Positions 1 through 64,000 of a stretch of 64,000 nt of DNA are shown here, one piece after another (position 1 is the first letter of the stretch; every line of letters begins with the position of its first letter). The stretch lies in contig LCRX01000006.1 in NCBI GenBank assembly GCA_001004885.1, positions 35,079 through 99,078 on the forward strand, in the 5' to 3' direction. Under the pieces are notes generated by a model that had not been told where the DNA came from, ran no database searches, and saw nothing but the letters and a program-made list of their open reading frames with translations. Both the position numbers and the translations under genes were made by a program. The stretch is from Candidatus Magasanikbacteria bacterium GW2011_GWA2_56_11 (GTDB lineage: Bacteria; Patescibacteriota; Patescibacteriia; Magasanikbacterales; UBA922).

Positions 1-13
1 ATAGCTGTACGCT

Positions 14-775
14 ATGCAGGACTTTTTACACACCACCATCCGCGCGGCCGGGGCGATCGCCCGCGATTATTTCGTCCGCGGCGTTACGCACTCCGAGAAA
101 ACCAGCGTGGCCGATCTTTTGACCGAGGCCGACGTGGCCGTGAGCGACTATTTGATCGCCCAAATCCAGGCCAACTACCCCGACCACCAGATCCACTCCG
201 AAGAGCGCGCCGCGGATATCAACCCGGGCGCCCGGTACGAGTGGGTCATTGACCCGATCGACGGCACGCGTAATTTCGCTCTGGGCATTCCGTTTTGGGC
301 GCCGCTGGTCGCCGTGATCAAGGACGGCAAGCCGTTTTTGGCCGCTATTTTCAATCCCATGAGCGACCAGCTGTTTTCGGCTGCCCAAGGTGGAGGAGCC
401 TATCTCAACGGCCAGCGAATTCAGGTAAACGGCGTCGACACTCTTGAGCATGGCTTTGGGGTAATTTACCGCCGGTCGGGGTTTCCCCGGGTAGAGAGGT
501 ATATCCGCGCCATGGACGAGCTCAACCGCGCCTCCACGACTTGGCTTCATAATTACGGGAGCATGGTGGCGGCCGCCCATCTTGCCTCGGGCGGAATTGA
601 CTTCTATTTGTCGAACTCCGGTTTTGACCATGACTTACTGGCTCCGGCTCTTATCTGTTCCGAGGCCGGCGCCGTTGTTACCGACGCGGATGGCAATCCC
701 TGGACGCGCGAGCACCACGATATCGTCATTGCCAATCCGAGGCTGCATCCCAAAGTACTAGCTTTGCTCAAATAA
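14..775 (+). CDS. inositol monophosphatase family protein (SuhB/IMPase-like)
   Basis: 253-aa ORF with an ATG start; it has the WVIDPIDGT metal-binding motif and the overall pattern of the IMPase/FBPase fold. Confidence 0.8.
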   Translation: MQDFLHTTIRAAGAIARDYFVRGVTHSEKTSVADLLTEADVAVSDYLIAQIQANYPDHQIHSEERAADINPGARYEWVIDPIDGTRNFALGIPFWAPLVAVIKDGKPFLAAIFNPMSDQLFSAAQGGGAYLNGQRIQVNGVDTLEHGFGVIYRRSGFPRVERYIRAMDELNRASTTWLHNYGSMVAAAHLASGGIDFYLSNSGFDHDLLAPALICSEAGAVVTDADGNPWTREHHDIVIANPRLHPKVLALLK

Positions 776-789
776 GTTTTCTTTCGGGT

Positions 790-3699
790 ATGGAGAAATA
801 CAATCCGCAAGCGATAGAAAAGAAGTGGCAGGAGTACTGGGACCGTTGCCAGACTTTTGCCGTTTCCGAAGATCAGGCCAAGGAAAAATTTTACGGTCTG
901 ATTGAGTTTCCCTACCCCAGCGGCGCCGGGTTGCACGTCGGCCACCCGCGTTCCTACACCGCCATGGACGTGATTTGCCGCCAAAAGCGGATGCAAGGGA
1001 AAAACGTGCTTTACCCGATCGGCTTCGATTCTTTTGGCCTGCCGACGGAAAATTTCGCGATCAAGACCGGCCGGCCGCCGGCCGAGATCACGGCCGAAAA
1101 CATCGCCACTTTCACGCGTCAGCTTAAGAGTCTCGGTTTCAGTTTCGATTGGTCGCGCGCGGTAACCACGAGCGAACCGGAATATTACCGGTGGACGCAA
1201 TGGATTTTTTTGCAGCTCTACAAGCACGGCCTGGCCTACAAAACCAACCAGCCGATCAATTGGTGTCCGAAGGACAAGATCGGTCTGGCCAACGAAGAGG
1301 TCGTGGACGGCAAGTGCGAGCGCTGCGGCGCCGTGGTGGAAAAGCGCAACAAAGAACAGTGGATGCTCGCCATCACCAAGTACGCGGACCAACTTCTGGA
1401 GGGGCTAAAAGAAGTCGACTACATTGAACGGGCCAAAATTCAGCAGGAGAACTGGATCGGACGAAGCGAGGGCGCGCTTATTACCTTTACGATTCCCTGT
1501 TTTTGCTGCCCGGACCGGCCGCGAACGCCGGGCGCGGTCGGCTGCGCCGAAGATCGCACGCTCACGGTGTTTTCCACCCGGCCGGATACCCTGTTTGGCG
1601 CGACCTACGCGGTCGTGTCGCCGGAGCATCCCGTCATCGCGCCACTACAGGCGAAAATTGAAAATTGGGACGAGGTAAAAGCCTACATCGAAGCCGCCAA
1701 GCGCAAGACCGATATCGAACGGACCGAGCTGCAGAAAGAAAAAACTGGCCTGGAACTGAAAGGCATTAAGGCTATCAATCCGGCGAACGGCGAGGCGATC
1801 CCGGTCTGGGTCGCGGACTACGTGCTCGGCCATTACGGCACTGGCGCCATTATGGCCGTGCCCGCGCACGACGAGCGCGACTTTGAGTTCGCGAGGAAGT
1901 TCGGTTTGCCCGTTAAATACGTGGTCGCCCCTTTCTTTTTGACCGCCGAGGGCCGCGACGCTGTTCGCAGCGACAAGCCGACGGTACGCCGGACAACGGT
2001 ATATGCTTTCGTAAAACACTGGAGCGAAGACAAGTACCTGTGCCTGGACTGGACGAAATTTGGCTGGCACTCCGGGATAATCGGCGGGATCGAGGACGGC
2101 GAGGATCCGGAAACGGCGGCCCGGCGCGAGATTCGCGAGGAAACCGGCTACCAAAACGTCCGCCTGGTACGCCGGGTCGACGAGGAAGTCCATAACCATT
2201 ATTTTGCCGCCCACAAAGACGAAAATCGCTATGCTGTCGGCCGCGGTCTGCTCTTTGTTTTAGAGAACGATGAGCGTGAACCGACCAAGGCGGACGAGAC
2301 ACAGAATCACGAAGCGGTGTGGGTGGAGGGGCGGGAGATGGAAAAATTCCTCAATTTGAATGTCTACGAGTATTTGTGGAAAAGGCTCCAGGCGCCTCCG
2401 TCGGCCTTTGCCGGCGAGGGGATCGCCACCAACTCCGATTTTCTTGACGGTTTGTCCACGGCCGCGGCCAAAGAAAAAATCACGCGCTGGCTTGAAGAGA
2501 GGGGAGTCGGGCAGCGCCAGGTCAACTACAAGCTCCGCGACTGGGTCTTTTCGCGCCAGCGCTACTGGGGCGAGCCGATTCCGCTCGTACATTGCGCCAA
2601 TTGCGGCGGCTGGGTGCCGCTTCCGGAGGACCAGCTGCCCCTCACTCTTCCCACGGTCGAAAAGTATCAGCCGACCGATACCGGGGAATCGCCGCTCGCC
2701 GCGATGACCGACTGGGTGAACACCACCTGTCCAAAGTGCGGTGGCGCGGCGCGGCGCGAGACCGACACGATGCCGAACTGGGCCGGCTCGAGCTGGTACT
2801 TTTTGCGCTACTGCGATCCCAATAACGGCCGCTCTCTTGCCGACCCGGATAAGCTAAGATACTGGCTGCCGGTAGACTGGTACAACGGCGGCATGGAACA
2901 CACCGTGCTCCATCTGCTCTACTCGCGCTTTTGGCACCAGTTTTTGTACGACATCGGCGTCGTGCCGACGCGCGAGCCGTACGCCAAGCGCACCAGCCAC
3001 GGCATGATTCTCGCCAAAGGCGGCGAGAAGATGAGCAAATCCAGGGGCAATGTGGTCAACCCGGACGAAATGGTGGCCGAGTTCGGCGCGGACGCGCTCA
3101 GAACTTACATCATGTTCATGGGTCCGTTCGACCAGGCGGTGGAGTGGGACACGAACGGCCTCGTTGGCGTGCGGCGTTTTCTCGACAAAGTCTGGGGTTT
3201 GCAGTACCGGGTCGCTGACGACGCTCCGGATGATCGCGCCGACGAACGGCTGACGCATGTTACGGTTCGCCAGATCACGAACGATATCGATCAGATGCGT
3301 TTCAACACGTGCGTGTCCCAGCTCATGATTTTTACCAACCAGCTCGCTTCCGGCGAGCGGACCATAAAGCGTGAGTACTTTGAAAAGTTGGTTTTATTGG
3401 TCTCGACTTTTGCGCCGCATCTGGGCGAAGAGTTGTGGTCGCGGCTGGGCCACACGAGCTCGGTGGCGCTCGCGCCCTGGCCGACATACGATGAGGCGCT
3501 CGCGGCGGCCGACGAGGTGACGATCGTGGTGCAGGTCAACGGCAAGGTGCGCGACGAATTTACGGTACCCGCGGAAACGCCCGAGGCCGAGGTGAAAGAG
3601 CGCGCGCTTACGAGTGAGCGGGTAGAGAAGTGGCTGGCCGGGAAAGAGCCCAAGAAGGTGATTTACGTGAAAGGGAAGTTGGTGTCGATCGTGCTGTAG
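790..3699 (+). CDS. leuS: leucyl-tRNA synthetase carrying an inserted NUDIX hydrolase domain
   Basis: 969-aa ORF with the class I HVGH motif (PSGAGLHVGHPRSY) and a KMSKS motif (KMSKSRGN). The editing-domain motifs (AVPAHDERDFEFA) are followed by an extra ~165 aa that contains a perfect NUDIX box, GGIEDGEDPETAARREIREETGY. Confidence 0.9.
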   Translation: MEKYNPQAIEKKWQEYWDRCQTFAVSEDQAKEKFYGLIEFPYPSGAGLHVGHPRSYTAMDVICRQKRMQGKNVLYPIGFDSFGLPTENFAIKTGRPPAEITAENIATFTRQLKSLGFSFDWSRAVTTSEPEYYRWTQWIFLQLYKHGLAYKTNQPINWCPKDKIGLANEEVVDGKCERCGAVVEKRNKEQWMLAITKYADQLLEGLKEVDYIERAKIQQENWIGRSEGALITFTIPCFCCPDRPRTPGAVGCAEDRTLTVFSTRPDTLFGATYAVVSPEHPVIAPLQAKIENWDEVKAYIEAAKRKTDIERTELQKEKTGLELKGIKAINPANGEAIPVWVADYVLGHYGTGAIMAVPAHDERDFEFARKFGLPVKYVVAPFFLTAEGRDAVRSDKPTVRRTTVYAFVKHWSEDKYLCLDWTKFGWHSGIIGGIEDGEDPETAARREIREETGYQNVRLVRRVDEEVHNHYFAAHKDENRYAVGRGLLFVLENDEREPTKADETQNHEAVWVEGREMEKFLNLNVYEYLWKRLQAPPSAFAGEGIATNSDFLDGLSTAAAKEKITRWLEERGVGQRQVNYKLRDWVFSRQRYWGEPIPLVHCANCGGWVPLPEDQLPLTLPTVEKYQPTDTGESPLAAMTDWVNTTCPKCGGAARRETDTMPNWAGSSWYFLRYCDPNNGRSLADPDKLRYWLPVDWYNGGMEHTVLHLLYSRFWHQFLYDIGVVPTREPYAKRTSHGMILAKGGEKMSKSRGNVVNPDEMVAEFGADALRTYIMFMGPFDQAVEWDTNGLVGVRRFLDKVWGLQYRVADDAPDDRADERLTHVTVRQITNDIDQMRFNTCVSQLMIFTNQLASGERTIKREYFEKLVLLVSTFAPHLGEELWSRLGHTSSVALAPWPTYDEALAAADEVTIVVQVNGKVRDEFTVPAETPEAEVKERALTSERVEKWLAGKEPKKVIYVKGKLVSIVL

Positions 3700-3857
3700 G
3701 TGAGTAAGTTTTGTCTATCTATTTCCGTAAAGCCAAACGACGTGGTGGTTATCGCACCCAAAGTTGAGTATGCCTATGAGGGGAGGATGAAACTTTTCGA
3801 GGCGAATTATCCGGCGACCGATGACGATGATGAAGCAGAGATAAAGTAATATTTGTT

Positions 3858-5303
3858 ATGAAAAATTTTTTCGGCAATAAAATTCAGTGGGTGTGGACAA
3901 TGCGTAAGTTAAATACGCCACTCTCCGTCTCGTCATACCTGCCTGGCGTCAAGATGGGACAAAAATATTTCGGATACCCGACGCATTTGAGCGCGACATG
4001 GTACGACCATGGTGACATTTATTTTGATAAAGAAGAAATCAAGGCCATCGCAGAATTTCTCAGATACAAAACGCGTGGCGACTCCGATTATCCAGACAAA
4101 ATCGCAAAACATATTTTTTCTTTCGCCAAAGAAATTGATCGCCAAACGCCTCCAAACACAAAAGGTAAGTCTTTACCGCAGCTTATCACGCTTTTCAAGA
4201 AAGAGCAGAAACTATTTTTGCAAATGATCGGTTTCATGAGCTACCGCGGTTCAGTGCAAATGGGCGATATTTTGCGGGAGCAGCTTGAAACTATTTTGAC
4301 GTACCGCCTCGGAGAAAAGCACAAACTAAACCAATTTGGGCAATATATCGAAACGCTCTCATATCCGTACCACGAAAGCATTATTGCCGAAGAGAAAAAA
4401 AATATTCTGCGCCTGGCAAGCGGTTTCAAGAATTTGACGAAAGTAAAACAGGAACAAGCGGTTCATGTCTACTGGAAGAAATATGAATGGTTGGCTTACC
4501 ATTGGTTTGTGGGGGCGCCACCGAACGAAAAACAGCTGAAAGACCGGATTGAAAAACTTGCGCCAACTGCCAAAAAAGAACTGGTCGCTCTGGCGGAGCT
4601 CCAAAAAGAGAACGAAGAAAAGGTTAGAACCGCCGTTCACGACCTCGATCTGAATGACAAGGAGAAAAAAGTTGTGAGGCAATACCGCGCGTGGTTATTT
4701 CTAAGAACATTCGTAAAAGACAATATTAATAAGGCGAGCTATAAACTTTTGCCTATCCTGAACGCGATGGGGGAATCTTTCGGCATAGAATCCAAACTAA
4801 TGCCCTATTTATCGCTAGACGAAATTCACGCGCTCGCCCAATTATCGCGCCAAGAAGTAAAAAAACTCATTACTGAACGGCGCGGAGGGTTTAGCGCGGG
4901 TATTGTGGACAACAAATTTGCTTTTCAGGGATTTGACAAAAAAGTTTCCTCGGAGCGGAAAGGCGACGAACAACACGTCAAAGGTTCAATCGCATTTCGG
5001 GGCAAAATTTCCGGCGTCGCCAAAGTTTTGCTTTCGCCACAAGAACAACATGATTTGAAAAAGGGAGAAATTCTAGTGACCCCAATGACCACGCCCGACT
5101 TACTGCCGGCAATGGAACGAGCCGCGGCGTTCGTAACCGACGAGGGCGGCATTACTTGCCACGCGGCTATTGTCGCGCGTGAGATGAAAAAGCCCTGCAT
5201 TATCGGAACAAGAACGGCCACCAAACAAATCCATAGCGGAGACACAATAGAGGTTGACGCGGAAAATGGGGTAGTCAATATTCTCGATAGAGCCAATTTT
5301 TAA
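3858..5303 (+). CDS. PEP-utilizing enzyme mobile (phosphohistidine) domain protein; N-terminal ~380 aa of unknown function
   Basis: The C-terminus has the GGITCHAAIVAREMKKPCIIG phosphohistidine-domain signature. The gene is AT-rich compared with its flanks. Confidence 0.55.
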   Translation: MKNFFGNKIQWVWTMRKLNTPLSVSSYLPGVKMGQKYFGYPTHLSATWYDHGDIYFDKEEIKAIAEFLRYKTRGDSDYPDKIAKHIFSFAKEIDRQTPPNTKGKSLPQLITLFKKEQKLFLQMIGFMSYRGSVQMGDILREQLETILTYRLGEKHKLNQFGQYIETLSYPYHESIIAEEKKNILRLASGFKNLTKVKQEQAVHVYWKKYEWLAYHWFVGAPPNEKQLKDRIEKLAPTAKKELVALAELQKENEEKVRTAVHDLDLNDKEKKVVRQYRAWLFLRTFVKDNINKASYKLLPILNAMGESFGIESKLMPYLSLDEIHALAQLSRQEVKKLITERRGGFSAGIVDNKFAFQGFDKKVSSERKGDEQHVKGSIAFRGKISGVAKVLLSPQEQHDLKKGEILVTPMTTPDLLPAMERAAAFVTDEGGITCHAAIVAREMKKPCIIGTRTATKQIHSGDTIEVDAENGVVNILDRANF

Positions 5304-5315
5304 CATGACGGTACT

Positions 5316-5747
5316 ATGGCAGAATTACCAGATGAAAACTCAAAGCGGTTCATCGCCGTCCTTAATAAAAAAGTTGAGCCGGGTCGTGCCATGAACGCGC
5401 TTGGCCACATGGCAGCCGGTCTCGCGGGTGGCTCTGGAAAAGCGGATGAAATGTGCTTCCTGCAATACGAAGACAAAAATGGCGGCGTTCATCCAAACAT
5501 CTCGCACTATCCGTTCATTGTCCTAAAAGCGGGCAATTCAAATAAAATTCGTATAGTTAGAAGTGAGTGCCTAACCCGCGGTATTCCATTTTCAGATTTT
5601 ACAAGCACAATGACAATTGGTACGTCTCAAGAACAGCAGAACGCTACCCTCTCGACCCCGGAAGAAGAACTTGAATACTGTGGTATCGTCATGTTCGGCT
5701 CGACGCAAGAATTAAGAGAATTTACCGGCAAGTTTTCGTTGTATTAA
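5316..5747 (+). CDS. hypothetical protein, DUF2000-like
   Basis: 143-aa ORF in the low-GC island; family assignment is from memory of NALGHMAAGL-type motifs. Confidence 0.4.
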   Translation: MAELPDENSKRFIAVLNKKVEPGRAMNALGHMAAGLAGGSGKADEMCFLQYEDKNGGVHPNISHYPFIVLKAGNSNKIRIVRSECLTRGIPFSDFTSTMTIGTSQEQQNATLSTPEEELEYCGIVMFGSTQELREFTGKFSLY

Positions 5748-5748
5748 T

Positions 5749-6375
5749 ATGGAACATTTAGCTCTTATTGGTACAGTCACAGTCATTCATTTATTGGCCG
5801 TCATCAGTCCGGGGCCCGATTTTATTATGGCGTGCAGGAATTCGTTGACCTATTCACGCAAAACTGGTATCTGGACAGCAATCGGTTTTGGCCTCGGAAT
5901 TGCAACTCACATTTTTTATTCCCTGGCCGGCCTCGCTTTGATTATTTCCAGGTCTATTCTGCTGTTCAGCGTCATCAAATTTTTAGGGGCCGGATATTTG
6001 ATTTACATCGGTCTTAAATCTGTTTTATCGAAATCCTCAAAAATTGAACTCGGCGAAGAGCGAAAGAAGGAAGATATTACTCGCTTTGCGGCAGTCAGGA
6101 TTGGATTTTTAACAAATATGCTTAACCCAAAAGTGACTTTATTTTTTTTAAGTCTATTTACGTTCGTCATATCTCCAAAGACGCCGCTGCTGATCATGGG
6201 AATAGTAAGCGCAATTATGATAATCGACACAATGCTCTGGTTTTCGCTTGTCGCTGTATTTCTTACCCAGAAAAGAACCCGCTCAATTTTTGAAAGATTT
6301 CAGGGTGTCTTCAATAAAACATTAGGCGGACTGCTCATTGCTTTGGGCGTCAGGGTTGCCTTGCCTGAAAAATAA
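5749..6375 (+). CDS. LysE/RhtB family amino-acid exporter
   Basis: 208 aa with six hydrophobic segments. The N-terminal HLLAVISPGPDF motif is typical of the LysE/RhtB family. Confidence 0.75.
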   Translation: MEHLALIGTVTVIHLLAVISPGPDFIMACRNSLTYSRKTGIWTAIGFGLGIATHIFYSLAGLALIISRSILLFSVIKFLGAGYLIYIGLKSVLSKSSKIELGEERKKEDITRFAAVRIGFLTNMLNPKVTLFFLSLFTFVISPKTPLLIMGIVSAIMIIDTMLWFSLVAVFLTQKRTRSIFERFQGVFNKTLGGLLIALGVRVALPEK

Positions 6376-6446
6376 AATTGCGAATATTTTTAAAGCCGAT
6401 CAAAACACCGCCTCACGTGGTATTCGTCATTTAATAAAATGACAGA

Positions 6447-7073
6447 ATGGAGAGCCTCGTATTAATCAGCACAATTCTGGCCGTACACGTCTTTGCTTGG
6501 TTTACTCCCGGTCCACTTTTTGTATTAATCATCAGAAATTCGTTGGTGTATTCGCGCCAGTCTGGAATCTGGACAGCGGTCGGAATAGCAATCGGCAACT
6601 TTATCCATATTACATACTCTGTGGCTGGAATGGCGTTTATCATTTCCGCGTCGCCAGTTACTTTCAGTGTCATCAAGTTTTTGGGCGTCGGTTATCTGGC
6701 GTACCTCGGAATCAAAACTTTCCTAATTAAAGCGGAAACACAAAAGGGGGCACCATGTTCTGGCGCACACAAAGATTTTTCTCCTTTCCAGACGGCAAAA
6801 ATTGGCTTCTTAGCAAACATTCTTAGTCCTAAAGCATCGCTTTTTTTTGCAAGCATATTCGCGACAGTAATAGCGTCCGGCTCTCCGTTTTGGGTTGTTA
6901 TATTTTTGTGGATCGCAATGCCACTCAATTCCTTTATCATGGCTTCCATACTTTCCATTTTTTTCACACAAAATAAAGTCAGAAGTTTTTACGCCAACTA
7001 TCAACACATGGTGAACCAACTACTCGGCGTGCTATTGCTTGCGCTGGCAATAATGATCGCGATCCACAAATAG
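6447..7073 (+). CDS. LysE/RhtB family amino-acid exporter (tandem paralog)
   Basis: 208 aa and colinear with the preceding gene (HVFAWFTPGPLF motif), which indicates a tandem duplication. Confidence 0.75.
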   Translation: MESLVLISTILAVHVFAWFTPGPLFVLIIRNSLVYSRQSGIWTAVGIAIGNFIHITYSVAGMAFIISASPVTFSVIKFLGVGYLAYLGIKTFLIKAETQKGAPCSGAHKDFSPFQTAKIGFLANILSPKASLFFASIFATVIASGSPFWVVIFLWIAMPLNSFIMASILSIFFTQNKVRSFYANYQHMVNQLLGVLLLALAIMIAIHK

Positions 7074-7149
7074 AAAATTAGGGTTTAAGCGGTGGAAAAA
7101 CCCGCAATGGAAGGAAGTGGCAACGTATTAACTATTCCTCCCATGAATG

Positions 7150-7178
7150 AAAACAAAAAACACTTTTGGTAAAGTGTT
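7150..7178 (-). terminator. rho-independent terminator for the minus-strand gene 7254-7517
   Basis: Hairpin AACACTTT-ACCA-AAAGTGTT on the minus strand, followed by a U-tract (an A-run at 7151-7160 on the + strand). Confidence 0.55.
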
Positions 7179-7253
7179 GTGCCGCCCCTCACCGTGAACC
7201 ACGTTGGTCCAGATGAGGGGCGATGCGGGACCGTTGGCGCCGGCGTGGTCGCG

Positions 7254-7517
7254 CTAGTCGATGATGGCGTGTATGACCCCGACGCCGTACTGCAGCAGAG
7301 CCTCGAGGCCGATCCGCAGGTGGTCGGGGTCGCTCATCACAACCTCGTGGAACTCGCGCGCGAGTTCGTGGTCCTGCATGATGCCCTCGACCGCGCTGCC
7401 GGATAAGACGCCGTTGGACGACTGCTGCTCGGCACGTGCGAGGATCCCCACAGCCAGATTTCCCAGCCGATCCTTGTTGTCCTCCACGAACTTCCTGACG
7501 TTCGCCAGTGCGTACAT
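7254..7517 (-). CDS. hypothetical small protein (87 aa)
   Basis: AAGGAGGTG Shine-Dalgarno 7 nt upstream of the ATG, a terminator downstream, and a TTGACG -35-like box upstream. Confidence 0.55.
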   Translation of the reverse strand: MYALANVRKFVEDNKDRLGNLAVGILARAEQQSSNGVLSGSAVEGIMQDHELAREFHEVVMSDPDHLRIGLEALLQYGVGVIHAIID

Positions 7518-7811
7518 AGCACACCTCCTTAGGTCGGGTTTCTGTCATCCTTTTATCACATCAATCGATGGCCGTCAAGGGGCGGAACTTCTGCTATACG
7601 CGAAGATTAAGCGAAATTTTAAAATCCCATCTCATAAATATGAATTATGAATGCGGGCTTTTCATTTCCCTTCCTCCCGGCTCTGACCCGGAGGGAGTTT
7701 TTTATTTGCCGGAAATGTTATGAAAATTTTATCTCCGGCCTGCTAGACTAGTTTGGGGCCGGGGCGAGCAGCGGGCGGCTGGCCAGATAAATCGGGCTTT
7801 GACCGCGGCAT

Positions 7812-9299
7812 ATGAAAGATCGTCTTCTCCGGATAGCCAACTCGAAAAGCCGCGTTTTTTTCGCTCTCTGTTTATGCTTTCTGGCCGGGGTTTTCGCGGC
7901 CTCGCTTGGCAGCGGCAACGCCGCCCTTCGGGGGCCCTGTCTCACCCTATTGTTCTGTCTCGCCGCCCTGCTTTTTGTCGGTTGGCGTTACGTTCTGCCC
8001 CGTTTGGCCATCATCGGCGTCATCGCCTTCATCGCCGGCAGTCTGCGCTACGCGCAGGCTTACCCGGACGAGCACGCCTACGGAGTACGCAATTTAGCCG
8101 GCCAAACCGTCACGCTCGCGGGCTTTGTAGCCGCGGAGCCCGACATCCGCCTAAGCGATCAGCGGCTTATCGTGAACGTATCGGATCCGCCCGGACGGGT
8201 TTACCTGAAAATTCCTCTCTATCCCCGCTATGCTTACGGGGACAGAGTAAAGATAACCTGCCGGCTAAGACGCCCCGAAGCGATGGCCACTGATAACGGC
8301 CGGGTTTTTCGCTACGATATGTACCTGGCCCGCCTGGGCGTGTTTGCCCTCTGTGAAAATCCGGTAATAGCCAAAATCGGCGGCGGGGAGGGCAGCCGGG
8401 CGCGGGCCGAGATTCTGCGCGCCAAGGCGCTAGTCGCGGGGAAAGTCGAACTTTTGTGGAGCGAGCCGCACGCGAGCTTTATGGCCGGGCTTTTGTACGG
8501 CTATCGCGGCGGTCTGGGCAGCCTGCAGGAGCAGTTTAACCTAACCGGCGTTACGCACATCGTGGCCGTATCTGGCTACAACATTACCATCATAGCGACG
8601 ATTCTCATTTCCCTGTGCACTTATCTCTATATTCCGCGGCAGAGGGCTTTCTGGTTCGTAGTCGCCGGTATTGTCCTGTTTGTCGCTTTCACCGGCGCCT
8701 CGGCCTCGGTGGTCCGGGCGGGAATAATGGGGATAATCGCGCTGCTCGGCAGGCAACTGGGCCGGCCGTCGCGCAGCGGCAATGTGCTTGTTCTGGCGGC
8801 CGCCGTTATGGTCGCGCACAACCCGTTCGTTTTGCTCTCTGATGCCGGGTTCCAACTGTCTTTTCTTTCGACGCTGGGTCTGGTTTACATCAATCCGCTG
8901 ATTAAAAACCGGTTTCTGGCGGTACCGGGGATGTCGGGCCTGAATGAAACTCTCACGAGTACCTTGTCGGCTATTATCGCTACCTGCCCCCTCATTCTCT
9001 ACCAGTTTGGCCGTCTGTCATTGGTGGCTCCGGTGGTAAATATACTTATTCTTTGGCTTATACCCTGGCTCATGCTTCTCGGAGCGGCGGCCGTGGCGGT
9101 AAGTTTTTTTTCCGGTTTTTTGGGCCAGATCGCGGCCGGCATCGCCTGGGTCGGACTCGAGTACATTATTGTCGTGGTGCGCTGGTTTGCCGCCTGGCCG
9201 TGGGCGTCCATATCCGTCGGGTTGCCCTGGTGGGGGATGGCGGCAATGTATTGTGGTATGCTATACCTAGCCGGTAAATATTTCGGTAAGGGACGATAA
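7812..9299 (+). CDS. comEC: ComEC/Rec2 competence protein, membrane core only (DUF4131 plus competence domain)
   Basis: 495-aa polytopic membrane protein with the typical ComEC channel region; it lacks the C-terminal MBL domain. Confidence 0.75.
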   Translation: MKDRLLRIANSKSRVFFALCLCFLAGVFAASLGSGNAALRGPCLTLLFCLAALLFVGWRYVLPRLAIIGVIAFIAGSLRYAQAYPDEHAYGVRNLAGQTVTLAGFVAAEPDIRLSDQRLIVNVSDPPGRVYLKIPLYPRYAYGDRVKITCRLRRPEAMATDNGRVFRYDMYLARLGVFALCENPVIAKIGGGEGSRARAEILRAKALVAGKVELLWSEPHASFMAGLLYGYRGGLGSLQEQFNLTGVTHIVAVSGYNITIIATILISLCTYLYIPRQRAFWFVVAGIVLFVAFTGASASVVRAGIMGIIALLGRQLGRPSRSGNVLVLAAAVMVAHNPFVLLSDAGFQLSFLSTLGLVYINPLIKNRFLAVPGMSGLNETLTSTLSAIIATCPLILYQFGRLSLVAPVVNILILWLIPWLMLLGAAAVAVSFFSGFLGQIAAGIAWVGLEYIIVVVRWFAAWPWASISVGLPWWGMAAMYCGMLYLAGKYFGKGR

Positions 9300-9318
9300 C
9301 ACTTTTTGATAAAGGCTT

Positions 9319-9933
9319 ATGCCAAAAAGACACCGCTCACATAATTCCGCCTCTGGCTATGATCTGGCCAGCAGCGTATACGATAAGAAAGAGGGTTATC
9401 TAAACAGTTTCGAGCAGGGAAAGGCGATACCGCTCCTGGGCCACGTTGCCGGCCGAGAAATTCTGGATGTCGGCGCCGGCACCGGGCGGCTCGCGCTGCC
9501 GCTCGCCTTGTCCGGGGCTCGGGTAACGGCGCTCGATATATCCGCGGGCATGCTCTCGGTGCTCGCGCGCAAAGACCGCGGTAAGCATGTGCGGACAGTG
9601 CTCGGCGAGGCGGAGGCGCTGCCGTTTGCCGGCGAGACGTTTGACGCCGTTACCGCGGCCTTTGTCATCGTGCATCTCAAGGATCCGCGCCGTTTTTTCG
9701 ACGAAGCGTACCGCGTGCTCAAAAACGGCGGATTGTTTTTAATTACCAATATTAACCAAAAAGATCCGCCGGAGATAAACACTCCCGAAGGAAATATAGT
9801 TATCGAATCTTATTACCATCGTCCGGAACGGGTCCGGGAGGTTCTGGCCAAATTGGCGTTTTCAATCGAGCGGGAGGAGACGATACGCGAAAATGGCGTG
9901 TGGATAAACCAGATCATACTGGCTAGAAAATAG
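9319..9933 (+). CDS. class I SAM-dependent methyltransferase
   Basis: Motif I ILDVGAGTGRLALPLA, followed by an acidic motif II. Confidence 0.75.
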   Translation: MPKRHRSHNSASGYDLASSVYDKKEGYLNSFEQGKAIPLLGHVAGREILDVGAGTGRLALPLALSGARVTALDISAGMLSVLARKDRGKHVRTVLGEAEALPFAGETFDAVTAAFVIVHLKDPRRFFDEAYRVLKNGGLFLITNINQKDPPEINTPEGNIVIESYYHRPERVREVLAKLAFSIEREETIRENGVWINQIILARK

Positions 9934-9993
9934 GTTAAAAGTTGCTTTGGCCGCGCGGCTTAGCCGTCGAAACAATGCCCGGCGGGGGAGAAT

Positions 9994-10995
9994 ATGAAAA
10001 AACTTTTGTTCGGTTTTGTTTTCCTGATATTCATCGTCCTGTTCCTGTGGCTCGTCAGCGAGCACGTTGCCCTCTACCTCAGGGCGCGTGTCGCCAAAGA
10101 CCCGGCAGTGGCCGCGGCTTTCCTCGACGTCGGCCAGGGGGACGCCACTTTTATTGAGTTTCCGGATAAGCGGCAGATGCTCGTGGACTGCGGCCGCGAC
10201 GCCCGGGTGCTTGAAGCTCTCGGACGAGTGATGCGGTTTTACGACCGCACGATAGACTACCTGGTAGTTACGCATCCGGACAGTGATCATTACGCCGGCT
10301 GCATTGATGTCCTGCGCCGTTTCAATATCCGGACCATAGTGTACAACGGCGCGCCTAAAAGTTATGACGAATTATGGAATGTTTTCCGCGAGAGTCTAGA
10401 CCAGGAAGTGAAGGCCGGCGCTTTATACGAAGAAATCACCTCTGCCCGGACGGTCGAGATAGGCGGGGCGACTATCCGGTATTTGTATCCGGACCATCCT
10501 CTGTCCGCGGACCCGGCCATTCCGGGGACTAACGAGCGCGCCGACAACAATGGCTCGATCGTGTTCCGGCTTACCTACGGCGTCGGGAATATTCTTATGA
10601 CCGGGGATATGGAAGAGCCGTTGGAAAATTATTTGGTCAGGTTATCCGGAGAGTCGCTTGACTCCGAGGTCCTTAAGGCCGGCCACCACGGCAGCGGTTC
10701 TTCTTCCAGTGAAGTTTTGGTGTCGGCAGTTGCTCCCCGGATGGCGGTCGTTTCCGCCGGCAAAGACAATCCGTACGGACATCCGTCGCCGCGCGTGGTG
10801 AAGCGCCTTGAACGCGCCGGGGCCCGTGTTTTGAGGACGGACCGCGATCATGATATACTACTCGCGTTAACACGCGATTCAGTCTATGTCATCCGGCCCA
10901 AATCACCGCCAGCCGGCGCTAAGGCATTTAGCCGTTTTTTTAGTTTTCCTGGTCTCGGTATTTGGCGGGCCATCGGCCGCCTGGACCGCCTTTAA
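9994..10995 (+). CDS. membrane-anchored metallo-beta-lactamase fold protein (ComEC C-terminal-domain-like)
   Basis: N-terminal TM helix, then HPDSDH and GHHGS metal-binding motifs typical of the ComEC MBL domain. A GGGGAG Shine-Dalgarno lies upstream. Confidence 0.7.
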
Positions 10996-12214
10996 CTTTG
11001 TCGCCAACCAGGGCATTTGGCTCTCCGACGCCAAAGCCTTTGCCGGCGACAAGGTTAAATTGTACACCGTGGTCGTTAACAACGACTTCGCGGCGCTTTC
11101 GGCCAGTGTAAATTTTTATAATAATGACCAACTCATCGGCAGCGCCCAGGCCAATGATATCCAGTTCGAGCAGGCCCGCCAAGTCTGGGTAGAGTACCAG
11201 CTGCCGGCCGGCACGAGCCGGATTACCGCCAGCCTAAGCGACATAATCGTCAAAAAAAATAATGGGGAGCGCTCGCAAATCCCCAACGAAGAGGCAGCTG
11301 GTTCTTTGGCGGTTAAGGAGTTTCAGATAGACCTCGACACCGACGGCGACGAGGTCGGCAATATTCAAGACAGCGACGACGACAACGACGGCCTGGAGGA
11401 TGTCCGCGAACAGGAACTCGGCACGGATCCTCTCAAGATAGACACCGACGCCGACGGTCTGGCCGACGGCGACGAAGTTAGGCTGGCGTTGGATCCCAGG
11501 AAATCCGACACCGACGGCGACGGACGCACCGACAAAGAGGACTTGTTTCCGGCGGACAAAGACGAGTGGGCCGATGCCGACCAAGACGCTCAGGGCGACA
11601 ATGCCGACCCGGACGACGATAACGATAAGCTGCCGGACGCGGACGAAGCCGCGCTGGGCAGCGATCCCCATCAGGCAGATACCGACGGCGACGGTCTGGC
11701 CGACGGCGAGGAAAAAGAGAAGGGGAGCGACCCCACTAAATCAGACTCGGACGGCGACGGTATTAGTGACCCCGATGAAATCAAGGCCGGCACCAAGCCG
11801 GATCAGGCAGATACCGACGGCGACGGTCTCACGGATTTGGAGGAGAAGGAAGGCCGCACCAATCCCAATCAGCCCGATACCGACCTTGACGGCGTGTCCG
11901 ACGGCGACGAGGTCAAGCGCGGAACCGATCCTACCAACACTGACACCGACGGCGACGGAGTCGACGACCTTTCTGATCAGTTTCCGCTCGATCAACGCGA
12001 GGCGCGCGATACCGATCGGGACGGCAGCGGAGACAACGCCGATCCGGACGATGACAACGACAAGGTGAGTGACCAGGATGAAGAGTCGAGCGGCAGCGAC
12101 CCGGCCAAAATTGACACCGACGGCGACCAGTACCTTTATGTCGGCGCCAGTTTGTCTTTTTTGGCGTTTTTGGCCGTTGCCGCCCTGTATGCCAAGGGGC
12201 GCGGCCGGCAATAG
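10886..12214 (+). CDS. secreted/anchored thrombospondin type 3 repeat (Ca-binding DxDxDG) protein
   Basis: Signal-peptide-like N-terminus, at least 12 DTDGDGxxDxxE repeats, and a C-terminal hydrophobic anchor. The DNA also carries internal direct repeats. The start is uncertain because it overlaps the preceding gene by ~110 nt. Confidence 0.65.
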
Positions 12215-12320
12215 ATGTATAAAGGATCGGCGATGTGGTATACTTTACGTTATTCGAAGTGAACTCCATTTCGGCACACCCCGGCCTTCGTTTGCGGCCG
12301 GTCGCATGACGATTTAAGTT

Positions 12321-13457
12321 ATGGGTATTTTCGGCCACAAGATAGAGTCCTACATTGGCGTCGATATCGGAGCCCACGGCGTCAAGCTGGTGGAGTTGAG
12401 AAAAAACAAAGGCCGGCCGCAGCTGTGGACCTATGGTTTGGTGGACAAGAATTTGGATATACACCTTTCCGCCGTCGGCGAGAGAGGCATACCGGAATTA
12501 CGCGCCGAGCAGACTGGGGGCGGGCGGTCAACTCCGGCCGAAGTTTTGCCGTCCACCCTCGAGACCGATGAGAGACGGATAGCCGAGTACGCTGAACTGC
12601 TCAAGGTAATAGTCAAAAAAGCCCGCGTAGAGGGCCGCCGGGCAGTCTCCAGCATTCCTGTATCTTCGGTTTTTCACACCGTAATCAACCTGCCGAAAGT
12701 GGAGCCCAAGGAGGTCGACGCCCTGGTGCGGGCCGAAGTGGCCAAGGTGTTGCCGCGGCCTCTCGAAGAGATGCAAGTGGTCCACCAGCCGGTACCGCTC
12801 GACAAAGAGGCCGAAAAAAAATATTTGCGGCTGCTCGTAACGGCAGCGCCAAAGAATTTCGTCGCTTTTTACACCTCTGTGTTCCGTCGCGCCGGCCTGG
12901 AACTTAGCGAACTCGAGACCGAAGCTTTCGCCCTCGCCCGGTCGCTAGTCGGCCGCGACCAGTCGGTTTCCATGCTTATTGACATCGGTGCCGAGAGGAC
13001 CAATTTTTCCATTATCGACCAGGGACTGCCCATGACCCAGCGCAGTCTCCAGATCGGCGGCAACAACATTGACGCTGTTTTGGCCGAGATACTGGGGTTG
13101 CCGATCGAGCCGGTGGGCAAGCTGGTGCACGACCTGTCCTATCTCCCTCCAGAGACTTTGCGCGCCGAACCGTTTGTGCGGCTCTTGGAGCCTATCGTCA
13201 AAGAGATACAGTATCATTTCGATCTCTACCTTCACCAAAGCGGCAATGAGGGCAAACGGCCCGAAAAAATTATTTTGACCGGCGGCGTGGCGCTTTTCCC
13301 GCCGGTTATGAGCTATATTAAACGATTTTTTCCCTTGCGCGTTTTCATCGGCGATCCTTGGGCCCGGGTGATTTACCAAGATAAACTAAAGACCATTATC
13401 GGCGAGCTCGGACCCAGAATGGCAGTGAGTATCGGGTTGGCGTTGCGTAATTTTTGA
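12321..13457 (+). CDS. pilM: type IV pilus assembly protein PilM (actin-like ATPase fold)
   Basis: 378 aa with an N-terminal IGVDIGAHGVKLVEL motif (the PilM/FtsA-like fold); it lies next to the pilin and PilD genes. Confidence 0.75.
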   Translation: MGIFGHKIESYIGVDIGAHGVKLVELRKNKGRPQLWTYGLVDKNLDIHLSAVGERGIPELRAEQTGGGRSTPAEVLPSTLETDERRIAEYAELLKVIVKKARVEGRRAVSSIPVSSVFHTVINLPKVEPKEVDALVRAEVAKVLPRPLEEMQVVHQPVPLDKEAEKKYLRLLVTAAPKNFVAFYTSVFRRAGLELSELETEAFALARSLVGRDQSVSMLIDIGAERTNFSIIDQGLPMTQRSLQIGGNNIDAVLAEILGLPIEPVGKLVHDLSYLPPETLRAEPFVRLLEPIVKEIQYHFDLYLHQSGNEGKRPEKIILTGGVALFPPVMSYIKRFFPLRVFIGDPWARVIYQDKLKTIIGELGPRMAVSIGLALRNF

Positions 13458-13585
13458 GGGTCCGGGCGCGGCGGCATCTTGGCGGCCGACCGATCGTGGG
13501 CAAAGCGGGGTATTGAGTCTATCCACATCCAGAGTTAACATCCAGGAGGAATTTGAGTATACTAGAGGAAATTGTTTTTTATTCT

Positions 13586-13969
13586 ATGGCTGATAGCAAA
13601 CAAGTCCACGTGATGCTGGTTGAGGACGACATTTTTTTGGCTAACATATACAAGACTAAGTTCGAGATGGAAGGTTTCAAAGTAAGCACCGCGGACAACG
13701 GCGAGACAGGATTGGAAGAGGTCAAGAAAAAACGCCCGGACGTAGTGCTTTTAGACATCCTTTTGCCCAAAATGGACGGTTTCGCGGTCTTGAGCGCTCT
13801 TAAATCCGACCCGGAGTTAAAGGGCATCCCGGTTATCCTGCTTACGAATCTGGGACAGAAGGATGACGTCGACAAGGGCATCGAGCTCGGCGCGGTAGAC
13901 TATCTGATCAAGGCCCATTTCAAACCCTCGGAAACCGTAGAAAAAGTTAAACAGGCGCTTAAGCGGTAA
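13586..13969 (+). CDS. stand-alone response regulator receiver (CheY-like)
   Basis: Reading MLVEDD ... VVLLDILLP ... DYLIKA places the conserved Asp and Lys positions, and there is no output domain. An alternative TTG start lies at 13553. Confidence 0.75.
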   Translation: MADSKQVHVMLVEDDIFLANIYKTKFEMEGFKVSTADNGETGLEEVKKKRPDVVLLDILLPKMDGFAVLSALKSDPELKGIPVILLTNLGQKDDVDKGIELGAVDYLIKAHFKPSETVEKVKQALKR

Positions 13970-14028
13970 CTCTGGGTTTTCCCAAGCACACAGCCGGAAT
14001 AATCCTTACCCTGAAGGGAGGTGATAAG

Positions 14029-14466
14029 ATGAACAAGAAAGGTTTTACATTGATCGAGCTTTTGGTGGTCATTGCCATTATCGCCCTGTTATCCACGCTG
14101 GCGGTGGTAGCGTTGGGTTCGGCGCGTAAAAAGGCTAATGATGCGAAACGGTTGTCGGACGTAAAACAAATGCAGACCGCTCTCGAGTTGTTTTATACGG
14201 ACAAGAATACCTACCCGACGACGACCGCTTCGGGAATTACACTTGGTGCGGGTAGCGCTGCTTGTCTCAACGGCGGCGGTTTTGCAGCCACAGGTTGTGC
14301 CAACGCCTATATGGGACAGGTGCCGGAAGATCCGGGGAGCACCGATTACACCTATACCTCCACTGACGGTACTAGTTACACGATTACCGCGACCCTCGAG
14401 TCCGGTGCCGGCAATTTGAGTGCCGGAGGCGTCGAAGCGAGCCCGTCGGGCATCAAGAACCAGTAA
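14029..14466 (+). CDS. type IV pilin / pseudopilin
   Basis: N-terminal KGFTLIELLVVIAIIALL prepilin cleavage and methylation motif, with a GGGAGGTGA Shine-Dalgarno 7 nt upstream. Confidence 0.85.
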   Translation: MNKKGFTLIELLVVIAIIALLSTLAVVALGSARKKANDAKRLSDVKQMQTALELFYTDKNTYPTTTASGITLGAGSAACLNGGGFAATGCANAYMGQVPEDPGSTDYTYTSTDGTSYTITATLESGAGNLSAGGVEASPSGIKNQ

Positions 14467-14475
14467 CGCGATTCT

Positions 14476-14504
14476 AAAAAATGTCCCGATCGGGGCATTT
14501 TTTA
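14476..14504 (+). terminator. rho-independent terminator after the pilin gene
   Basis: Hairpin ATGTCCCGATCGGGGCAT flanked by AAAAAA and TTTTTT, which suggests it may work in both directions. Confidence 0.55.
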
Positions 14505-14538
14505 GTGGCGCCAATTGTGCTATACTTAGAACCTGCTT

Positions 14539-14688
14539 GAACTCGCAGCGAGCCCCCTTCGCCTCAAACAGAGACTGGTTTTCACGGCCCCAAAACTCGC
14601 TCTTACAGGCTCAGACATTGGTGCCGCGAAAATCAGTCTATGTTTCGGCTCGACTTAGGAGAGAATTGCTAATAACTTAGTATCAGTT
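14539..14688 (+). repeat. ~150-bp intergenic repeat element, copy A (second copy at 18240-18391)
   Basis: About 90% identical to the 18240-18391 copy. It contains an internal inverted repeat, which is imperfect in this copy. Confidence 0.8.
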
Positions 14689-14808
14689 CCTTCCAAAAAA
14701 GAGACGGAAGTCATTTTTTAAAAGCAGGTTCTGGTTAGATTTGGGAATTTATCGCCAAATATCCGCCAAATTGCCCTGGAATTTTTTTGGCAGACGTTCT
14801 AAATATAT

Positions 14809-15582
14809 ATGGCAGTTATGCCGGTTATAATTTTTTTTCTTGGCCTGGCTTTTGGCAGTTTTTTGAACGCGCTCGAGTGGCGGCTGGCGCATGGCTGGTC
14901 CGTTTTTCAGGGCCGTTCGCAATGCACCCGGTGCGCCCGGCGGCTCGCCTGGTGGGAGAACATGCCGGTGGTGAGTTTTTTGCTGCTTCGGGGCAGGTGC
15001 CGGAGTTGCCGGCAGCCCATTTCCCTCCAGTATCCTCTGGTGGAATTGATTGTGGCCGCTCTCTGGGTGTTTTCATGGTATCGGGCCGGAGAGCCGGCCG
15101 TGGCCTCTTTGGAGTTTGTCGGGGCGGCGCGGGCGGCAGTAATCGTCTGGCTGTCCGTATTTCTCTTTGTTTACGATTTAAAACACCAGGAGGTGCCTGA
15201 CGGTCCGGTATTAGGCGGGGCGCTGGTCATTTTTTTGCTGGCCCTGGTTACCGGCGAGCCTTCTTGGGGGGTCATGCTGATTGGCGCCGCTGCCGGCGCC
15301 GGCTTTTTTCTTTGGCAATATCTGCTGTCCCGAGGCCGCTGGATTGGCGGCGGCGATGTCCGTATCGGACTTTTTATCGGTCTGGCCGTCGGCTGGCCCA
15401 TGGTAGTCTTTGCCCTCATGGCCGCCTATATTATCGGCGCGGTCGTCAGTGTGGTCCTCGTCTCCTGGCGTCTCCAGTCGTTCTCCGGCCGCACTCCTTT
15501 CGGTACTTACTTGTCATTAGCCTTGCTTTTGGCCCTTTGGTTTGGCCCCGGCATTGTCGGCTGGTACCTCTCCCTTTTTTAG
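14809..15582 (+). CDS. pilD: prepilin peptidase PilD (A24 family)
   Basis: N-terminal CTRCARR...CRSCRQ tetra-Cys zinc motif, then a polytopic membrane domain with conserved Asp-containing loops. Confidence 0.8.
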   Translation: MAVMPVIIFFLGLAFGSFLNALEWRLAHGWSVFQGRSQCTRCARRLAWWENMPVVSFLLLRGRCRSCRQPISLQYPLVELIVAALWVFSWYRAGEPAVASLEFVGAARAAVIVWLSVFLFVYDLKHQEVPDGPVLGGALVIFLLALVTGEPSWGVMLIGAAAGAGFFLWQYLLSRGRWIGGGDVRIGLFIGLAVGWPMVVFALMAAYIIGAVVSVVLVSWRLQSFSGRTPFGTYLSLALLLALWFGPGIVGWYLSLF

Positions 15583-15643
15583 GGGCCGGCATCGGGCGGC
15601 TATTTGGCCACCCGGTTTTGTGCACATCAATTATTAAAAATCC

Positions 15644-15672
15644 TTGACGCTCAAGACAAAATCCGGTATTAT
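15644..15672 (+). promoter_or_regulatory. sigma70-like promoter upstream of the ATP synthase operon
   Basis: TTGACG, a 17-bp spacer, then TATTAT. Confidence 0.5.
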
Positions 15673-15705
15673 ACTGGCGTTTTATATCTTTCTTTACAGC
15701 CTCGT

Positions 15706-15984
15706 ATGCCGCTCCTCACCAGCCCGAAAGACCGACGTTTTGCGCTTTTGGGGCTGCGCATAACCGGGGATTTCGGCGCCACGATCGCTGTACCGATAGT
15801 TGGTTTCGTTCTGGCCGGACAGTGGCTCGACAAGCGGTACGCGGCCGGACCGTGGTTCACGATTGCTGCTTTTCTGCTTTCGGCACTTCTTTCCGGTCGG
15901 ATGATTTACCGCAAGGCGAAAGCTTACGGCCGGGAATACCAGGCGCTTCTTAACGAGAAGGACGATCAAAAACCGCTGCGTTGA
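15706..15984 (+). CDS. AtpZ/AtpI-like small membrane protein (first gene of the F1Fo operon)
   Basis: Two TM helices with GDFGATIAVPIVGFVLAGQWLDKRY-type spacing. It sits directly upstream of atpB. The ATG at 15706 was chosen because the ORF-track start lies upstream of the promoter. Confidence 0.5.
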   Translation: MPLLTSPKDRRFALLGLRITGDFGATIAVPIVGFVLAGQWLDKRYAAGPWFTIAAFLLSALLSGRMIYRKAKAYGREYQALLNEKDDQKPLR

Positions 15985-16012
15985 ACGAAGGTATCATTGA
16001 AACAGATAAATT

Positions 16013-16798
16013 ATGGCCGAGATTCACATTCCGACTCTGGCTCCCGAAGTGCTGGCGCATGTGGGGCCAGTGGCTATCACCAACACCATGGTCAATACCT
16101 GGCTGGCGTTGGTGATATTCGCGGTGCTCGGCGTCATAATTACGCGGCAGGCCAGCTTGCGGCCCGGCAAGCTTCAAAACGGGGCGGAATACATTTTGGA
16201 ACAGCTCCTGGGTTATTTTGACCAGGTAACCGGCGACCCGGCCAAGACGCGGCGGTTTCTTCCCCTCGTCGGTTCGATTTTCTTTTTTATCCTGCTCTCA
16301 AATTGGCTGGGACTCTTGCCGGGAACCGGCAGCCTTTCGTACGGACACAGTTTTGTCCTGCGGCCGGCCAATACCGATCTTAATTTGACGCTGGCCATGG
16401 CCTTGACTTCGGTGGCCGCTTCGCATCTGTTCGGCTTTATCACCGTCGGATTTTTTAGCCACGCCGGTAAATTTTTTCAAATCAAAGGCATCTTCCGGAG
16501 TTTGACCAAAGGGCCGGTCGCTATCTTTACCGCTGTCATTGAGTTTATGGTCGGACTGATCGAAATTGTGAGCGAAGCCGCCAAAGTCTTGTCGCTGTCC
16601 CTGCGGTTGTTCGGCAACATTTTTGCCGGCGAGGTGCTTATTTCCGTCATCAGCGCCTTGGTAACGGCTTTGGTTCCGACGCCGTTTATGCTTTTGGAAC
16701 TGCTGGTTGGCCTGATTCAGGCTTCGGTTTTCGCCATGTTGACACTGGTGTATCTGACTGTCGCGAGCGAGGCGCCGCACGGGTCGGAGGAGCATTAG
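16013..16798 (+). CDS. atpB: F0F1 ATP synthase subunit a
   Basis: 261 aa and polytopic, with the conserved Arg-containing LSLSLRLFGNIFAGE helix. Confidence 0.9.
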   Translation: MAEIHIPTLAPEVLAHVGPVAITNTMVNTWLALVIFAVLGVIITRQASLRPGKLQNGAEYILEQLLGYFDQVTGDPAKTRRFLPLVGSIFFFILLSNWLGLLPGTGSLSYGHSFVLRPANTDLNLTLAMALTSVAASHLFGFITVGFFSHAGKFFQIKGIFRSLTKGPVAIFTAVIEFMVGLIEIVSEAAKVLSLSLRLFGNIFAGEVLISVISALVTALVPTPFMLLELLVGLIQASVFAMLTLVYLTVASEAPHGSEEH

Positions 16799-16904
16799 AC
16801 CGAGTTCTACTTAACGGTTCAGGGACAACAGCCGGCCAAGCCCGGACGCTGTCCCTGAACGGTTGGGCAGAATAAATTATTAATTGATACCGCCGCGAGG
16901 CTAA

Positions 16905-17180
<276 letters not shown>

Positions 17181-17254
17181 ACCGACTCTGTCCCGTAGCC
17201 GTGCTAGGGGACAGGTCTCGGATAATTTCACTTTTTGCCTTTTACTAACATTCT

Positions 17255-17824
17255 ATGAGTGCCGTTACTGAAATCGCCGTGACCGAATCGGCTCCGGTGG
17301 CCGAGCTATCCGAAACCACCGCGGCCGAGGGCGGAGTGGCCGCTTCGCTCGGGCTTAACGCCCAGCTGTTTGGCTGGCAATTATTGAATTTTGCCGTGGT
17401 CGCGCTAATCGTGTGGTTCCTCATCCTCAAGCCGCTGGCCAAAAAAATGGAAGAGCGCCGGAAGATAATCGACGACAGTCTGGATCAGGCGCGCGAGATC
17501 GAAACCCGGCACGCCCTAAGTCGGGAGCAGTACCAGACAGCGGTGGCCGAGGCCAAGGCCGAGGCCAACCGGATAGTCGCCTCGGCGCACGACGAAGCGG
17601 CGGCGCTTGCCGGCCAGATGAAAGGCGAGACTAAGAAAGAGATCGACGTTCTGGTATCCCAGGCCAAGAAAAATATCGAGCTTGACCGCCAGAATATGCA
17701 GCAGGAAGTAAAAAAAGAGATAGTGGACGTGGTGATCGCGGCCGTGGAAAAAATTCTCGAAGAGAAGCTCGACGAGAAAGAAGACCGTAAACTCGTCGAA
17801 GGGGCCCTTAAAAGCATCAAATAA
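17255..17824 (+). CDS. atpF: F0F1 ATP synthase subunit b
   Basis: Single N-terminal TM helix followed by a long charged helix. Confidence 0.8.
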   Translation: MSAVTEIAVTESAPVAELSETTAAEGGVAASLGLNAQLFGWQLLNFAVVALIVWFLILKPLAKKMEERRKIIDDSLDQAREIETRHALSREQYQTAVAEAKAEANRIVASAHDEAAALAGQMKGETKKEIDVLVSQAKKNIELDRQNMQQEVKKEIVDVVIAAVEKILEEKLDEKEDRKLVEGALKSIK

Positions 17825-17832
17825 CCATTGCT

Positions 17833-18225
17833 ATGCGCAAATTATTGCCGCGCCATTTCGGGAAAATGCTCTACCAGCTTACGCGGGATCTTCCGGAAAA
17901 AGAACTGGACCAGGCGGTGGCAGAGTTCGTGAAATTTATGGCGCGGCACCGGGCTTTTCGCCGCCTGGATCGCATTATCGCGGCTTACGAGGTCTACGCT
18001 CGGGAGCAGGACGGTGCCGAGGATATTACCCTCGTGAGCGCCCGCCCCTTACCCGAGGCGCTGGCCGCGAAAGTAGTCAGCCATTTTGGCCGCGGGGGCA
18101 AGATTGAAACGATTGTGGACGAAACCCTTATCGGCGGACTGATAGTCAAAACCCGCCGCCGCGTTCTCGACGCCAGCGTCAAAACGCAGTTGCGCGGTCT
18201 TAAAAACGACATGTTGGCGGATTGA
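17833..18225 (+). CDS. atpH: F0F1 ATP synthase subunit delta (short, 130 aa)
   Basis: The C-terminal LIGGLIVKTRRRVLDASVKTQL matches the OSCP/delta C-terminal domain; the N-terminal domain is much shorter than usual. Confidence 0.7.
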   Translation: MRKLLPRHFGKMLYQLTRDLPEKELDQAVAEFVKFMARHRAFRRLDRIIAAYEVYAREQDGAEDITLVSARPLPEALAAKVVSHFGRGGKIETIVDETLIGGLIVKTRRRVLDASVKTQLRGLKNDMLAD

Positions 18226-18239
18226 CCCGCTGTTTTACA

Positions 18240-18391
18240 GAACTCACAGCGAGCCCCCTTCGCCGAAACATAGACTGATTTTCGCGGCGCCAAAACTCGC
18301 TCTTGTGGGCTCAGACATTGGTGCCGCGAAAATCAGTCTATGTTTCGGCTCAACTTAGAGAAGAGAATTGCTAATAACTCACTATCAGTTT
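18240..18391 (+). repeat. ~150-bp intergenic repeat element, copy B, with a 27-bp perfect stem
   Basis: GCCGAAACATAGACTGATTTTCGCGGC (18273-18299) is the exact reverse complement of GCCGCGAAAATCAGTCTATGTTTCGGC (18332-18358), with a ~32-nt loop between them. The element lies between atpH and atpA. Confidence 0.85.
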
Positions 18392-18423
18392 ACACTTAAT
18401 TCAGGCAAGTTTGTTCACCGCGT

Positions 18424-19917
18424 ATGTCTTACACTGATCAGGTTATCACTTCTCTCAAAAAAAACGTGGCTTCGTTCGAGAAGCGCGTGGATGTCTCCGA
18501 GGTTGGCACCGTTATTGAAGTCGGCGACGGCATCGCCCGCATGGACGGCCTGGATAAATGCCAGGCGCTCGAGATGCTTGAATTCCCCGGCGGAATTTTC
18601 GGTATTGCCCTCAACCTGGAAGAGGAAACCGTCGGCGCGATTATTTTGGGCGACTTCAAAAAAATTAAAGAAGGCGACAGCGTTAAGCGCACCGGCCGCA
18701 TTATGTCCATCCCGGTAGGCGAGGCGATGATCGGACGCGTGGTCAATTCTCTCGGCGAAGCGGTTGACGGCCGGGGAAAAATCAAGACAGAAACTCTCTA
18801 TCCGCTTGAACGCGTGGCGCCGGGCGTGATTACCCGCGAGCCGGTGAACCGGCCGCTGCAGACCGGCATCAAGGCCATAGACGCCCTCATACCCATCGGC
18901 CGCGGCCAGCGCGAGCTTATTATCGGCGACCGCCAGACCGGGAAAACCGCCGTGGCCATAGACGCTATTATCAACCAAAAAGGCCAAAACGTGATCTGCG
19001 TCTATGTGGCTGTCGGGCAGAAAGAATCAAAGGTGGCCCGCGTGGTGGCCAAGCTCAAAGAGGCCGGCGCCATGGAGTACACGACGGTCTTTATCGCCGG
19101 CGCCTCCGAACCGGCCCCGATGTCTTATCTGGCCCCGTACGCCGGTGTCTCTCTCGCCGAGTACTTTGCCGACAAGGGCAAGGACGTACTCATAATTTAC
19201 GATGATTTGACCAAGCAGGCCTGGGCCTACCGCGAGATGTCCCTTTTGCTCCGCCGGCCGCCGGGACGCGAGGCTTATCCGGGCGATGTTTTCTATCTCC
19301 ACTCCCGTCTTTTGGAGCGCGCCTGCAATCTGAACAAAGAGCATGGTGGCGGCTCCATCACCGCGCTGCCCATTATCGAGACGCAGGCCGGAGATATCAG
19401 CGCCTATATTCCGACCAACGTTATCTCGATCACCGACGGCCAGATTTTTCTGGAAACTGAATTGTTTTACCGCGGCATCCGCCCGGCCTTGAACGTCGGT
19501 TTGTCCGTCTCGCGCGTCGGCGGTTCTGCCCAAATTAAACCCATGAAAAAAGTGGCCGGTAGCATGAAGCTCGCGCTGGCCCAATTCCGCGAACTGGAAG
19601 CGTTCGCGCAATTTTCTAGTGATCTTGATCCAGAAACCAAAAAGCAAATTGAGCGTGGTCGTCGTATTACCGAACTCCTCAAACAGCCGCAATATTCACC
19701 CATGCCGGTGGCGTCGCAGGTAATGATTATTTACGCCGTGAACAATGGTTTCTTTGATAGTACCGAAATCAGCGCTATTACCGAAAAGCAAAACGCGTTT
19801 GTGGAATTTATGAGTTCGGCGAAGAGCGCGCTATTAGATAAAATTAGTGCCGGTGAATGGAATGAAGAAACGGAAAAAACGATCGCATCATCTTGCGAAG
19901 AATTTTTTACTAAATAA
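18424..19917 (+). CDS. atpA: F0F1 ATP synthase subunit alpha
   Basis: Walker A motif GDRQTGKT. The last ~100 codons are markedly lower in GC. Confidence 0.95.
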
Positions 19918-19926
19918 TTAAATTAT

Positions 19927-20550
19927 ATGGGAGAATTTGAAAGAACTCCACGCTCCCTAGAACAAGTATTAAGTGAACGAGGTTTGACCATTGACCCTAT
20001 CGCGGCAGTTCCTGACCATATAACTATCAGACCCCTTGCTAAGGAACTACAAGTGAAAGCTAAAATTGATGTCCTCGGAATTGCTACTGTTGTTTTCTTT
20101 GAAAATCCAGAAGAGGCGGGAAAATTTATGGCAGTCTGGTGCTTCAATGGAGAAGAAACAACGAGAAAATATGGCAATAGGATTGACGTAGAAGCAGAAG
20201 TGGCGGAGTCAATTGAACTTAATTTGCGCAGTGAAAAAGAAAAAAACGAAGCTGTTGTCGAATTATATTCATTAGTTAATAGATACGGCGGCTCTATAAA
20301 GGAAATTCGTGAATTCCCCGCAGATTTAGATGGCACGGGTTCATTTTATATGAAACCTTCAGATTTTGGTCCCGAAGGCCGTACTGTTTTAAGGATGGAT
20401 TTTCCACACGGGATAACGATTTTGTCCTTGCCAGTTTCTGGTCGCGAATTGTATGTCGGTCTTTTTAAGAACGGAAAGTATCAGGGCGGAAATGGAGATT
20501 TTTCGGTTCACGAAATAGAGTCTAATATCAGAATTCTAAACGAAGGATAA
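19927..20550 (+). CDS. hypothetical protein inserted between atpA and atpG (low GC)
   Basis: 207-aa ORF with no recognisable motif. Its composition is far more AT-rich than the surrounding operon. Confidence 0.6.
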   Translation: MGEFERTPRSLEQVLSERGLTIDPIAAVPDHITIRPLAKELQVKAKIDVLGIATVVFFENPEEAGKFMAVWCFNGEETTRKYGNRIDVEAEVAESIELNLRSEKEKNEAVVELYSLVNRYGGSIKEIREFPADLDGTGSFYMKPSDFGPEGRTVLRMDFPHGITILSLPVSGRELYVGLFKNGKYQGGNGDFSVHEIESNIRILNEG

Positions 20551-20558
20551 ATGGTTAT

Positions 20559-21503
20559 ATGGCCGTCAATTCCAAAGCAATTAAACAACGCATCAAGTCG
20601 GTTAAGAACACCAAAAAAATGACCAAGGCCATGGAAATGGTCTCGGCCGCGAAGATGCGCAAAGCCGTCCAGGGTACGCTCGCCACCAGAAGCTACGCGG
20701 TCATGGCGCGCGAGCTCATGGAGGCGCTTTCGGCCGGCATCGAGGTCCAGTCTCCGCTTCTCGAGTACCGCCCGGTGGCGCGGCTTTTGGTGGTGCTTAT
20801 CAGCTCCAATCGCGGACTTTGCGGCAGCTTTAACGCGAATATCTTCAAAAAGGCCAGGCAAATTTTACGGGAGAAACAAAGCCTCGGCCGCCACCGCACG
20901 GCCCGCGGCGAAACGATCGAGCCGGCGGCCGAGATCGCCATTGACATTCTTGGCGTCGGCAAGAAGAGCGCCTGGTTCGCGCGCCAGTCCGGCTATCCGC
21001 TCGTGGCCGCGTTTGACGAGCTTTCCGAGCGGCCCACATTCGAAGAAATCATTCCGATCACGCGCTTCGTGATGGACGCTTTCAGCCAGAAAACTTATGA
21101 CAAGGTCGCCGTTTTGTTCACCGATTACAAGTCGAGTTTGGCCCAGGAAGTGAAGGTCAGACAGCTATTGCCCATTTCGGCTCACGACCTGGAAAAAATG
21201 CTTCGAGACTCGGTTGGGGATGCCGGCGATCCGCGCGGCATCGACTCCGAACATTACGTATTTGAGCCTAGCCCGTCGTTGATCGTACAGACCGTTTTAC
21301 CGCGGCTGGCGGAGGTACAGCTGTATCAGGGAATTTTGGAATCAGCGGCCAGCGAGCACAGCGCCCGCATGGTGGCGATGAAGAGCGCCACCGAAGCGGC
21401 GGGCGAGATGATTGATATGCTGACATTAGAATTCAATAAGGCGCGGCAGGCTTCCATTACTCAAGAAATCGCCGAGATTGCCGGGGGCGCGGCCGCTCTG
21501 TAA
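20559..21503 (+). CDS. atpG: F0F1 ATP synthase subunit gamma
   Basis: N-terminal MAVNSKAIKQRIKSVKNTKKMTKAMEMVSAAKMRKA is the gamma-subunit signature. Confidence 0.9.
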   Translation: MAVNSKAIKQRIKSVKNTKKMTKAMEMVSAAKMRKAVQGTLATRSYAVMARELMEALSAGIEVQSPLLEYRPVARLLVVLISSNRGLCGSFNANIFKKARQILREKQSLGRHRTARGETIEPAAEIAIDILGVGKKSAWFARQSGYPLVAAFDELSERPTFEEIIPITRFVMDAFSQKTYDKVAVLFTDYKSSLAQEVKVRQLLPISAHDLEKMLRDSVGDAGDPRGIDSEHYVFEPSPSLIVQTVLPRLAEVQLYQGILESAASEHSARMVAMKSATEAAGEMIDMLTLEFNKARQASITQEIAEIAGGAAAL

Positions 21504-21527
21504 TAATACACTTAGACACTAGAATAA

Positions 21528-22922
<1,395 letters not shown>

Positions 22923-22930
22923 TCTTTCCT

Positions 22931-23269
22931 ATGAGTAGAGACCGAGAATCGAGGCCAATAAGCCTGATGAGAGAAATGTTGCGTCAGGATTACGCCCAGG
23001 GGGTTCGTATTCTGGCGCGCGACGTCCTGGCGGTGCAGAAAGAACCGGATTGGTCCGGCTATGTCGCCGAGGTGATTGAACATGCCCGGACTGGCGAAAC
23101 ACGCAATCCGGAAGTAGACGCCATTTTGGCGCGGATACTCATGAAAAAACATTATTTAACTCTCGAAGAGATAGTAGCGATATCCGATGACGTCGCCCGA
23201 GAGTGCCTTGTTCTCCTCGGGGGAGATATAGCCGATCATTATGCAGAGTCCGGACAAGCTACAATTTAA
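22931..23269 (+). CDS. hypothetical protein (112 aa) between atpD and atpC
   Basis: Its only support is that it fills a 318-bp gap inside the operon; there is no Shine-Dalgarno and no recognisable motif. Confidence 0.3.
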   Translation: MSRDRESRPISLMREMLRQDYAQGVRILARDVLAVQKEPDWSGYVAEVIEHARTGETRNPEVDAILARILMKKHYLTLEEIVAISDDVARECLVLLGGDIADHYAESGQATI

Positions 23270-23669
23270 GCTCGTTACTCCCGATGGCATCGTCTACGAC
23301 GACGCCATCGACCAGGTCAGCATCCCGACAGCCGCGGGCGAGATTACGGTTTTGCCGCGTCATATTCCGCTCGTTTCGATTATCAGCGCGGGAGAACTAA
23401 GGCTAAAAAAGGATGGCGCCGAGATACCGCTCGTAGTCTCCGGCGGTGTTCTGGAGATTCGTCCGGGCAGCCAACTTTACGTTCTGGCCGATACCGCGGA
23501 GAGAGCCGAGCATATCGACATGGAACGCGCGGAAGCGGCCCGGGCGCGCGCCGAAGAGCTTATGAAACAGAAGGAACAGATGGCCGATGTCGACTTTGCC
23601 CGCTTGCAGGCCAAAATGGAAAAAGAACTGGCCCGCCTGCGCGTCGGCAGAAAGTACCGGAAAATTTAG
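23241..23669 (+). CDS. atpC: F0F1 ATP synthase subunit epsilon
   Basis: N-terminal beta-sandwich (LVTPDGIVYDDAIDQVSIPTAAGEITVLP) plus a C-terminal helical hairpin. Confidence 0.85.
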   Translation: MQSPDKLQFKLVTPDGIVYDDAIDQVSIPTAAGEITVLPRHIPLVSIISAGELRLKKDGAEIPLVVSGGVLEIRPGSQLYVLADTAERAEHIDMERAEAARARAEELMKQKEQMADVDFARLQAKMEKELARLRVGRKYRKI

Positions 23670-23765
23670 CCGGCGGCAGCCAGGATTCTCTCTCCCCGAC
23701 GCGCCCGGCTTGGTGCCGCCTTTGGCTCGGGCGCGGATGTCCTCCAGACCGGACTCTCTGCCCCC

Positions 23766-23794
23766 TTGACATCAGACCGGGTTTCGGATATATT
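23766..23794 (+). promoter_or_regulatory. near-consensus sigma70 promoter
   Basis: TTGACA, a 17-bp spacer, then TATATT. Confidence 0.6.
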
Positions 23795-23838
23795 GTTTTG
23801 TACGTTTATCCTTATTCATCTATCTATCCTAATCGTAT

Positions 23839-23958
23839 ATGAAGTGCTCACAGTGCGCGACCATGATCGAGGGGGACATGCAGTGCCCTGATTGCGGGGT
23901 GTGCGAGCTGTGCTGCAATTGCAGCACCATGTCGTACGACAGCTCGGCCGAGGAATAG
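23839..23958 (+). CDS. 39-aa cysteine-rich peptide (8 Cys; CxxC-x9-CxxC-xx-CxxCC-x-C)
   Basis: ATG...TAG, translating to MKCSQCATMIEGDMQCPDCGVCELCCNCSTMSYDSSAEE. It sits between a consensus promoter and a clean terminator. It is not in the ORF track because it is shorter than 60 aa. Confidence 0.5.
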   Translation: MKCSQCATMIEGDMQCPDCGVCELCCNCSTMSYDSSAEE

Positions 23959-23983
23959 CTCTCGGTTTGGCATTTTATTGAAT

Positions 23984-24012
23984 CCCGCAGAGAGCTGCGG
24001 GTTTTTATTTTG
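23984..24012 (+). terminator. rho-independent terminator
   Basis: CCCGCAG-AGAG-CTGCGGG followed by TTTTTATTTT. Confidence 0.65.
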
Positions 24013-24072
24013 GGGCGCGGGGTAGAAAAAATTATCCCGTTTATCTATACTAGCAATAGCGCCGACCGGCTT

Positions 24073-25830
24073 ATGAATTACCACACGGGTTTAACGCTTA
24101 GGATTTACCTGCGGCACATCCTCCAGTACAAGTGGAGTTTTTTTGGGCTGCTCTTGTTTGTAGTGGTTGGCTCTGCCGTGGGCGTCATCATTCCTCTTTA
24201 CTATAAACAATTTTTTGATACCCTTTCCGACCCGAGCATCGCCGCCGTCCGCGAGCGTCTGGTAACTGTTCTCTTTGCCATCGCGGCTCTGCACACAGCC
24301 GAAGTAATATTGTGGCGCGGCGCCGGTTTTGTCAACAATTATTTTGAGCCGTACGTTACCGCCGCCATAGGCAATTACTGCTTCGGCTACCTGCACCGGC
24401 ATTCTTTCAGTTTTTTCAGCGGTCATTTTGTCGGCGCGCTGGTCCGGCGCGTCAACAAGTTTACGGGTTCGTTCGAACGGATTTTGGACCGATGCGTTTG
24501 GAACATCCTCCAACTGGTCGTAAACGTGGCCGTGATTTTATTCGTGCTTTCCTCACGCGACCGGCGCCTCATGGTTATTGTCCTTGTTTGGACCATTTTA
24601 TTTTCTCTTATCAACTGGTTTATCACCGGGTACAAGATGAAATACGACGTGCGCCGCAGCGAGGCCGAGACCCGGGCCAACGGCATTCTGGCGGACACGA
24701 TTACCAACAATGTCAACGTCAAGCTGTTCAACGGATACGCGCGCGAGCGCTCCCTCTACGCGCAAGCCCTCTTTGTGGTCCGGCGCTTGCGCAAGTTCAC
24801 CTGGGACCTGGACGTGATGTTTGAAACGGTCCAGGCGACGCTCATGGTGGCGCTCGAGATCGGCATTTTTTACTTCGCCATTGGCTTGTGGGAGAACGGA
24901 ACCCTCACGGTCGGCGATTTTGTGCTTATCCAGTCGTATCTTCTGACCATCTTCCTGCGGGTCTGGGATTTTGGCAAGATTATCCGCGACATTTTCACCG
25001 ATCTGGCCGATGCCGAAGATATGGCCGTTGTTTTGGATACGCCGCACGAAATCCAGGACATACCGCATGCCCGGCCGCTCGCGGTTAAAGGCGGCAACAT
25101 CCTCTTCAAGGACGTCAGCTTTTACTACCACAGCACGCGGCCGATTATCACCCATTTTAATCTGCATATCCGGCCGCACGAGCGGCTGGCGCTGGTGGGG
25201 CCCTCCGGCGCGGGCAAGTCAACACTCGTTAAACTCCTCATGCGCATGCACGATATCACGGACGGCAAAGTTTTCATTGACGAACAGGAAATCCGCAAGG
25301 TAACGCAGGAAAGCCTCTGGCAGGGTATTAGCTTTGTTCCGCAAGAGCCGATTCTGTTTCACCGGACGCTGATGGAAAACATCCGCTACGGCGCTCCGGA
25401 GGCGACCGACGACCAGGTAATGGCAGCCGCCCAAAAAGCCCACTGCCACGAGTTCATCAGGGATTTTCCCGAGGGCTACCAGACTTTTGTCGGCGAACGC
25501 GGCGTCAAACTCTCGGGCGGCGAGCGCCAACGGGTGGCGATCGCGCGCGCCATCCTGCGCAACGCCCCGATTTTGATCCTCGACGAGGCCACGTCGAGCC
25601 TCGATTCCGAGTCCGAACGCCTGATACAGGCTGCGCTCGACATGCTCATGAAGAAAAAGACGGTCATTGTCATCGCGCACCGCCTGTCGACCATCATGAA
25701 GATGGACCGCATCGTGGTCATAGACCGGGGGCAGATAACGGAAGAGGGGACCCACGCGGAGCTTATTCGCAAGCGCAGCGGCCTTTACCACAAGCTCTGG
25801 AGCTTGCAGGCCGGCGGGTTTTTGCAGTAA
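24073..25830 (+). CDS. ABC transporter, fused permease and ATPase (exporter type)
   Basis: Six N-terminal TM segments, then Walker A GPSGAGKST, the LSGGERQRVAIARA signature and Walker B ILILDEATS. The ATG at 24073 is preferred over the TTG at 24010. Confidence 0.85.
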   Translation: MNYHTGLTLRIYLRHILQYKWSFFGLLLFVVVGSAVGVIIPLYYKQFFDTLSDPSIAAVRERLVTVLFAIAALHTAEVILWRGAGFVNNYFEPYVTAAIGNYCFGYLHRHSFSFFSGHFVGALVRRVNKFTGSFERILDRCVWNILQLVVNVAVILFVLSSRDRRLMVIVLVWTILFSLINWFITGYKMKYDVRRSEAETRANGILADTITNNVNVKLFNGYARERSLYAQALFVVRRLRKFTWDLDVMFETVQATLMVALEIGIFYFAIGLWENGTLTVGDFVLIQSYLLTIFLRVWDFGKIIRDIFTDLADAEDMAVVLDTPHEIQDIPHARPLAVKGGNILFKDVSFYYHSTRPIITHFNLHIRPHERLALVGPSGAGKSTLVKLLMRMHDITDGKVFIDEQEIRKVTQESLWQGISFVPQEPILFHRTLMENIRYGAPEATDDQVMAAAQKAHCHEFIRDFPEGYQTFVGERGVKLSGGERQRVAIARAILRNAPILILDEATSSLDSESERLIQAALDMLMKKKTVIVIAHRLSTIMKMDRIVVIDRGQITEEGTHAELIRKRSGLYHKLWSLQAGGFLQ

Positions 25831-25857
25831 ACTAGGCTTATATAACGGATAATTTTT

Positions 25858-26502
25858 ATGCGCATCACCAAGTTTGGTCATTCTTGTCTGCTCGTCGAAG
25901 AAGACGAGGCCCGCATACTTATTGACCCGGGGAGCTGGACTAGCGCCCAGAATGGGCTCAAGAATCTTGACGTTATTCTGATTACCCATGAACATAATGA
26001 CCATTGCGATCTGGCTTCTATCCAGGCTTTGCTCGCGGGCAATCCCGGCGTAGTTATACTTACCAATAGCGGCGTCAAGAAAAAACTCGCGGCCGCCGGA
26101 ATCGCGGGCCAGATTCTCGAAGACGGTGCCAGCACCCAAGTGAAAGGCGTCAAGATTCTAGCCTGCGGCCGGGATCATGCCGTGATCTACGAAACTATTC
26201 CGCCGGTCGCGAATACTGGTTATCTTATTGCCGAGCGTTTTTTCGCGCCCGGAGATACGGTAACCGCAATCCCGCCGCAACCGGTGGAAATTTTGGCGCT
26301 TCCTGTCGTGGCTCCCTGGACCAAGCTGGCGGAATGTCTCGATTACGCCCGGAAAATCAAGCCCCAGGTTTGTTTTCCGGTTCACGACGGTATGGCCAAA
26401 GAGGGCGCGTTCGACAAACATCCCCAGAACATCCTGCCCGGCTTTGGCATCGAGGTAGTCATACCGCAGCCGGGAGTGCCTATGGACTTTCAGCCATTTT
26501 AG
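25858..26502 (+). CDS. MBL-fold metallo-hydrolase
   Basis: HEHNDHCD metal-binding motif. Confidence 0.7.
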   Translation: MRITKFGHSCLLVEEDEARILIDPGSWTSAQNGLKNLDVILITHEHNDHCDLASIQALLAGNPGVVILTNSGVKKKLAAAGIAGQILEDGASTQVKGVKILACGRDHAVIYETIPPVANTGYLIAERFFAPGDTVTAIPPQPVEILALPVVAPWTKLAECLDYARKIKPQVCFPVHDGMAKEGAFDKHPQNILPGFGIEVVIPQPGVPMDFQPF

Positions 26503-26552
26503 GATTATGCTTTGTCTAGCTAATTTTCATTTTTGGCCTTAACTCAAATCCT

Positions 26553-27743
26553 ATGGTTCAAGGTGAAACTCGACCCCAAGATATAACCAGGGAGACAGTC
26601 GAAACAGGAGAGAGGTTGCACCCGGTCGTGGCGGATGTATTCGCCGACCTGGAAGGAGAAAACGGAAGAAATTATGAAGGCGATAATTTGGAGACGATTA
26701 GACGCCGAACTCGGGAAACAAACGGGCGTAAGCCCTTTGACGAAGAAAAAGTATTGGTCCAAGAATTAACCAGCCAGTTATGGCCCGTGGATAAGCTAGA
26801 TCCCCATGTGGTCAAGCGGGCCAGAACGATCCTCAGCGAAAAAGCCAACAATCATCTTGACGATCGGGTGGGCCGGGCAGAGTTTAAAATTGAACGAGAT
26901 ATCTCGGATGAAGAAGCTATCGAAATGGCCCGCGCGATGCAGATGCGGTTTTTTGCCGAGCGGGCCGTGAAGGGCGCTACCTACCCGGGTTATGCTGCCA
27001 GGGCGCTGGAGCCGCTTGCCGGCTGCAGGGTGACGGAGATGGATGGCGATCGAAAAATGATCGATACCCGCAAACCTGATGAACCTACCCCCCACCGGAT
27101 CGTCGCCGGGCCGGAGCAATTTCGAGTCGCCGACGAACAAGTGGTCGACGCCTACAATACTTTTAGGGCTTTTTTGGATCTCAAAGGAACTAAATTAACC
27201 CTGGACCAGGCGGACGCGGCTGAATTCAAAAGGCGTTTTCCGAATTTGAGGCTAAACAGCGAAGGCCTGGCTTATCTTGCCGGCGGCAACGATCAGCAAC
27301 GCCGCGATAATCTGCAAACGGCCGAGCGGGATTACCTGATGGTAAGAGAAAAACTGGCTGAACGCCTGCAGAGTGAACTTGGCGGCAGCGAGCCCTTGAC
27401 GGAAAATCAGCTGCGCAGACGCCTCAAAGAGGTGGAAGCTGAAAACAGGCAGCTGCATGGAGATTTAGAGTTAGAACAGGACAACAGGCGGTCGGCCGAA
27501 CAGCGCGCCGAAGCAGCCGAGCGTAATGTCGGAATTGCTGAAGTGGAAGAAAAAGGATTGCGGCTCGCGGCCACGGAGGCCAAGAAGAAGGGCGAGGCTA
27601 ATGTTGAGGCCTTGAAAAGGGATGTAAACGCCAAGCTGGCGGAGATACAAGCGCTCCTAGCCGGGGCCAGGTTCGGCAATAAGGGTGAGGTGATAGAAGG
27701 AGCCCAGGGGGCCATAACTGAATTGTTAAAGTCCCTTAAGTAA
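26553..27743 (+). CDS. hypothetical charged protein with a C-terminal coiled coil
   Basis: 396 aa with no TM segment. The last ~120 aa are heptad-like and rich in E, R, K, A and L. Confidence 0.5.
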   Translation: MVQGETRPQDITRETVETGERLHPVVADVFADLEGENGRNYEGDNLETIRRRTRETNGRKPFDEEKVLVQELTSQLWPVDKLDPHVVKRARTILSEKANNHLDDRVGRAEFKIERDISDEEAIEMARAMQMRFFAERAVKGATYPGYAARALEPLAGCRVTEMDGDRKMIDTRKPDEPTPHRIVAGPEQFRVADEQVVDAYNTFRAFLDLKGTKLTLDQADAAEFKRRFPNLRLNSEGLAYLAGGNDQQRRDNLQTAERDYLMVREKLAERLQSELGGSEPLTENQLRRRLKEVEAENRQLHGDLELEQDNRRSAEQRAEAAERNVGIAEVEEKGLRLAATEAKKKGEANVEALKRDVNAKLAEIQALLAGARFGNKGEVIEGAQGAITELLKSLK

Positions 27744-27840
27744 AAGAGATTTTCGTGTCTGCCTTTGGCCATATATTTTTTTCGGGGCATGAGATAGCTG
27801 CCGCGAAGTATGTCTCCTGTTTTGGGGATATGACGTATAA

Positions 27841-27869
27841 TTGACAGTCGGTGAACTGCTGAGTATTAT
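27841..27869 (+). promoter_or_regulatory. near-consensus sigma70 promoter for the complex-I-like operon
   Basis: TTGACA, a 17-bp spacer, then TATTAT, 44 nt upstream of the first ATG. Confidence 0.6.
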
Positions 27870-27912
27870 ATAGCCAACGGGATTATATTTTTGCCGCCGC
27901 CGGCGCGGATAT

Positions 27913-28434
27913 ATGCTTAAGCTGTACGCCAAGATATTCGCCACTCCCCAGACAGCGATCGGCCTGCCGGAACTCAAGGACGGGGAGGTCGAAATCGTTG
28001 GAAAAAAAATCGCGGCCAAAGTGGCCAAGCTGTTTCGCGGCTCGCTCGCTATCCGCGAGGTGGACGCCGGCTCGACCAACGCCTGCGAGCAGGAGCTGAC
28101 CGCGCTCGGGAATTCTTATTACGACGTCGAGAGATTCGGCATTCATTTCGTCGCCTCGCCCCGGCACGCCGACATGCTTATGGTTACCGGACCCGTGTCG
28201 AGAAACATGAAAGAGGCGCTCATCCGGACGTATGAGGCCACGCCAGACCCGAAAATCGTGGTGGCGGTCGGCGACGACGCCATAGACGGCGGGATTTTTA
28301 AGGGCTCCTATGCCGTCCTCGACGGGGTCCACAACGTCATTCCGGTTGATTTCCGGATTCCCGGCGATCCGCCGTCGCCCAAAACGATTTTGATCCATTT
28401 GCTTAAAATTCTCGAGATCATCGATTCCCGCTAA
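27913..28434 (+). CDS. NuoB / hydrogenase small-subunit-like protein lacking the Fe-S cluster cysteines
   Basis: The NuoB fold motifs are present but the ligands are replaced. GSTNACEQE stands in for CCxxE, VAVGDDAIDGG for GxCAxxGG, and IPGDPPSP for GCPPRP. The whole protein has a single Cys. Confidence 0.75.
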   Translation: MLKLYAKIFATPQTAIGLPELKDGEVEIVGKKIAAKVAKLFRGSLAIREVDAGSTNACEQELTALGNSYYDVERFGIHFVASPRHADMLMVTGPVSRNMKEALIRTYEATPDPKIVVAVGDDAIDGGIFKGSYAVLDGVHNVIPVDFRIPGDPPSPKTILIHLLKILEIIDSR

Positions 28435-28459
28435 GCTGTCCGGCCGGCAGCCTTCATTT

Positions 28460-30505
28460 ATGTTTACCGCGGTCAGCGCCCAATCAAGTTTTTTCCTCGC
28501 CCTCCTGTTTTTGGGGCTGGGATCGCTGGGTTCTGCTTGCCTGTGGAAAAAAGACGCGGCCGCCAATTGGTGGGGCAACCTCTGCGCGATAACGGCGTCT
28601 GTGTTTGGGCTGCTGTCGGCCATCCGCGTTCTTCTTGGCGGGGCCGCGTTTTCTTTGGCGGCCGATTCCCCGCTGGGGGCGCTGTCATTTTCCTTTACGG
28701 TTGATAAACTGTCCGCTTTTTTCATTTTTGTTATCTCGCTCATCGCCCTGCCGGCCTCCATTTATGGCCTGGGTTACGTGAAGCATTACTACGGCAGATA
28801 TTCTCCCGGCGTCCTCGGTTTTTTCTACAATCTTTTTCTGGCCGGCCTGTTTTTGGTCGTGAGCGCCGATAATGCCCTTTTTTTCCTGACAGTTTGGGAA
28901 ATCATGTCCCTGGCTTCGTACTTTTTGGTCATTTTCGAACACCGCGAGCCGGATAATATCAGCGCCGGCACGCGTTACTTTATCATGACCCACGCCGGGA
29001 CCGCTTGTATCATACTGGCGTTTCTTGTCTTGTATCGTTTTACGGGATCGTTTGAGTTTGACGTCATCAGGGAAAATTTCGCCGCTGTTCCGGCCTACGC
29101 AAAGAATATTGTTTTTTTGCTCACGCTCGCCGGTTTTGGCACCAAGGCCGGCATTATACCGCTGCACATTTGGCTGCCAAGCGCGCACCCGGCGGCGCCG
29201 ACGCACGTGTCCGCGCTCATGTCCGGGGTCATGATAAAAACCGGCATTTACATGTTTATCCGGATTTTGATTGATTTCTCGCCTGGCGCGCCGTTGTGGT
29301 GGGGGATAGCGGTTCTCCTGATTGGAGCGGCGTCATCGCTTTTCGGCGTTTTGTACGCCCTCACGGAGCATGACATTAAGAAACTGTTGGCTTATCACAG
29401 TATCGAGAATATCGGCATCATTCTTTTGGGCCTGGGCAGCGCGCTTGTTTTTTGGGCTGCCGGAGCGGAATCACTCGCCATGCTCGGTCTCATCGCGGCC
29501 TTGTTCCACACCCTCAATCACGCCGTTTTCAAGGCGCTGCTGTTTTTGGGCGCCGGCTCGGTTATCTCCCAGACGCGCACCCGCAACATGGAGGAGTACG
29601 GCGGCCTGATACGGACTATGCCTTATACCGCGGCTTTGTTTCTGACCGGTTCTCTGGCCATATCGGCTTTGCCGCCTTTCAATGGTTTTGCGAGCGAATG
29701 GCTGACTTTTCAGTCGCTTTTTAGCGGGTTCGGGTCATTCGGCCGTTCGGTGGCCGGGGTATTCGCGCTCTCGGCCGGAGCGCTGGCCTTTACTGGCGGC
29801 CTGGCCGCGGCCTGTTTTGTCAAAGCATTCGGCGCGACCTTCTTGGCGCGGCCGCGCAGTGTCGAAGCCGCGCGCTCCAGAGAGTCGGCGCCCTCCATGG
29901 TGCTGGGCATGGGCGTGCTTGCCCTGCTAACGCTCGTCATTGGAATTTTTTCCGGAGTCGTTTCCCGCGTGCTCTCGGTCGTGGTCGCCGACCGGCCGGG
30001 ATTCTCTACGGTGCCGGTTCCTGTTTCCGTCCCGGCCGCGAGCCTGAGCCTGGGCAGCGGTTTCGCCGCGATGTCTTTGCCGCTCGTCTTTGTGTCCCTG
30101 GCCGCCGTGAGCGCGCTGGTGGCTTTTTTGACGTATCTCGCGACGGCCGGCCGGCGCGTAAAAATTGGCCGCACCTGGGATTGCGGTACCGACCTCACCC
30201 CCCGCATGGAGATAACCGCGACCGGGTTTTCCCGTTCTCTCATTTCGATATTTCGGGGAATATTAAAGCCGAGCAAACAGACTACCATCGAGTATCGCGA
30301 CGCGGATAGCCGGTTTTTCCCCCAGACCAGATCGGTTAAACTGGAGATTAAAGATGTTTACAGCGCTTATTTTTACCGTCCGGTCGAGCGCCTGACAATG
30401 GCTCTGGCGGCGCAGATAAAAAAAATCCAGTGCGGCAATGTAAACGCCTATATCGTTTACTTGTTTGCCGCCCTGATAGCGCTTTTAGTCTGGGCTGTGA
30501 TCTAA
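28460..30505 (+). CDS. HyfB / NuoL / MrpA-like antiporter-type membrane subunit
   Basis: 681 aa and polytopic, with FLTVWEIMSLASYFLV and WLPSAHPAAPTHVSAL motifs. Confidence 0.8.
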   Translation: MFTAVSAQSSFFLALLFLGLGSLGSACLWKKDAAANWWGNLCAITASVFGLLSAIRVLLGGAAFSLAADSPLGALSFSFTVDKLSAFFIFVISLIALPASIYGLGYVKHYYGRYSPGVLGFFYNLFLAGLFLVVSADNALFFLTVWEIMSLASYFLVIFEHREPDNISAGTRYFIMTHAGTACIILAFLVLYRFTGSFEFDVIRENFAAVPAYAKNIVFLLTLAGFGTKAGIIPLHIWLPSAHPAAPTHVSALMSGVMIKTGIYMFIRILIDFSPGAPLWWGIAVLLIGAASSLFGVLYALTEHDIKKLLAYHSIENIGIILLGLGSALVFWAAGAESLAMLGLIAALFHTLNHAVFKALLFLGAGSVISQTRTRNMEEYGGLIRTMPYTAALFLTGSLAISALPPFNGFASEWLTFQSLFSGFGSFGRSVAGVFALSAGALAFTGGLAAACFVKAFGATFLARPRSVEAARSRESAPSMVLGMGVLALLTLVIGIFSGVVSRVLSVVVADRPGFSTVPVPVSVPAASLSLGSGFAAMSLPLVFVSLAAVSALVAFLTYLATAGRRVKIGRTWDCGTDLTPRMEITATGFSRSLISIFRGILKPSKQTTIEYRDADSRFFPQTRSVKLEIKDVYSAYFYRPVERLTMALAAQIKKIQCGNVNAYIVYLFAALIALLVWAVI

Positions 30506-30509
30506 TTTT

Positions 30510-31439
30510 ATGTCATTGTTCGGTTTGTGGTTTTTGCAACTCCTCCTTGTGCCGGCCTTGTCGCCGCTGTTTATCGGCATTGTCCGCCGGGTTAAGGCCA
30601 GGCTGCAGAATCGGGTGGGCGCGAGGGTAACCCAGCCGTACCGCGATATTCTGAAACTTTTTCGCAAGGACGAGGTCGTAAGCGCCGATGCTTCCTGGAT
30701 CTTTAGCAGCGCGCCGTATCTTATTTTTGCCGTCTCCATTCTTTTGGGAGCCAGTATCCCGCTTCTATCCGCGCACCTCACGGCTACCGTGCTCGGCGAT
30801 CTTCTGACGGTCGTCTACGTTATTGCCCTCAGCACGTTCTTTTTGGCTTTAGCCGGCATGGATACCGGCAACGCTTTCGGCGGATTCGGATCAAGTCGCG
30901 AAATGACCGTGGCCGCTTTGACCGAGGGCGGGCTTATTTTTTCGCTCCTGGCCCTGGCGTTCACGGCCCATTCGAGCAATCTGTTTGTCATCGCCGGGGC
31001 TATTTCCAGCTTGTCGCTTCTCGCTTTTACCCCGATTATTTTGGCTTTTGTGGCGTTTGTTATCGCGCTTCTCGCCGAAACCGGCCGGTTTCCCTTTGAC
31101 AATCCGGCCACCCATCTCGAGCTGACCATGATCCACGAAGCCATGATCCTCGAATATTCCGGCAAGAAACTGGCGCTCATGGAGTGGGCGGCGGCCAACA
31201 AGTTCATGCTGTTTCTCGCGCTCGGAGCGAACCTGTTTTTTCCGTGGGGGCTCGCCGCTTCGGCTTCGCCCCCGGCGCTTATTTTGGCCCTGGGAGCCTT
31301 AGTTTTCAAGCTGTTAGTCTTTTGCGTTTTGGTCGCCCTCCTGGAGTCGAGCCTGGCCAAATTTCGGTTTTTCCGCCTGCCTGATCTTTTGTTCATGTCG
31401 TTCATATTAAGCCTGATCGCGCTTTCGCTCATCGTGTAG
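30510..31439 (+). CDS. HyfC / HycD / NuoH-like membrane subunit
   Basis: 309 aa with eight TM segments and a NuoH-like loop pattern. Confidence 0.7.
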   Translation: MSLFGLWFLQLLLVPALSPLFIGIVRRVKARLQNRVGARVTQPYRDILKLFRKDEVVSADASWIFSSAPYLIFAVSILLGASIPLLSAHLTATVLGDLLTVVYVIALSTFFLALAGMDTGNAFGGFGSSREMTVAALTEGGLIFSLLALAFTAHSSNLFVIAGAISSLSLLAFTPIILAFVAFVIALLAETGRFPFDNPATHLELTMIHEAMILEYSGKKLALMEWAAANKFMLFLALGANLFFPWGLAASASPPALILALGALVFKLLVFCVLVALLESSLAKFRFFRLPDLLFMSFILSLIALSLIV

Positions 31440-31443
31440 GACT

Positions 31444-32103
31444 ATGGATTTTTTTAGCGCCCAATTTCTCTTTTTCGTCCAGACGCTGCTGTTTGCCTCG
31501 GTTATTTTCATGCACCTGTCCAAAAAAAGCGCCTCCGTTATTTTTCTTTATCAGGTTCAATCGCTTATAGTCGCCTGCCTGCTTCTCGGTTCGGCCTTAG
31601 CCGAGTCAGCGATTTTTCCGCTTTTCGTGGCCGTCGTGGTGTGCGCGGTAAAAGTAGTCATCGCGCCGCATTTCTTTCGGCGGCTCACCCGGGAGCTGCA
31701 GCTCAAATTTTCCGCCAGCACCTATTTGAGCGGTCCCTTGACGCTTATCATTCTCGCGGCCTTGACGGCGTTTACCTACTCGCACTTTTTTGCCCCTCTT
31801 TCCACTCTCAACGCGTCAAACGCCCGCGCTCTTCTTCTCGCCGCGGCGATGATGCTGGCCGCCTTGTTTTTGATCGTCAACCGCAAGGGCGCCCTCTCCC
31901 AAATGATCGGCATTTTGTCCTTGGAAAACGCCATTGTCGCTTTTGCTTTTCTTTCCGGGCTCGAACAATCGCCGGCTCTGGAGCTCGGCGTCCTGTTCGA
32001 CATTTTAATGTGGATAATCATCGCCACGGTGTTCGCGTCCATGGTTTACCGGCAATTCGGTTCTCTCGACGTGACGGCGATGAACTCTCTCAAAGAAGAA
32101 TAA
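31444..32103 (+). CDS. HyfE / NuoK-like membrane subunit
   Basis: 219 aa with a LSLENAIVAFAFL motif. Confidence 0.65.
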   Translation: MDFFSAQFLFFVQTLLFASVIFMHLSKKSASVIFLYQVQSLIVACLLLGSALAESAIFPLFVAVVVCAVKVVIAPHFFRRLTRELQLKFSASTYLSGPLTLIILAALTAFTYSHFFAPLSTLNASNARALLLAAAMMLAALFLIVNRKGALSQMIGILSLENAIVAFAFLSGLEQSPALELGVLFDILMWIIIATVFASMVYRQFGSLDVTAMNSLKEE

Positions 32104-32107
32104 ATCT

Positions 32108-33544
32108 ATGCTGCTCATCATTCTTCTCTGCGTTCCGTTCGCCGCTTCCGTCCTGTCTTGGCTGGTCAAAAAAAGGACTCTCGTTTTGGAATCTTTGGCG
32201 GCGGGCGCCTCGACAATCGAACTGGCCGCGGCGCTCTCTTTGGCGGGTTCGGTGGCGAAAAGCGGGCCGTATTCCCTGACCGATAGTTTTTCGGTTGACC
32301 CGCTGGGAGCGGTCGTCATCTTGATTTTGGCCATTATTGGCGTGGTGGCGGCGTGGTATTCGGCCGGCTACCTGCGGGCCGAAGTGGAGAAGAGCATCAT
32401 CGGTTTTCACCGGGTGCGGCAATATTTTGTTCTGCTGCATCTTTTTATTTTTGCCATGTTCTTTGCCGTCGCCACGACCAGCCCCACCCTCATGTGGATC
32501 GCCATCGAAGCCACGACGCTCTCCACCGCCTTTCTTATCAGTTTTTACAATAATGCCTCGGCCACGGAAGCGGCCTGGAAATATTTGCTTGTCAACTCGG
32601 TCGGATTACTTCTCGGATTTTTTGGCACGCTTTTGTTTTTGTCCCCGGCCGAATCAGCCGGACTCACTGATTGGAATTCGCTCTTTGCCGCCGCGGCGGG
32701 CTTTGATCCGTTTATCGCGAAGATAGCCTTCGTTTTTGTATTCATCGGATACGGCACCAAGGTCGGATGGGTGCCTATGCACACCTGGCGGCCGGACGCC
32801 TACAGCAAGGCGCCGATTCCGGTGGTGGCGCTGTTTTCGGGCTCGCTCCTGAGCGTGGCTTTTTTGGCCGTGCTCCGTTTCAAGCTGATCGCGGACGCCA
32901 GCCTGGGCGGAGATTTTTCCGCCAACATGCTCATTGGCTTCGGACTCTCTTCCATCGTCGTGGCCGCTTTCAGTATGCTCGGACAAAAAAATTATAAGCG
33001 GTTGCTCGCCTATTCGAGCATCAAGCACGCGGGTATAATCGCCCTGGGATTTGGTTTCGGGGGCGCCGCGGCCGGAGCCGCTCTCCTGCATCTTATCTAT
33101 CACGCCCTGGCCAAGTCAGCTCTGTTTTTGTCGGCGGGAAATATTTTTTTGAAATACAGTTCGACCAAGGTGGAGAACGTGCGCGGGGTGTTGTCGGCTC
33201 TGCCGGTTACCGGCGTCCTGTTTCTCGCCGGATTTGTGGCCATAATCGGCCTGCCGCCGTTCGGTTTGTTTTTTACCGAATTATCCATTCTAGCGGCCGG
33301 AATTCAGTATCATCCGGCGGTATCCGTGATTGTCCTCTTGGCGCTCGCCTTGGGGTTCATCGGCTTTCTGCGCCATGCGGTTGCCATGATGTTTGGCGAA
33401 CGCGAAAAAAGGATAGCGCCGGGCGAAGCCGGAGTTTGGACCATCGTTCCCATTATTATTCTTTTGGCCATTCTAGCGGCCGCGAGTTGGTATCTGCCGG
33501 TGTCGTTTCGGTCGTTATTGGAATCTGCCGTCTTAGCCTATTAA
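32108..33544 (+). CDS. HyfF / NuoM / NuoN-like antiporter-type membrane subunit
   Basis: 478 aa with the proton-conducting-membrane-transporter pattern (WVPMHTWRPDAYSKAP). Confidence 0.75.
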   Translation: MLLIILLCVPFAASVLSWLVKKRTLVLESLAAGASTIELAAALSLAGSVAKSGPYSLTDSFSVDPLGAVVILILAIIGVVAAWYSAGYLRAEVEKSIIGFHRVRQYFVLLHLFIFAMFFAVATTSPTLMWIAIEATTLSTAFLISFYNNASATEAAWKYLLVNSVGLLLGFFGTLLFLSPAESAGLTDWNSLFAAAAGFDPFIAKIAFVFVFIGYGTKVGWVPMHTWRPDAYSKAPIPVVALFSGSLLSVAFLAVLRFKLIADASLGGDFSANMLIGFGLSSIVVAAFSMLGQKNYKRLLAYSSIKHAGIIALGFGFGGAAAGAALLHLIYHALAKSALFLSAGNIFLKYSSTKVENVRGVLSALPVTGVLFLAGFVAIIGLPPFGLFFTELSILAAGIQYHPAVSVIVLLALALGFIGFLRHAVAMMFGEREKRIAPGEAGVWTIVPIIILLAILAAASWYLPVSFRSLLESAVLAY

Positions 33545-33548
33545 GTCT

Positions 33549-35120
33549 ATGCTTTCCAGCTCCTCTTTTGCCGCCTATATTCCTCCTGGGTTTAAGCCCA
33601 AATTCGAAGGTAACCTGGCCACCGGCGCGGTTTCTGTTTCCGAGATCGCCGGGGTGTGCCACGACCTGTACTTTACGCGTGGGCTCGAATTAAAAACTAT
33701 CACGGCTACCGACGAGCGGAACAGGGGCGGAGGTTTTAGAATTTTCTACGTATTCGGCGTGCCCAAACAAAATTTGTTTATCATCCCGTACATCGTTCTG
33801 GCCGACACCGCGGAATTTCCTTCTCTGACCAAAGATATCCACGAAGCTTCGAGCTACGAACGGCGGATTATGACGTTTTTCGGCCTCAGCCCGGCCGGCC
33901 ACCCGCATCCGCGGCCGCTTATCCTCCATGAAAATTGGCCGGCGGACGTTTTTCCGCTGCGCCAGGATTTTAATTGGCAAGAGCGTCCGGCCGCCGCGCG
34001 CGGCAATTACGAATTTTACCGGGTGGAAGGGGAGGGGATTTACGAAATTCCGGTGGGTCCGGTGCACGCGGGCATTATCGAGCCTGGCCACTTTCGTTTT
34101 AGCGTCGCCGGAGAGGAAATTATGCTGCTTGAGGCCAAACTTGGTTACAAACACAAGGGAATTGAAAAACTTTTCGAGAACCTACCGCTCGCGAGCACAT
34201 TGCGTCTGGCCGAGAGGATTTCCGGGGACACGTCGTTTACCCACGCTCTGGCTTTTTGTCAGGCGATTGAACAGCTGACTGAATTGCCGGTTCCCAGGCG
34301 CGCCGCCTACCTCCGCGTCATTTTTTCCGAGCTGGAACGGCTTGCCAACCATGCCAACGACATCGGTTTTATCATGCTCGATACGGGTTATAGTTTTGGC
34401 GGCAGCCAAGGGGCGCGGCTGCGTGAAGTTATCATGCGGTGGAACGAACGCCTAACCGGCAGCCGCTTCCTTCGCGGCGTTAATGTTTTCGGCGGCGTGG
34501 CCAAGGATATTACTCCGGAAGCGGGTAACGAACTCGAGGCCGCGCTCCAGGCGTGGCAGCGCGACTTTGACCAGGTGATCGCCATTGCCGAGGATAGCCA
34601 CTCTTTGCTCAATCGTCTCGAGGACACCGGCAAACTGGATTATCAGCTAGCCGTTGATCACGGCATTGTAGGCGTGGCCGGGCGCGCCGTTGGACTCAAG
34701 AAGGACGCGCGGCTCGATTATCCCTACGCGGCTTACGCTGAGCTTCCCCTAGAGATCGCGGTCGAGAAAGACGGCGACGTCCGGTCGAGATTTTATGTCC
34801 GCGTCAAAGAAGCGCGCTCTTCGGTCGCGCTCATTTTGGCGGCCTTGAAGAACCTGCCTAGGGGTGAGTGTTCGGTCGGGGAACAACGCGTTAAATTAGC
34901 CAGGAACCGCTGCGCTGTCGGCCTGGCCGAAGGCTGGCGAGGCGAGATTGTCTATTTTGTTATGACCGGGGATACAGGCGATCTCGCGAGAGTTGACGTT
35001 CGCGATCCGTCATTCGTCAACTGGGCCGTGCTCGGCCATGCCGGCAGAGGCAATGTCGTGCCGGATTTTCCCCTGATCAACAAGAGTTTCAATTTGTCCT
35101 ACTCGGGTAACGACTTGTAG
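33549..35120 (+). CDS. fused NuoC-NuoD / HycE-like large subunit lacking the [NiFe] cysteine ligands
   Basis: NuoC-like N-terminus (ERRIMTFFGLSPAGHPHPRPL), then NuoD-like GPVHAGIIEPGHFRF in place of RxCGxCxxxH, and C-terminal DPSFVNWAVLGH in place of DPCxxCxxH. Confidence 0.75.
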   Translation: MLSSSSFAAYIPPGFKPKFEGNLATGAVSVSEIAGVCHDLYFTRGLELKTITATDERNRGGGFRIFYVFGVPKQNLFIIPYIVLADTAEFPSLTKDIHEASSYERRIMTFFGLSPAGHPHPRPLILHENWPADVFPLRQDFNWQERPAAARGNYEFYRVEGEGIYEIPVGPVHAGIIEPGHFRFSVAGEEIMLLEAKLGYKHKGIEKLFENLPLASTLRLAERISGDTSFTHALAFCQAIEQLTELPVPRRAAYLRVIFSELERLANHANDIGFIMLDTGYSFGGSQGARLREVIMRWNERLTGSRFLRGVNVFGGVAKDITPEAGNELEAALQAWQRDFDQVIAIAEDSHSLLNRLEDTGKLDYQLAVDHGIVGVAGRAVGLKKDARLDYPYAAYAELPLEIAVEKDGDVRSRFYVRVKEARSSVALILAALKNLPRGECSVGEQRVKLARNRCAVGLAEGWRGEIVYFVMTGDTGDLARVDVRDPSFVNWAVLGHAGRGNVVPDFPLINKSFNLSYSGNDL

Positions 35121-35161
35121 CACTGGTTGTCTGTCCGACCCGGCAATCCAGGCCCGAAGCC

Positions 35162-35190
35162 TTGACTAAACTCAAAAATTCCTTTATACT
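35162..35190 (+). promoter_or_regulatory. near-consensus promoter upstream of typA, followed by a hairpin and T-tract leader
   Basis: TTGACT, a 17-bp spacer, then TATACT. A CCGAGT-TCTCAA-ACTCGG plus TTTT hairpin follows at 35192-35216. Confidence 0.5.
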
Positions 35191-35276
35191 AGCCGAGTTC
35201 TCAAACTCGGTTTTAAGATCACAAGTTCGTCTTTCCTGTCCGGTTGAAGCTCCGGCGGGCTAGCCGCCCAGATTAT

Positions 35277-37070
35277 ATGGAAATTAGAAATATAGCCATT
35301 ATCGCCCACGTTGACCACGGCAAGACCACCTTGACCGATGCTTTGATGCGCCAAACCGGCATGGTTACGCAGGAGGGCGTCAGCATGGATTCGAATGCTC
35401 TCGAGAGGGAGCGGGGCATTACGATTTACTCCAAAAACGCTTCGCTTTTCTACAAAGACACCAAGATCAATATCGTCGACACCCCGGGCCACGCCGATTT
35501 CGGCTCCGAGGTGGAGCGCGTGCTGCGTTCTATAGACTCGGTGCTCCTCATAGTTGACGCCCAGGAAGGACCGATGCCGCAGACCAAGTTTGTCCTGAAA
35601 AAGTCGCTGGAGCTGGGCCTCAAGCCGATTGTGGTGCTCAATAAAATCGACAAACCCGGAGCCAATCCGCAGCTTGCGCATGACCAGGTGCTCGAACTCT
35701 TTATGGACCTGGGCGCGAGCGACGACCAGCTGGATTTTACCACCGTCTACGCCATCGGGCGCCAGGGGGTGGCCAAACTGCGCCTGGAGGAAGAGGCAGC
35801 GGATTTGACGCCGCTTTTGGACACCATCCTCAAGCTGGTTCCGCCGGCTCCGCATGACATCGAGGCCATGTTCCGCATGCAGCCGTTCAACCTTGGTTAT
35901 GACAATTACGTCGGCCGCCTGGCTATCGGCCGCATCTACGAAGGCAAGATCAGAGTGGGAGACAAGGTAGTCGTGAAAAAACCGACCGGCGAAACGCGGC
36001 CGGGCGTGATTACGAAACTTTTTGCCTTCAAGGGCATGGAACGCATTGAAGCCCCGGAGGTGTTCGCCGGCGACATTGCCATGATCGCCGGGGTGCCAGA
36101 TATCGACATCGGAGAAACAATCTGTGTCGACGGCTCCCAGGAGCCGCTGCCGGCGATCAAAGTAGACGAGCCGACGATTTCTCTTAACTTCATGGTCAAC
36201 AATTCTCCCTTTGCCGGGCGCGAAGGCAAGTTCGTGACCAACCGCCAGCTGAAGGAGCGCCTCGATCGCGAGCTGGAGGTAAACGTAGGCTTGAAAATAG
36301 ACTTCTCCGCGTCAGACCACTACAAGGTCTTCGGCCGCGGCGAGCTGCACGTGGCCATTCTCCTTGAGAATATGCGCCGCGAGGGGTATGAGGTCCAGGT
36401 TTCTCAGCCCCAGGTGATCATCAAAGAGGAAAACGGCGGAAAGCTGGAGCCTTTTGAAGAAGTTATTGTAGATTTGCCGGAGAATCTGGCCGGTACTGTC
36501 ATCGAAAAACTGGGGAAACGCAAAGGTCTCATGATGGACATGAAACAAAAAGACGGGCAAAGCCGGCTGATATTTGAAATACCAACCCGAGGACTCCTCG
36601 GTTACCGCGGCCAGTTTATCATGGACACCAGGGGCGAGGGGATTATGACCAGCCGTGTTATCGGTTTTCGCGCCTACGTGGGGGAAATTGAGAAGCGGGA
36701 TGTCGGTTCCATGGTTTCCATGGAGGCCGGCAAGGCCCTAGGCTATTCCCTTTTCAACCTTCAGGATCGAGGGACCCTCTATATCGGCCCCACGACTGAA
36801 GTTTACGAGGGTATGGTTATCGGCAACGTCTCCAAGGGGCAGGACATGACCGTTAATCCCATTAAAGGCAAGAAATTGACCAATATGCGCGCCTCCGGTT
36901 CGGACGACGCCATTCTTCTGACGCCTCCCATGGAGATCACTCTCGAGCGCGGTCTCGAGGTGATGGCCGAGGACGAGTATTTGGAGATTACCCCCAAGAG
37001 CATCCGCTTGCGAAAGCAATTTCTGAACGAGTCGGACCGGGTACGGGCGGCGCGAAAAGCCGCGCAATAA
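35277..37070 (+). CDS. typA: translational GTPase TypA/BipA
   Basis: N-terminal [18 protein letters not shown]1 motif, DTPGH, NKIDK, and an EF-G-like domain order. Confidence 0.9.
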
Positions 37071-37111
37071 CCAAGGGGAGCTTGGCAGACTGGCGCCTAC
37101 TTGGCTTAGAT

Positions 37112-37146
37112 AAAAGCATTTGTTACAATACGAATGCTTTTTTTGT
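37112..37146 (+). terminator. rho-independent terminator after typA
   Basis: AAAGCATT, a 12-nt loop, AATGCTTT, then TTTT. Confidence 0.6.
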
Positions 37147-37164
37147 CAGCCGCGTCCTCGATAT

Positions 37165-37563
37165 ATGAATAATAGGCCTGGCCCGGGCGAAAAGATTATT
37201 GAGATTGGCGAGCCCAGCGCCGAGACCAAGCTTTCTTTGCGTTACTGGCCGCTCATGGCCGCCGCTATTAGAGCCTACTACCACGGTCTAAAACCGCGTC
37301 CGCCGGCCTCGCAGATATATGAGCGGCTCGACAGCCTGCTCGAACGTTTGCGCCGGGGAGAAAAATACGATGCCGTTTTTTTGAGCGAAATTCTGGCGCA
37401 AAAGGATTTGGGGCGCGATGTCCGTTTTCTTTATACCGAGTATGCCGGCGTGCTGCACCAGATTGACGCGTCCGAACGGGAACGGCAACGCGAACGCGCA
37501 GACCATGCCGACGAGGCGCACGGTATCGTGCCGTTCCCGCCGGAGGGGGCTAAACGGCGTTAA
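37165..37563 (+). CDS. hypothetical protein
   Basis: 132-aa ORF from the first ATG downstream of the terminator. The ORF-track start at 37120 is a TTG inside the terminator. Confidence 0.4.
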   Translation: MNNRPGPGEKIIEIGEPSAETKLSLRYWPLMAAAIRAYYHGLKPRPPASQIYERLDSLLERLRRGEKYDAVFLSEILAQKDLGRDVRFLYTEYAGVLHQIDASERERQRERADHADEAHGIVPFPPEGAKRR

Positions 37564-37566
37564 ATT

Positions 37567-40524
37567 ATGACGTCCAAAAACCTCAACCAATCACAGCGCG
37601 CGGCCGTCGAGTACGTCGACGGTCCGCTTTTGATCGTGGCCGGCGCCGGCACCGGCAAGACGACCGTCATCACCGAAAAAATAGTCAGGCTTATAAGCAG
37701 CGGGCGCTCGGCGCCGGAAAATATTCTGGCTTTGACTTTCACGGACAAGGCCGCGGCCGAGATGCAAGAGCGCGTAGACAGCCGCCTGGATACCGGTTAC
37801 GTGGATTTATCGATCTCGACGTTTCATGCTTTTTGCGAACGCCTGCTCGAGAGCTACGGCCTGGCCGTGGGTCTTCCGACGCGGTTTAAAATTTTGAGCG
37901 CTACCGAGGCCTGGATCCTTGTCCATGATCATTTGTACGACTTTAACCTCGACTACTATCGGCCCCTCGGCAATCCGACTAAACATATCCACGAGCTTAT
38001 CAGGCATTTTTCCAAATGCAAAGACGAACTGGTCAATCCCGAGGATTATCTGCGCCATGCCGAGGCGGCCGCGCATGACTCGGGAGACGCCAATGTCGAG
38101 GAAGGGACCCGCCTGAAAGAAATCGCTAACGCCTACCATACTTATAACCGCCTGCTTTTGGAATCCGGCGCGCTCGATTTCGGCGACCTCATTTACTATG
38201 CCGTCAGGTTGCTCTCTACGCGGCCCCAAATTAAAGCCGAACTGCAGCGGCGCTACCGGTACATACTTGTCGACGAATTCCAGGACGTCAACTGGGCCCA
38301 GTACGAGCTGGTACGGCTGCTCTCCGAGGCCGGCCAGCTGACGGTCGTGGGCGATGACGACCAATCTATTTATGCTTTTCGCGGGGCGAGCGTGGCCAAT
38401 ATCCTGCGTTTTAAAGACGACTACCCACAGGCGCGCGAGGTAGTATTGAACGAAAATTACCGGTCGGGGCAGGAAATACTCGACGTGGCCTACGCGTCCA
38501 TTCAGCACAATAATCCGGACCGGTTGGAGGTGAAACTTGGGGTAGACAAAAAGCTCCAGTCAACGACCGGCGGCGGGAAAGCCAAGGTCGTCCACGCTCA
38601 TAAAAGTTCGCTTGACGACGAAGTGGCTTTCGTCGTGAACGAAATAGTCAAATTGAAAGCGGCGGATGGGGGCGCCTCTTGGAATGACTTCGCTATTTTG
38701 GCTCGAGCCAACAATCATCTCGAACCGTTCATCCAGGCGCTCGAGCGCGCGCACATACCCTATGAATGGCTCTCGGCCTCCGGGCTTTTCCGTCAGCCGA
38801 TCGTGCTCGACGTTTTCAATTTTTTCAAAGCAGTCGACCACTACCACGAATCGGCCGCGGTCTACCGTCTCCTCGGCCTGCCATGCCTGGATTTGAGCGA
38901 AAATGACCGGCAGAAGTTTACCGCCGCGGCTAAGAAAAAGAGCGTCAGCTATTATGAGGGTCTGAAATTGGCCGCGGAGTGGGGATTGTCGGCGCCGGGT
39001 ACGGCCGCAGTGGGCAAAATACTCGAGCTCATACACGCGGGCATGCGGGCGGCCAGAACCGAGAAACCATCGGTGATACTTTATCGCTTTCTCGAAGGCA
39101 GCGGCTATCTGGGCTACTTGTCGCGGCAGGAAGGAGAGGGGAACAGCAGCGTTATTCGGCAAATTTACCAATTGAAACAATTTTTTGAATTTTTGAGCCG
39201 CTACGAGGATTCGGTGCCGGACCACTCTATCGGCCACTTTGTCGCTTACCTTTCGACAGTCATCGAATCCGGAGACGAAGGCCGGCTCTACCAGCCGGCA
39301 GACACGCCAGATTCCGTGAACCTTATGAGCGTGCACGGCGCCAAAGGTCTCGAGTTCCGTTACGTTTTTATCGTCAATCTGGTCGAAGACCGTTTTCCCG
39401 CGCGCAATCGCGGCGAAGGAATCGAGCTGCCGCTCGCGCTGATAAACGAACGCCTGCCAGAAGGGGATTACCTGGTGGCCGAGGAACGCCGCCTGTTTTA
39501 CGTGGCGCTTACGCGCGCCCGGGAACGCGCCTATCTTACCGGCGCGGATTCGTACGGCGGCGTGCGTAAAAAGAAAATCTCGCGGTTTGTCGCCGAACTT
39601 GGCGGCATCCTAGGAAATACGGACGAGACGCCCGGCGCCGACGCCGGGCTAGGGAGAGCGGCGGCGATATTGCCTCGCGGCCGCGAGGCGGACGAAGCGC
39701 AGAAGACGGCGCCCCAATACCGGCTGCCGGACGCTTTTTCTTTTTCTCAGATCAAGGCTTATGAAACCTGTCCGTACCAGTACAAATTAGCGCATATTCT
39801 AAAAATTCCGACCAAGGGCAGCGCTAGTTTTAGCTTCGGCCAAACTATGCACGCGGCGCTGCAGCGCTTCTACGAGCGGGTGCGCGAGCTCAATTCGGCG
39901 ACGCAGGGTTCGTTGTTTGCGGCTCCGGCCGCGGCGTCTTTGTCCGGCGCGGTCAAGGCGCCGTCTTTGGCGGAACTTTTGCAATATTATGAGGAAGCGT
40001 GGATCCCAGATTGGTACCGCAGCCAGCGCCAGCGCGAGGAATACTACGCGCAGGGCAAAGACATTTTGAAGAGGTTCTACGCGGCCGAAGACGGGAACTG
40101 GACGGTGCCGGTAGCCCTGGAGAGTTGGTTTAAAATCAAGGTCGGGAACTACCTTGTGCACGGACGCATTGACCGGGTGGACCAATTAGCGGACGGGACG
40201 CTGCAAATTATCGACTACAAGACCGGTAAAAGCAAGGAGAAACTCGCGGCCGACGACAAGGCGCAGCTCCTTGTTTACCAGATGGCGGCCGAAACTTTGT
40301 CCGAGTACCGGCATATGGGGGCTACGAGCAAGCTGACTTTTTATTATCTCAATGATATCATTCAGACGTCGTTCGTCGGCCGGAGCGAGGAGCTTGAGCG
40401 CGTCCGGAACAAGATCACGGCCGCCATTGACCAGATATCCGCCGGCCAGTTTGGCGCCACGCCCGGTCCGCACGTCTGCCAGCATTGCGATTTTCGCGAT
40501 ATTTGCGAGTTTAGGGTTTTGTAA
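37567..40524 (+). CDS. UvrD/PcrA-type helicase fused to a C-terminal PD-(D/E)XK Cas4/AddB-like Fe-S nuclease domain
   Basis: Walker A GAGTGKT and the UvrD helicase motifs are present. The C-terminal domain has ETCPYQY ... GRIDRVD ... IIDYKTGK ... CQHCDFRDIC, the four-Cys plus D/ExK pattern of that nuclease family. Confidence 0.8.
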   Translation: MTSKNLNQSQRAAVEYVDGPLLIVAGAGTGKTTVITEKIVRLISSGRSAPENILALTFTDKAAAEMQERVDSRLDTGYVDLSISTFHAFCERLLESYGLAVGLPTRFKILSATEAWILVHDHLYDFNLDYYRPLGNPTKHIHELIRHFSKCKDELVNPEDYLRHAEAAAHDSGDANVEEGTRLKEIANAYHTYNRLLLESGALDFGDLIYYAVRLLSTRPQIKAELQRRYRYILVDEFQDVNWAQYELVRLLSEAGQLTVVGDDDQSIYAFRGASVANILRFKDDYPQAREVVLNENYRSGQEILDVAYASIQHNNPDRLEVKLGVDKKLQSTTGGGKAKVVHAHKSSLDDEVAFVVNEIVKLKAADGGASWNDFAILARANNHLEPFIQALERAHIPYEWLSASGLFRQPIVLDVFNFFKAVDHYHESAAVYRLLGLPCLDLSENDRQKFTAAAKKKSVSYYEGLKLAAEWGLSAPGTAAVGKILELIHAGMRAARTEKPSVILYRFLEGSGYLGYLSRQEGEGNSSVIRQIYQLKQFFEFLSRYEDSVPDHSIGHFVAYLSTVIESGDEGRLYQPADTPDSVNLMSVHGAKGLEFRYVFIVNLVEDRFPARNRGEGIELPLALINERLPEGDYLVAEERRLFYVALTRARERAYLTGADSYGGVRKKKISRFVAELGGILGNTDETPGADAGLGRAAAILPRGREADEAQKTAPQYRLPDAFSFSQIKAYETCPYQYKLAHILKIPTKGSASFSFGQTMHAALQRFYERVRELNSATQGSLFAAPAAASLSGAVKAPSLAELLQYYEEAWIPDWYRSQRQREEYYAQGKDILKRFYAAEDGNWTVPVALESWFKIKVGNYLVHGRIDRVDQLADGTLQIIDYKTGKSKEKLAADDKAQLLVYQMAAETLSEYRHMGATSKLTFYYLNDIIQTSFVGRSEELERVRNKITAAIDQISAGQFGATPGPHVCQHCDFRDICEFRVL

Positions 40525-40526
40525 TT

Positions 40527-41066
40527 ATGCCCGATTTTTTTCTGCCCGGCGTTCTGACTCTCGTGGTTTTGGGTCTTTTGGCTTTTTTCGGGTATATGGT
40601 TTACGCCGCTGTTTCGGGGGCCCCTTTTTGGCCGCTCGCGCCCGACGCTGTCGGCAAACTGATAGCCAGCGCGGGCCTTGACCCCCGCGATACGCTGGTG
40701 GATTTAGGATCGGGAGACGGCCGCATTCTTGAGGCGGCCGCACCCTATGTGCGCTCTGCCGTCGGTTTTGAGATCAACCCTTTTTTGTGCTGGTGGAGCC
40801 GATTCCGGCTGCGGCATTATCCCCACGTGCGGGTGTTGCGCCGTAGTTTTTGGGGCGAAAATTTGTCCGGGGCAACGGTGGTAACATTATTTTTCATCCC
40901 CGGCAAAATGGATAAGCTCGCCCATAAATTGCTGGCGGAACTGGCCCCGGGCACAAGGATCGTTTCGGCCGGCTTTCAATTTCCCGGGTGGCACTACGAA
41001 AAAAAAGATGGTACAGTATACCTATATCTCGTACCTCCGGCGCCGGAGGCGGCTCCCCCAAATTAA
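40527..41066 (+). CDS. small membrane-anchored SAM-dependent methyltransferase-like protein
   Basis: N-terminal TM segment, then VDLGSGDGRIL motif I. Confidence 0.5.
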   Translation: MPDFFLPGVLTLVVLGLLAFFGYMVYAAVSGAPFWPLAPDAVGKLIASAGLDPRDTLVDLGSGDGRILEAAAPYVRSAVGFEINPFLCWWSRFRLRHYPHVRVLRRSFWGENLSGATVVTLFFIPGKMDKLAHKLLAELAPGTRIVSAGFQFPGWHYEKKDGTVYLYLVPPAPEAAPPN

Positions 41067-41106
41067 GGCCCTTAAAAGCGTCAATCAAGAATGAAGTGCC
41101 TATTCT

Positions 41107-41406
41107 ATGTCTTTCACCCCGCTCGGCGATGCTCTGCGCCACAAAATGAACCAAAGCTCGTCTCTCGGCAAACAAGTCGAATCGGCCGAGGTAGTCGCGG
41201 CGGCCGAATCTGTTTTAACCGAAGTTTTTGGCAGCGATGTCGGGCAGACGGCCAAGCCTTTGTTTATTAAAAACCGGACTTTGACCGTCAGCTGCGGCAG
41301 CTCGGCCGTGGCCCAGGAAATTAGGCTAAATCAAGCCAAAATTGTAGAAAAAATAAACGATAAATTAGGCAAAAGCGAAGTGGACAGGATCCGTTATCTG
41401 GCCTAG
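41107..41406 (+). CDS. DUF721 / DciA-like protein
   Basis: KNRTLTVSCGSSAVAQEIRLNQAKIVEKIN matches the GTLTV..SSAWAxEL pattern of DUF721. Confidence 0.55.
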   Translation: MSFTPLGDALRHKMNQSSSLGKQVESAEVVAAAESVLTEVFGSDVGQTAKPLFIKNRTLTVSCGSSAVAQEIRLNQAKIVEKINDKLGKSEVDRIRYLA

Positions 41407-41504
41407 ACGCGTTCGCTTGCCAGCAGCCGGCAAAAGCAGTACAATAAGGCCGTACCGCTCTCGCCTCCTCGACGGGCGCCGAGCTTTCGAGTGTCTACCC
41501 CGAT

Positions 41505-41906
41505 ATGACCCTGCGCCAGTACCTCGCGACCATGATTTTTGCCACCCTGCTGTGTTATACAGCATGGTTTTTTGTAATTGATAACGTGGATCCCTTTGCC
41601 GCCTCGGCGGCCGGACTGGGTTTTTTTTATCTCAGTTTTTTCCTGTCGCTTCTCGGCACCTGTTCCTTGATTTTTTTCTGCCTGTATCGCTTTTTTGGCA
41701 CCTCTGATCTGCCTTTGTTCCGCTACGTGCAGAAGAGCTTCCGCGAATCGCTGGCTATTTCGGCTTATCTCGCGCTTATGCTCCTGCTCCAGGGGGCGTC
41801 TTACCTTACTTTTTGGATCGGATCCCTGGTTACCGGATTGTTCATTTTAGTCATTTCCTTTATGGTTTCGCTGCGTTCCCATCCGGCCGAACCAGAATCC
41901 ATCTAG
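41505..41906 (+). CDS. hypothetical membrane protein (4 TM)
   Basis: Four hydrophobic segments. Confidence 0.45.
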   Translation: MTLRQYLATMIFATLLCYTAWFFVIDNVDPFAASAAGLGFFYLSFFLSLLGTCSLIFFCLYRFFGTSDLPLFRYVQKSFRESLAISAYLALMLLLQGASYLTFWIGSLVTGLFILVISFMVSLRSHPAEPESI

Positions 41907-41912
41907 CCGTCT

Positions 41913-43172
41913 ATGCGCCAGTCCCAACTTTTTACCAGAACCAGCAAAGAAATGCCCAAAGACGAGGTGAGCGTCAACGCTTCGCTGCTTATGCGCGCCG
42001 GTTTTGTGGACAAATTATTTGCCGGAGTCTACACTTTGCTGCCGTTGGGACTCAGGGTCATGACAAAAATAGAAAACATAGTCCGCGCGCAAATGAACGC
42101 GGCTCTCGGCCAGGAGGTGCTTATGCCGGCGCTTCACCCGCGCGACAATTGGGACGCGACCGCGCGCTGGGACGCCATGGATGTTCTGTTCAAGCTTAAA
42201 GACAGCGCGGACAAGGAATACGCGCTCGGCGCTACGCACGAAGAAATAATCACGCCGCTGGCGCAGAAATTTTTGATTTCCTACCAGGATTTGCCGCGTT
42301 CGATTTATCAGATCCAGACTAAATTTCGCAATGAGCCGCGGGCTAAGTCCGGACTATTGCGCGGGCGCGAGTTTCGCATGAAGGACTTGTACTCGTTTCA
42401 TGCCGACGAAGCCGACCTAGACCAGTACTACGAAACCATGAAAGGAGTTTATTTTCAGGTGTTTAAACAAGTTGGTTTGGGCGGTATTACCCACATTACT
42501 TTCGCTTCGGGCGGCGCCTTCTCCAAATATTCCCACGAGTTTCAGACCATTACGTCCGCCGGTGAGGACACGATTTATGTCTGCGCCGCCTGCCAAGTGG
42601 CGGTGAACCGGGAAATCATCTCGGAATTAAAGTCTGTGTGTCCGGAGTGCGGCGGCACCGAGCTTCTCGAACACCGCGCCATTGAAGTAGGCAATATCTT
42701 TAAACTCGGCACCCGGTTTAGCGGCGCTTTTGATTTTCGCTATACGGATGAACGCGGGGCGCTCCGGCCGGTGGTTATGGGCTGCTACGGCATCGGCATC
42801 ACCCGGCTTTTGGGCGCCATTGTCGAGGTGCATCATGACGGGCGGGGGATTGTTTGGCCGGCGGCGGTGGCGCCTATGTCCGTTCATCTAGTTTCGCTCG
42901 CGCGCGAGGCGGCCGATGTTCGGCAGGCGGACGAGATCTACGGGGCGCTCGCCCGCGCCGGAATAGAGGTGTTGTACGACGACCGCCAAGCCGTCCGGGC
43001 CGGAGAGAAATTCGCCGACAGCGACCTTTTTGGCCTGCCGCTTAGAGTGGTCGTGAGCGCCAAGACTTTGGAAAGCCAAAGCGTCGAGCTTAAGCGGCGC
43101 GGCCGCGAGGAGGCGATTTTGGCGCCCATTGGTAATTTACTTACCGCCGTAACCCAGGAACTGGCCGGTTAA
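41913..43172 (+). CDS. proS: prolyl-tRNA synthetase (compact, no editing insertion)
   Basis: Class II motifs (FRNEPRAKSGLLRGREFRMKD; GCYGIGITRL), a zinc-binding CxxC...CxxC, and a C-terminal anticodon-binding domain. Confidence 0.85.
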   Translation: MRQSQLFTRTSKEMPKDEVSVNASLLMRAGFVDKLFAGVYTLLPLGLRVMTKIENIVRAQMNAALGQEVLMPALHPRDNWDATARWDAMDVLFKLKDSADKEYALGATHEEIITPLAQKFLISYQDLPRSIYQIQTKFRNEPRAKSGLLRGREFRMKDLYSFHADEADLDQYYETMKGVYFQVFKQVGLGGITHITFASGGAFSKYSHEFQTITSAGEDTIYVCAACQVAVNREIISELKSVCPECGGTELLEHRAIEVGNIFKLGTRFSGAFDFRYTDERGALRPVVMGCYGIGITRLLGAIVEVHHDGRGIVWPAAVAPMSVHLVSLAREAADVRQADEIYGALARAGIEVLYDDRQAVRAGEKFADSDLFGLPLRVVVSAKTLESQSVELKRRGREEAILAPIGNLLTAVTQELAG

Positions 43173-43229
43173 TCTCTCAGGCGCGGAACCATTGAAAAGC
43201 GATCTGAAAATTATTTTTGAGATAGGTTC

Positions 43230-44279
43230 ATGTTAAATTTTCTTTCCAAAAAATTGAGCCAGGATATAGGCATAGATTTAGGTACGGCCAACACGCTTGT
43301 TTACACCAAAGACAGGGGAATAGTCATTGACGAACCGTCGGTCGTGGCCGTTAATCTAAAGACCGAACAGATTTTGGCCGTGGGCAACGAAGCCAAACAG
43401 ATGCTCGGCAAGACGCCGTCGCATATCGTCGTGACGCGGCCGTTGACGAGCGGCATTATTTCCGATTACGAGGTAACGGAAAAGATGCTGCGGTATTTTA
43501 TTGACAAGGTTTATGAAGGCCGTTTCTCCCTTATGTCCCGGCCCCGGGTGATCATCGGCGTGCCGTTGGATGTTACCGAGGTAGAGGTTAAAGCGGTGGA
43601 AGACGCCGCGCTCTCCGCCGGAGCGCGCGAGGTTTCTATCGTGCAGGAACCCATGCTGGCGGCCATCGGTTCGCGTCTGCCGATTGAGGATCCGGTCGGC
43701 AATATGATAGTAGATATTGGGGGCGGCAAAACCGAAGTAGCGGTCATCTCTCTTTCCGGCGTGGTAACGTGGAAGTCTACCCCGATAGCCGGCGATGAGT
43801 TCAATCGCAATATCGTGCAATACGCGCGTGAGGTGTTCAATCTGATGATCGGCGAGGCTCACGCCGAACAGATCAAGATCAAGGCCGGCTCCGTTATCGA
43901 CGCCGGCGAACGTTTGGAGTTTCCCATGCGCGGGCGGGACGTGGTCAGCGGCTTGCCCAAAGAAATTATCGTCAACGACACGCATATCCGCGAAGCCCTG
44001 GAACGATCCACGCGGACCGTGGTTGACTATATCAAGATGACTCTCGAAGTAACTCCGCCGGAGTTGACTGCCGATATTCATGAACGGGGCATGCTCCTTT
44101 CCGGCGGCGGCGCCTATTTGCGCGGACTTGACCGTATTATAGCCGAGGCGACCGCGATTCCGGTGCGCATCGTAGACGATCCTCTCACAGCGGTGGTGCG
44201 CGGTACCGGAGTGCTTCTGGAACAGGAAGAGCTGCTGCAACAGGTAAAATTGCCTTCGGCCCGTAATCTGGCCAAATAA
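43230..44279 (+). CDS. mreB: rod shape-determining protein MreB
   Basis: N-terminal IGIDLGTANTLVY actin-fold phosphate-1 motif, and a DIGGGTTE-like motif. Confidence 0.9.
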   Translation: MLNFLSKKLSQDIGIDLGTANTLVYTKDRGIVIDEPSVVAVNLKTEQILAVGNEAKQMLGKTPSHIVVTRPLTSGIISDYEVTEKMLRYFIDKVYEGRFSLMSRPRVIIGVPLDVTEVEVKAVEDAALSAGAREVSIVQEPMLAAIGSRLPIEDPVGNMIVDIGGGKTEVAVISLSGVVTWKSTPIAGDEFNRNIVQYAREVFNLMIGEAHAEQIKIKAGSVIDAGERLEFPMRGRDVVSGLPKEIIVNDTHIREALERSTRTVVDYIKMTLEVTPPELTADIHERGMLLSGGGAYLRGLDRIIAEATAIPVRIVDDPLTAVVRGTGVLLEQEELLQQVKLPSARNLAK

Positions 44280-44286
44280 GACCGCT

Positions 44287-44796
44287 ATGCGAGCGCAGCG
44301 CACGGTGCTAGTCCGGATTGCCATTGTTATTTTGGCTGTCATCGGCCTGCACGCGGTCGGTTGGCTTCGTCCCGTGGAAAGCGGTTTGCGTTCAGTGCTC
44401 AATCTCGGACTGGCCGGCGCCTACCGCGCCGCCAGTTTTGTCGCCGGCGGCCGGGAAACAGCGACCGGCCCTTCAAACGAGGAAAACGGCCAGAACCGCG
44501 AGGCCGAGCGAGTGGAGCTCGATCTGCTGCGCGCAGAAAATGTTGAACTGCGGGCCCTGCTTTCTTTTTCTTCTTCAACGCATTACGCGCTGATCGGCGC
44601 CGACGTCATTGGCCGGGGTGTTGACCCCTTGGGAACCACGATAATCATCAACCAGGGCCGGCGCTCCGGCCTAAGACTCAACAATCCGGTAGTGGCCGGG
44701 CAGGGCCGGCTGATAGGCACTGTCGCGCGGGTTGAAGAAACGGCAGCCGTTGTCCGTCTCATAAATGACAGCCGCAGTGGTAACCTCCGGCCTTGA
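44287..44796 (+). CDS. mreC: rod shape-determining protein MreC, N-terminal 169 aa; the reading frame breaks near 44780
   Basis: N-terminal TM segment, a coiled coil (LDLLRAENVELRALL) and a beta-domain. It terminates at SGNLRP*, while the expected MreC C-terminus continues in the +1 frame. Confidence 0.7.
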   Translation: MRAQRTVLVRIAIVILAVIGLHAVGWLRPVESGLRSVLNLGLAGAYRAASFVAGGRETATGPSNEENGQNREAERVELDLLRAENVELRALLSFSSSTHYALIGADVIGRGVDPLGTTIIINQGRRSGLRLNNPVVAGQGRLIGTVARVEETAAVVRLINDSRSGNLRP

Positions 44797-44941
44797 GGGC
44801 ACGATACCCCGCGGTCTCTTGATAGGCACAGTCGAGGTGGTAGAAAAAAAACCGCAAGAGCCGTTTCAGGAGGCCGTTTTGAAGACTGCCTTTGATTTAC
44901 ATAACCTGTCGGTGGTGTCTGTTTTATTGTACGAGCCTTGA
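44765..44941 (+). CDS. mreC: MreC C-terminal fragment in a shifted frame
   Basis: Translates to VVTSGLEGTIPRGLLIGTVEVV..., which matches the conserved MreC VVTSGLGGxFPxGLPIG motif. Confidence 0.45.
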   Translation: MTAAVVTSGLEGTIPRGLLIGTVEVVEKKPQEPFQEAVLKTAFDLHNLSVVSVLLYEP

Positions 44942-45492
44942 CCTTTATGCGCCGCCTCCTGGCATTTTCCGGATGCGTCCTGGCCGCCTTTGCCGCGGTG
45001 GCGCTGCAGATCGGCGCGGTGCCGGTTTTGCCTTTTCCCTGGTCAGCGGCTAATTTGGTGCTCCTGTTTTTGATCTTGCTCATTATGATTACCGACTCCG
45101 GGGCAGCGGTGTGGTGGGCGTTTTTCATGCACTTCGCGCTCGAGCTTTACGCCACCACGCCTTTTGGCGTGCTGCTCTTTAGCGGCACCATGACGGCCGC
45201 GTTGCTGTACGTGTTATACCGGACGTTAGTTACGAACCGCACTGCCCTGTCAGCTCTGGCTCTGGCCGCTTGCGGACTGATATTTTACCGCTGCGTCTAT
45301 ATTATCCTGGTGGCGGTATTCGGTGAAACTTTGGTCTGGCCGGGAGAGCGTCTCGGCTGGCTGATTTCGGCCTATTTTATTGAGCTTGCCATCACTGCCG
45401 CTCTGACAATAGTTTCGTTCGCGTTTCTTAAGCTAATTTTGTCCCGATTCAGCCTCACGACTGTTTCGGCCAAACATTATGAACGACGTTGA
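44938..45492 (+). CDS. mreD: MreD-like polytopic membrane protein
   Basis: 184 aa with five hydrophobic segments, in the canonical position between mreC and PBP2. Confidence 0.45.
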   Translation: MTFMRRLLAFSGCVLAAFAAVALQIGAVPVLPFPWSAANLVLLFLILLIMITDSGAAVWWAFFMHFALELYATTPFGVLLFSGTMTAALLYVLYRTLVTNRTALSALALAACGLIFYRCVYIILVAVFGETLVWPGERLGWLISAYFIELAITAALTIVSFAFLKLILSRFSLTTVSAKHYERR

Positions 45493-47503
45493 CCCGGTAG
45501 AAATTTTTCCGCTGGGCGCCAACCGCAAGAAATCCTGGCGGAAAATTACCGGCGCGTACAAGACGCGCTGGGTCGAGGGTACTCTGCCGGCCGGTCAATC
45601 GGCGCCGGCCGACCGGCTTATCGCCCGGGGCACGTCGCACATCGGGACGAGTTTTTCGTCCCGGCGGGCCCGACTGATGTTCGCCGTAATGCTCGGCGGT
45701 TGTTTGATACTTTTGGGCCGTCTGCTCGCGGTGCAGCTGGTTTTTGGCCAAAAGTACCGCGAACTGGCCGAAAACAACAGCGAGCGGATCGTGCCGGTGC
45801 CGGCGGAGCGCGGGCTTATTTATGACCGCCGCGGCCGTCTGCTCACCAAAAATGTTCCGAATTTTTCCGTTCTTATCACGCCCCGCGATTTGCCCCGCGG
45901 TCTGGACGAACGCGCCTTGGTGCTGCGGCGCTTGGCCGAGCTGGCAGAAGAAACGCCGGAGAGAATCGACAAGCTTTTGCGCGAATATTCCCGCTACAAA
46001 AGCGCCTCGGTAATCGTTCGCGAAGATATAGACTACGAAACTGCCCTGCGCATTTATATCGCGAGCGCCGACTTGCCAGGGGTGCAGATAGAACGCGGGA
46101 GTAAGCGTCTTTATGTCCGCTACCGCCCGGATCCGTCTTCGCCCTATCAGCTTTTGGCGGATGAGACGTCGAGCTCGAGCCCCCATGCCCTGGCCGCCGT
46201 TTTGGGTTACTTGGGCAAGCTAGATCCGGACGAATTGGAAACGCTTTACGGCTCCGGCTATCTGCCCTCCGATTCTATCGGTAAAACAGGGATAGAAAAA
46301 ACCTACGAATTTGCTTTGCGCGGCGTCTACGGCCGGCGGCGGATCGAGGTTAATGCCCTGGGCCGGGAACAGACCGTGCTCGCCGAGTACGCGCCCCAGC
46401 CCGGGGCGCATTTGGAGCTTTCGCTTGACGTTCTCATGCAGGCATCTCTTGAACAAATCATGCGGCGCGTAATGAAAAGCTCCGGCACAGAGCGCGGCGC
46501 CGGCGTCGTGCTCGAGCCCAAAACAGGACGTATCTTGGCTTTGGTGAGTATTCCGGCTTACGACAATAATGACTTCTCCGGCGGCATTGGCCAGGAAGCG
46601 TACGGGGCTTATCTCGCCGATCCCGACCGGCCGCTTTTTAACCGGGCGGTCTCCGGCGTATATCCGTCCGGTTCTACGATCAAGCCGGTTATAGCCGCGG
46701 CGGCGCTGGCGGAAAAAATTATTACGCCGCAAACGACGGTGGCGAGCACCGGGGGCATCCGGGTCGGACAGTGGTTTTTTCCCGACTGGCAGCCTTCCGG
46801 ACACGGCCAGACTAACGTCGCTCGCTCCATTGCCTGGTCCGTAAATACGTTCTATTACTATATTGGGGGCGGCTACGCGGGTTTCCGCGGCTTAGGCGTA
46901 GAAAAAATTGCCGACTACCTCAGGATTTTCGGTTTTGGAACCAAACTGGGCGTGGATCTTACCGGCGAAGAGCCGGGGTTTGTTCCTTCCAAGGAATGGA
47001 AAGAACAGACCAAGGGCGAGCCATGGTATATCGGAGACACGTATAATCTATCCATTGGCCAAGGGGATTTGCTGGTTACACCTTTGCAGATTGCCGCTGC
47101 CACCGCCGCCATCGCCAACGGTGGCACTCTGTACCAGCCGCAAGTCGGCAATGCTACCTCCACTCCGGACGGCTCCGTGCGGACAGAATTGCCGCCGCGC
47201 GTAATAAAAGATCAGGTGGCGCCGCGCGAGTATGTAACTGTGGTACGCCAAGGCATGCGCGATTGCGTGGTTTACGGTTCCTGCCGCCAGCTTAGCTCGC
47301 TGCCGCTAGCCGCGGCTGGCAAAACCGGCACTGCCCAGTGGAATGCCGATCGCCCTAACCACGCCTGGTTTACTTCCTTTGCCCCTTATGATAACCCCGA
47401 AATCGCTGTTACGGTCATTATTGAAGAAGGCGTGGAAGGCAGCCGGGTGGCCGTCCCGGTAGTCCACGAGTTCCTACGCTGGTGGGCCGGGTATCGAAAA
47501 TAG
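45479..47503 (+). CDS. mrdA: penicillin-binding protein 2 (elongasome transpeptidase)
   Basis: N-terminal TM segment and dimerisation domain, then the transpeptidase motifs STIKP, SxN and KTGTA. Confidence 0.85.
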   Translation: MNDVDPVEIFPLGANRKKSWRKITGAYKTRWVEGTLPAGQSAPADRLIARGTSHIGTSFSSRRARLMFAVMLGGCLILLGRLLAVQLVFGQKYRELAENNSERIVPVPAERGLIYDRRGRLLTKNVPNFSVLITPRDLPRGLDERALVLRRLAELAEETPERIDKLLREYSRYKSASVIVREDIDYETALRIYIASADLPGVQIERGSKRLYVRYRPDPSSPYQLLADETSSSSPHALAAVLGYLGKLDPDELETLYGSGYLPSDSIGKTGIEKTYEFALRGVYGRRRIEVNALGREQTVLAEYAPQPGAHLELSLDVLMQASLEQIMRRVMKSSGTERGAGVVLEPKTGRILALVSIPAYDNNDFSGGIGQEAYGAYLADPDRPLFNRAVSGVYPSGSTIKPVIAAAALAEKIITPQTTVASTGGIRVGQWFFPDWQPSGHGQTNVARSIAWSVNTFYYYIGGGYAGFRGLGVEKIADYLRIFGFGTKLGVDLTGEEPGFVPSKEWKEQTKGEPWYIGDTYNLSIGQGDLLVTPLQIAAATAAIANGGTLYQPQVGNATSTPDGSVRTELPPRVIKDQVAPREYVTVVRQGMRDCVVYGSCRQLSSLPLAAAGKTGTAQWNADRPNHAWFTSFAPYDNPEIAVTVIIEEGVEGSRVAVPVVHEFLRWWAGYRK

Positions 47504-47506
47504 GGC

Positions 47507-47534
47507 TTGACCGGCGGCAACTATTTGCTATACT
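47507..47534 (+). promoter_or_regulatory. promoter-like element
   Basis: TTGACC, a 16-bp spacer, then TATACT. Confidence 0.4.
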
Positions 47535-47597
47535 AGCTCTATCCGTGGCGTATCGCCCGGATATCTTTTTTAAAGCTCAGAGTTCGCGGTCTGCCAT

Positions 47598-47626
47598 TTG
47601 CCTGCGCTCAGTACTCTGGGTATAAT
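47598..47626 (+). promoter_or_regulatory. promoter-like element upstream of greA
   Basis: TTGCCT, a 17-bp spacer, then TATAAT; the ATG follows 10 nt downstream. Confidence 0.45.
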
Positions 47627-47636
47627 CGGCCTATTT

Positions 47637-48101
47637 ATGAGCGACAGCACCCAATATCTCAGTCAGGACAAATACCAAGCGCTGCGATCCGAACTCCGGG
47701 AGTTACGCTCTGTCCAGATTCCTTCTATCGCCAAGCGTATTGACGAGGCCAGGCAAATGGGCGACTTGTCGGAGAACGCCGAGTACCACGCGGCCCGCGA
47801 GGAAATGAGCTGGGCGCAGTCGCGAGCCAAGGAAATCGAGCATATTCTCGACAATGCCGAAATGATTGCCCATGACGGCAACCAGCAGACGGTCGGCATC
47901 GGCTCATCCGTCGTTGTCAAAGCCGGCAAAACCGACCGTGAGTTCACGATCGTCGGCGCTCAAGAGGCCGATCCCATCGCCGGCAAAATCTCCAATGAGT
48001 CCCCCCTGGGCCAGGCTTTTTTGGGCAAGAAAAAAGGCGATCGGGTGGAGGTGCGCGTGCCGGCCGGCACGCAGGTTTACGAAATTTTGGAAATCAAATA
48101 A
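47637..48101 (+). CDS. greA: transcription elongation factor GreA
   Basis: N-terminal coiled coil and C-terminal FKBP-like domain, with DLSENAEYHAAREE acidic-tip residues. Confidence 0.85.
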   Translation: MSDSTQYLSQDKYQALRSELRELRSVQIPSIAKRIDEARQMGDLSENAEYHAAREEMSWAQSRAKEIEHILDNAEMIAHDGNQQTVGIGSSVVVKAGKTDREFTIVGAQEADPIAGKISNESPLGQAFLGKKKGDRVEVRVPAGTQVYEILEIK

Positions 48102-48110
48102 TTTTGGTTT

Positions 48111-49616
48111 ATGCCCGCCGTCACCGCCGTAAATATCAATGACGAGTTTGCCATCCGCATCCGCAAATTGGCCGAGCTGCGCCAGGAGGGGATAGAGCCT
48201 TATCCGGCCCGCGCCGCCCGCCGGCAGATGATCGGCGAAGCCCTTAATTTGGCGCCGGGCGAATCGGTAGCCGTCGCCGGCCGCGTGCTCACCAAGCGGG
48301 AAATGGGCAAGCTCACTTTTTGCCACCTGCAGGACGAGAGCGGGCGGATGCAGATTGTCCTGAAGAAAGACGAAATGGATGCCGAATCTTATAATCGTTT
48401 CGTCAAAAAAATCGATCCGGCCGATATTGTTGACGTCGCCGGCGTCCGTTTTGTTACCCAGAAGGGGGAGGAGTCCATACTCGTCAAAGACTGGGGGCTA
48501 CTCACCAAGGCGCTTCTGCCGTTGCCGGAGAAATGGCATGGCCTGACTGATGTCGAGGCCCGCTACCGTAAGCGTTATCTCGATCTTTTGGCCAATCCGG
48601 GGTCTATGCGGATCGCGATCCTGCGCAGCAATCTTGTCCGGGCTCTCCGCCACTACTTTGATGTCCGCGGATTCTACGAAGTGGAGACTCCGGTTTTACA
48701 GACGCTTTACGGCGGCGCGCTCGCCAAACCGTTCGTTACTCATCACAACGCGCTCGACATCCCGCTTTATCTGCGCATTGCCCCGGAATTATACCTTAAG
48801 CGGCTGATCGTCGGCGGCTTTGAAAAAGTGTACGAAGTGGCCAAATGTTTTCGCAATGAAGGCATAGACAATAATCATAATCCGGAATTCACGCAAATAG
48901 AGTTCTATTGGGCCTATGCCGATTATCGCCAGCTCATGGACCTAATGGAAGATCTTTTGCCGCACCTTATTTCCGCCGTCGGCCTGCCTCTCCGGTTCAC
49001 GACCAACGGCCAGGAGGTGGATTTTACGCCGCCGTATCCGCGCGTCGCGATGCGCGATTTGATCAAAGAGTACGCCGGGCTCGACATTGAGGATTTTCCG
49101 GATCAGGCGTCCTTGTACCGCAAAGCCAAAGAGCTCAAAGTGGAGGATATCGACCCGGCCGCCGGCCGGGGCAAACTGATCGACGAGATATACAAAAAAT
49201 ACGCCCGGCCGCGCATCGTCAATCCGCTTTTCATGATTGACCACCCAGTGGAGCTTTCGCCGCTCGCCAAGCGCCGGCCGGATAACCCCAATTACGTGGA
49301 GCGGTTTCAGCTCTTGTGCGTGGGCGGCAATGAATTGTGCAATGCTTTCTCCGAGCTCAATGACCCGCTCGACCAGGAGGCGCGTTTCGAGGAGCAGGCG
49401 GAATTGAAAGAAGGCGGAGACGAAGAGAGCATGCCTTACGACGAGGATTTCGTTACGGCTTTGAAACACGGCATGCCGCCCACGGCCGGACTGGGCATGG
49501 GCATTGACCGCTTGGTCAAACTGCTCGTAGACGCCTCGAACCTCAAAGAGGTAATCTTGTTTCCCACCCTGAGACCGGAACAGGATCCTGGCGGACGCGA
49601 GACGCGGGCCAGCTAA
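48111..49616 (+). CDS. lysS: lysyl-tRNA synthetase, class II
   Basis: N-terminal OB domain and class II motifs (FRNEGIDNNHNPEFT; GLGMGIDRL). Confidence 0.9.
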   Translation: MPAVTAVNINDEFAIRIRKLAELRQEGIEPYPARAARRQMIGEALNLAPGESVAVAGRVLTKREMGKLTFCHLQDESGRMQIVLKKDEMDAESYNRFVKKIDPADIVDVAGVRFVTQKGEESILVKDWGLLTKALLPLPEKWHGLTDVEARYRKRYLDLLANPGSMRIAILRSNLVRALRHYFDVRGFYEVETPVLQTLYGGALAKPFVTHHNALDIPLYLRIAPELYLKRLIVGGFEKVYEVAKCFRNEGIDNNHNPEFTQIEFYWAYADYRQLMDLMEDLLPHLISAVGLPLRFTTNGQEVDFTPPYPRVAMRDLIKEYAGLDIEDFPDQASLYRKAKELKVEDIDPAAGRGKLIDEIYKKYARPRIVNPLFMIDHPVELSPLAKRRPDNPNYVERFQLLCVGGNELCNAFSELNDPLDQEARFEEQAELKEGGDEESMPYDEDFVTALKHGMPPTAGLGMGIDRLVKLLVDASNLKEVILFPTLRPEQDPGGRETRAS

Positions 49617-49626
49617 GCGCTAGAAT

Positions 49627-50046
49627 ATGAAAAGTGTCATGATTTTCGGGACCTTTGACATCCTTCATCCCGGACACATCGCGCTTTTCAAACAAGCTAG
49701 GGGCTATGGCGACCATCTCACAGTCGTTCTCGCCCGCGACGTTACGGTCCGAAAAGTAAAAGGCAGTTTGCCGTTGCATGATGAAAAACAGCGCCGCGAA
49801 ATCCTCGCTCATATTGATCTGATCGACCGCGTCGTGATGGGGGACACGGATAATGCTTACCGCATTATCAAGCGCGTCCGGCCCCGTGTAATCGCCCTGG
49901 GCTATGACCAGACAGCCTTTGTCGACCGGCTCGAAGAGCAGCTCAAAGAGTTCAAACTGCCGGCCAAAATCGTCCGGCTCAAACCGCATCGCGAGAATAA
50001 GCATAAGACTCATAAAATTAAACGTCTCCTCGCGCAGCAACTATGA
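49627..50046 (+). CDS. cytidylyltransferase-like nucleotidyltransferase (RibL/TagD family)
   Basis: FGTFDILHPGH matches the (H/T)xGH motif. Confidence 0.6.
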   Translation: MKSVMIFGTFDILHPGHIALFKQARGYGDHLTVVLARDVTVRKVKGSLPLHDEKQRREILAHIDLIDRVVMGDTDNAYRIIKRVRPRVIALGYDQTAFVDRLEEQLKEFKLPAKIVRLKPHRENKHKTHKIKRLLAQQL

Positions 50047-51080
50047 AACGCAAGTTCCTGATCGCCACCTCTAACCCGGGAAAATTCAGCGAAATGCAGG
50101 CTTTTTTGGCCAGCCTACCCTTTGATTTCGTGGGTCTGCCAGATTTGCCGGCAGCTCCGCCCCCTCCCGAGGAAATCGGGCCGACGCTTGAGGACAATGC
50201 CCTGGTTAAGGCGCGCTATTATGCCCAAAAAACCGGATTAACGGCGATCGCGGATGACGCCGGTCTGTTCGTTGAGGCTCTTGGCGGCTGGCCCGGAGTT
50301 AAAAGCGCGCGTTTTGCGCCGACCAACGAGGAGCGCCTGGAGATTATGAGGCAGAAAGCTGCCGCCCTAATAGAAAGCGAACGTTCCGCATTATTCCGCG
50401 CGGCCGTCGCTGTGGTAGACCCGGCAACGGGTACGTCGTTCGTGGCGTCCGGGGAAACTCAGGGCACGATTATTCCCGAAGGGCGGGGAACGCCCCGGTT
50501 CGGTTACGAATCGGTTTTTGAAGTGGCGGCGCTCCGCAAAACTTACGCCGAACTTTCGCTGGCGGAGAAAAACGGTGTCAGCCACCGCGGCCGGGCCTTG
50601 ATCAAGATTAAATATCATCTTTCAAATACCTACGGCTCAAAACATATTGTCGTGCCGTACGCCCTTATAGTAAAGGACGGCCAGGTGCTGATGAATCGCC
50701 GGAATGAGCCGCACCGCCAGGAGTTTCACGGCAAGTGGGAGTTTCCCGGCGGTAAGGTGGAGTTTGGAGAGACCATGCACGGCAATTTGAAGCGCGAAGT
50801 ATTCGAGGAAGTCGGCTACCAGGTGGAGATCGTAAAGGCGCTCCAGCACATTGCCGTCGAAAGCCAAGCCTATCCTACTTTCAGTTATCAAGTTTTTCTC
50901 GTGCCGTATGTCTGCCGCGTGGTCGGGGGAGAGGTCAAGCTAAGCGACAGCGAGGTGCTCGAGACCGGCTGGTTTGATCCGGATCGGGCGCTCGACTACG
51001 AGATGATCGGCAAAAATGACAGTATGTACCGGCAGATACTGCCCGAATTTAAGGAAATTATCGCCGCCTATAATCTTTAG
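50043..51080 (+). CDS. rdgB: RdgB/HAM1 non-canonical NTP pyrophosphatase fused to a C-terminal NUDIX hydrolase
   Basis: Ham1 fold (LIATSNPGKFSEM ... DDAGL ... GFGYESVF), followed by the NUDIX box GKVEFGETMHGNLKREVFEEVGY. Confidence 0.8.
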   Translation: MKRKFLIATSNPGKFSEMQAFLASLPFDFVGLPDLPAAPPPPEEIGPTLEDNALVKARYYAQKTGLTAIADDAGLFVEALGGWPGVKSARFAPTNEERLEIMRQKAAALIESERSALFRAAVAVVDPATGTSFVASGETQGTIIPEGRGTPRFGYESVFEVAALRKTYAELSLAEKNGVSHRGRALIKIKYHLSNTYGSKHIVVPYALIVKDGQVLMNRRNEPHRQEFHGKWEFPGGKVEFGETMHGNLKREVFEEVGYQVEIVKALQHIAVESQAYPTFSYQVFLVPYVCRVVGGEVKLSDSEVLETGWFDPDRALDYEMIGKNDSMYRQILPEFKEIIAAYNL

Positions 51081-51088
51081 GAACGTGT

Positions 51089-52330
51089 ATGCTCGACATA
51101 AAATATATCCGCGGCCACGCCGCCGAGATCAAGGAAAATTGCGCCCGGCGTCGCGTCCAGGCGGACATTGACCGTCTTCTCGAGCTTGATGAAAAGCGGC
51201 GCGGCGAACTTCAGGATATCGAAAAGCTGCGCGCCGAGCGCAATCAGGGCTCCAAGGGCAAGCCGGACCCGGACGAAATCTCCCGCCTGCGCGAAATCGG
51301 AGAACAGATCAAGGACCTCGAAGCCGGCTTGGTTCCGGTTGAAGCGGAGTTTACGGAATTGATGGCCCAGATTCCGAATTTGACCCACCCCGAATCGCCC
51401 GTGGGCGGCGAGGATGATTACCGCGTTGTGGCCACTGCCGGCGAGCCGCCCCAGTTCGGTTTCGCGCCCCAGGACCACGAAACTCTCCTGACCGCGCTTG
51501 ACCTGGTGGATTTCGAGCGCGGAGCCAAAGTGGCCGCGGCAAAGTTTTATTTTTACAAAAATGACATGGTCCGCCTCAACCAGGCGCTCCTGAACTACGG
51601 CATAGATATAGTTACGGCTCACGGCTTTACCCTCATGGAGACTCCGGACGTCGCCAAGAACCAGGTACTCTCGGGGATCGGCTTCAACCCGCGCGGGCAG
51701 GAAACACAGGTATACTCCATCGAAAATACCGACTTGAGTCTCATCGGCACGGCCGAGATTACCGTCGGCGGCTATCATGCCGACGAAATTCTGGATTTAA
51801 GCGCCGGGCCGAAGAAATACGTCGCCCTATCACACTGCTTCCGCACCGAGGCCGGCGCCTACGGCCGCGAGAGCAAGGGTTTGTACCGTGTCCATCAGTT
51901 TACCAAACTCGAGATGTTTATCTATTGCCGACCGGAGGAGAGCGAGGCGCGGCATCAGGAATTATTGGCGATTGAGCGGGAGATCTGCGATCGCCTGGAG
52001 CTGCCGTACCGCGTGATTGACATCGCCGCCGGCGATCTCGGCGGCCCGGCCTACCGCAAGTTCGACATTGAGGCCTGGATGACCATGAAAAACGATTACG
52101 GCGAGATTACGAGCGCCAGCAACTGCACCGACTACCAGGCGCGGCGGCTGAATATCCGCTATCGCACCGCTGCCGGAGAAACTGAATTCGTGCATACCCT
52201 GAACGGCACCGCCGTGGTGCTGAGCCGTTTCCCGATCGCCATTGTCGAAAATTACCAGCAGGCCGACGGCACGATCCGGGTGCCGGAGGTGCTGGTCAAA
52301 TACCTGGGTAAAAAAGTGATCGGAGTTTAA
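51089..52330 (+). CDS. serS: seryl-tRNA synthetase
   Basis: N-terminal coiled-coil arm and class II motifs (FRTEAGAYGRESKGLYRVHQF; GTAVVLSRFPIA). Confidence 0.9.
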   Translation: MLDIKYIRGHAAEIKENCARRRVQADIDRLLELDEKRRGELQDIEKLRAERNQGSKGKPDPDEISRLREIGEQIKDLEAGLVPVEAEFTELMAQIPNLTHPESPVGGEDDYRVVATAGEPPQFGFAPQDHETLLTALDLVDFERGAKVAAAKFYFYKNDMVRLNQALLNYGIDIVTAHGFTLMETPDVAKNQVLSGIGFNPRGQETQVYSIENTDLSLIGTAEITVGGYHADEILDLSAGPKKYVALSHCFRTEAGAYGRESKGLYRVHQFTKLEMFIYCRPEESEARHQELLAIEREICDRLELPYRVIDIAAGDLGGPAYRKFDIEAWMTMKNDYGEITSASNCTDYQARRLNIRYRTAAGETEFVHTLNGTAVVLSRFPIAIVENYQQADGTIRVPEVLVKYLGKKVIGV

Positions 52331-52331
52331 T

Positions 52332-52628
52332 ATGATGGTCGATTGGCTAGGGTACTTTGCCGGTTCCTTGGTCGTTCTCTCTTTAATTCCGCAGATTGTC
52401 AAAAGCTGGAAAACAAAATCGGCCGGCGATTTGTCATTGCCACGCTACGTTATGTACATGATTGGCGTGGCTTTATGGGTCACCTATGGGTTTTTGGTAG
52501 ACAATGGTCCGATCGCGTACATGAACGGAGTCGCCTTTGTTTTGGCGCTTTGCGTGGTCTACCTAAAGATCAAGTATGGGCTATCAGCCAGTAGGTCTGT
52601 TCCCCCTAATAGGGAAGAGCGGCGCTGA
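52332..52628 (+). CDS. SemiSWEET / PQ-loop sugar transporter (3-TM)
   Basis: LSLIPQIVKSWKTKSAGDLSL PQ-loop motif and three TM helices; about 90 aa of core. Confidence 0.65.
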   Translation: MMVDWLGYFAGSLVVLSLIPQIVKSWKTKSAGDLSLPRYVMYMIGVALWVTYGFLVDNGPIAYMNGVAFVLALCVVYLKIKYGLSASRSVPPNREERR

Positions 52629-52686
52629 TTTCTTTCAGGAAATGCTATTTTTTTAAAGCGTGGCGGTTTTTTAGGACTCGACGACT

Positions 52687-53403
52687 ATGCTTACCAGGCC
52701 GACCTTAATTATCCTCCCCGGCTGGGGCGGTACCAAAGAAAGCTGGCAGAAGTTCATTGATCTTGCCCGGAGCAACTACGAGGTGGTTTGTCTGGAGCTG
52801 CCGTGTTTTGGCGGCGAGCCCTGCCCGCCGCAAGTCTGGGGGGTAGAGGAGTACGCCAACTTTGTTAAAAACAAACTTTCTGGATTTTCGCCGCCAAATA
52901 CCGTCATTCTCGGTCATTCCTTCGGGGGACAGGTGGCGGCCTGCCTGATTGGCGCGAACCCGCATCTTTGTGCTAAACTAATACTGTCGGGTGCCGCTGT
53001 TTACCGTCGCCAAATAAGCCTTAAACAGCTTATTTTTTGGCCCTTGGCCAAGGTCGGCGGGCGGCTGTTTTGCCTGCCGGGCCTCAGACGACTGTCTTCC
53101 GCGGCCCGCCGGGTATTGTATCTGGCGGCCGACTCCCCGGATTACAGCAAAACCAGCGGCATAGAGCGGGAAATTTTTAAACGTATTACGAAGCAAGATG
53201 TGTCCGGTTATCTTCCGGGGATCACGGTTCCGACCCTTGTGGTTTGGGGACAGAAGGACGCTTACGTTCCTCTGTCGGCCGGCAGGCGGATCGCGCGTTG
53301 CATTCCCGGAGCCAGGCTGGAAGTAGTCCCTGGTGGCCGGCACGGCCTGCATATCCAAAAGCCCCAGGAATTACTTGAAATAATCAAAAGTTTCACCCCT
53401 TAA
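52687..53403 (+). CDS. alpha/beta hydrolase
   Basis: GHSFGG nucleophile elbow, with a C-terminal D...H pair. Confidence 0.7.
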   Translation: MLTRPTLIILPGWGGTKESWQKFIDLARSNYEVVCLELPCFGGEPCPPQVWGVEEYANFVKNKLSGFSPPNTVILGHSFGGQVAACLIGANPHLCAKLILSGAAVYRRQISLKQLIFWPLAKVGGRLFCLPGLRRLSSAARRVLYLAADSPDYSKTSGIEREIFKRITKQDVSGYLPGITVPTLVVWGQKDAYVPLSAGRRIARCIPGARLEVVPGGRHGLHIQKPQELLEIIKSFTP

Positions 53404-53425
53404 TAACTGCCTTTACCCGGGTGCC

Positions 53426-55027
53426 ATGTTCACCGCCTTAAATTTAGCCATCGTTTCTCTGTGGTTTTTGAGCGCTGCCGTGGACTACGCCGAGTTTTGT
53501 TATCTCTGGCAACTCAAAGAATACCGCCTCGACCGTCTGCGGGATTTTTTTTCCACCAAGCAGGGGCAGCGATACTGGCTGCGATACCAGTTGTTGTGGC
53601 GCTCGCTGGCCGTGCTGGTGATCTTTTTTTGGCCTTTCAACCAGGTGATCACCCTCAAGTATATCTTGCTTTTGGGTTTTTTGGCCGAATTAATCTATAA
53701 CGCCTGGCGTTTATACCGCGGACGCATCCGTTACCCCCGGCCGACCGCGAAGGCGTTCGGCATCGTGGCCGCCGCTTTGCTGCTTGAGGCTCTACTCGCG
53801 GTGAACGATCGCGACTGGGCGCAGACGCTGGTTTTGGTGATCGTTCGGTTTCCGTTGCTGTCGTTTACAGTCATTGTGTTCAACAAAGTTACCGGCCGGG
53901 TAAAAGACTGGTACATCGCCCGCGCCGCCAAAAAAATTCGTTCCTACCCGCACCTTATTGTCATCGGCGTAACCGGCAGTTACGGCAAGTCCACGGTTAA
54001 GGAGTTTTTGAGCCAGATCCTGGCCCAGAAATACAGCCTCGTAAAAACGCCGCGCAACACCAACACCGACATTGGCATTGCCCAGTTTATCCTGCGCACT
54101 TCGTTTTCCGGAGTACAGGTATTCGTGGTTGAGATGGGGGCTTACCGCGTCGGAGAAATCAAAAAAATTTGCGACATGGTCCGTCCGAAAGTCGGTATTT
54201 TAACGGCGATAATCGAACAGCACCTGTCGCTGTTTGGCTCGATACAAAATATCCAGACAGCCAAGTACGAGCTTTTGCGCTCGCTGCCCGCGGACGGCCT
54301 GGCGGTCGTGTACGCCGATAACCCTTTTTGCACTGAATTTTTAGGCGATCTCACCTGCCGGCGCGTCGAGACTTACGGACTCGATCCGGATAACAAGCCG
54401 AGCTTATTGATCACAAATATAAAGTCGGGTTTGGACGGTTTGCGCTGCTCGGGCGTTTATCTGGGTTTTGAAGGAGAGATGCAGGCGCCGGTCTTGGGGG
54501 CGCACCAGGCGCTAAATATCGCGCCGGCCACCATGGTGGCGGTTTACTTAGGCCTGACGCGCGAGCAGGTTTACGCCGGTTACCGCACGCTCAAAGCCGG
54601 AGAGAACAGCCTGAAGATTTATCGCTACGGCAGCGCCGACGTCATTGACGATTCTTACAATTCAAACCCGGTCGGCTTTAAGGCCGCGCTCGACATTATG
54701 GCCAAATTTCCTTCGGAGCGCGAGCGGGTGGTCGTCACTCGCGGCATGCTTGAGTTGGGAGAAAAGACCGAAGAATACCACGAAGTCATGGCGGAAGAAA
54801 TCGCCTTTACCGCCGATAAACTGGTGCTCATCACGCCGGATTTCACCGCCGCCATCCGGCGGGGCATCGAGAAGATAAACGGCAAGTACCGTCTGGAAAT
54901 AATCGAAAAGTACGATTCGCGGGAACTCTGCGATTACCTCAAGCAATATAAAAACAAACCGGCGGTGATACTGCTCGAAAATCGGGTTCCCAAATTGGCG
55001 CGGTCGGAATTAAAGAGCGGACTCTAG
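53426..55027 (+). CDS. murF: MurF-type Mur ligase with an N-terminal ~170-aa membrane domain
   Basis: GVTGSYGKSTVKE P-loop and the DDSYNSNP MurF C-terminal motif. The first ~170 aa form 4-5 TM helices. Confidence 0.7.
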   Translation: MFTALNLAIVSLWFLSAAVDYAEFCYLWQLKEYRLDRLRDFFSTKQGQRYWLRYQLLWRSLAVLVIFFWPFNQVITLKYILLLGFLAELIYNAWRLYRGRIRYPRPTAKAFGIVAAALLLEALLAVNDRDWAQTLVLVIVRFPLLSFTVIVFNKVTGRVKDWYIARAAKKIRSYPHLIVIGVTGSYGKSTVKEFLSQILAQKYSLVKTPRNTNTDIGIAQFILRTSFSGVQVFVVEMGAYRVGEIKKICDMVRPKVGILTAIIEQHLSLFGSIQNIQTAKYELLRSLPADGLAVVYADNPFCTEFLGDLTCRRVETYGLDPDNKPSLLITNIKSGLDGLRCSGVYLGFEGEMQAPVLGAHQALNIAPATMVAVYLGLTREQVYAGYRTLKAGENSLKIYRYGSADVIDDSYNSNPVGFKAALDIMAKFPSERERVVVTRGMLELGEKTEEYHEVMAEEIAFTADKLVLITPDFTAAIRRGIEKINGKYRLEIIEKYDSRELCDYLKQYKNKPAVILLENRVPKLARSELKSGL

Positions 55028-55028
55028 T

Positions 55029-56270
55029 ATGCGCCAGGTGATTTTTACCGGCTTTTCCCCCAATTTGACCTGGCGCGACGTAAAAACCGCCGGTGTTTTT
55101 TTGCTCCACCCGCTGCGCTGGAAAAATTTGAATCGCGGGGTCGCCGTGGAAGCGGCCGAGAACAAACTTAGCGCTTATTTCGGATTTCCGGTGGTTACTT
55201 TTGACAGCGGCCGCTCTGCCCTGTACTTCGCCTTGCGGGCGCTGGGGGTGGGGGATGGAGACGAGGTGCTGGTCCAGGCCTACACGTGCGTGGTGGTAAT
55301 AAACGCTATTCGGTTTGCCGGCGCGCGTCCGGTGTACGTGGACATTAAAGACGATTTCACCATGGACCCGGATGACGCTCGGCGCAAGCTTACCGGCCGC
55401 GCCCGGGCGCTAATTATCCAGCATACGTTCGGACAGGGCGCCGATCTGACCGCTCTGCTGGCACTCGCCCGCGCACAGGGACTGGGCGTGGTGGAGGATG
55501 CGGCCCACTCGTTTGGGGCGCGCTACCAGGGAAAGCTCGCCGGGACCTGGGGGGACATTGGCATGCTTAGCTTTGGATCAGACAAGGTGTTGTCGTCGGT
55601 TAGGGGCGGGGCGCTGGTAGTAGTAAATGCCAAACTGCTTGACCGGGTGCGCGGCTGGCAAGAAAAATTGCCGGCTATGCCGATAGCTGTAGTTCTGCAG
55701 CATCTGCTGCATTTGCCGTTTTTTTGGTGGGGCAAAAGGTGGTATGGGTACGGTATCGGGAAGTGGTTTTTGTATGCCGCCAAAAAGCTCAATCTAACCA
55801 ATAAAATAATTTATCCGGCGGAGAAACGGGGAGAAGCCGTATCTTTTTTCCCCTCACGGCTGCCCAATGCGCTGGCCTGTCTGCTTTTGCCCCAGATCAA
55901 TGATGCGGCCGCGGTCAATGAACACCGGCGGGGGATAGCGGCCATCTATCGTCGGCAGATAACTAATCCGCTCGCGATTCACCCGCCCGAAGATGAGTCT
56001 TCGGTGTATTTGCGCTATACGATACGCTTGCCTGCCGGCGCCGACCCTCTGGTCCGGTTCGCCAAAGAGCGGGGGATACTCCTTGGCGACTGGTACACGG
56101 CTGTCATCGCCCCCGCCGACAGCGACCAGGCAGCGGCTGGTTACGCCGAGGGCAGCTGTCCGGCAGCGGAGCGATTGGCGCCACAGTCAGTCAACCTGCC
56201 GACCGACCGGCTTATCACCGAGTCGGCGGCGAGCTTTATTTCGGCTATTGTCAACTCTTATGGAGCTTGA
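55029..56270 (+). CDS. DegT/DnrJ/EryC1/StrS PLP-dependent aminotransferase
   Basis: GDEVLVQAYTCVV ... FGSDKVLSS, which contains the PLP-binding lysine. Confidence 0.75.
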   Translation: MRQVIFTGFSPNLTWRDVKTAGVFLLHPLRWKNLNRGVAVEAAENKLSAYFGFPVVTFDSGRSALYFALRALGVGDGDEVLVQAYTCVVVINAIRFAGARPVYVDIKDDFTMDPDDARRKLTGRARALIIQHTFGQGADLTALLALARAQGLGVVEDAAHSFGARYQGKLAGTWGDIGMLSFGSDKVLSSVRGGALVVVNAKLLDRVRGWQEKLPAMPIAVVLQHLLHLPFFWWGKRWYGYGIGKWFLYAAKKLNLTNKIIYPAEKRGEAVSFFPSRLPNALACLLLPQINDAAAVNEHRRGIAAIYRRQITNPLAIHPPEDESSVYLRYTIRLPAGADPLVRFAKERGILLGDWYTAVIAPADSDQAAAGYAEGSCPAAERLAPQSVNLPTDRLITESAASFISAIVNSYGA

Positions 56271-57303
56271 AGTCAGAGAGATAAAAGACCGCTCTGTTTG
56301 GGAGGCATTCGTTCGCCAGCGGGCGCACACATTATTTGTTCAATCATGGAGTTACGGCGAATTTTACCGTTCCCTGGGGGAGAACTTTTGGGTTTACGGC
56401 GTTTATAGCGGCGAAGACCTGCTCGGCGGTTCCCTGGTCGTAAGCGTCCATGCGCGGCGCGGCAGCTTTCTCTATCTGCCCTACGGACCCCTCCTGGCCG
56501 GGGATGCTGGCAACCCCGAGAGCGCGGCAATCTTTCGGGCGCTGTTCGACTATCTGGCAGACTGGGCGCGCTTTCATTCATACAGCTTTATCCGGGTGAG
56601 TCCTTTTTTTGATGATACCCCGGCCCTGCGGTCGGTTTTTGGAAAACTGGGATTCCACAACGCGCCCATGCACATTCTGGCCGAGCACACTTGGCTCCTA
56701 AATTTGGAACCTGCCGAGGAAGACCTCCTGGCCCGGATGGATAAAACGCACCGCCAGCTTATACGCCGCTGTGAGAACGAAGGGGTGAGAGCGGTTATGG
56801 AAACCGGCGCGGGGGCTGTTGGTGATTTTAACCGTCTCCATGACCAAACTGCCCGGCGGCACAATTTTCACCGCTTCTCTGACGGTTATGTGCTGAAGGA
56901 ATTTGGCGCTTTCGCTCCGCAGAACGAGGCGCTTGTCATCCACGGTTATTTGCCCGACGGATCGCTCGACGCTTCCGGAGTATTCATGTATTACGGCTCG
57001 ATGGCTGCCTACCGTCACGGGGCTTCTCTCATGGCCAACAAACGGCTGCCGAGCTCATATCTGGTGCAATGGGAGGCCATCCGCGAGGCTAAACGGCGCG
57101 GGTTTAAATGGTACAATTTTTGGGGCGTTGCCCCTGACGCCGCGCCGAAGAGCCATCCGTTCAAAGGCATAACACACTTTAAAAAGGGCTTCGGCGGCAG
57201 CGGCAAAGATCTGCTGCCCTGCCAGGATTTACCGGTGTCCTGGCGTTATTGGATAAACTGGACAGTCGAGAAAGTCCGCCGCGTGAAGCGGGGATTCGCC
57301 TGA
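56260..57303 (+). CDS. FemAB-family peptidyltransferase (peptidoglycan cross-bridge or lipid II aminoacyl transferase)
   Basis: 347 aa from the internal ATG. It shows the two tandem GNAT-like halves typical of FemAB/FemX. The ORF-track start at 55993 overlaps the preceding gene. Confidence 0.6.
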   Translation: MELEVREIKDRSVWEAFVRQRAHTLFVQSWSYGEFYRSLGENFWVYGVYSGEDLLGGSLVVSVHARRGSFLYLPYGPLLAGDAGNPESAAIFRALFDYLADWARFHSYSFIRVSPFFDDTPALRSVFGKLGFHNAPMHILAEHTWLLNLEPAEEDLLARMDKTHRQLIRRCENEGVRAVMETGAGAVGDFNRLHDQTARRHNFHRFSDGYVLKEFGAFAPQNEALVIHGYLPDGSLDASGVFMYYGSMAAYRHGASLMANKRLPSSYLVQWEAIREAKRRGFKWYNFWGVAPDAAPKSHPFKGITHFKKGFGGSGKDLLPCQDLPVSWRYWINWTVEKVRRVKRGFA

Positions 57304-57364
57304 CCTGCCGCGGCCGGCCGTGGGTCTCTCAGGGCCAAGCGCAGGGGTTTCGTTTTCACTCCGT

Positions 57365-58387
57365 ATGGGTCCGATCAATCGCTACCGAATGAAGCGTGCC
57401 TGGGGGCGCCGGTTCGAACGCGCGACGCATAACGTCCGCTCCTTTTCATTTACCGGGAGCCGCCGCGCGGTGCGCGGCCGTGATTTTTCCTGGCAAGGCA
57501 GGCGGCCGAATCCTTATGCGCGGCGCTCCACTGACTGGAAATTTCGCCTGAAAATTTCGCTCTTGTCCGCGTTGCTTTTTAGCTTCGCGGCTCTGGTGAT
57601 TTACCATCCGCGGTTTCAGGTTTCGACTGTCGAGCTTAGCGGCCTTAAGCGCGCCAAGGAAGAAGAAATGCGCCCGATCGTAACGGGCATTATCCGCCAT
57701 AAAGCGTGGTTTATTTTTCCCGGCGAAAGTTATCTCTTTGTCGATTTGGCGGAAATTGAAGACATTTTGACGGATCGTTTCCCTGTGCGATCAGTTTCCG
57801 TTACCAAGCATTTTCCGGATAAAATCTCGATTGCCGTCGAGGAAAAATTGCCCGCGATGATTTTTGATAACGGACAACACTATAGCTACTTGGATGCCGA
57901 GGGTAAACTCATAGAGACAGTCCGCGCCGTGGCCGACTATGAGTGGAAAATCACCACCAGAACGGTTACCAGCACCGCCAGCGACGGCCGGGAGACGAGC
58001 CAGGAAGAAGTGGTCGAGCGTTCGCACCGCCCCGACGCCAAGCTGATAGCGTCCGAGCTGGGATCCTGGCCGCTGGTTTACGACGCGCAGGGAAAGGACC
58101 TGGCCGTTAACGGTCCGGTCCTTGATCCTCAACTTGTGAGTTATATTGCCGATTGGCAGGCGTTTTTGACGCGTTCAACCGACATTTTGCCGTCTTATTT
58201 CATTATGGATTCGGAGTTCTCGGATATTATCATCAAAACCGTGGAGGGCTGGGAAATCAAGGCTAGGCGCCGCCCGGAGGGCAGAGGTGAATTCAACGAA
58301 CTTTTAACTGCGCTGCGGGATACAATTGACCGTCGGAATCTGAGCTACATTGACGTGCGCTACCAGGGGAGAGTGTACTGGCAATAA
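57365..58387 (+). CDS. ftsQ: FtsQ/DivIB-like cell division protein (TM plus POTRA)
   Basis: Single TM helix (ISLLSALLFSFAALVIY), then a POTRA-like VSTVELSGL...FPVRSVSVTKHFPDKISIAVEEK. The start is uncertain. Confidence 0.6.
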   Translation: MGPINRYRMKRAWGRRFERATHNVRSFSFTGSRRAVRGRDFSWQGRRPNPYARRSTDWKFRLKISLLSALLFSFAALVIYHPRFQVSTVELSGLKRAKEEEMRPIVTGIIRHKAWFIFPGESYLFVDLAEIEDILTDRFPVRSVSVTKHFPDKISIAVEEKLPAMIFDNGQHYSYLDAEGKLIETVRAVADYEWKITTRTVTSTASDGRETSQEEVVERSHRPDAKLIASELGSWPLVYDAQGKDLAVNGPVLDPQLVSYIADWQAFLTRSTDILPSYFIMDSEFSDIIIKTVEGWEIKARRRPEGRGEFNELLTALRDTIDRRNLSYIDVRYQGRVYWQ

Positions 58388-58459
58388 CGCCGCTGGTATC
58401 GGTAATTCTTTGGCGACAAAAGTAACTCTGTGCCGGCCTCTCTTTTTGTAAAAGCACTT

Positions 58460-58485
58460 CTGCCCTCGGGCAGATTTTGTTTATT
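58460..58485 (+). terminator. terminator-like hairpin after ftsQ
   Basis: CTGCCCTCGGGCAG followed by ATTTTGTTTATT. Confidence 0.4.
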
Positions 58486-58934
58486 CCCGGAAGGGGGGAG
58501 GGCGTTTTTGGATGTTGGGAGGGGCGTGGGGCGCTGTTAATTGTGAGTCGCACAATGTATCTTATACGACATTAACGCAAGGTGAAAAGAAGACAAACTG
58601 CCGGCCTTGGCTACGGTTTGTTAGCTTTTAGCCGCGAGCTAAATACGGCGGACCCGCGTAAACTATTCGTATTAGGTTTATCTTCCTTACTAGACGCCAA
58701 TCTTACCGCTCCGGTGTTTTACTGTACTCATCGGGACGCTACCCTCGCCTCGTTGGCCACGCCCGTAGCTCCGGATATTTTGCGACACTACAAAAAAGCC
58801 GGGCGCGCAAGCTGGTGTTACTTAATGTCGTTTTTCCTTCGGTTTTTTAGTCCGGGATATGTTTTTTGTTATTCTTTAGCCCCGGCGCTTATGCCTTCTG
58901 GCGCGGGTTGCGCCTTGAGGGCAAAATTTAGCCT

Positions 58935-58961
58935 GGCAGGCGCGCCTGCCAAGGTTTTTTT
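58935..58961 (+). terminator. rho-independent terminator (palindromic; may serve both strands)
   Basis: GGCAGGCGCGCCTGCC followed by AAGGTTTTTTT. Confidence 0.55.
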
Positions 58962-59023
58962 AACTCCAGGCGGCCCTACCCCCCCCTCGCAGGCTGTTCT
59001 TCCCCGGACTTTAACCGGCGGTT

Positions 59024-59845
59024 TTATTCATTTTGCGACGCAATATCTAGCTGGATGGCGTATTCTACCGGTTTGTTCTCCCACTCGTCCAGCAGATATT
59101 TTACCGAATGCGCGCCGATGGCAAAACGGCCCTGGCCTGGCTCCCAGACGGAGTACGACAGGAGCGCTTGATATTTACTCGCTTGTTCTCTGGCGGATAG
59201 AAAAGACGGCGCGGCCGGTTTCTCCTTGTCGGTATAGAAACGTTTATCGGTAATACCGGATAAATGGCGCAAGGCTTCGCCCAGGGCCAAGTGGTCTGGA
59301 TTAAGGTGCTGGCTCTCCCCTTTTCTCGACCCAAGCGTGATGTAAGTGCCGTCGCCGAACAGTCGGTAAAATCGCCCGATTATCTCGGCGCTCAATTCGG
59401 CCGTGAGCCGACCGTCACGGTAGCGCGGATAATCGCTGCCCGCGGCGCCGCCCGGATTGGCAAAGTGAATATTCTGCGGAAGCACGCCGAGTTTGAGCAT
59501 GGAATCTTTGAATTCCCGGTTTCTGGCGGCGCTAAATTCGCGCCCGTCCAAAGGGGCGTACCCTTCGCGTTCCGGCGAATGAAAGCGTCCGTGATAGAGA
59601 CAGAAGGCGGGTTGGCCGCGTTCATCCCGGCCGTTTAACATCGCCCGCACACTCGAGGCGCCGCCGTCGCTTGCCATCACCGCGTGGACCACCCGTCCTT
59701 CTTGTATAAATCGGCTGATGCTGCCGGCCAAGAACATTTCATCGTCCTGGTGGGGCAGGAAAAAGATCACGGGCGTCTCCGGAGGCATTTTTTTGAGCGC
59801 CGGCGCGGTTTCATCCCCCGGCAGTTTTGGCCAGCCAAAAAACAC
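59024..59845 (-). CDS. PIG-L/LmbE family N-acetylglucosaminyl deacetylase, probably secreted or a lipoprotein
   Basis: FFLPHQDDEMFLAG matches the HxDDE zinc motif. The frame stays open upstream and encodes an LKRSLLFLILLAAAAGC signal/lipobox-like segment, so the true start is unresolved. Confidence 0.65.
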   Translation of the reverse strand: MFFGWPKLPGDETAPALKKMPPETPVIFFLPHQDDEMFLAGSISRFIQEGRVVHAVMASDGGASSVRAMLNGRDERGQPAFCLYHGRFHSPEREGYAPLDGREFSAARNREFKDSMLKLGVLPQNIHFANPGGAAGSDYPRYRDGRLTAELSAEIIGRFYRLFGDGTYITLGSRKGESQHLNPDHLALGEALRHLSGITDKRFYTDKEKPAAPSFLSAREQASKYQALLSYSVWEPGQGRFAIGAHSVKYLLDEWENKPVEYAIQLDIASQNE

Positions 59846-60083
59846 TGCCAGAAGGGCGCACCCGGCCGCCGCGGCGAGGAGGATAAGAAAGAGTAAGCTA
59901 CGTTTCAGACAAGTATTCTATATTAGAACCCACTCTCAAAAAAAATTGCGAGGCAATTTTGAGCTGTTTCGAGCGAAAATCTTTTGGCTTGAGCACACTA
60001 GCGGTGCTATGGCGACGCCAGCCGGACAATTGGCAGCGGTACAGGCACAAAATTGAGCCGTAAGTTTTTTTGGGCGGGGGTTT

Positions 60084-60920
60084 TTAGGAATAACGGTAAA
60101 CCAAGGTGTCAATAATGGCTTTTAGCTTTCGTTCAAAGGGATTGGGATACCGGGTGAAGGCTCGCAAAAGCACGTAGCGGTCAAAGACGTCCCACGGCAT
60201 TTCGCGGTTGGCGCCGTAGCCTTCCCAAAAAGCGTCGTAGCACAGAGAGTATTTGCGCTGTTCGGTACTGTCCGGATCGAGATACCGGCCGTACGGCAGC
60301 TCCAGGGCCACGACTGCCAGGTCATAGAGCGGATCCCCAAAAAATATCTGCGATGCTTTGTCAAAGATTAGTACCTCGTTATTTTTTATCAGCGCATTAT
60401 TGGGGTGCAGATCGCCGTGGATGAGCGCGTATGCGCGCGGGCGGTAGTCTTGCGTCAAAAACTCCAGGACGCGACAGATAGAGTCGCGCTCCGCGCGGCA
60501 GATATCCGAGCGCCGTTCTGTTACCCGCATGATTCCGTAGGCGATTTCTGACTGGATAAAATCCGGCCAGGATTCATTTTCCCACTCTCCGTCCGGAGCC
60601 AGGCGTCTGGCCCCGCTGTCTTCGATGGCGTGCATGCGCCTGGCTGTCCGGCCCCAATGCCGGTAGGCGTCTGGGGACAGGTGTTTGCCCACGGTTGGCG
60701 AATCGGGAATATAAGGAAACATGAGCTCGTTGGCGGCGAGCAGCGGGTGGTCAATAAAAGGCAGCGTCGGCACGCCATGCTCGCGCATGATCTCTACGAA
60801 GCGGCGCTCGTTTAGGATATCGTGCACAGAGGCGGTTTTGCGCACGTAATAGGCGCCGCCGACCTCTACCACATCGACCACCGAAGAGTGGGCGCCGTCA
60901 AGGTGCCGAATGAGCCGCAT
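60084..60920 (-). CDS. aminoglycoside phosphotransferase (APH)/choline-kinase-fold kinase
   Basis: Brenner motif HGDLHPNNALI and a DKASQIFFGDPLYD DFG-like motif. Confidence 0.7.
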   Translation of the reverse strand: MRLIRHLDGAHSSVVDVVEVGGAYYVRKTASVHDILNERRFVEIMREHGVPTLPFIDHPLLAANELMFPYIPDSPTVGKHLSPDAYRHWGRTARRMHAIEDSGARRLAPDGEWENESWPDFIQSEIAYGIMRVTERRSDICRAERDSICRVLEFLTQDYRPRAYALIHGDLHPNNALIKNNEVLIFDKASQIFFGDPLYDLAVVALELPYGRYLDPDSTEQRKYSLCYDAFWEGYGANREMPWDVFDRYVLLRAFTRYPNPFERKLKAIIDTLVYRYS

Positions 60921-60947
60921 AAATCGGAATTATTTTTGGGATGGGTT

Positions 60948-61478
60948 CTATTTGCCGATCCTGTCGAGGCGTTCGTAAAAACGGCGATACACCTCCCGCA
61001 GGAGTCGGGCATCGTCCAGGGCATTATGCTCGCGGTAACTGGTTTTATCAAGCTCAAGCTCCTGAAAAAAACTGTGTTTGCCCAGACTGTTGGGCGAATA
61101 CCCGCAGCCAAACAGGATAGAGGCAAAATCAATCGGAATCCAGTAGGCCGGATGTTCCTGGGCCGAGCCGAAGAGCTCGTACCAGTAGATCGCGTCGAAC
61201 TGGTTAACATAAGAAACCAGGTACGGCTTTTCATCGCCGATAAATTCCCGGATTAGTCGCCGCGCCTCTGTCCGGGTTGTTTTTTCGCCGGTCAGATGCG
61301 GCAGGACTTTTTGTTGCACCCATGGATGCGCCGGACCCGTGTGCTCGAGTTCCAGGTATAATTCTTCGCCAGTGTTTTTTACCAGGCCGACCGAAAGCAA
61401 CTCCCCCACCCTGGGGTTGAGGTCGGTAAACTCCGTATCATAAAAAATAATATTTTTGGAGTAAGGTGAGATTTCCAT
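60948..61478 (-). CDS. DEDDh 3'-5' exonuclease (oligoribonuclease / DnaQ-like)
   Basis: Exo I motif FYDTEFTDL, Exo II motif YVNQFDAIYW, and Exo III motif HNALDDARLL. Confidence 0.7.
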   Translation of the reverse strand: MEISPYSKNIIFYDTEFTDLNPRVGELLSVGLVKNTGEELYLELEHTGPAHPWVQQKVLPHLTGEKTTRTEARRLIREFIGDEKPYLVSYVNQFDAIYWYELFGSAQEHPAYWIPIDFASILFGCGYSPNSLGKHSFFQELELDKTSYREHNALDDARLLREVYRRFYERLDRIGK

Positions 61479-61843
61479 AGAATTCAGGCTTGGCTTGATG
61501 GTAGCAGCCGCTGCCGGTAGCTGTCAACCTTGACTCGGGTGCCAGCCGGTTTTGTCGGTCCTTACACCAGGGAGGCGATGTTATCCACATCGTTGACGAG
61601 TTTTCGAGAGTGTCGTTATGATAAATATGGAACGAGGCGGCATGGGTGCTGTCAAAACCTGCTATTATCCTCCACGTGTGTTATCTCCTTCCTTTTTCGC
61701 AATGTTACGGGCAAATACCGGCGCTGCGATCCCTTGCCGCGCCAGTTTTTGTCCCCTGCCCGTCGCCGCCTCGTTCCACCTTCCTATCGCTGTCTCTAGG
61801 AATCCATTTCAGACTTTTTTTATATAAATGCCGTTCGCATGGC

Positions 61844-62272
61844 CTAAAAAGGCGGTTCGCCGGTCCGTTTTACCGGTCCGGGCGCTCCGGGCCGCGGCGG
61901 CAGGTTTTGTCCTGCCAGCCGGGCTTTTTGGATCTCATCCGCGCTCGCCACGCTTTCGATTACGCCTATCCCCATCATGGCCAACGCCCGCCCCACAGCG
62001 CTGGTTTCGGCATTTTCTAAAGCGGCGGTGCGGTTGATGTAGCCCTCGCCAATAAGGGCCTGGCTGTAGCCGGTGAAGGCCCGTTCAGGGCGAGTGGCGT
62101 CTGGTATTACCGTCGCCTTGACAATTATCCGTTCCTCTTTGGGGTCGGAAATAAGCTCGGTCCGGATGGAGCCGTTCGGAAAATTTTCGTTGAAGTAAAT
62201 TACGCGGTCCGCCACCAGCACATACTTTTTGCCTTGGATGCGCACTGCCTTTTTCTCCAGGTCTTTCTCCAT
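61844..62272 (-). CDS. hypothetical protein
   Basis: 142 aa with a conserved-looking ETSAVGRALAMMGIG segment; the family is not recognised. Confidence 0.45.
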   Translation of the reverse strand: MEKDLEKKAVRIQGKKYVLVADRVIYFNENFPNGSIRTELISDPKEERIIVKATVIPDATRPERAFTGYSQALIGEGYINRTAALENAETSAVGRALAMMGIGVIESVASADEIQKARLAGQNLPPRPGAPGPVKRTGEPPF

Positions 62273-62289
62273 AAATTTGAGAAATAAAA

Positions 62290-62324
62290 AACCGCCTCTA
62301 TAATATAGAGACGGCTGGTTTGCC
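62290..62324 (-). terminator. rho-independent terminator on the minus strand
   Basis: On the minus strand, CCGUCUCUAUA-UU-AUAGAGGCGG with a G-U pair, followed by UUUUUUAUUUC. Confidence 0.5.
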
Positions 62325-62460
62325 GGCAGCTTACCGGCCCGGACCAGAGCTTCGACAAATGTGTTTACCCGGGCTTACCGGCCTTTGTTGAGCATAAAGA
62401 GCTTTTAAGTATGATTTCAGCGTAGAGTGTTTCTGTCCGTGAGGCAATCCCCCGCCAATA

Positions 62461-63711
62461 TTAGTTCAGAGTCAGCAGGCCAAGGCGGGTGTGGCCCGAT
62501 TTGAGCCGGCTTAATTCCCTAGTCCCGGTTCGCGCCGGCAGGCTTGACCCGAGATGCACTGTCGGACGGCCGAATTTGGCGGTGAGCGCGTCTATGGCCC
62601 GGTAAATGGTTTTGTAACGGCATAGCCGGAGGGGTAGCTCAAACAGGGAGCCCTGGATATGGTCCGCCTCGTGGAGCCCGGCCAGTACGACCCCGGTCGT
62701 TCTGTAATCCACTCCGGGCAAGTAGAGCCGCTCGAATAGTGGTTTTATTACCCTGATAATGTCTTCCGGATATCCGGACGCGCGGTTAAGCTCAGCTTCG
62801 AGCGCCGTGATTTTGAAGGCCTGGGTTTTTATAAATATGGTTACCCGTCTGGCCGCCAGGTTGTACGCTCTGGCCTTGCGGCAGGCGTTTTCGATATTTT
62901 TTACGAGTTCGGCGTAGATCGTTTCCCGCTCGTTTGTCGGGGTAAACGTGCCCGTTTTGGAGATGGAGGCGTACTCGGTTTTCGCCTCGGCAATAACCGG
63001 ATAGACACTGGCGCCGTTGAGTTCCCGCCAGATCTCTTGGTGTGGTTTGGCAAAATGTTCCTGGACAAAGGCGGCCGAACGCACCGCCAAATCATAGGCG
63101 GTAAATATTGAGAGCCCCCGCATATATTCGGCGGTATTGTGCCCTATACCCCAGACAGCTTCCACCGGAAAGTCGCGCAAATACTCCGGCAGGTCCTGGC
63201 GGCTGATCCAAGAGAGCCCGTCGGGCTTATTCCAGCTCGAAGCCAGTTTGGCCAGTACTTTGGTGGGCGCGAGTCCGACGGAAACCGTAATGTTGAGTTC
63301 GCGTTCGACAGTGTGTTTTATGGTTTCGGCAATCTTTTCGTATTTCATGCCCCCAGGGCCGGTCGCGCCGGTGATATCCATAAAGCCTTCGTCTATGCTG
63401 TATTCTTCCACCTCGGAGCTAAAACGGCGCATGATGGCGAATATCCGTTTGGAAAATAGAGAGTAGGACTCATAGTCTCCGGGCAAGATAATCGTTTCTG
63501 GGGCTACGCGCTTAATTTCTCCGATTGTCATCCCCCGCTTTACGCCGCGCCGTTTAGCCGGGTAGGAGAATGAAGTGGCGATGCCGCGATCGGCGCCGAC
63601 GACCACTGGTTTGCCTTTATACTCCGGGTGTAAGGCCTGTTCACAGCTGGCGAAAAAAGCGTCGGCGTCGAGATGGAGAATTGCCCGCGGGAAAAGTGTG
63701 GCTGAAGACAT
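62461..63711 (-). CDS. umuC: Y-family translesion DNA polymerase (UmuC/DinB-like)
   Basis: N-terminal ILHLDADAFFASCE catalytic motif and an SIDEGFMD motif. The gene is paired with the upstream UmuD-like gene. Confidence 0.85.
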   Translation of the reverse strand: MSSATLFPRAILHLDADAFFASCEQALHPEYKGKPVVVGADRGIATSFSYPAKRRGVKRGMTIGEIKRVAPETIILPGDYESYSLFSKRIFAIMRRFSSEVEEYSIDEGFMDITGATGPGGMKYEKIAETIKHTVERELNITVSVGLAPTKVLAKLASSWNKPDGLSWISRQDLPEYLRDFPVEAVWGIGHNTAEYMRGLSIFTAYDLAVRSAAFVQEHFAKPHQEIWRELNGASVYPVIAEAKTEYASISKTGTFTPTNERETIYAELVKNIENACRKARAYNLAARRVTIFIKTQAFKITALEAELNRASGYPEDIIRVIKPLFERLYLPGVDYRTTGVVLAGLHEADHIQGSLFELPLRLCRYKTIYRAIDALTAKFGRPTVHLGSSLPARTGTRELSRLKSGHTRLGLLTLN

Positions 63712-63743
63712 ATAGATCGCTTTTCCCTCCTTGTGAGTAGGTG

Positions 63744-64000
63744 TTAGTATTTCCGGATGACGCTTGTAACCACGCCGGCCACTTTGAGTTCGGTTTGCGG
63801 ATGGATATCCGGGTAGCGCTTGTTGGCCGGCCGGAGCAGTATCCTCCCTCCGCGTTCGATGTAATATTTCATCGTCCAGTCGCCGTCCACTTCGGCCACT
63901 ACGATGTCGCCGGTGCGCGGTTTTTTGGAGCGGTCAACTATGACCATGTCTCCCTCCACTATACCGGCGTCCGTCATCGAGTCGCCGGATACCGAGAGCA
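63744..64000 (-). CDS. umuD: LexA/UmuD-like S24 peptidase, partial (continues beyond the window edge)
   Basis: The frame is open to the window end and reads ...SVSGDSMTDAGIVEGDMVIVDRSKKPRTGDIVVAEV. This holds the GDSM Ser nucleophile and a downstream Lys, and the gene sits 33 nt upstream of umuC. Confidence 0.7.
   Translation of the reverse strand, partial: LSVSGDSMTDAGIVEGDMVIVDRSKKPRTGDIVVAEVDGDWTMKYYIERGGRILLRPANKRYPDIHPQTELKVAGVVTSVIRKY

What the first reader, a model, noticed from the sequence alone, without database searches (positions are those of the whole stretch)
1915..2400. Complete NUDIX hydrolase domain inserted into leucyl-tRNA synthetase
Between the editing-domain motifs (AVPAHDERDFEFA) and the resumption of the catalytic core (KLRDWVFSRQRYWGEPIP), LeuRS carries ~165 extra residues. 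They include a canonical NUDIX box, GGIEDGEDPETAARREIREETGY, which fits GX5EX7REUXEEXGU exactly. A catalytically competent-looking pyrophosphohydrolase embedded in an aaRS is unusual. It could act on Ap4A or other aaRS side-products, on misactivated adenylates, or serve a regulatory role.
Basis: seen in the sequence. Interest (0 to 1): 0.7.

Follow-up and report, generated by a model that had tools for sequence, protein, structure and literature searches.

The report
Nudix hydrolase cassette inside leucyl-tRNA synthetase
This candidate-phyla-radiation bacterium's leucyl-tRNA synthetase carries a complete, probably active Nudix pyrophosphatase domain in a loop of its editing domain; the architecture is common in these tiny bacteria but apparently unstudied, and the module is swapped, lost and duplicated far faster than the enzyme around it.

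Summary
ORF 790..3699 is a complete bacterial-type LeuRS (969 aa) with intact HIGH, KMSKS and editing motifs. Residues 380-537 (nt 1927..2400) are a whole Nudix domain inserted inside the CP1 editing domain. It scores above Pfam's threshold, has a canonical Nudix box, and folds confidently as a Nudix domain.

It is not unique. The protein is the LeuRS of Candidatus Magasanikbacteria GW2011_GWA2_56_11. At least 100 protein clusters (50% identity) carry the same module in LeuRS, across Patescibacteria and a few Bacilli/Mycoplasmatota genomes. I found no paper describing it.

New findings:
- The module belongs to an uncharacterised Nudix sub-family that also exists as 160-aa stand-alone proteins.
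- The same sub-family sits in a class II ProRS of DPANN-like archaea.
- Core catalytic residues are kept in 87% of LeuRS copies, and dN/dS is about 0.13.
- LeuRS cores 93-95% identical can carry no module or very different modules, with sharp DNA boundaries.
- Relatives add Ham1, HAD and alpha/beta-hydrolase domains at other loops.

Best reading: an accessory, active pyrophosphohydrolase coupled to aaRS chemistry. Ap4A/Ap4N clearance is the leading but untested substrate hypothesis.

The parts
790..3699 (+). leuS: complete bacterial-type leucyl-tRNA synthetase, 969 aa, hosting the Nudix module
   Evidence: ORF. TIGR00396 scores 996.8 bits vs cut-off 548.4. It is 100% identical to P0020, 'Leucyl-tRNA synthetase [Candidatus Magasanikbacteria bacterium GW2011_GWA2_56_11]'. 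The AF2 model has pLDDT 90.3 and matches LeuRS PDB entries with TMt 0.76-0.82.
934..945 (+). HIGH signature (HVGH, aa 49-52) of the synthetic site
   Evidence: Sequence and regex. Invariant H49, G51 and H52 in alignment A2.
1447..1926 (+). CP1 editing domain, part before the insert (aa 220-379)
   Evidence: Pfam tRNA-synt_1_2 matches aa 220-381, profile positions 1-142 of 185. Aligns to T. thermophilus LeuRS up to residue 362.
1495..1554 (+). Cys/Pro-rich variable loop (aa 236-255) at the start of CP1. This is 'site A', where relatives carry Ham1 or extra Nudix modules.
   Evidence: The only low-confidence segment of the model, aa 246-252. Site A insertions in relatives are shown.
1573..1590 (+). 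Thr-rich editing-site motif STRPDT (aa 262-267)
   Evidence: Regex. R264 and T267 are invariant in A2.
1864..1881 (+). Editing-site motif AHDERD (aa 359-364) with the conserved Asp
   Evidence: Regex. H360, D361, R363 and D364 are invariant in A2.
1927..2400 (+). Inserted Nudix module (aa 380-537), colinear with a whole stand-alone Nudix protein
2083..2151 (+). Nudix box GGIEDGEDPETAARREIREETGY (aa 432-454), on the predicted loop-helix-loop (helix 440-452)
   Evidence: E438, R446, E447, E450 and E451 are intact in 183 of 211 LeuRS-embedded modules.
2212..2229 (+). Sub-family signature HKDENR (aa 475-480; H475, K476, N479, R480), preceded by aromatic Y471/F472 at +17/+18 from the box
   Evidence: K, N and R are invariant and H is nearly invariant in A1. 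The motif is shared by the ProRS-embedded modules. Positions.
2401..2532 (+). C-terminal part of CP1 after the insert (aa 538-581), leading into RDWVFSRQRYWG
   Evidence: Aligns to T. thermophilus residues 375 onward. Conserved in insert-free relatives.
3028..3042 (+). KMSKS loop (aa 747-751)
   Evidence: Regex. K747, M748, S749 and K750 are invariant in A2.

Best explanation
Residues 380-537 of this LeuRS are an autonomous, catalytically competent Nudix pyrophosphohydrolase domain inserted in a surface loop of the CP1 editing domain. The LeuRS is otherwise complete and functional. The module belongs to an uncharacterised Nudix sub-family (signature CLxW...W..IIGG...REIxEETGY...[YF][FY]AxHKxxNR...W) that associates specifically with aminoacyl-tRNA synthetases of ultra-small prokaryotes. 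It is found in Patescibacteria LeuRS (at three or more loops, in one to three copies) and in DPANN-type ProRS, and it also exists as a free 160-aa protein. It is an accessory activity, not part of aminoacylation or editing: near-identical LeuRS without it exist. It is kept by purifying selection while present, yet it is episodically lost, duplicated and replaced by recombination. Most likely mechanism (inferred, not shown): the domain hydrolyses adenylylated by-products that any aaRS makes when enzyme-bound aminoacyl-AMP reacts with ATP/NTP or polyphosphates, such as Ap4A, Ap4N, Ap3A and p4A. It would do this in cis and in 1:1 stoichiometry with the enzyme that makes them, as a built-in side-product or alarmone scavenger. 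Shown: domain identity, boundaries, fold, residue conservation, distribution, selection, cassette turnover. Inferred: catalytic activity, dispensability, coupling to aaRS chemistry, substrate.
Against: No biochemical data exist for any member, and no solved or characterised homologue is closer than E of about 1e-4. Every specific NCBIfam Nudix equivalog falls far below its cut-off, so the substrate is open. Structural neighbours of Nudix domains are poor predictors of substrate. 13% of LeuRS modules and 3 of 5 ProRS modules have lost E438 and/or R446, so catalysis is not universally required. Rapid replacement of the cassette is not what a simple housekeeping scavenger predicts. Stand-alone homologues are mostly not next to aaRS genes; their neighbours are an alpha/beta hydrolase, UMPH-1, CYTH and PRPP synthetase. 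I had no coordinates or PAE, so the position of the Nudix active site relative to the synthetic site, the editing site and the tRNA path is unknown.
Confidence: 0.45

Rival explanations
1. Generic nucleotide house-cleaning or salvage enzyme that merely rides on leuS. The Nudix (like the Ham1, HAD and alpha/beta-hydrolase inserts in relatives) hydrolyses non-canonical or surplus nucleotides. It sits in a permissive loop of a constitutively expressed essential gene in a streamlined genome, with no mechanistic coupling to LeuRS.
For: Relatives carry other house-cleaning-type hydrolases in LeuRS loops: Ham1/ITPase, HAD_2 and Ser_hydrolase. Neighbours of stand-alone homologues are nucleotide-metabolism genes: UMPH-1 5'-nucleotidase, CYTH, PRPP synthetase and a phosphoribosyltransferase. 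The module is easily lost.
Against: Random hitch-hiking does not predict that this one sub-family sits overwhelmingly in LeuRS, at three different loops, and again in an unrelated aaRS (ProRS) in another domain of life. No non-aaRS host appears among the best 150 clusters. The same window already encodes a Ham1-MutT-type fusion.
Confidence: 0.2
2. RNA-end enzyme. The module acts on an RNA terminus, for example removal of 5' pyrophosphate, NAD or Np4A caps (as RppH, NudC and AvrM14 do), or removal of a modification on the tRNA acceptor end. It would be placed on CP1 because CP1 handles the tRNA 3' end.
Against: Mature tRNA has a 5' monophosphate. The ProRS insertion lies between the anticodon-binding and C-terminal domains, not in an editing domain. 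RppH equivalog scores are far below cut-off, 28.9 vs 116. There is no geometric evidence.
Confidence: 0.1
3. Non-catalytic module. The Nudix fold serves as a ligand sensor or structural/tRNA-binding lobe (as in NrtR or the MutY C-terminal domain) that modulates LeuRS.
For: 28 of 211 LeuRS modules and P0207/P0290/P0291 (ProRS) have substitutions at E438/R446 or a one-residue deletion in the box. Tandem copies exist in which only one has a strict box, e.g. P0142.
Against: 87% keep all five core residues, and the REUXEE glutamates are nearly always kept even in altered copies. The window's copy is canonical. The module can be absent from near-identical LeuRS, so it is not a structural requirement.
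Confidence: 0.1
4. Conflict-driven or selfish exchangeable cassette. The module (and the other hydrolase inserts) takes part in an arms race, for example detoxifying a nucleotide toxin or signal aimed at translation. Alternatively it spreads by recombination as a semi-selfish in-frame element.
For: Cassette replacement has sharp boundaries between leuS genes that are 88-93% identical at the DNA level. Module distance does not correlate with core distance (Spearman -0.21). At least 7 presence/absence changes are needed for 9 insert-free sequences, and copy number varies.
Against: No mobility genes and no flanking repeats of note. Module GC3 matches its host. No member of the sub-family was found in IMG/VR viral contigs. 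Purifying selection is strong when the module is co-inherited.
Confidence: 0.12
5. Artefact: a chimeric assembly or a mis-joined ORF.
For: None. It was considered only because the genome is a metagenome-assembled genome.
Against: The ORF is uninterrupted and in frame. The same architecture recurs in more than 100 independent clusters and in long contigs from many samples. The full-length model is confident.
Confidence: 0.01

Closest known systems
Bacterial leucyl-tRNA synthetase (T. thermophilus 1H3N/2BTE, E. coli 4AQ7/5OMW)
   Same: Same enzyme family, with the same synthetic and editing motifs. The profile match has E=7.5e-216 to 1h3n, and fold TMt is 0.76-0.80.
   Different: Those enzymes have a 12-25-residue loop where this protein has a 158-residue Nudix domain.
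Nudix (di)nucleoside-polyphosphate hydrolases: T. thermophilus Ndx1 (Ap6A), M. tuberculosis Rv2985, Aquifex Ap4A hydrolase 3I7U, lupin Ap4A hydrolase 1F3Y
   Different: Only 17-21% identity. The sub-family motifs (CLxW, HKxxNR) are not shared. No family-level sequence match reaches a curated cut-off. These known enzymes are free-standing.
E. faecalis MutT/nudix family protein 2AZW (structural-genomics entry, function unknown)
   Different: 19% identity and profile E=8e-4 only. It is uncharacterised, so it gives no functional transfer.
NadM-Nudix bifunctional NMN adenylyltransferase/ADP-ribose pyrophosphatase (2QJT)
   Different: There the Nudix domain is joined end to end with the adenylyltransferase rather than inserted in a loop (my recollection of 2QJT; not shown by any tool result). 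It is an ADP-ribose pyrophosphatase of a different sub-family, and the partner is not an aaRS.
IleRS with an N-acetyltransferase domain (NCBIfam NF040702 ileS_w_GNAT)
   Same: A curated example of a bacterial class Ia aaRS carrying an extra catalytic domain (listed).
   Different: Different aaRS and a different added fold (GNAT). No curated LeuRS-with-Nudix family appears among the 25 best NCBIfam matches listed.
Ham1-Nudix fusion in the same window (50043..51080), next to serS
   Same: Another Nudix domain in this genome, fused to a house-cleaning NTPase and adjacent to an aaRS gene.
   Different: It is a MutT-type Nudix (also matching NUDIX_4). Similarity to the LeuRS module is limited to the box (E=0.002 over 33 residues).

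Membership tests
Nudix hydrolase superfamily (PF00293) | Profile match above the curated gathering score | tested here: met
   42.6 bits (whole protein) and 46.2 bits (insert alone), against a cut-off of 21.1.
Nudix hydrolase superfamily (PF00293) | Nudix box GX5EX7REUXEEXGU | tested here: met
   G432-x5-E438-x7-R446-E447-I448-x-E450-E451-x-G453-Y454. The last U is Tyr, which is conserved in the sub-family.
Nudix hydrolase superfamily (PF00293) | Alpha/beta/alpha sandwich fold with the box on a loop-helix-loop | tested here: met
Nudix hydrolase superfamily (PF00293) | Divalent-cation-dependent hydrolysis of a nucleoside diphosphate linked to X | not testable with these tools
   Needs enzyme assays.
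Bacterial LeuRS (TIGR00396 leuS_bact) | Equivalog HMM above cut-off | tested here: met
   996.8 bits against 548.4.
Bacterial LeuRS (TIGR00396 leuS_bact) | HIGH and KMSKS signatures; CP1 with Thr-rich motif and conserved Asp | tested here: met
   HVGH at 49, KMSKS at 747, STRPDT at 262 and AHDERD at 359. These are invariant in 68 relatives.
Asymmetric Ap4A / ApnA Nudix hydrolases | Tyr (aromatic) 16-18 residues after the Nudix box (Dunn et al. 1999, my own knowledge) | tested here: met
   Y471 at +17 and F472 at +18. The family always has Y/F at these two positions. This feature has weak discriminating power.
Asymmetric Ap4A / ApnA Nudix hydrolases | Sequence-family membership (RppH/NudH-type equivalogs NF001938, NF001936) | tested here: not met
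   28.9 bits against cut-off 116, and 22.8 against 118. The match covers the box only.
Asymmetric Ap4A / ApnA Nudix hydrolases | Hydrolysis of Ap4A to ATP + AMP | not testable with these tools
   Needs assays.
MutT 8-oxo-dGTPase | Equivalog HMM (TIGR00586, NF008044) | tested here: not met
   13.6 against 97.9, and 17.8 against 148.
ADP-ribose pyrophosphatase | Pro 15-16 residues after the box (my own knowledge); equivalog HMMs | tested here: not met
   Positions +15/+16 are N and H. NF008003 scores 15.2 against 248, and TIGR00052 scores 19.6 against 79.55.
NADH pyrophosphatase NudC | SQPWPFPxS motif after the box | tested here: not met
   Motif absent. NF001299 scores 14.7 against 158.
CoA pyrophosphatase | Upstream LLTxR..FPGG motif (my own knowledge) | tested here: not met
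   FPGG is absent from the insert.

The most novel reading that the evidence does not exclude
Aminoacyl-tRNA synthetases of ultra-small symbiotic prokaryotes (Patescibacteria LeuRS, DPANN ProRS) serve as docking platforms for a dedicated, recombinationally exchangeable set of hydrolase cassettes. The set comprises this Nudix sub-family plus Ham1, HAD and alpha/beta serine hydrolase, at three defined loops. Together they would form a previously unrecognised aaRS-coupled system for destroying adenylylated by-products or alarmones (Ap4N and relatives), or toxic nucleotides aimed at translation. Cassette swapping would reflect diversifying pressure rather than neutral drift.
Probability: 0.3. Interest if true: 0.8.

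Novelty: new variant of a known kind. Interest (0 to 1): 0.62.

Why it matters
aaRSs are the main cellular source of Ap4A and related dinucleoside polyphosphates, whose roles are still debated. A natural fusion of a polyphosphate-type Nudix hydrolase to LeuRS, and independently to ProRS, would give a direct and testable link between synthesis and removal of these molecules. It would be an example of built-in side-product control in organisms with minimal genomes. LeuRS CP1 is also a drug target and a model for domain motions, and a 158-residue enzyme tolerated in its loop constrains models of CP1 movement. The cassette-like gain, loss and replacement inside an essential, universally conserved marker gene also matters for phylogenomics of Patescibacteria, because leuS is mosaic. 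It shows that catalytic domains can be shuffled within aaRSs on short timescales.

Tried and rejected
1. Uniqueness of the fusion: rejected, because it is widespread.
2. Assembly artefact: rejected.
3. Assignment to a known Nudix sub-family (MutT, ADPRase, NudC, CoAse, RppH, NudI, NudB): all below curated cut-offs or lacking the signature motifs.
4. A solved member of the sub-family: none. The best profile E-value is 6e-5, and 2azw is only a fold match.
5. Consistent adjacency of stand-alone homologues to leuS: found once (L001/L002). It was absent in four other contexts.
6. Vertical co-divergence of module and host: rejected. Mantel r=-0.09 and Spearman -0.21.
7. Many unrelated Nudix families occupying the loop: rejected. 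All 102 modules link at >=30% identity.
8. Mobile-element hallmarks (flanking repeats, deviant GC3): not found.
9. Viral carriers of the sub-family: only box-level hits.
10. Literature precedent: seven full-text searches and four papers checked gave nothing relevant. Brevet et al. 1989 is not held.
11. Geometry of the Nudix site relative to the LeuRS sites: could not be done, because model coordinates and PAE are not exposed and the afdb50 library was unavailable.
12. Prevalence within Patescibacteria could not be estimated without bias.
Full report
**1. What is in the sequence**

ORF 790..3699 (+) encodes a 969-aa protein. It is a bacterial-type leucyl-tRNA synthetase, scoring 996.8 bits on TIGR00396 against a cut-off of 548.4. 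It aligns end to end with T. thermophilus and E. coli LeuRS (E=7.5e-216). The HIGH (HVGH, aa 49) and KMSKS (aa 747) signatures are present. So are the two editing-site motifs, STRPDT (aa 262) and AHDERD (aa 359), and they are invariant in 68 relatives.

The alignment to T. thermophilus breaks between query 379 and 538, which correspond to Tth 362 and 375. Residues 380-537 (nt 1927..2400) are therefore extra. Pfam NUDIX matches this stretch above its gathering score (42.6 bits against 21.1, E=7.5e-11). The box GGIEDGEDPETAARREIREETGY sits at aa 432-454 (nt 2083..2151).

- The insert is 158 residues, a net gain of about 146-151 rather than 165.
- It lies inside CP1, since about 45 CP1 residues follow it before RDWVFSRQ.
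- The last box position is Tyr rather than an aliphatic residue.

**2. It is a whole, autonomous Nudix domain**

Searching with the insert alone returned stand-alone proteins of 158-164 aa. They are 41-48% identical over 90-98% of the query and colinear from first to last residue. The same search returned two LeuRS fragments with the same junction.

The rest of the model superposes on LeuRS structures with TMt 0.76-0.82.

**3. It is not unique**

The protein is identical to the LeuRS of Candidatus Magasanikbacteria bacterium GW2011_GWA2_56_11 (P0020). Of the 120 best LeuRS relatives, all with Patescibacteria names where named, about 105 have PF00293 on record. About 15 lack it, at 772-998 aa. 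The spacing between the AHDxRD and RDWxxSRQ motifs is 205-222 aa in carriers and 63-89 aa in non-carriers, and the insert is always in the same loop.

A scan of one genome per species found the fusion in Patescibacteria group, Saccharibacteria and Parcubacteria MAGs. It also found it in three low-GC MAGs titled Bacilli, Mycoplasmatota and Erysipelotrichaceae.

An exhaustive HMM search of 1.84 billion representative proteins found 123 clusters at E<=1e-30 and 349 at E<=1e-10. Of the best 150, 101 are LeuRS or LeuRS fragments and 33 are stand-alone. Most of the remaining 16 are further LeuRS fragments.

Seven literature searches and four papers checked gave no description of this architecture. 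No curated family specific to it appears among the NCBIfam matches listed.

**4. A Nudix sub-family tied to aaRSs**

The modules share a signature beyond the box: CLxW, a second Trp, IIGG, EETGY, [YF][FY]AxHKxxNR, and a late Trp.

Within LeuRS the module occurs at three loops:
- the start of CP1 ('site A', which in this window is the low-confidence Cys/Pro-rich loop at aa 236-255);
- the present site;
- a loop in the zinc-binding region around aa 644-656.

It occurs in up to three copies per protein (L008).

One of the best 150 clusters, P0207, is a class II prolyl-tRNA synthetase with the module between its anticodon-binding and C-terminal domains. Four more such ProRS exist (61-74% identical). 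Their insert-free relatives are named Nanoarchaeota or Woesearchaeota. The ProRS modules carry the same signature and are 37% identical to the window's module.

One stand-alone homologue lies 580 bp upstream of an insert-free leuS. Others lie next to an alpha/beta hydrolase, near UMPH-1 and CYTH genes, or near PRPP synthetase.

**5. Selection**

The five core box residues (E438, R446, E447, E450, E451) are all intact in 183 of 211 LeuRS-embedded modules. Altered copies mostly change E438 to Q and R446 to A/M/T, but keep the REUXEE glutamates.

For a pair sharing a co-inherited module (P0056/P0082), dN/dS is 0.13 for the module and 0.074 for the core. For P0051/P0073, synonymous sites are saturated and the module's dN (0.075) is lower than the core's (0.099). 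The module is therefore a selected, functional part of the protein.

**6. Cassette-like turnover (unexpected)**

In 68 aligned LeuRS there is no co-divergence of module and core (Mantel r=-0.09, Spearman -0.21). Presence or absence needs at least 7 changes for 9 insert-free sequences.

In one tight Magasanikbacteria clade (87-93% identical proteins) the loop shows four states:
- no insert (P0131);
- a 25-aa linker (P0114, P0136);
- one Nudix type (P0031);
- another Nudix type about 74% different (P0074).

At the DNA level the leuS flanks are 88-93% identical on both sides, with break points near nt 1090 and 1560-1585. Nothing between them aligns except a 49-nt patch at the box.

All 102 modules still belong to one family, linking by single linkage at >=30% identity. 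Module GC3 tracks its host gene, and no flanking repeats of note or viral homologues were found. The simplest reading is an old insertion followed by recombinational exchange, loss and duplication of the cassette. Why this happens is unexplained.

**7. Other hydrolase inserts**

Longer relatives carry further hydrolase domains:
- Ham1/ITPase, or a second Nudix, at site A;
- HAD_2 directly after the Nudix;
- an alpha/beta Ser_hydrolase after RDWxxSRQRYWGxPIP.

One protein of 1358 aa (P0124) has Nudix, HAD and Ser_hydrolase together.

The window itself also encodes a Ham1-MutT-type Nudix fusion (50043..51080) ending 9 bp before serS. Its Nudix is a different sub-family.

**8. Interpretation**

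Shown: a complete Nudix domain, intact catalytic residues, an intact host enzyme, wide distribution, association with two unrelated aaRSs, purifying selection, and rapid cassette turnover.

Inferred:
- The domain is an active pyrophosphohydrolase.
- It is accessory to aminoacylation, because near-identical LeuRS lack it.
- Its function is coupled to something class I LeuRS and class II ProRS share, namely ATP, aminoacyl-AMP, adenylylated by-products, or the tRNA acceptor end.

Nudix chemistry needs a pyrophosphate linkage, so Leu-AMP is an unlikely substrate. aaRSs are documented producers of Ap3-5N (PMC7705103). The structural neighbours lean towards polyphosphate substrates. I therefore rank cis-removal of Ap4A/Ap4N first, at modest confidence. 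The rivals are generic house-cleaning by hitch-hiking, an RNA-end activity, a non-catalytic role, and a conflict-driven cassette. They are listed with their evidence in the Rival explanations section.

**9. Novelty and score**

Both parts are known kinds. The fusion is present in public databases, annotated simply as LeuRS. As far as the held literature shows, it is undescribed as a biological entity and uncharacterised. I rate it a new variant of a known kind. Interest is about 0.6: the original 'unusual single case' reading is wrong, but the family-wide picture is more interesting than the single gene. That picture includes the aaRS-specific Nudix sub-family, the second host in DPANN ProRS, the multi-hydrolase LeuRS variants and the cassette exchange.

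Noticed in passing
window 50043..51080 (+) and 51089..52330 (+): A 345-aa fusion of a Ham1/ITPase domain (aa 6-190) with a MutT-type Nudix domain (aa 207-329) ends 9 bp before seryl-tRNA synthetase. This is a second Nudix-aaRS association in the same window, though the Nudix belongs to a different sub-family.
   Followed up: partly
relatives P0022, P0027, P0061, P0111, P0110, P0124, P0058, P0063: Patescibacteria LeuRS have three insertion hot spots, all holding hydrolase folds. Ham1 or an extra Nudix sits at the start of CP1. Nudix (sometimes followed by HAD_2) sits at this site. An alpha/beta Ser_hydrolase sits after RDWxxSRQRYWGxPIP. P0124 (1358 aa) has three inserted hydrolases.
   Followed up: partly
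P0207, P0290-P0293: The same Nudix sub-family is inserted between the anticodon-binding and C-terminal domains of a class II prolyl-tRNA synthetase. Its insert-free relatives are named Nanoarchaeota or Woesearchaeota (DPANN).
   Followed up: partly
window 1495..1554 (LeuRS aa 236-255): A Cys/Pro-rich loop (PCFCCPDRPRTPGAVGCAEDRT) is the only low-confidence part of the model. It coincides with the site where relatives carry Ham1 or extra Nudix modules.
   Followed up: no
L048 615..1604 and 4623..5042 (flanking the leuS of P0074): This leuS, which carries a different Nudix type, is flanked by an integrase-like gene (weak HTH_38, faint rve) and a PDDEXK_3 gene. The leuS neighbourhoods of three about-90%-identical genes (L048, L049, L050) are not syntenic.
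   Followed up: no
L044 1640..3006 and L045 1686..3052: The stand-alone Nudix homologue P0010 is followed within 9-33 bp by an alpha/beta hydrolase gene (Hydrolase_4/Abhydrolase_1/6). This is the same domain type that co-occurs with the Nudix in long LeuRS variants.
   Followed up: no
L008 5464..6468; P0140, P0141: Tandem Nudix modules occur within one LeuRS: two in L008 at this site, and three in P0140 and P0141. Some copies lack a strict Nudix box.
   Followed up: partly
L015, L016, L017: LeuRS-Nudix also occurs in low-GC (29-34%) MAGs titled Bacilli, Mycoplasmatota and Erysipelotrichaceae. This points to either horizontal transfer of leuS or a wider distribution than Patescibacteria.
   Followed up: no
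window about 3858..8000: There is a lower-GC stretch (0.45-0.48 against 0.54-0.58 elsewhere) just downstream of leuS. It encodes a 481-aa protein whose only Pfam match is a C-terminal PEP-utilizers mobile domain, a DUF2000 protein and a LysE-type translocator. It may be acquired DNA.
   Followed up: no
window 14..775 (+): An inositol-monophosphatase-family gene lies immediately upstream of leuS on the same strand, ending 15 bp before it.
   Followed up: no
L006 (whole contig, 6934 nt): The contig is an inverted duplicate of itself: LeuRS-Nudix reads forward and then in reverse complement. This is probably an assembly artefact.
   Followed up: no

What the first reader, a model, noticed from the sequence alone, without database searches (positions are those of the whole stretch)
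18240..18391. Copy B of the repeat element: a 27-bp perfect stem-loop between atpH and atpA
Bases 18273-18299 (GCCGAAACATAGACTGATTTTCGCGGC) are exactly complementary to 18332-18358, with a ~32-nt loop, and there is no downstream T-tract. It sits inside an essential operon between the delta and alpha genes. Candidate roles are an mRNA processing or stability element (for example an RNase III substrate setting subunit stoichiometry), a MITE-like mobile element, or a small RNA.
Basis: seen in the sequence. Interest (0 to 1): 0.55.

Follow-up and report, generated by a model that had tools for sequence, protein, structure and literature searches.

The report
Small mobile repeat inside ATP-synthase operon
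The perfect hairpin between the ATP-synthase delta and alpha genes is one of at least 43 copies of a roughly 155-base non-coding jumping element (a MITE) in a groundwater candidate-phyla-radiation bacterium; it is not a conserved operon regulator, but the family sits unusually often just after promoters.

Summary
The hairpin is real. RNA folding gives -63.9 kcal/mol, z = -14.

It is the core of a 152-nt element (18240-18391) with 16-bp terminal inverted repeats, flanked by a 3-bp direct duplication (ACA). Copy A (14539-14689, duplication CTT) is 91% identical.

The genome is Candidatus Magasanikbacteria GW2011_GWA2_56_11. It holds at least 43 distinct copies. Of 36 full-length copies, 25 have a perfect 3-bp target-site duplication, against 0-4 at control offsets.

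Three relatives (AtpA 83-85% identical) have only 6-23 nt between atpH and atpA and no element. There is no Rfam, plasmid, phage or viral match.

Verdict: a MITE insertion that is co-transcribed with the atp operon, not a conserved atp regulatory RNA. RNase III cleavage is plausible but untested.

One feature is unusual. In 22 of 36 copies the element lies 10-13 nt downstream of a sigma-70 -10 box (background 8.8%, p = 6e-15). In 29 of 32 it points the same way as the next gene. Whether this reflects target choice or survivor selection is unresolved. No partner transposase was found.

The parts
18240..18391 (+). MITE copy B, whole element (152 nt), between atpH and atpA
   Evidence: Full-length match (model positions 1-152) to the family profile. 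Borders are set by the alignment of 43 copies with flanks.
18237..18239 (.). Left copy of the 3-bp target-site duplication (ACA)
   Evidence: ACA directly flanks both ends. Family-wide, 25 of 36 copies have a perfect 3-bp direct repeat at this offset, against 0-4 at control offsets.
18392..18394 (.). Right copy of the 3-bp target-site duplication (ACA)
18240..18255 (+). 5' terminal inverted repeat (GAACTCACAGCGAGCC; family consensus GAACTCACAGCGAGTT)
   Evidence: The family consensus matches the reverse complement of the 3' end (GAACTGATAGTGAGTT) at 13 of 16 positions.
18376..18391 (+). 3' terminal inverted repeat (AACTCACTATCAGTTT; family consensus ends ...CAGTTC)
18262..18293 (+). Left arm of the inner 32-bp stem
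   Evidence: Across 36 copies, 97.7% of stem cells are paired and 3 pairs show compensatory changes.
18294..18317 (+). Loop of the inner hairpin. It carries a third TIR-like word, and it is exactly reverse-complemented in 5 of 36 family members.
   Evidence: Alignment A2.
18318..18349 (+). Right arm of the inner stem
18368..18396 (+). Weak candidate hybrid promoter: TTGCTA inside the element, 17 nt, then TACACT spanning the element's last base and the flank. Inference only.
   Evidence: Read from the sequence. It matches 8 of 12 consensus positions, below the 9 of 12 threshold of the promoter scan, which did not report it.
14539..14689 (+). MITE copy A (151 nt), between the pseudopilin gene and the prepilin-peptidase gene
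   Evidence: It is 91% identical to copy B. Its inner stem is imperfect (-38.1 kcal/mol).
14536..14538 (.). Left target-site duplication of copy A (CTT)
14690..14692 (.). Right target-site duplication of copy A (CTT)
14518..14526 (+). Extended -10 box TGCTATACT, ending 12 nt upstream of copy A
   Evidence: The same geometry is seen in 22 of 36 family members.
17833..18225 (+). atpH (delta subunit, 130 aa). Its stop codon lies 14 nt before the element, and the gene is intact.
   Evidence: Pfam OSCP. Relatives have a delta subunit of 130-133 aa.
18424..19917 (+). atpA (alpha subunit, 497 aa). Its start codon lies 32 nt after the element, and the gene is intact.
   Evidence: Pfam. It has the same MSYTD N-terminus as the relatives.

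Best explanation
The hairpin is the core of a miniature inverted-repeat transposable element (MITE), a 150-158-nt non-coding derivative of a cut-or-copy-and-paste DNA transposon. A transposase supplied in trans (not identified here) recognised the 16-bp terminal inverted repeats. It made a 3-bp staggered cut at ACA in the short atpH-atpA spacer and inserted the element, and repair of the stagger produced the flanking ACA/ACA duplication. Both genes stayed intact. The element has no terminator and lies in the sense orientation inside the operon, so it is most likely transcribed as part of the atp mRNA. There its 32-bp stem would form a very stable RNA hairpin. Shown here: element anatomy, target-site duplication, copy number, absence from relatives, and maintenance of stem complementarity. 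Inferred: the DDE-type mechanism, co-transcription, and any effect on the mRNA (RNase III cleavage, a stability barrier, or a weak outward hybrid promoter TTGCTA-17-TACACT). The atp copy is best read as a tolerated passenger. The family as a whole shows a striking bias for the first few transcribed bases after sigma-70-type promoters, in the sense orientation.
For: Anatomy and copy number:
- The arms and fold are confirmed.
- A profile built from copies A and B finds 43 distinct copies, 36 of them full-length with both ends. All come from contigs of Candidatus Magasanikbacteria GW2011_GWA2_56_11 or the same population.
- The element's ends are sharp. Consensus GAACTCACAGCGAGTT ... AACTCACTATCAGTTC gives terminal inverted repeats matching at 13 of 16 positions.
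- A perfect 3-bp direct repeat flanks 25 of 36 copies, against 0-4 at nine control offsets.
- All 36 copies lie between called genes (one weak ORF from the first, ungreedy call spans one copy).

Absence elsewhere:
- In three relatives with AtpA 83-85% identical, atpH and atpA are 12, 6 and 23 nt apart with no element. The window has 198 nt.
- The profile finds no copy in about 40 kb of relatives' loci.
- Rfam gives nothing.
- There is no match in viral contigs, plasmids or phages.
- A scan of 185,579 species genomes gave only 3 single-arm hits that the profile does not recognise. About 1 was expected by chance (my estimate from pattern length and collection size).

Other support:
- Two short metagenome contigs end inside the element, as expected for a repeat.
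- Genes downstream of copies are functionally unrelated: iPGM, SOD, MgtE, epimerase, PEBP and others.
- The inner stem is 97.7% paired over 36 copies, with 3 compensatory pairs and 0 of 500 shuffles as good.
Against: No autonomous element or transposase with matching ends was found. The search covered about 430 kb of sampled loci, the window, and 20 kb beyond it. Mobilisation is therefore inferred from its footprints only. No presence/absence polymorphism was seen: strain-level contigs from other samples all carry the same insertions. Copies differ by about 13%, so the family looks old and perhaps no longer mobile. The strong promoter-proximal and orientation bias is not expected of a purely neutral parasite. 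It leaves room for a host-level role. The long inner stem is not at the element's termini and is not explained by the transposition model alone.
Confidence: 0.87

Rival explanations
1. Domesticated leader module. The family, whatever its mobile origin, now serves the host as a 5'-leader or intercistronic RNA element. The hairpin would give RNase III processing or 5'-end protection, and the AU-rich 3' tail would act as a translation-initiation platform. On this reading the atp copy modulates expression of atpAGDC relative to atpBEFH.
For: In 22 of 36 copies the element starts 10-13 nt after a -10 box, against an 8.8% background (p = 6e-15). Of those 22 boxes, 12 have a -35 box matching at least 4 of 6 positions and 13 have a TG extension. 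The next gene runs in the same direction in 29 of 32 cases (p = 1e-6). Half of the copies end within about 23 nt of the start codon, and five end within 0-1 nt. Stem pairing is maintained with compensatory changes. Insertions are fixed across samples.
Against: Downstream genes form no coherent functional set. The atp copy has no upstream -10 box and is absent from relatives. The loop is inverted in 5 copies, so its RNA sequence cannot be essential in one orientation. Stem maintenance can equally come from DNA-level homogenisation of a palindrome. Conservation is fairly even along the element. No expression data exist.
Confidence: 0.2
2. Operon-specific processing or stability element. The hairpin evolved in place as an RNase III site or stability barrier that sets delta/alpha or Fo/F1 stoichiometry.
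For: It lies exactly between the Fo-plus-delta genes and the F1 genes. It forms a very stable 32-bp duplex with no terminator tail.
Against: It is bounded by terminal inverted repeats and a target-site duplication, and it belongs to a family of at least 43 copies. The three nearest relatives have 6-23-nt junctions with no hairpin. There is no Rfam family.
Confidence: 0.04
3. REP/BIME-type extragenic palindrome spread by a RAYT (Y1 tyrosine transposase), or another hairpin-dependent single-strand mechanism.
For: It is a dispersed intergenic palindrome with a maintained stem. Copies show an orientation bias, as expected for single-strand, strand-specific mechanisms.
Against: REPs are 20-40 nt and have neither terminal inverted repeats nor target-site duplications (established knowledge). 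Here the unit is about 155 nt, with terminal inverted repeats and a 3-bp duplication in 25 of 36 copies. No RAYT-like gene was seen next to copies, although this was not searched exhaustively.
Confidence: 0.03
4. Independent small-RNA genes. Each copy, with the promoter just upstream, would be a transcription unit for an RNA of about 155 nt.
For: A promoter-like -10 box (often with a -35 box) lies at the right distance to start transcription about 5 nt before the element in 22 of 36 copies.
Against: The promoter-bearing flanks are unrelated in sequence and lie outside the target-site duplication, so they belong to the host. No terminator follows the element. Coding genes start 0-50 nt after most copies. 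The atp copy has no such promoter. There is no Rfam hit.
Confidence: 0.03

Closest known systems
Correia repeat-enclosed elements (CREE/NEMIS) of Neisseria
   Same: Both are non-coding MITEs of about 100-155 bp with inverted repeats. Both have many intergenic copies that are co-transcribed with neighbouring genes. CREE RNA hairpins can be bound or cut by RNase III, and CREE ends can create promoters (abstract of PMC2649163). The element here works most like this family.
   Different: The host is from an unrelated phylum and no sequence relationship is evident. The target-site duplication here is a variable AT-rich triplet, not the TA dinucleotide of CREE (the latter from my own knowledge). The long stem here is internal: 32 bp sitting 22 nt and 42 nt inside the ends, in addition to the 16-bp terminal repeats. 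RNase III cleavage, IHF binding and promoter creation are untested here.
IS5 / PIF-Harbinger-type transposons and their MITEs (for example Tourist-like elements)
   Same: They have short terminal inverted repeats and a 3-bp AT-rich target-site duplication (from my own knowledge of ISfinder and eukaryotic classifications). This makes them the most likely kind of partner transposase.
   Different: No transposase was found, so this is a lead only. The observed duplications (AAT, TAT, ACA, CAC, GTT and others) do not follow a strict TNA/TWA rule.
ERIC/IRU, RUP, BOX and SPRITE small repeats of enterobacteria and pneumococci
   Same: All are dispersed, transcribed, imperfect palindromes of about 100-150 bp in intergenic regions. 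Elements of different families can insert into one another (PMC10969869, section 3.3). Here, family 1 and a second family are nested in both directions.
   Different: The sequences and hosts differ. None of these families is described in that review as concentrated a few bases downstream of promoter -10 boxes in the sense orientation.
REP/BIME elements with RAYT transposases
   Same: Both are dispersed extragenic palindromes that can stabilise or punctuate mRNAs.
   Different: REPs are much shorter and lack both terminal inverted repeats and target-site duplications. This element has both.

Membership tests
MITE (non-autonomous DNA transposon) | Short (tens to a few hundred bp), with no coding capacity | tested here: met
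   Copies are 150-158 nt. The window's ORF list shows only ORFs that run through the element from outside it: 17994-18293 on the minus strand, overlapping atpH, and 18368-18718, which starts at a TTG in the 3' end.
MITE (non-autonomous DNA transposon) | Terminal inverted repeats | tested here: met
   GAACTCACAGCGAGTT matches the reverse complement of the 3' end, GAACTGATAGTGAGTT, at 13 of 16 positions. The ends are about 92-93% conserved across copies.
MITE (non-autonomous DNA transposon) | Direct target-site duplication of fixed length flanking the element | tested here: met
   A perfect 3-bp duplication occurs in 25 of 36 copies, against 0-4 at control offsets. Copy B has ACA/ACA and copy A has CTT/CTT.
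MITE (non-autonomous DNA transposon) | Multiple dispersed copies in unrelated flanks | tested here: met
   There are 43 distinct copies on at least 13 contigs of one genome. Sequence similarity stops at the element's ends.
MITE (non-autonomous DNA transposon) | Empty sites in related genomes | tested here: met
   The atpH-atpA junction is 6-23 nt in three relatives. The iPGM promoter in a relative lacks the element. These relatives are at family or genus distance only; strain-level contigs are all filled.
MITE (non-autonomous DNA transposon) | A cognate autonomous element or transposase with the same ends | tested here: inconclusive
   No extra terminal-repeat pairs enclosing a gene were found in about 430 kb. 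No transposase domains were found in the window genes scanned or in the called genes of the 20 kb beyond it. The rest of the genome could not be searched.
Correia element (CREE/NEMIS) | TA target duplication and the Neisseria-type 26-bp inverted repeat (from my own knowledge) | tested here: not met
   The duplication is 3 bp and variable. The terminal repeats are 16 bp and start GAAC.
Correia element (CREE/NEMIS) | RNA hairpin cleaved or bound by RNase III | not testable with these tools
   The only evidence is structural: a 32-bp duplex at -63.9 kcal/mol.
REP/BIME | A 20-40-nt imperfect palindrome without terminal inverted repeats or target duplication, associated with RAYT | tested here: not met
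   The unit is about 155 nt and has both terminal inverted repeats and a target-site duplication. RAYT was not searched for genome-wide.
Intrinsic (rho-independent) terminator | GC-rich stem followed at once by a T-tract | tested here: not met
   The stem is followed by TCAACTTAGAGAAG. The terminator scan reports nothing there on the plus strand.
Described cis-regulatory RNA or sRNA family (Rfam 15) | Match to a curated covariance model | tested here: not met
   Only sub-threshold chance hits were found in 13500-24000, and none on copy B. Copy A has a 22.6-bit snoRNA hit against a gathering score of 75.
Conserved atp-operon intercistronic element | Present at the same junction in related genomes | tested here: not met
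   It is absent in L051, L052/L053 and L054.
Inverton (phase-variable invertible segment) | The same locus found in both orientations within a population, with an invertase | not testable with these tools
   The loop is reverse-complemented in 5 of 36 different loci. No read-level data exist for any single locus.

The most novel reading that the evidence does not exclude
This MITE family would be integrated, or selectively retained, at a defined position relative to transcription initiation. The 3-bp target lies about +3 to +6 from the predicted start of sigma-70 promoters, mostly in the sense orientation. This holds even where the original leader offered tens to hundreds of other positions, and even when the insertion separates a leaderless-type start codon from its promoter. 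That would mean one of two things. Either a bacterial transposase reads promoter or open-complex DNA, which would be a prokaryotic counterpart of start-site-targeting eukaryotic elements. Or a candidate-phyla-radiation bacterium has recruited a mobile hairpin as a shared 5'-leader module for dozens of unrelated genes.
Probability: 0.3. Interest if true: 0.7.

Novelty: new member of a known kind. Interest (0 to 1): 0.42.

Why it matters
For the finding itself, a striking perfect hairpin inside an essential operon turns out to be a mobile-element footprint. It should not be annotated as an atp regulatory RNA.

More broadly, small streamlined candidate-phyla-radiation genomes are usually thought to carry few repeats. 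This one holds at least 43 copies of one MITE plus a second family, and my literature searches found no paper describing MITEs in this radiation.

The promoter-proximal, sense-oriented placement could go either way. If it reflects target choice, it would be a new kind of insertion specificity for a bacterial transposon. If it reflects selection, it shows how a parasite can become the common leader of many mRNAs in an organism that cannot yet be cultured.

It also explains why short-read assemblies of this population break at these sites.

Tried and rejected
- Rfam (E-value mode) over 13.5-24 kb gave nothing relevant.
- Scanning 185,579 species-representative genomes with the arm pattern gave only three single-arm hits in unrelated phyla. 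The family profile does not recognise them, so they are chance.
- Viral contigs, plasmids and phages gave no match.
- A search for an autonomous partner, using terminal-repeat words outside known copies in all fetched DNA, found nothing. The only hit was the displaced 3' end of a copy split by a nested family-2 element.
- Pfam scans of window genes and the called genes of the 20 kb beyond the window showed no transposase.
- A search for strain-level empty sites upstream of iPGM and an epimerase found all three alternative contigs filled.
- At first I read the IMG bin Ga0076004 as a second genome sharing the family. Exact protein look-ups show it is the same organism, so I dropped the idea of horizontal transfer between genomes.
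- An outward promoter in the 3' end that would restore leaderless transcripts did not hold up. The candidate hexamer CACTAT is CACTAC or CACTGT in most copies, and the scan finds no promoter there.
- The idea that the transposase targets sequences resembling the element's own end fails on register. TGCTATACT and CTAATAACT match at only 3 of 9 positions in register.
- The idea that downstream genes form a regulon fails: their functions are diverse.
- A genome-wide signal for leaderless genes was only a weak enrichment of -10 boxes 6-11 nt before ATG codons.
- I looked for terminal repeats around the extra ORFs in the atp operon and found none.

Full report
**Observation.** The 27-nt word GCCGAAACATAGACTGATTTTCGCGGC is at 18262-18288. 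Its exact reverse complement is at 18323-18349 (0 matches in 100 shuffles). The arms extend to 32 nt (18262-18293 / 18318-18349), with 24 nt between them. As RNA the hairpin folds at -63.9 kcal/mol (z = -14). The 205-nt intergenic region folds at -79 kcal/mol (z = -7.7). No T-tract follows the stem. Pfam confirms the neighbouring genes. They are atpI-like (15604-15984), atpB, atpE, atpF, atpH (17833-18225), atpA (18424-19917), an unknown 207-aa ORF, and atpG. By synteny with the called genes of the identical contig L001, atpD and atpC follow. Copy A (14539-14689) is 91% identical over about 150 nt. It lies between a pseudopilin gene and a prepilin-peptidase gene.

**What it is.** A scan of metagenome contigs with a 23-nt arm pattern returned 44 loci. 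A profile built from copies A and B found full-length matches in nearly all of them. After removing duplicates there are 43 distinct copies, 36 of them with both ends intact.

Exact protein look-ups show that the IMG bin carrying most copies (Ga0076004) is the same organism as the window. That organism is Candidatus Magasanikbacteria bacterium GW2011_GWA2_56_11, a candidate-phyla-radiation bacterium from Rifle groundwater.

Aligning the copies with their flanks shows that similarity begins abruptly at GAACTCACAGCGAG and ends at ...CTCACTATCAGTTC. The two ends are inverted repeats matching at 13 of 16 positions.

Immediately outside the ends, 25 of 36 copies carry a perfect 3-bp direct repeat. 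Nine control offsets give 0-4. Copy B has ACA/ACA and copy A has CTT/CTT. The duplicated triplets are AT-rich and variable (AAT, TAT, ACA, CAC, GTT and others).

The element therefore has small size, no coding capacity, terminal inverted repeats, a fixed-length target duplication and many dispersed copies. These are the defining features of a MITE (criteria as in PMC10969869).

**Absence from relatives.** The nearest AtpA relatives found are 83-85% identical. In them the atpH-atpA spacer is 12, 6 and 23 nt, with the same MSYTD start of atpA and no hairpin. The window's spacer is 198 nt: 152 nt of element, 3 nt of duplication and 43 nt of spacer. The profile finds no copy in any relative's locus. 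A scan of 185,579 species genomes gave only three chance single-arm hits. Viral contigs, plasmids and phages have nothing, and Rfam has no match. The hairpin is therefore a lineage-specific insertion, not a conserved part of atp operons.

**Age and state.** Copies are on average 87% identical to each other. Contigs of the same population from other samples carry the same insertions at the three loci checked. No autonomous element with these ends was found in about 430 kb of sampled DNA, in the window, or in 20 kb beyond it. The family looks old and fixed, and its transposase is unidentified.

**Internal anatomy.** The inner stem stays complementary across copies. Of its cells, 97.7% are paired, three pairs show both-sided changes (for example A-U 13 / G-C 12 at one pair), and 0 of 500 shuffles do as well. 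Sequence alone cannot say whether this reflects selection on an RNA or DNA hairpin or homogenisation between the arms.

In 5 of 36 copies the loop is the exact reverse complement of the usual loop. This is a DNA-level flip between the inverted arms, and it means the loop's RNA sequence is not needed in one orientation. The loop also contains a third TIR-like word.

**Unexpected family-level pattern.** In 22 of 36 copies a -10-like hexamer ends 10-13 nt upstream of the element's first base. The hexamer was defined as A at position 2, T at position 6, and at least 4 of 6 matches to TATAAT. Only 8.8% of intergenic positions in the same DNA meet this criterion (p = 6e-15).

Of these 22 boxes, 13 have a TG extension and 12 have a -35 hexamer matching at least 4 of 6 positions at 16-18 nt. 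From uniform base composition I estimate that about 11% would be expected to have such a -35 box. The flanks are otherwise unrelated and lie outside the duplication, so these are host promoters.

Three further copies (L007, L038, L050) have the same geometry with a promoter reading in from the other side.

The next gene runs in the same direction as the element in 29 of 32 cases (p = 1e-6). Half the copies end within about 23 nt of the start codon.

Where the remaining leader is long (26 to more than 200 nt in 11 copies), the insertion still lies within a few bases of the predicted transcription start. The position is therefore tied to the promoter, not to the start codon.

In several cases the insertion splits a leaderless-type arrangement. 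At iPGM the sequence reads TATAAT, 10 nt, ATG, with the duplication TAT overlapping the start codon. A 72%-identical ortholog in a relative has TTGATA-17-TATACT-9-ATG with no element.

Downstream genes are functionally diverse. Copy B is one of the exceptions: it has no upstream -10 box and sits at an operon-internal junction.

**How it most likely works at the atp locus.** Shown: a clean intergenic insertion, with both genes intact, in the sense orientation and without a terminator. Inferred: the element is transcribed within the atp mRNA, where its 32-bp duplex forms. Such a duplex is long enough to be a substrate for RNase III. In Neisseria, Correia elements of similar size are bound or cut by RNase III and can create promoters (PMC2649163).

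A weak hybrid promoter (TTGCTA-17-TACACT, 18368-18396) can be read across the right end. It matches only 8 of 12 consensus positions and was not called by the scan. Nothing indicates that the element was selected for atp regulation.

**Comparison and novelty.** It works like Correia, ERIC or RUP-type bacterial MITEs. It is not a member of any of them: the host, the ends and the 3-bp variable duplication all differ. It is not a REP, because it has terminal inverted repeats and a duplication. It is not a terminator, a known Rfam RNA, or a conserved atp element.

The 3-bp AT-rich duplication points, from general knowledge, to an IS5/PIF-Harbinger-like transposase. This is untested.

I found no paper describing MITEs in the candidate phyla radiation. 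A recent review of prokaryotic MITE insertion preferences lists intergenic and 3'-UTR locations but no start-site-proximal bias.

I therefore file the finding as a new member of a known kind. The promoter-proximal, orientation-biased distribution is an open and more interesting question.

Noticed in passing
window 14528-14538 + 14690-14732; window about 59925-60085; L034 1597-1758; L043 6639-6800; L044 6996-7156; L049 3744-3904; L027 1009-1057: There is a second MITE-like family of about 162 nt, with short variants of about 50 nt. Its near-perfect terminal inverted repeats read AGAACCTACTCCCAAAAATAA, which makes each end look like a terminator. Copy A of the main family is inserted inside a short member of this family. 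In L034 the nesting is reversed: a family-2 element sits inside a family-1 copy. Several family-2 copies directly follow TATACT/TATATT boxes or lie between convergent genes.
   Followed up: partly
window 19927-20550: A 207-aa ORF with no Pfam match is wedged between atpA and atpG, with 9-nt and 8-nt gaps. The three nearest relatives go straight from atpA to atpG. NCBI annotates a 140-aa hypothetical protein here (KKW42488.1).
   Followed up: partly
window 22931-23269: An extra ORF of about 100-112 aa with no Pfam match on record fills a 318-nt gap between atpD and atpC. In relatives L052 and L054 that gap is 15-53 nt. No inverted repeats bound the extra segment.
   Followed up: partly
window 17833-18225 and relatives L051, L052, L054: The ATP-synthase delta subunit is only 130-133 aa in this lineage. 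It matches only positions 56-172 of the 172-position OSCP profile, so the usual N-terminal part is missing.
   Followed up: no
window 14809-15582: A prepilin-peptidase gene lies between the pseudopilin gene and atpI. In relative L054 the pilin gene is followed directly by atpI.
   Followed up: no
L024 2643-2739, 3260-3410, 4215-4362: Three copies (one half-copy, one lacking its last 3 nt, one complete) cluster around rplI and a 247-aa Era-like GTPase ORF. That ORF starts right at the end of an element and appears to lack the N-terminal P-loop region. This could be a transposon-associated adjacent deletion or rearrangement.
   Followed up: no
L049 about 340-515; L059 2463-2503; L019, L033, L034, L021 copies: Promoters with the -10 box only 9-10 nt before the ATG suggest leaderless or near-leaderless mRNAs for several genes of this lineage. 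Other genes have a clear AAGGAGG Shine-Dalgarno sequence (L045, L024). A genome-wide check gave only a weak enrichment.
   Followed up: partly
window 10886-12214 (repeats 11336-12127): The 66-nt-period repeats listed by the repeat finder encode bacterial thrombospondin type-3 (TSP3) calcium-binding repeats in a 442-aa protein. A gene downstream of one MITE copy (L019) also carries a TSP3 repeat.
   Followed up: no
L002 (ends at 3377) and L003 (ends at 2489): Two independent short-read contigs stop inside copy B, 84-95 nt into the element. A third (L056) starts inside the iPGM copy. These are assembly breaks caused by the repeat.
   Followed up: yes
L062 compared with window 1-13500: A contig from another sample has the same gene order but differs in places. 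The PEP-utilising protein is 438 aa against 481 aa, there are extra small ORFs and a LysE gene, and a 333-aa metallo-beta-lactamase-fold gene sits where the window has a 71-aa ORF. This indicates strain-level variation in this region.
   Followed up: no

Follow-up and report, generated by a model that had tools for sequence, protein, structure and literature searches.

A low-GC tract spanning the 3′ end of atpA and a gene of an unnamed family at the atpA–atpG junction of a Magasanikbacteria genome, probably imported by homologous recombination

The operon encoding the F-type ATP synthase is usually regarded as untouchable and is used as a phylogenetic marker. In the 64,000-nucleotide stretch of the Candidatus Magasanikbacteria bacterium GW2011_GWA2_56_11 genome that we analysed (hereafter, the window), a 207-codon open reading frame, ORF207, is located between atpA (18424–19917, + strand; Pfam ATP-synt_ab_N, ATP-synt_ab, and ATP-synt_ab_C) and atpG, and it raises the question of where such a gene came from and whether it has anything to do with the enzyme. 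The eight canonical ATP-synthase subunits and an atpI-like gene (15604–15984; PF09527) are accounted for apart from ORF207. A sequence-only reading of the locus had described ORF207 as a low-GC foreign gene that was inserted together with a replaced 3′ end of atpA, and had surmised that its product might be an accessory or regulatory factor of the ATP synthase.

ORF207 (19927..20550, + strand) runs from an ATG at 19927 to a TAA at 20550, and is separated from atpA by 9 nt and from atpG by 8 nt. Given such short spacers, it is most likely expressed as part of the atp operon mRNA, and no convincing promoter or terminator matches were found within the cassette. Co-transcription with the atp genes is therefore plausible, as judged from the arrangement of the genes. 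Since most atp genes here have no obvious Shine–Dalgarno sequence, that element is uninformative on the expression of ORF207. The N-terminus is conserved in the protein P0002 from residue 1, and we therefore take ATG 19927 to be the true start; the deposited annotation, a truncated model of 140 aa, begins at an internal methionine and is too short. Lineage L001, a relative of lower GC content, has a 66%-identical homologue at this junction; comparison with it gave a dN/dS of 0.15, and ORF207 is a real gene under purifying selection.

The encoded protein is acidic (pI 4.9) and cytoplasmic. In keeping with the earlier remark that it has no recognisable motif, ORF207 had zero matches in Pfam and NCBIfam (both at a cut-off of E ≤ 1), PHROGs, PADLOC, and PDB sequences. 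Its AlphaFold (AF2) model is confident (pLDDT 92.8), which likewise speaks for a real gene, and predicts a long helix that links two alpha+beta units, a fold that may be likened to other tandem alpha+beta binding modules, such as the double-RWD proteins of the kinetochore and Mediator, inhibitors of the cystatin/latexin type, and Rhs-toxin immunity proteins (e.g., TriTu). The C-terminal part contains the conserved motifs EFPxDL ... LRxDFPxG.T.L ... NGKYxGGN(H/G)DF. The two halves have one and the same pattern of secondary structure, with a PxDL motif in each, but BLASTP between them found no similarity and we do not claim an internal duplication. Overall, ORF207 looks like a functional, non-enzymatic cytoplasmic two-domain protein that resembles a binding module.

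Homologues of ORF207 are rare: in a set of 1.84 billion proteins, the family counts 11 cluster representatives. A metagenome scan with our first, two-sequence patterns returned no family member, and a second scan returned one distant locus, in a non-atp setting. The genomic contexts that we recovered are Magasanikbacteria-like contigs together with other metagenomic contigs of CPR-like appearance. A phage, plasmid, or viral origin was rejected, as ORF207 had no match in phage, plasmid, and viral-contig collections and the PADLOC defence-system search was likewise blank. Our literature searches turned up no account of such an atpA–atpG gene in Patescibacteria. The ORF207 family is a new, unnamed protein family, and one that deserves a name.

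The composition of ORF207 sets it apart from its neighbours. Its GC content is 0.405 and its GC3 is 0.32, compared with 0.54–0.60 and 0.65–0.75, respectively, for the other atp genes. When the 57 non-overlapping ORFs of the window with 100 aa or more are compared (mean GC3 0.64, sd 0.08), ORF207 ranks lowest in GC3, ~4 sd under the mean; the description of its DNA as AT-rich relative to the operon was therefore correct. Inside atpA, GC3 drops from 0.71 to 0.40, with the change-point placed at codon 395 (nt 19609). The log-likelihood ratio of this break is 16.9, against a maximum of 9.8 in 2000 codon permutations (permutation p ≤ 0.0005), and the 24 other long genes of the window score 9.4 at most. 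GC3 is thus not uniform across the region, and the sequence-only estimate that low GC in atpA begins at about 19600 was accurate. When atpA, ORF207, and atpG were fitted with two change-points, a single low-GC tract was obtained from nt 19611 to nt 20591 (log-likelihood ratio 64.3), with a fitted GC3 of 0.71 in the left flank, 0.35 in the tract, and 0.73 in the right flank. From the position of the right change-point, the tract reaches ~10 codons into atpG.

The tract (19611..20591, + strand; ~0.98 kb) therefore comprises atpA codons 396–497 (19611..19917, + strand; GC3 0.40–0.41), which encode part of the C-terminal helical domain, followed by ORF207, both spacers, and ~10 codons of atpG. To its left are the high-GC atpA codons 1–395 (18424..19610, + strand; GC3 0.71), which appear native and encode the part of the F1 alpha subunit that matches Pfam ATP-synt_ab_N and ATP-synt_ab; to its right is atpG (20559..21503, + strand; GC3 0.72), similarly high in GC and native in appearance, which encodes the F1 gamma subunit (Pfam ATP-synt, E 1.5e-87) and of which the first ~10 codons fall within the tract. 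Both edges fall in conserved sequence. The left change-point (19609–19611) coincides with the nucleotide-conservation peak of the atpA 3′ region (19540..19612, + strand), where identity at 19540–19599 is 0.90 to lineage L045 and 0.83 to L001, and which includes an imperfect palindrome at 19583–19613 (inverted repeat I8). The right change-point (~20591) is in a segment that comprises the 8-nt spacer plus the atpG 5′ end, itself highly conserved (20551..20660, + strand), where identity at 20599–20658 to L001 and L045 is 0.90–0.92. We regard these two segments as the candidate crossover zones. ORF207 is the sole ORF in the tract. We found neither an integrase nor a transposase there and no repeats that flank it, and the tract edges have no meaningful direct or inverted repeats.

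We considered the possibility that low GC3 is a general property of the atpA C-terminal domain, and ruled it out, as the GC3 deficit of the atpA tail relative to the body of the gene is ≤0.14 in 20 relatives and 0.31 in the window genome. The profile of the tract (GC3 of 0.41 in the atpA tail and 0.32 in the ORF) resembles that of L001 and L045, in which the tail is at 0.41–0.45 and the ORF at 0.26–0.29. In L001, L037, L043, and L045 the GC3 of the ORF is also somewhat under that of its neighbours, whilst in L036 it is level with the atpA tail, and part of the low GC content of ORF207 may therefore be a trait of the family. However, a family trait cannot explain the atpA tail.

Support for a common history of the atpA tail and ORF207 came from synonymous sites. 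The atpA tail and the ORF show the same synonymous difference (pS) to L001, 0.67, compared with 0.83 and 0.77 in the flanks. With shared low GC3 and equal pS, the atpA 3′ end and ORF207 behave as one evolutionary unit, in line with the earlier proposal that the two were replaced together. Its corollary, that the C-terminus of atpA should point to a different lineage from the N-terminus, was borne out in part. The nearest relatives do shift to L001 and L008, as the amino-acid identity of the window atpA tail is 78% to L001 and 75% to L008, but 63–66% to lineages that are equally close over residues 1–394. Tests of informative sites were less decisive: matches to L008 and L006 numbered 19 and 21, respectively, before codon 395 and 19 and 8 after it (p = 0.08), and the same test against L007 gave p = 0.02. 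These values hint at phylogenetic incongruence within atpA rather than establish it. Neither a donor nor a pre-import high-GC allele was found, and even the nearest relative of the tract, L001, has a dS of about 1.7, near synonymous saturation; the direction and age of the transfer are consequently read from composition alone. We had entertained L045 as a close high-GC relative, but dropped it, given that it resembles L001 in both atpA and the ORF and that the 5′ end of atpG is GC3-rich in all lineages. For phylogenetic work, atpA of this genome should be treated as a mosaic, the last 100 codons of which are unfit for concatenation with the rest.

How, then, do relatives look at this junction? 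The slot is flanked by atpA and atpG in 24/24 related species and in the six lineages that carry an ORF207-family gene there (including L001, L045, L036, L037, and L047). The family is absent at all 24 species-representative atp loci searched. The distance between atpA and atpG in most Magasanikbacteria is 1–25 nt, and most of the 24 related species have no gene in this spacer (e.g., TAAtATG in L009, L014, and L015), which bears out the earlier view that ORF207 interrupts an otherwise canonical atpA–atpG junction. Two lineages have unrelated genes at the junction, and a close relative of each differs there: L008 encodes a PsbP-like membrane protein (230 aa) where L001 has its ORF207 homologue, and L013 encodes a GNAT acetyltransferase (239 aa) where L014 is empty. 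In both pairs homology stops at the atpA stop codon and resumes 1–5 nt before the atpG ATG, and L013 and L014 are 88% identical to the left of the junction and 96% identical to its right. The atpA–atpG junction in the Magasanikbacteria-like group acts as a small hotspot of gene turnover between core genes. Single-gene cassettes are tolerated, and swapped, at several junctions of the Magasanikbacteria atp operon, which gives a short candidate list of proteins that are co-expressed with the ATP synthase in bacteria whose energy metabolism is poorly understood; the ATP synthase of these fermenters is probably run in reverse.

Based on these observations, we consider it likely that the ~0.98-kb tract was imported by double homologous recombination from a lower-GC relative. 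The recipient would have been a Magasanikbacteria (CPR) genome of roughly 55–57% GC, and the donor an unsampled lower-GC relative that already had an ORF207-family gene in its atpA–atpG spacer. One crossover would have occurred in the atpA segment of high conservation, the second at the conserved 5′ end of atpG, so that the last ~100 codons of atpA were replaced and the cassette was installed, or swapped in, with the operon left intact. The DNA may have been taken up by transformation; genes for ComEC, PilM, a pilin, and a prepilin peptidase are present in the window. The earlier description of a foreign gene inserted at this site needs to be amended accordingly: ORF207 is compositionally foreign but does not derive from an alien lineage, its de novo insertion here is improbable, and, as homologues occupy the same junction in lower-GC Magasanikbacteria-like lineages, the allelic import of an occupied junction is the better description.

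The type of exchange that we propose is itself already known. Oliveira et al. (2017; PMC5635113) put forward homologous recombination as the mechanism at hotspots that lack mobile elements. As in those hotspots, the gene content between core genes is variable, close relatives differ or are empty, there is no integrase, transposase, or repeat, the adjacent core gene bears a footprint of recombination, and machinery for DNA uptake is encoded. The present case differs in that the slot is a spacer of 1–25 nt within an operon that is among the most conserved in bacteria rather than an inter-operon region, that it is occupied by a single small gene, and that the exchange appears to have taken place across species or genus divergence (~75–85% nucleotide identity in the flanks) rather than within a species. 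The locus is most likely a clean and fairly ordinary gene exchange via conserved flanking genes, and offers a well-delimited CPR case of gene gain through homologous flanks, in which both breakpoints are placed within a few codons.

One alternative deals with function and does not conflict with recombination: ORF207 could be a lineage-specific F1 accessory protein (e.g., one that binds alpha or gamma as an inhibitor, a regulator, or an assembly chaperone, and is kept between their genes for co-expression). On balance, we think it unlikely. Small proteins encoded with, or acting on, F-type ATP synthases include those of the atpI/AtpZ type, the epsilon C-terminal domain, the alphaproteobacterial zeta subunit, IF1, the cyanobacterial AtpTheta, and the Atp11/Atp12 chaperones, and ORF207, an acidic and soluble protein that resembles a binding module, is like them in being small and encoded with the enzyme. 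However, it has no Pfam match to these families or to other known regulators, and to our knowledge none of these extra proteins is encoded between the alpha and gamma genes. A functional tie, like long vertical residence, would fit the finding that half of the known family lineages share the atpA–atpG junction, across 29–66% identity, and that in clade 2 (L036, L037, and L047) the divergence of the ORF tracks that of atpG. Nevertheless, other family members are located between xseA and xseB, beside a NUDIX/AbiE/restriction–modification cluster, and elsewhere; most Magasanikbacteria do without the family, and sister lineages hold the unrelated GNAT and PsbP-like genes in the same slot. Moreover, L045 has lost the N-terminal domain, and the 115-aa product called in L047 does not include it.

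In its strongest form, this alternative would have the ORF transferred jointly with the alpha C-terminal domain, as a co-adapted module. Yet the similarity of atpA tails goes with clade and not with the presence of the ORF: the tail of L008, which has no ORF207 homologue, is 93% identical to that of L001, and the tail of L036 is no closer to those of clade 1. That the family might be a CPR-specific F1-ATPase partner (a brake or an assembly aid) which travels with the alpha C-terminal domain, and that the spacer is a slot in which modulators are swapped (the ORF207 family, the GNAT protein, and the PsbP-like protein), strikes us as a decidedly long shot. If ORF207 did bind F1 it would represent a new class of regulator, but the present data do not favour it. 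The evidence thus leans against the surmised action of ORF207 on the ATP synthase, and its tie to the enzyme would be positional rather than functional.

Returning to the origin of the tract, import from a lower-GC relative has to be weighed against an old, vertically inherited operon member with a low GC content due to local selection or mutation bias (e.g., low expression or unstructured mRNA). Homologues at the same position, the similar divergence of the ORF and atpG (66% and 66% to L001), the coherence of clade 2, and the ORF GC3 values below those of neighbours in several other genomes could all be read in this way. We nonetheless judge it very unlikely. It accounts neither for the sharp break in atpA, which is missing in the 20 relatives, nor for a right tract edge ~10 codons into atpG, and it leaves unexplained the drop of 0.3–0.4 in GC3 at synonymous sites and the change in closest relatives over the atpA tail. 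Moreover, most relatives have an empty junction, including some that are just as close in atpA, atpG, and atpD.

Another scenario, which we rejected as highly improbable, is that of a free-standing homing endonuclease, or a similar selfish gene, that cuts empty junctions, with the atpA tail as its co-conversion tract. Such intronless homing with co-conversion of flanking markers is known from T4-like phages, and there are points of likeness: a small gene of patchy distribution is precisely placed between conserved genes in two operons (atpA–atpG and xseA–xseB), and the adjoining coding sequence of atpA was co-replaced. In contrast to homing genes, no nuclease domain, motif, or fold, whether LAGLIDADG, GIY-YIG, HNH, His-Cys box, or PD-(D/E)xK, was detected in ORF207, which had no match in phage collections, and in other lineages the slot holds ordinary genes. 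Lastly, a chimera in which reads from high- and low-GC Magasanikbacteria were joined at conserved atp sequence is scarcely credible, even though the window is from a metagenome-assembled genome and the breakpoints are in conserved stretches, as the identity between lineages at the breakpoints (80–92%) is too low for long exact k-mer bridges and four other assemblies carry both junctions, three of them 100% identical over 8–12 kb and the fourth 99.84% identical (11 mismatches).

The window comes from a metagenome-assembled genome of Candidatus Magasanikbacteria (CPR/Patescibacteria). Its F-type ATP synthase operon is complete and lies on the + strand, with an atpI-like gene (15604-15984), atpB (16013-16798), atpE (16950-17180), atpF (17255-17824), atpH (17833-18225), atpA (18424-19917), atpG (20559-21503), atpD (21534-22922), and atpC (23241-23669). 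ORF207 (+ strand, 19927-20550) sits 9 nt from atpA and 8 nt from atpG. It has a GC content of 0.405 and a third-position GC (GC3) of 0.32, compared with 0.65-0.75 for the remaining atp genes, and its GC3 is the lowest among the 57 genes of the window (mean 0.64, sd 0.08), as expected of the low-GC ORF that the sequence-only reading had placed at the atpA/atpG junction. That reading also placed a break in atpA near 19600; a likelihood scan located a change-point in GC3 at codon 395 (nt 19609), where GC3 drops from 0.71 to 0.40 with a log-likelihood ratio (LLR) of 16.9. In 2000 codon permutations the LLR never rose above 9.8, and the maximum among 24 other long genes of the window was 9.4. A two-change-point fit across atpA, ORF207, and atpG returned one tract, nt 19611-20591, with GC3 values of 0.71, 0.35, and 0.73 before, within, and after it. 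The compositional observation on atpA and ORF207 is thereby confirmed and quantified.

ORF207 is a real gene. Its public annotation (UY92_C0006G0049) is a 140-aa protein that begins at an internal Met. As the alignment with P0002, a 206-aa homologue that is 66% identical, begins at residue 1, the start of ORF207 is the ATG at 19927, and P0001, the 140-aa model on deposit, is truncated. A length of 207 aa is shown by the conservation of residues 1-68 in homologues and by a confident structure model. The dN/dS ratio between ORF207 and P0002 is 0.15 (Nei-Gojobori), and is similar in the two halves of the protein. With a pI of 4.9 and a GRAVY of -0.31, the protein is acidic and hydrophilic. An AlphaFold2 model (pLDDT 92.8, pTM 0.78), based on the 11-sequence family alignment, predicts two units linked by a 35-residue helix, and in each unit helices flank an antiparallel meander of four strands.

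The family is small. When 1.84 billion cluster representatives were searched exhaustively with a profile, only 11 proteins were recovered; a second profile search, word-indexed, yielded another two. There was no match in Pfam, NCBIfam, PHROGs, or PADLOC, among PDB sequences, or in phage, plasmid, and viral-contig collections, which bears out the earlier statement that ORF207 has no recognisable motif. The conserved core is a C-terminal domain (EFPxDL ... LRxDFPxG.T.L ... NGKYxGGN(H/G)DF), which makes up nearly all of some members. Four partial matches to it (E 1.2e-8) occur in P0130, a large secreted repeat protein of 1104 aa encoded outside the window, and may reflect a distant common domain or be spurious.

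A family gene occupies the atpA/atpG junction in six lineages: the window genome, and those represented by loci L001 (66% identical to ORF207), L045 (a short form), L036 (32%), L037-L039 (29%), and L047 (a short form with atpG directly 3'). By atpG, the window, L001, and L045 form one clade, and L036 and L037 a second, to which L047 probably belongs on the basis of a 23-residue atpG fragment alone; L036 and L037 share 72% atpG identity, versus ~55% between either and everything else. The L045 copy (441-794) retains the MGEFE start codons of the window gene and entirely lacks the N-terminal domain, and appears to have arisen by internal deletion. In L037, the ORF that precedes the family member (2-223) has an atpA-like end (...ELKEAIEEFKKQK), preceded by ~60 residues that are unlike atpA and gave no tblastn match to any atpA; it may represent the 3' end of an atpA that was rearranged or interrupted. 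Elsewhere, P0128 (L043, 2612-3277) lies between xseA and xseB, encoding the large and small subunits of exonuclease VII, in a 65% GC genome; its GC3 (0.64) is below that of the neighbouring genes (0.75-0.89). Members in L050-L055 adjoin NUDIX, AbiE toxin-antitoxin, and restriction-modification genes, and those in L040, L044, L046, L048, and L049 are in unrelated settings.

None of ~24 related species representatives carries an ORF207 homologue, and in most of them atpA and atpG are 1-25 nt apart (e.g., '...TTTGCCTAAtATGGCC' in L009, L014, and L015). An occupied junction is not shared group-wide, as it would be for the vertically inherited operon member that the sequence-only reading had considered. 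Two of these relatives hold different genes at the junction: L008 encodes a 230-aa membrane-anchored protein (2078-2770) with weak PsbP-like matches below the Pfam curated cut-off, and L013 a 239-aa GNAT acetyltransferase (3292-4011), the start of which overlaps the end of atpA. Across atpA 182-394, L008 is 100% identical in amino acids and 87% in nucleotides to L001, the junction of which holds an ORF207 homologue; L013 shares 98-99% atpA amino-acid identity with L014, the junction of which is empty. Within each pair, homology at the nucleotide level ends ≤9-27 nt from the atpA stop and returns 1-5 nt before the atpG ATG. Given these differing occupants and sharp homology edges, the atpA/atpG junction is a precise and recurrent site of gene turnover. 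Nucleotide identity between L013 and L014 is 88% upstream and 96% downstream of the junction (~3290/3999), which suggests another recombination breakpoint there.

Extra genes also occur at other atp junctions of the group. In the window, ORF112 (+ strand, 22931-23269; 112 aa, or 100 aa according to gene callers; pI 5.0, GC3 0.51), a second ORF without assigned function, lies between atpD and atpC and shares 29 nt with the start of atpC; it had no Pfam or NCBIfam match, only insignificant PHROGs matches, and no tblastn match across related loci. A secreted cyclophilin-like protein (motif identified by eye) is encoded at the atpD/atpC junction of L018 (6396-7142) and L024 (6421-7137), in the latter beside an additional 104-aa ORF (7140-7454). 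L029 has a 119-aa Cys-rich ORF (4860-5219) between atpG and atpD, where L028 has a 750-nt gap (4858-5606).

The sequence-only reading had proposed that ORF207 may be an accessory or regulatory factor of the ATP synthase. In favour of this, one junction has been occupied repeatedly across deep divergence, the gene is under purifying selection and tightly coupled to atpA and atpG, and the predicted fold resembles a binding module. Against it, the family is missing from most Magasanikbacteria, its members also occur in unrelated contexts, among them another two-subunit operon (xseA/xseB) and a defence-type island, sister lineages alternate unrelated genes in the same slot, some junction copies have lost the N-terminal domain, and similarity in the atpA tail (codons 396-497) tracks clade rather than presence of the ORF. 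A functional link with F1 is not favoured, and we consider it rather unlikely. In our reading, the place in the atp operon acts chiefly as a landing site, permissive and strongly transcribed, which is self-perpetuating because its conserved flanks let the cassette move between lineages.

It is unlikely that the tract is an assembly artefact, since both junctions are spanned in three other assemblies that are 100% identical across 8-12 kb, and in a fourth that is 99.84% identical. In the fourth, from the same population (L005, 2151-3093), an indel splits atpG into 90-aa and 166-aa pieces; either the assembly is wrong here, or the gamma subunit of this strain is disrupted. A homing endonuclease as the means of spread is highly improbable, as a specific search of ORF207 found no nuclease signature.

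The evidence points instead to import of the tract by homologous recombination, through the conserved atpA and atpG flanks, from a lower-GC relative in which a family gene would already have been at the site. The GC3 deficit of the atpA tail relative to the body (codons 1-395) is 0.31 in the window and ≤0.14 in 20 relatives; the break inside atpA is peculiar to the window genome. GC3 values of the tail and the ORF are 0.41 and 0.32 in the window, and match those of the equivalent segments in L001 and L045 (0.41-0.45 and 0.26-0.29). Synonymous divergence (pS) from L001 is 0.67 in both the tail and ORF207, versus 0.83 and 0.77 in the flanks. Several lineages (P0004-P0009) are equally near the window across atpA 1-394 (about 88%), whereas the tail is nearest to the L001/L008 clade (75-78%, versus 63-66% for others). 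The window is not especially near that clade by atpG or atpD. Informative amino-acid sites matched L008 versus L006 at 19:21 before codon 395 and 19:8 after it (Fisher p = 0.08; p = 0.02 for L008 versus L007), a shift that is suggestive but not decisive.

Both tract edges fall where nucleotide conservation is at its highest (identity 0.83-0.90 at 19540-19599 and 0.90-0.92 at 20599-20658), in agreement with the expected positions of homologous crossovers. No integrase, transposase, or flanking repeat was seen at the tract. Parts of a DNA-uptake apparatus are encoded 4-12 kb upstream, just before the operon, namely ComEC (7812-9299), PilM (12321-13457), a type IV pilin (14029-14466), and a prepilin peptidase (14809-15582), and their presence fits entry by uptake of free DNA. 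The proposed exchange follows the mechanism, independent of mobile elements, that has been put forward for hotspots with core-gene flanks (Oliveira et al., 2017; PMC5635113). The donor is not among the sampled genomes. Synonymous differences between the tract and even L001 are close to saturation (dS about 1.7). Import by recombination, as first surmised, is supported; insertion of an alien gene is not, since a family gene sits at the same junction in relatives. The event is better described as an allelic import at a junction that was occupied beforehand, from a donor of the same candidate phylum. The exchange mechanism is already known; new are the protein family, the placement of a hotspot within the atp operon, and how exactly the tract can be delimited.

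The window contains another low-GC island (3858-7073), with four + strand genes encoding a PEP-utilising mobile domain protein, a DUF2000 protein, and two LysE-type translocators (GC 0.41-0.46; GC3 0.44-0.50, compared with ~0.66 elsewhere), which is probably a further imported segment. The second-largest intragenic GC3 shift of the window (LLR 9.4) is in an ABC-transporter gene downstream of the operon (24010-25830), where GC3 is 0.61 up to codon 200 and 0.78 thereafter, roughly at the boundary between the membrane and ATPase domains.
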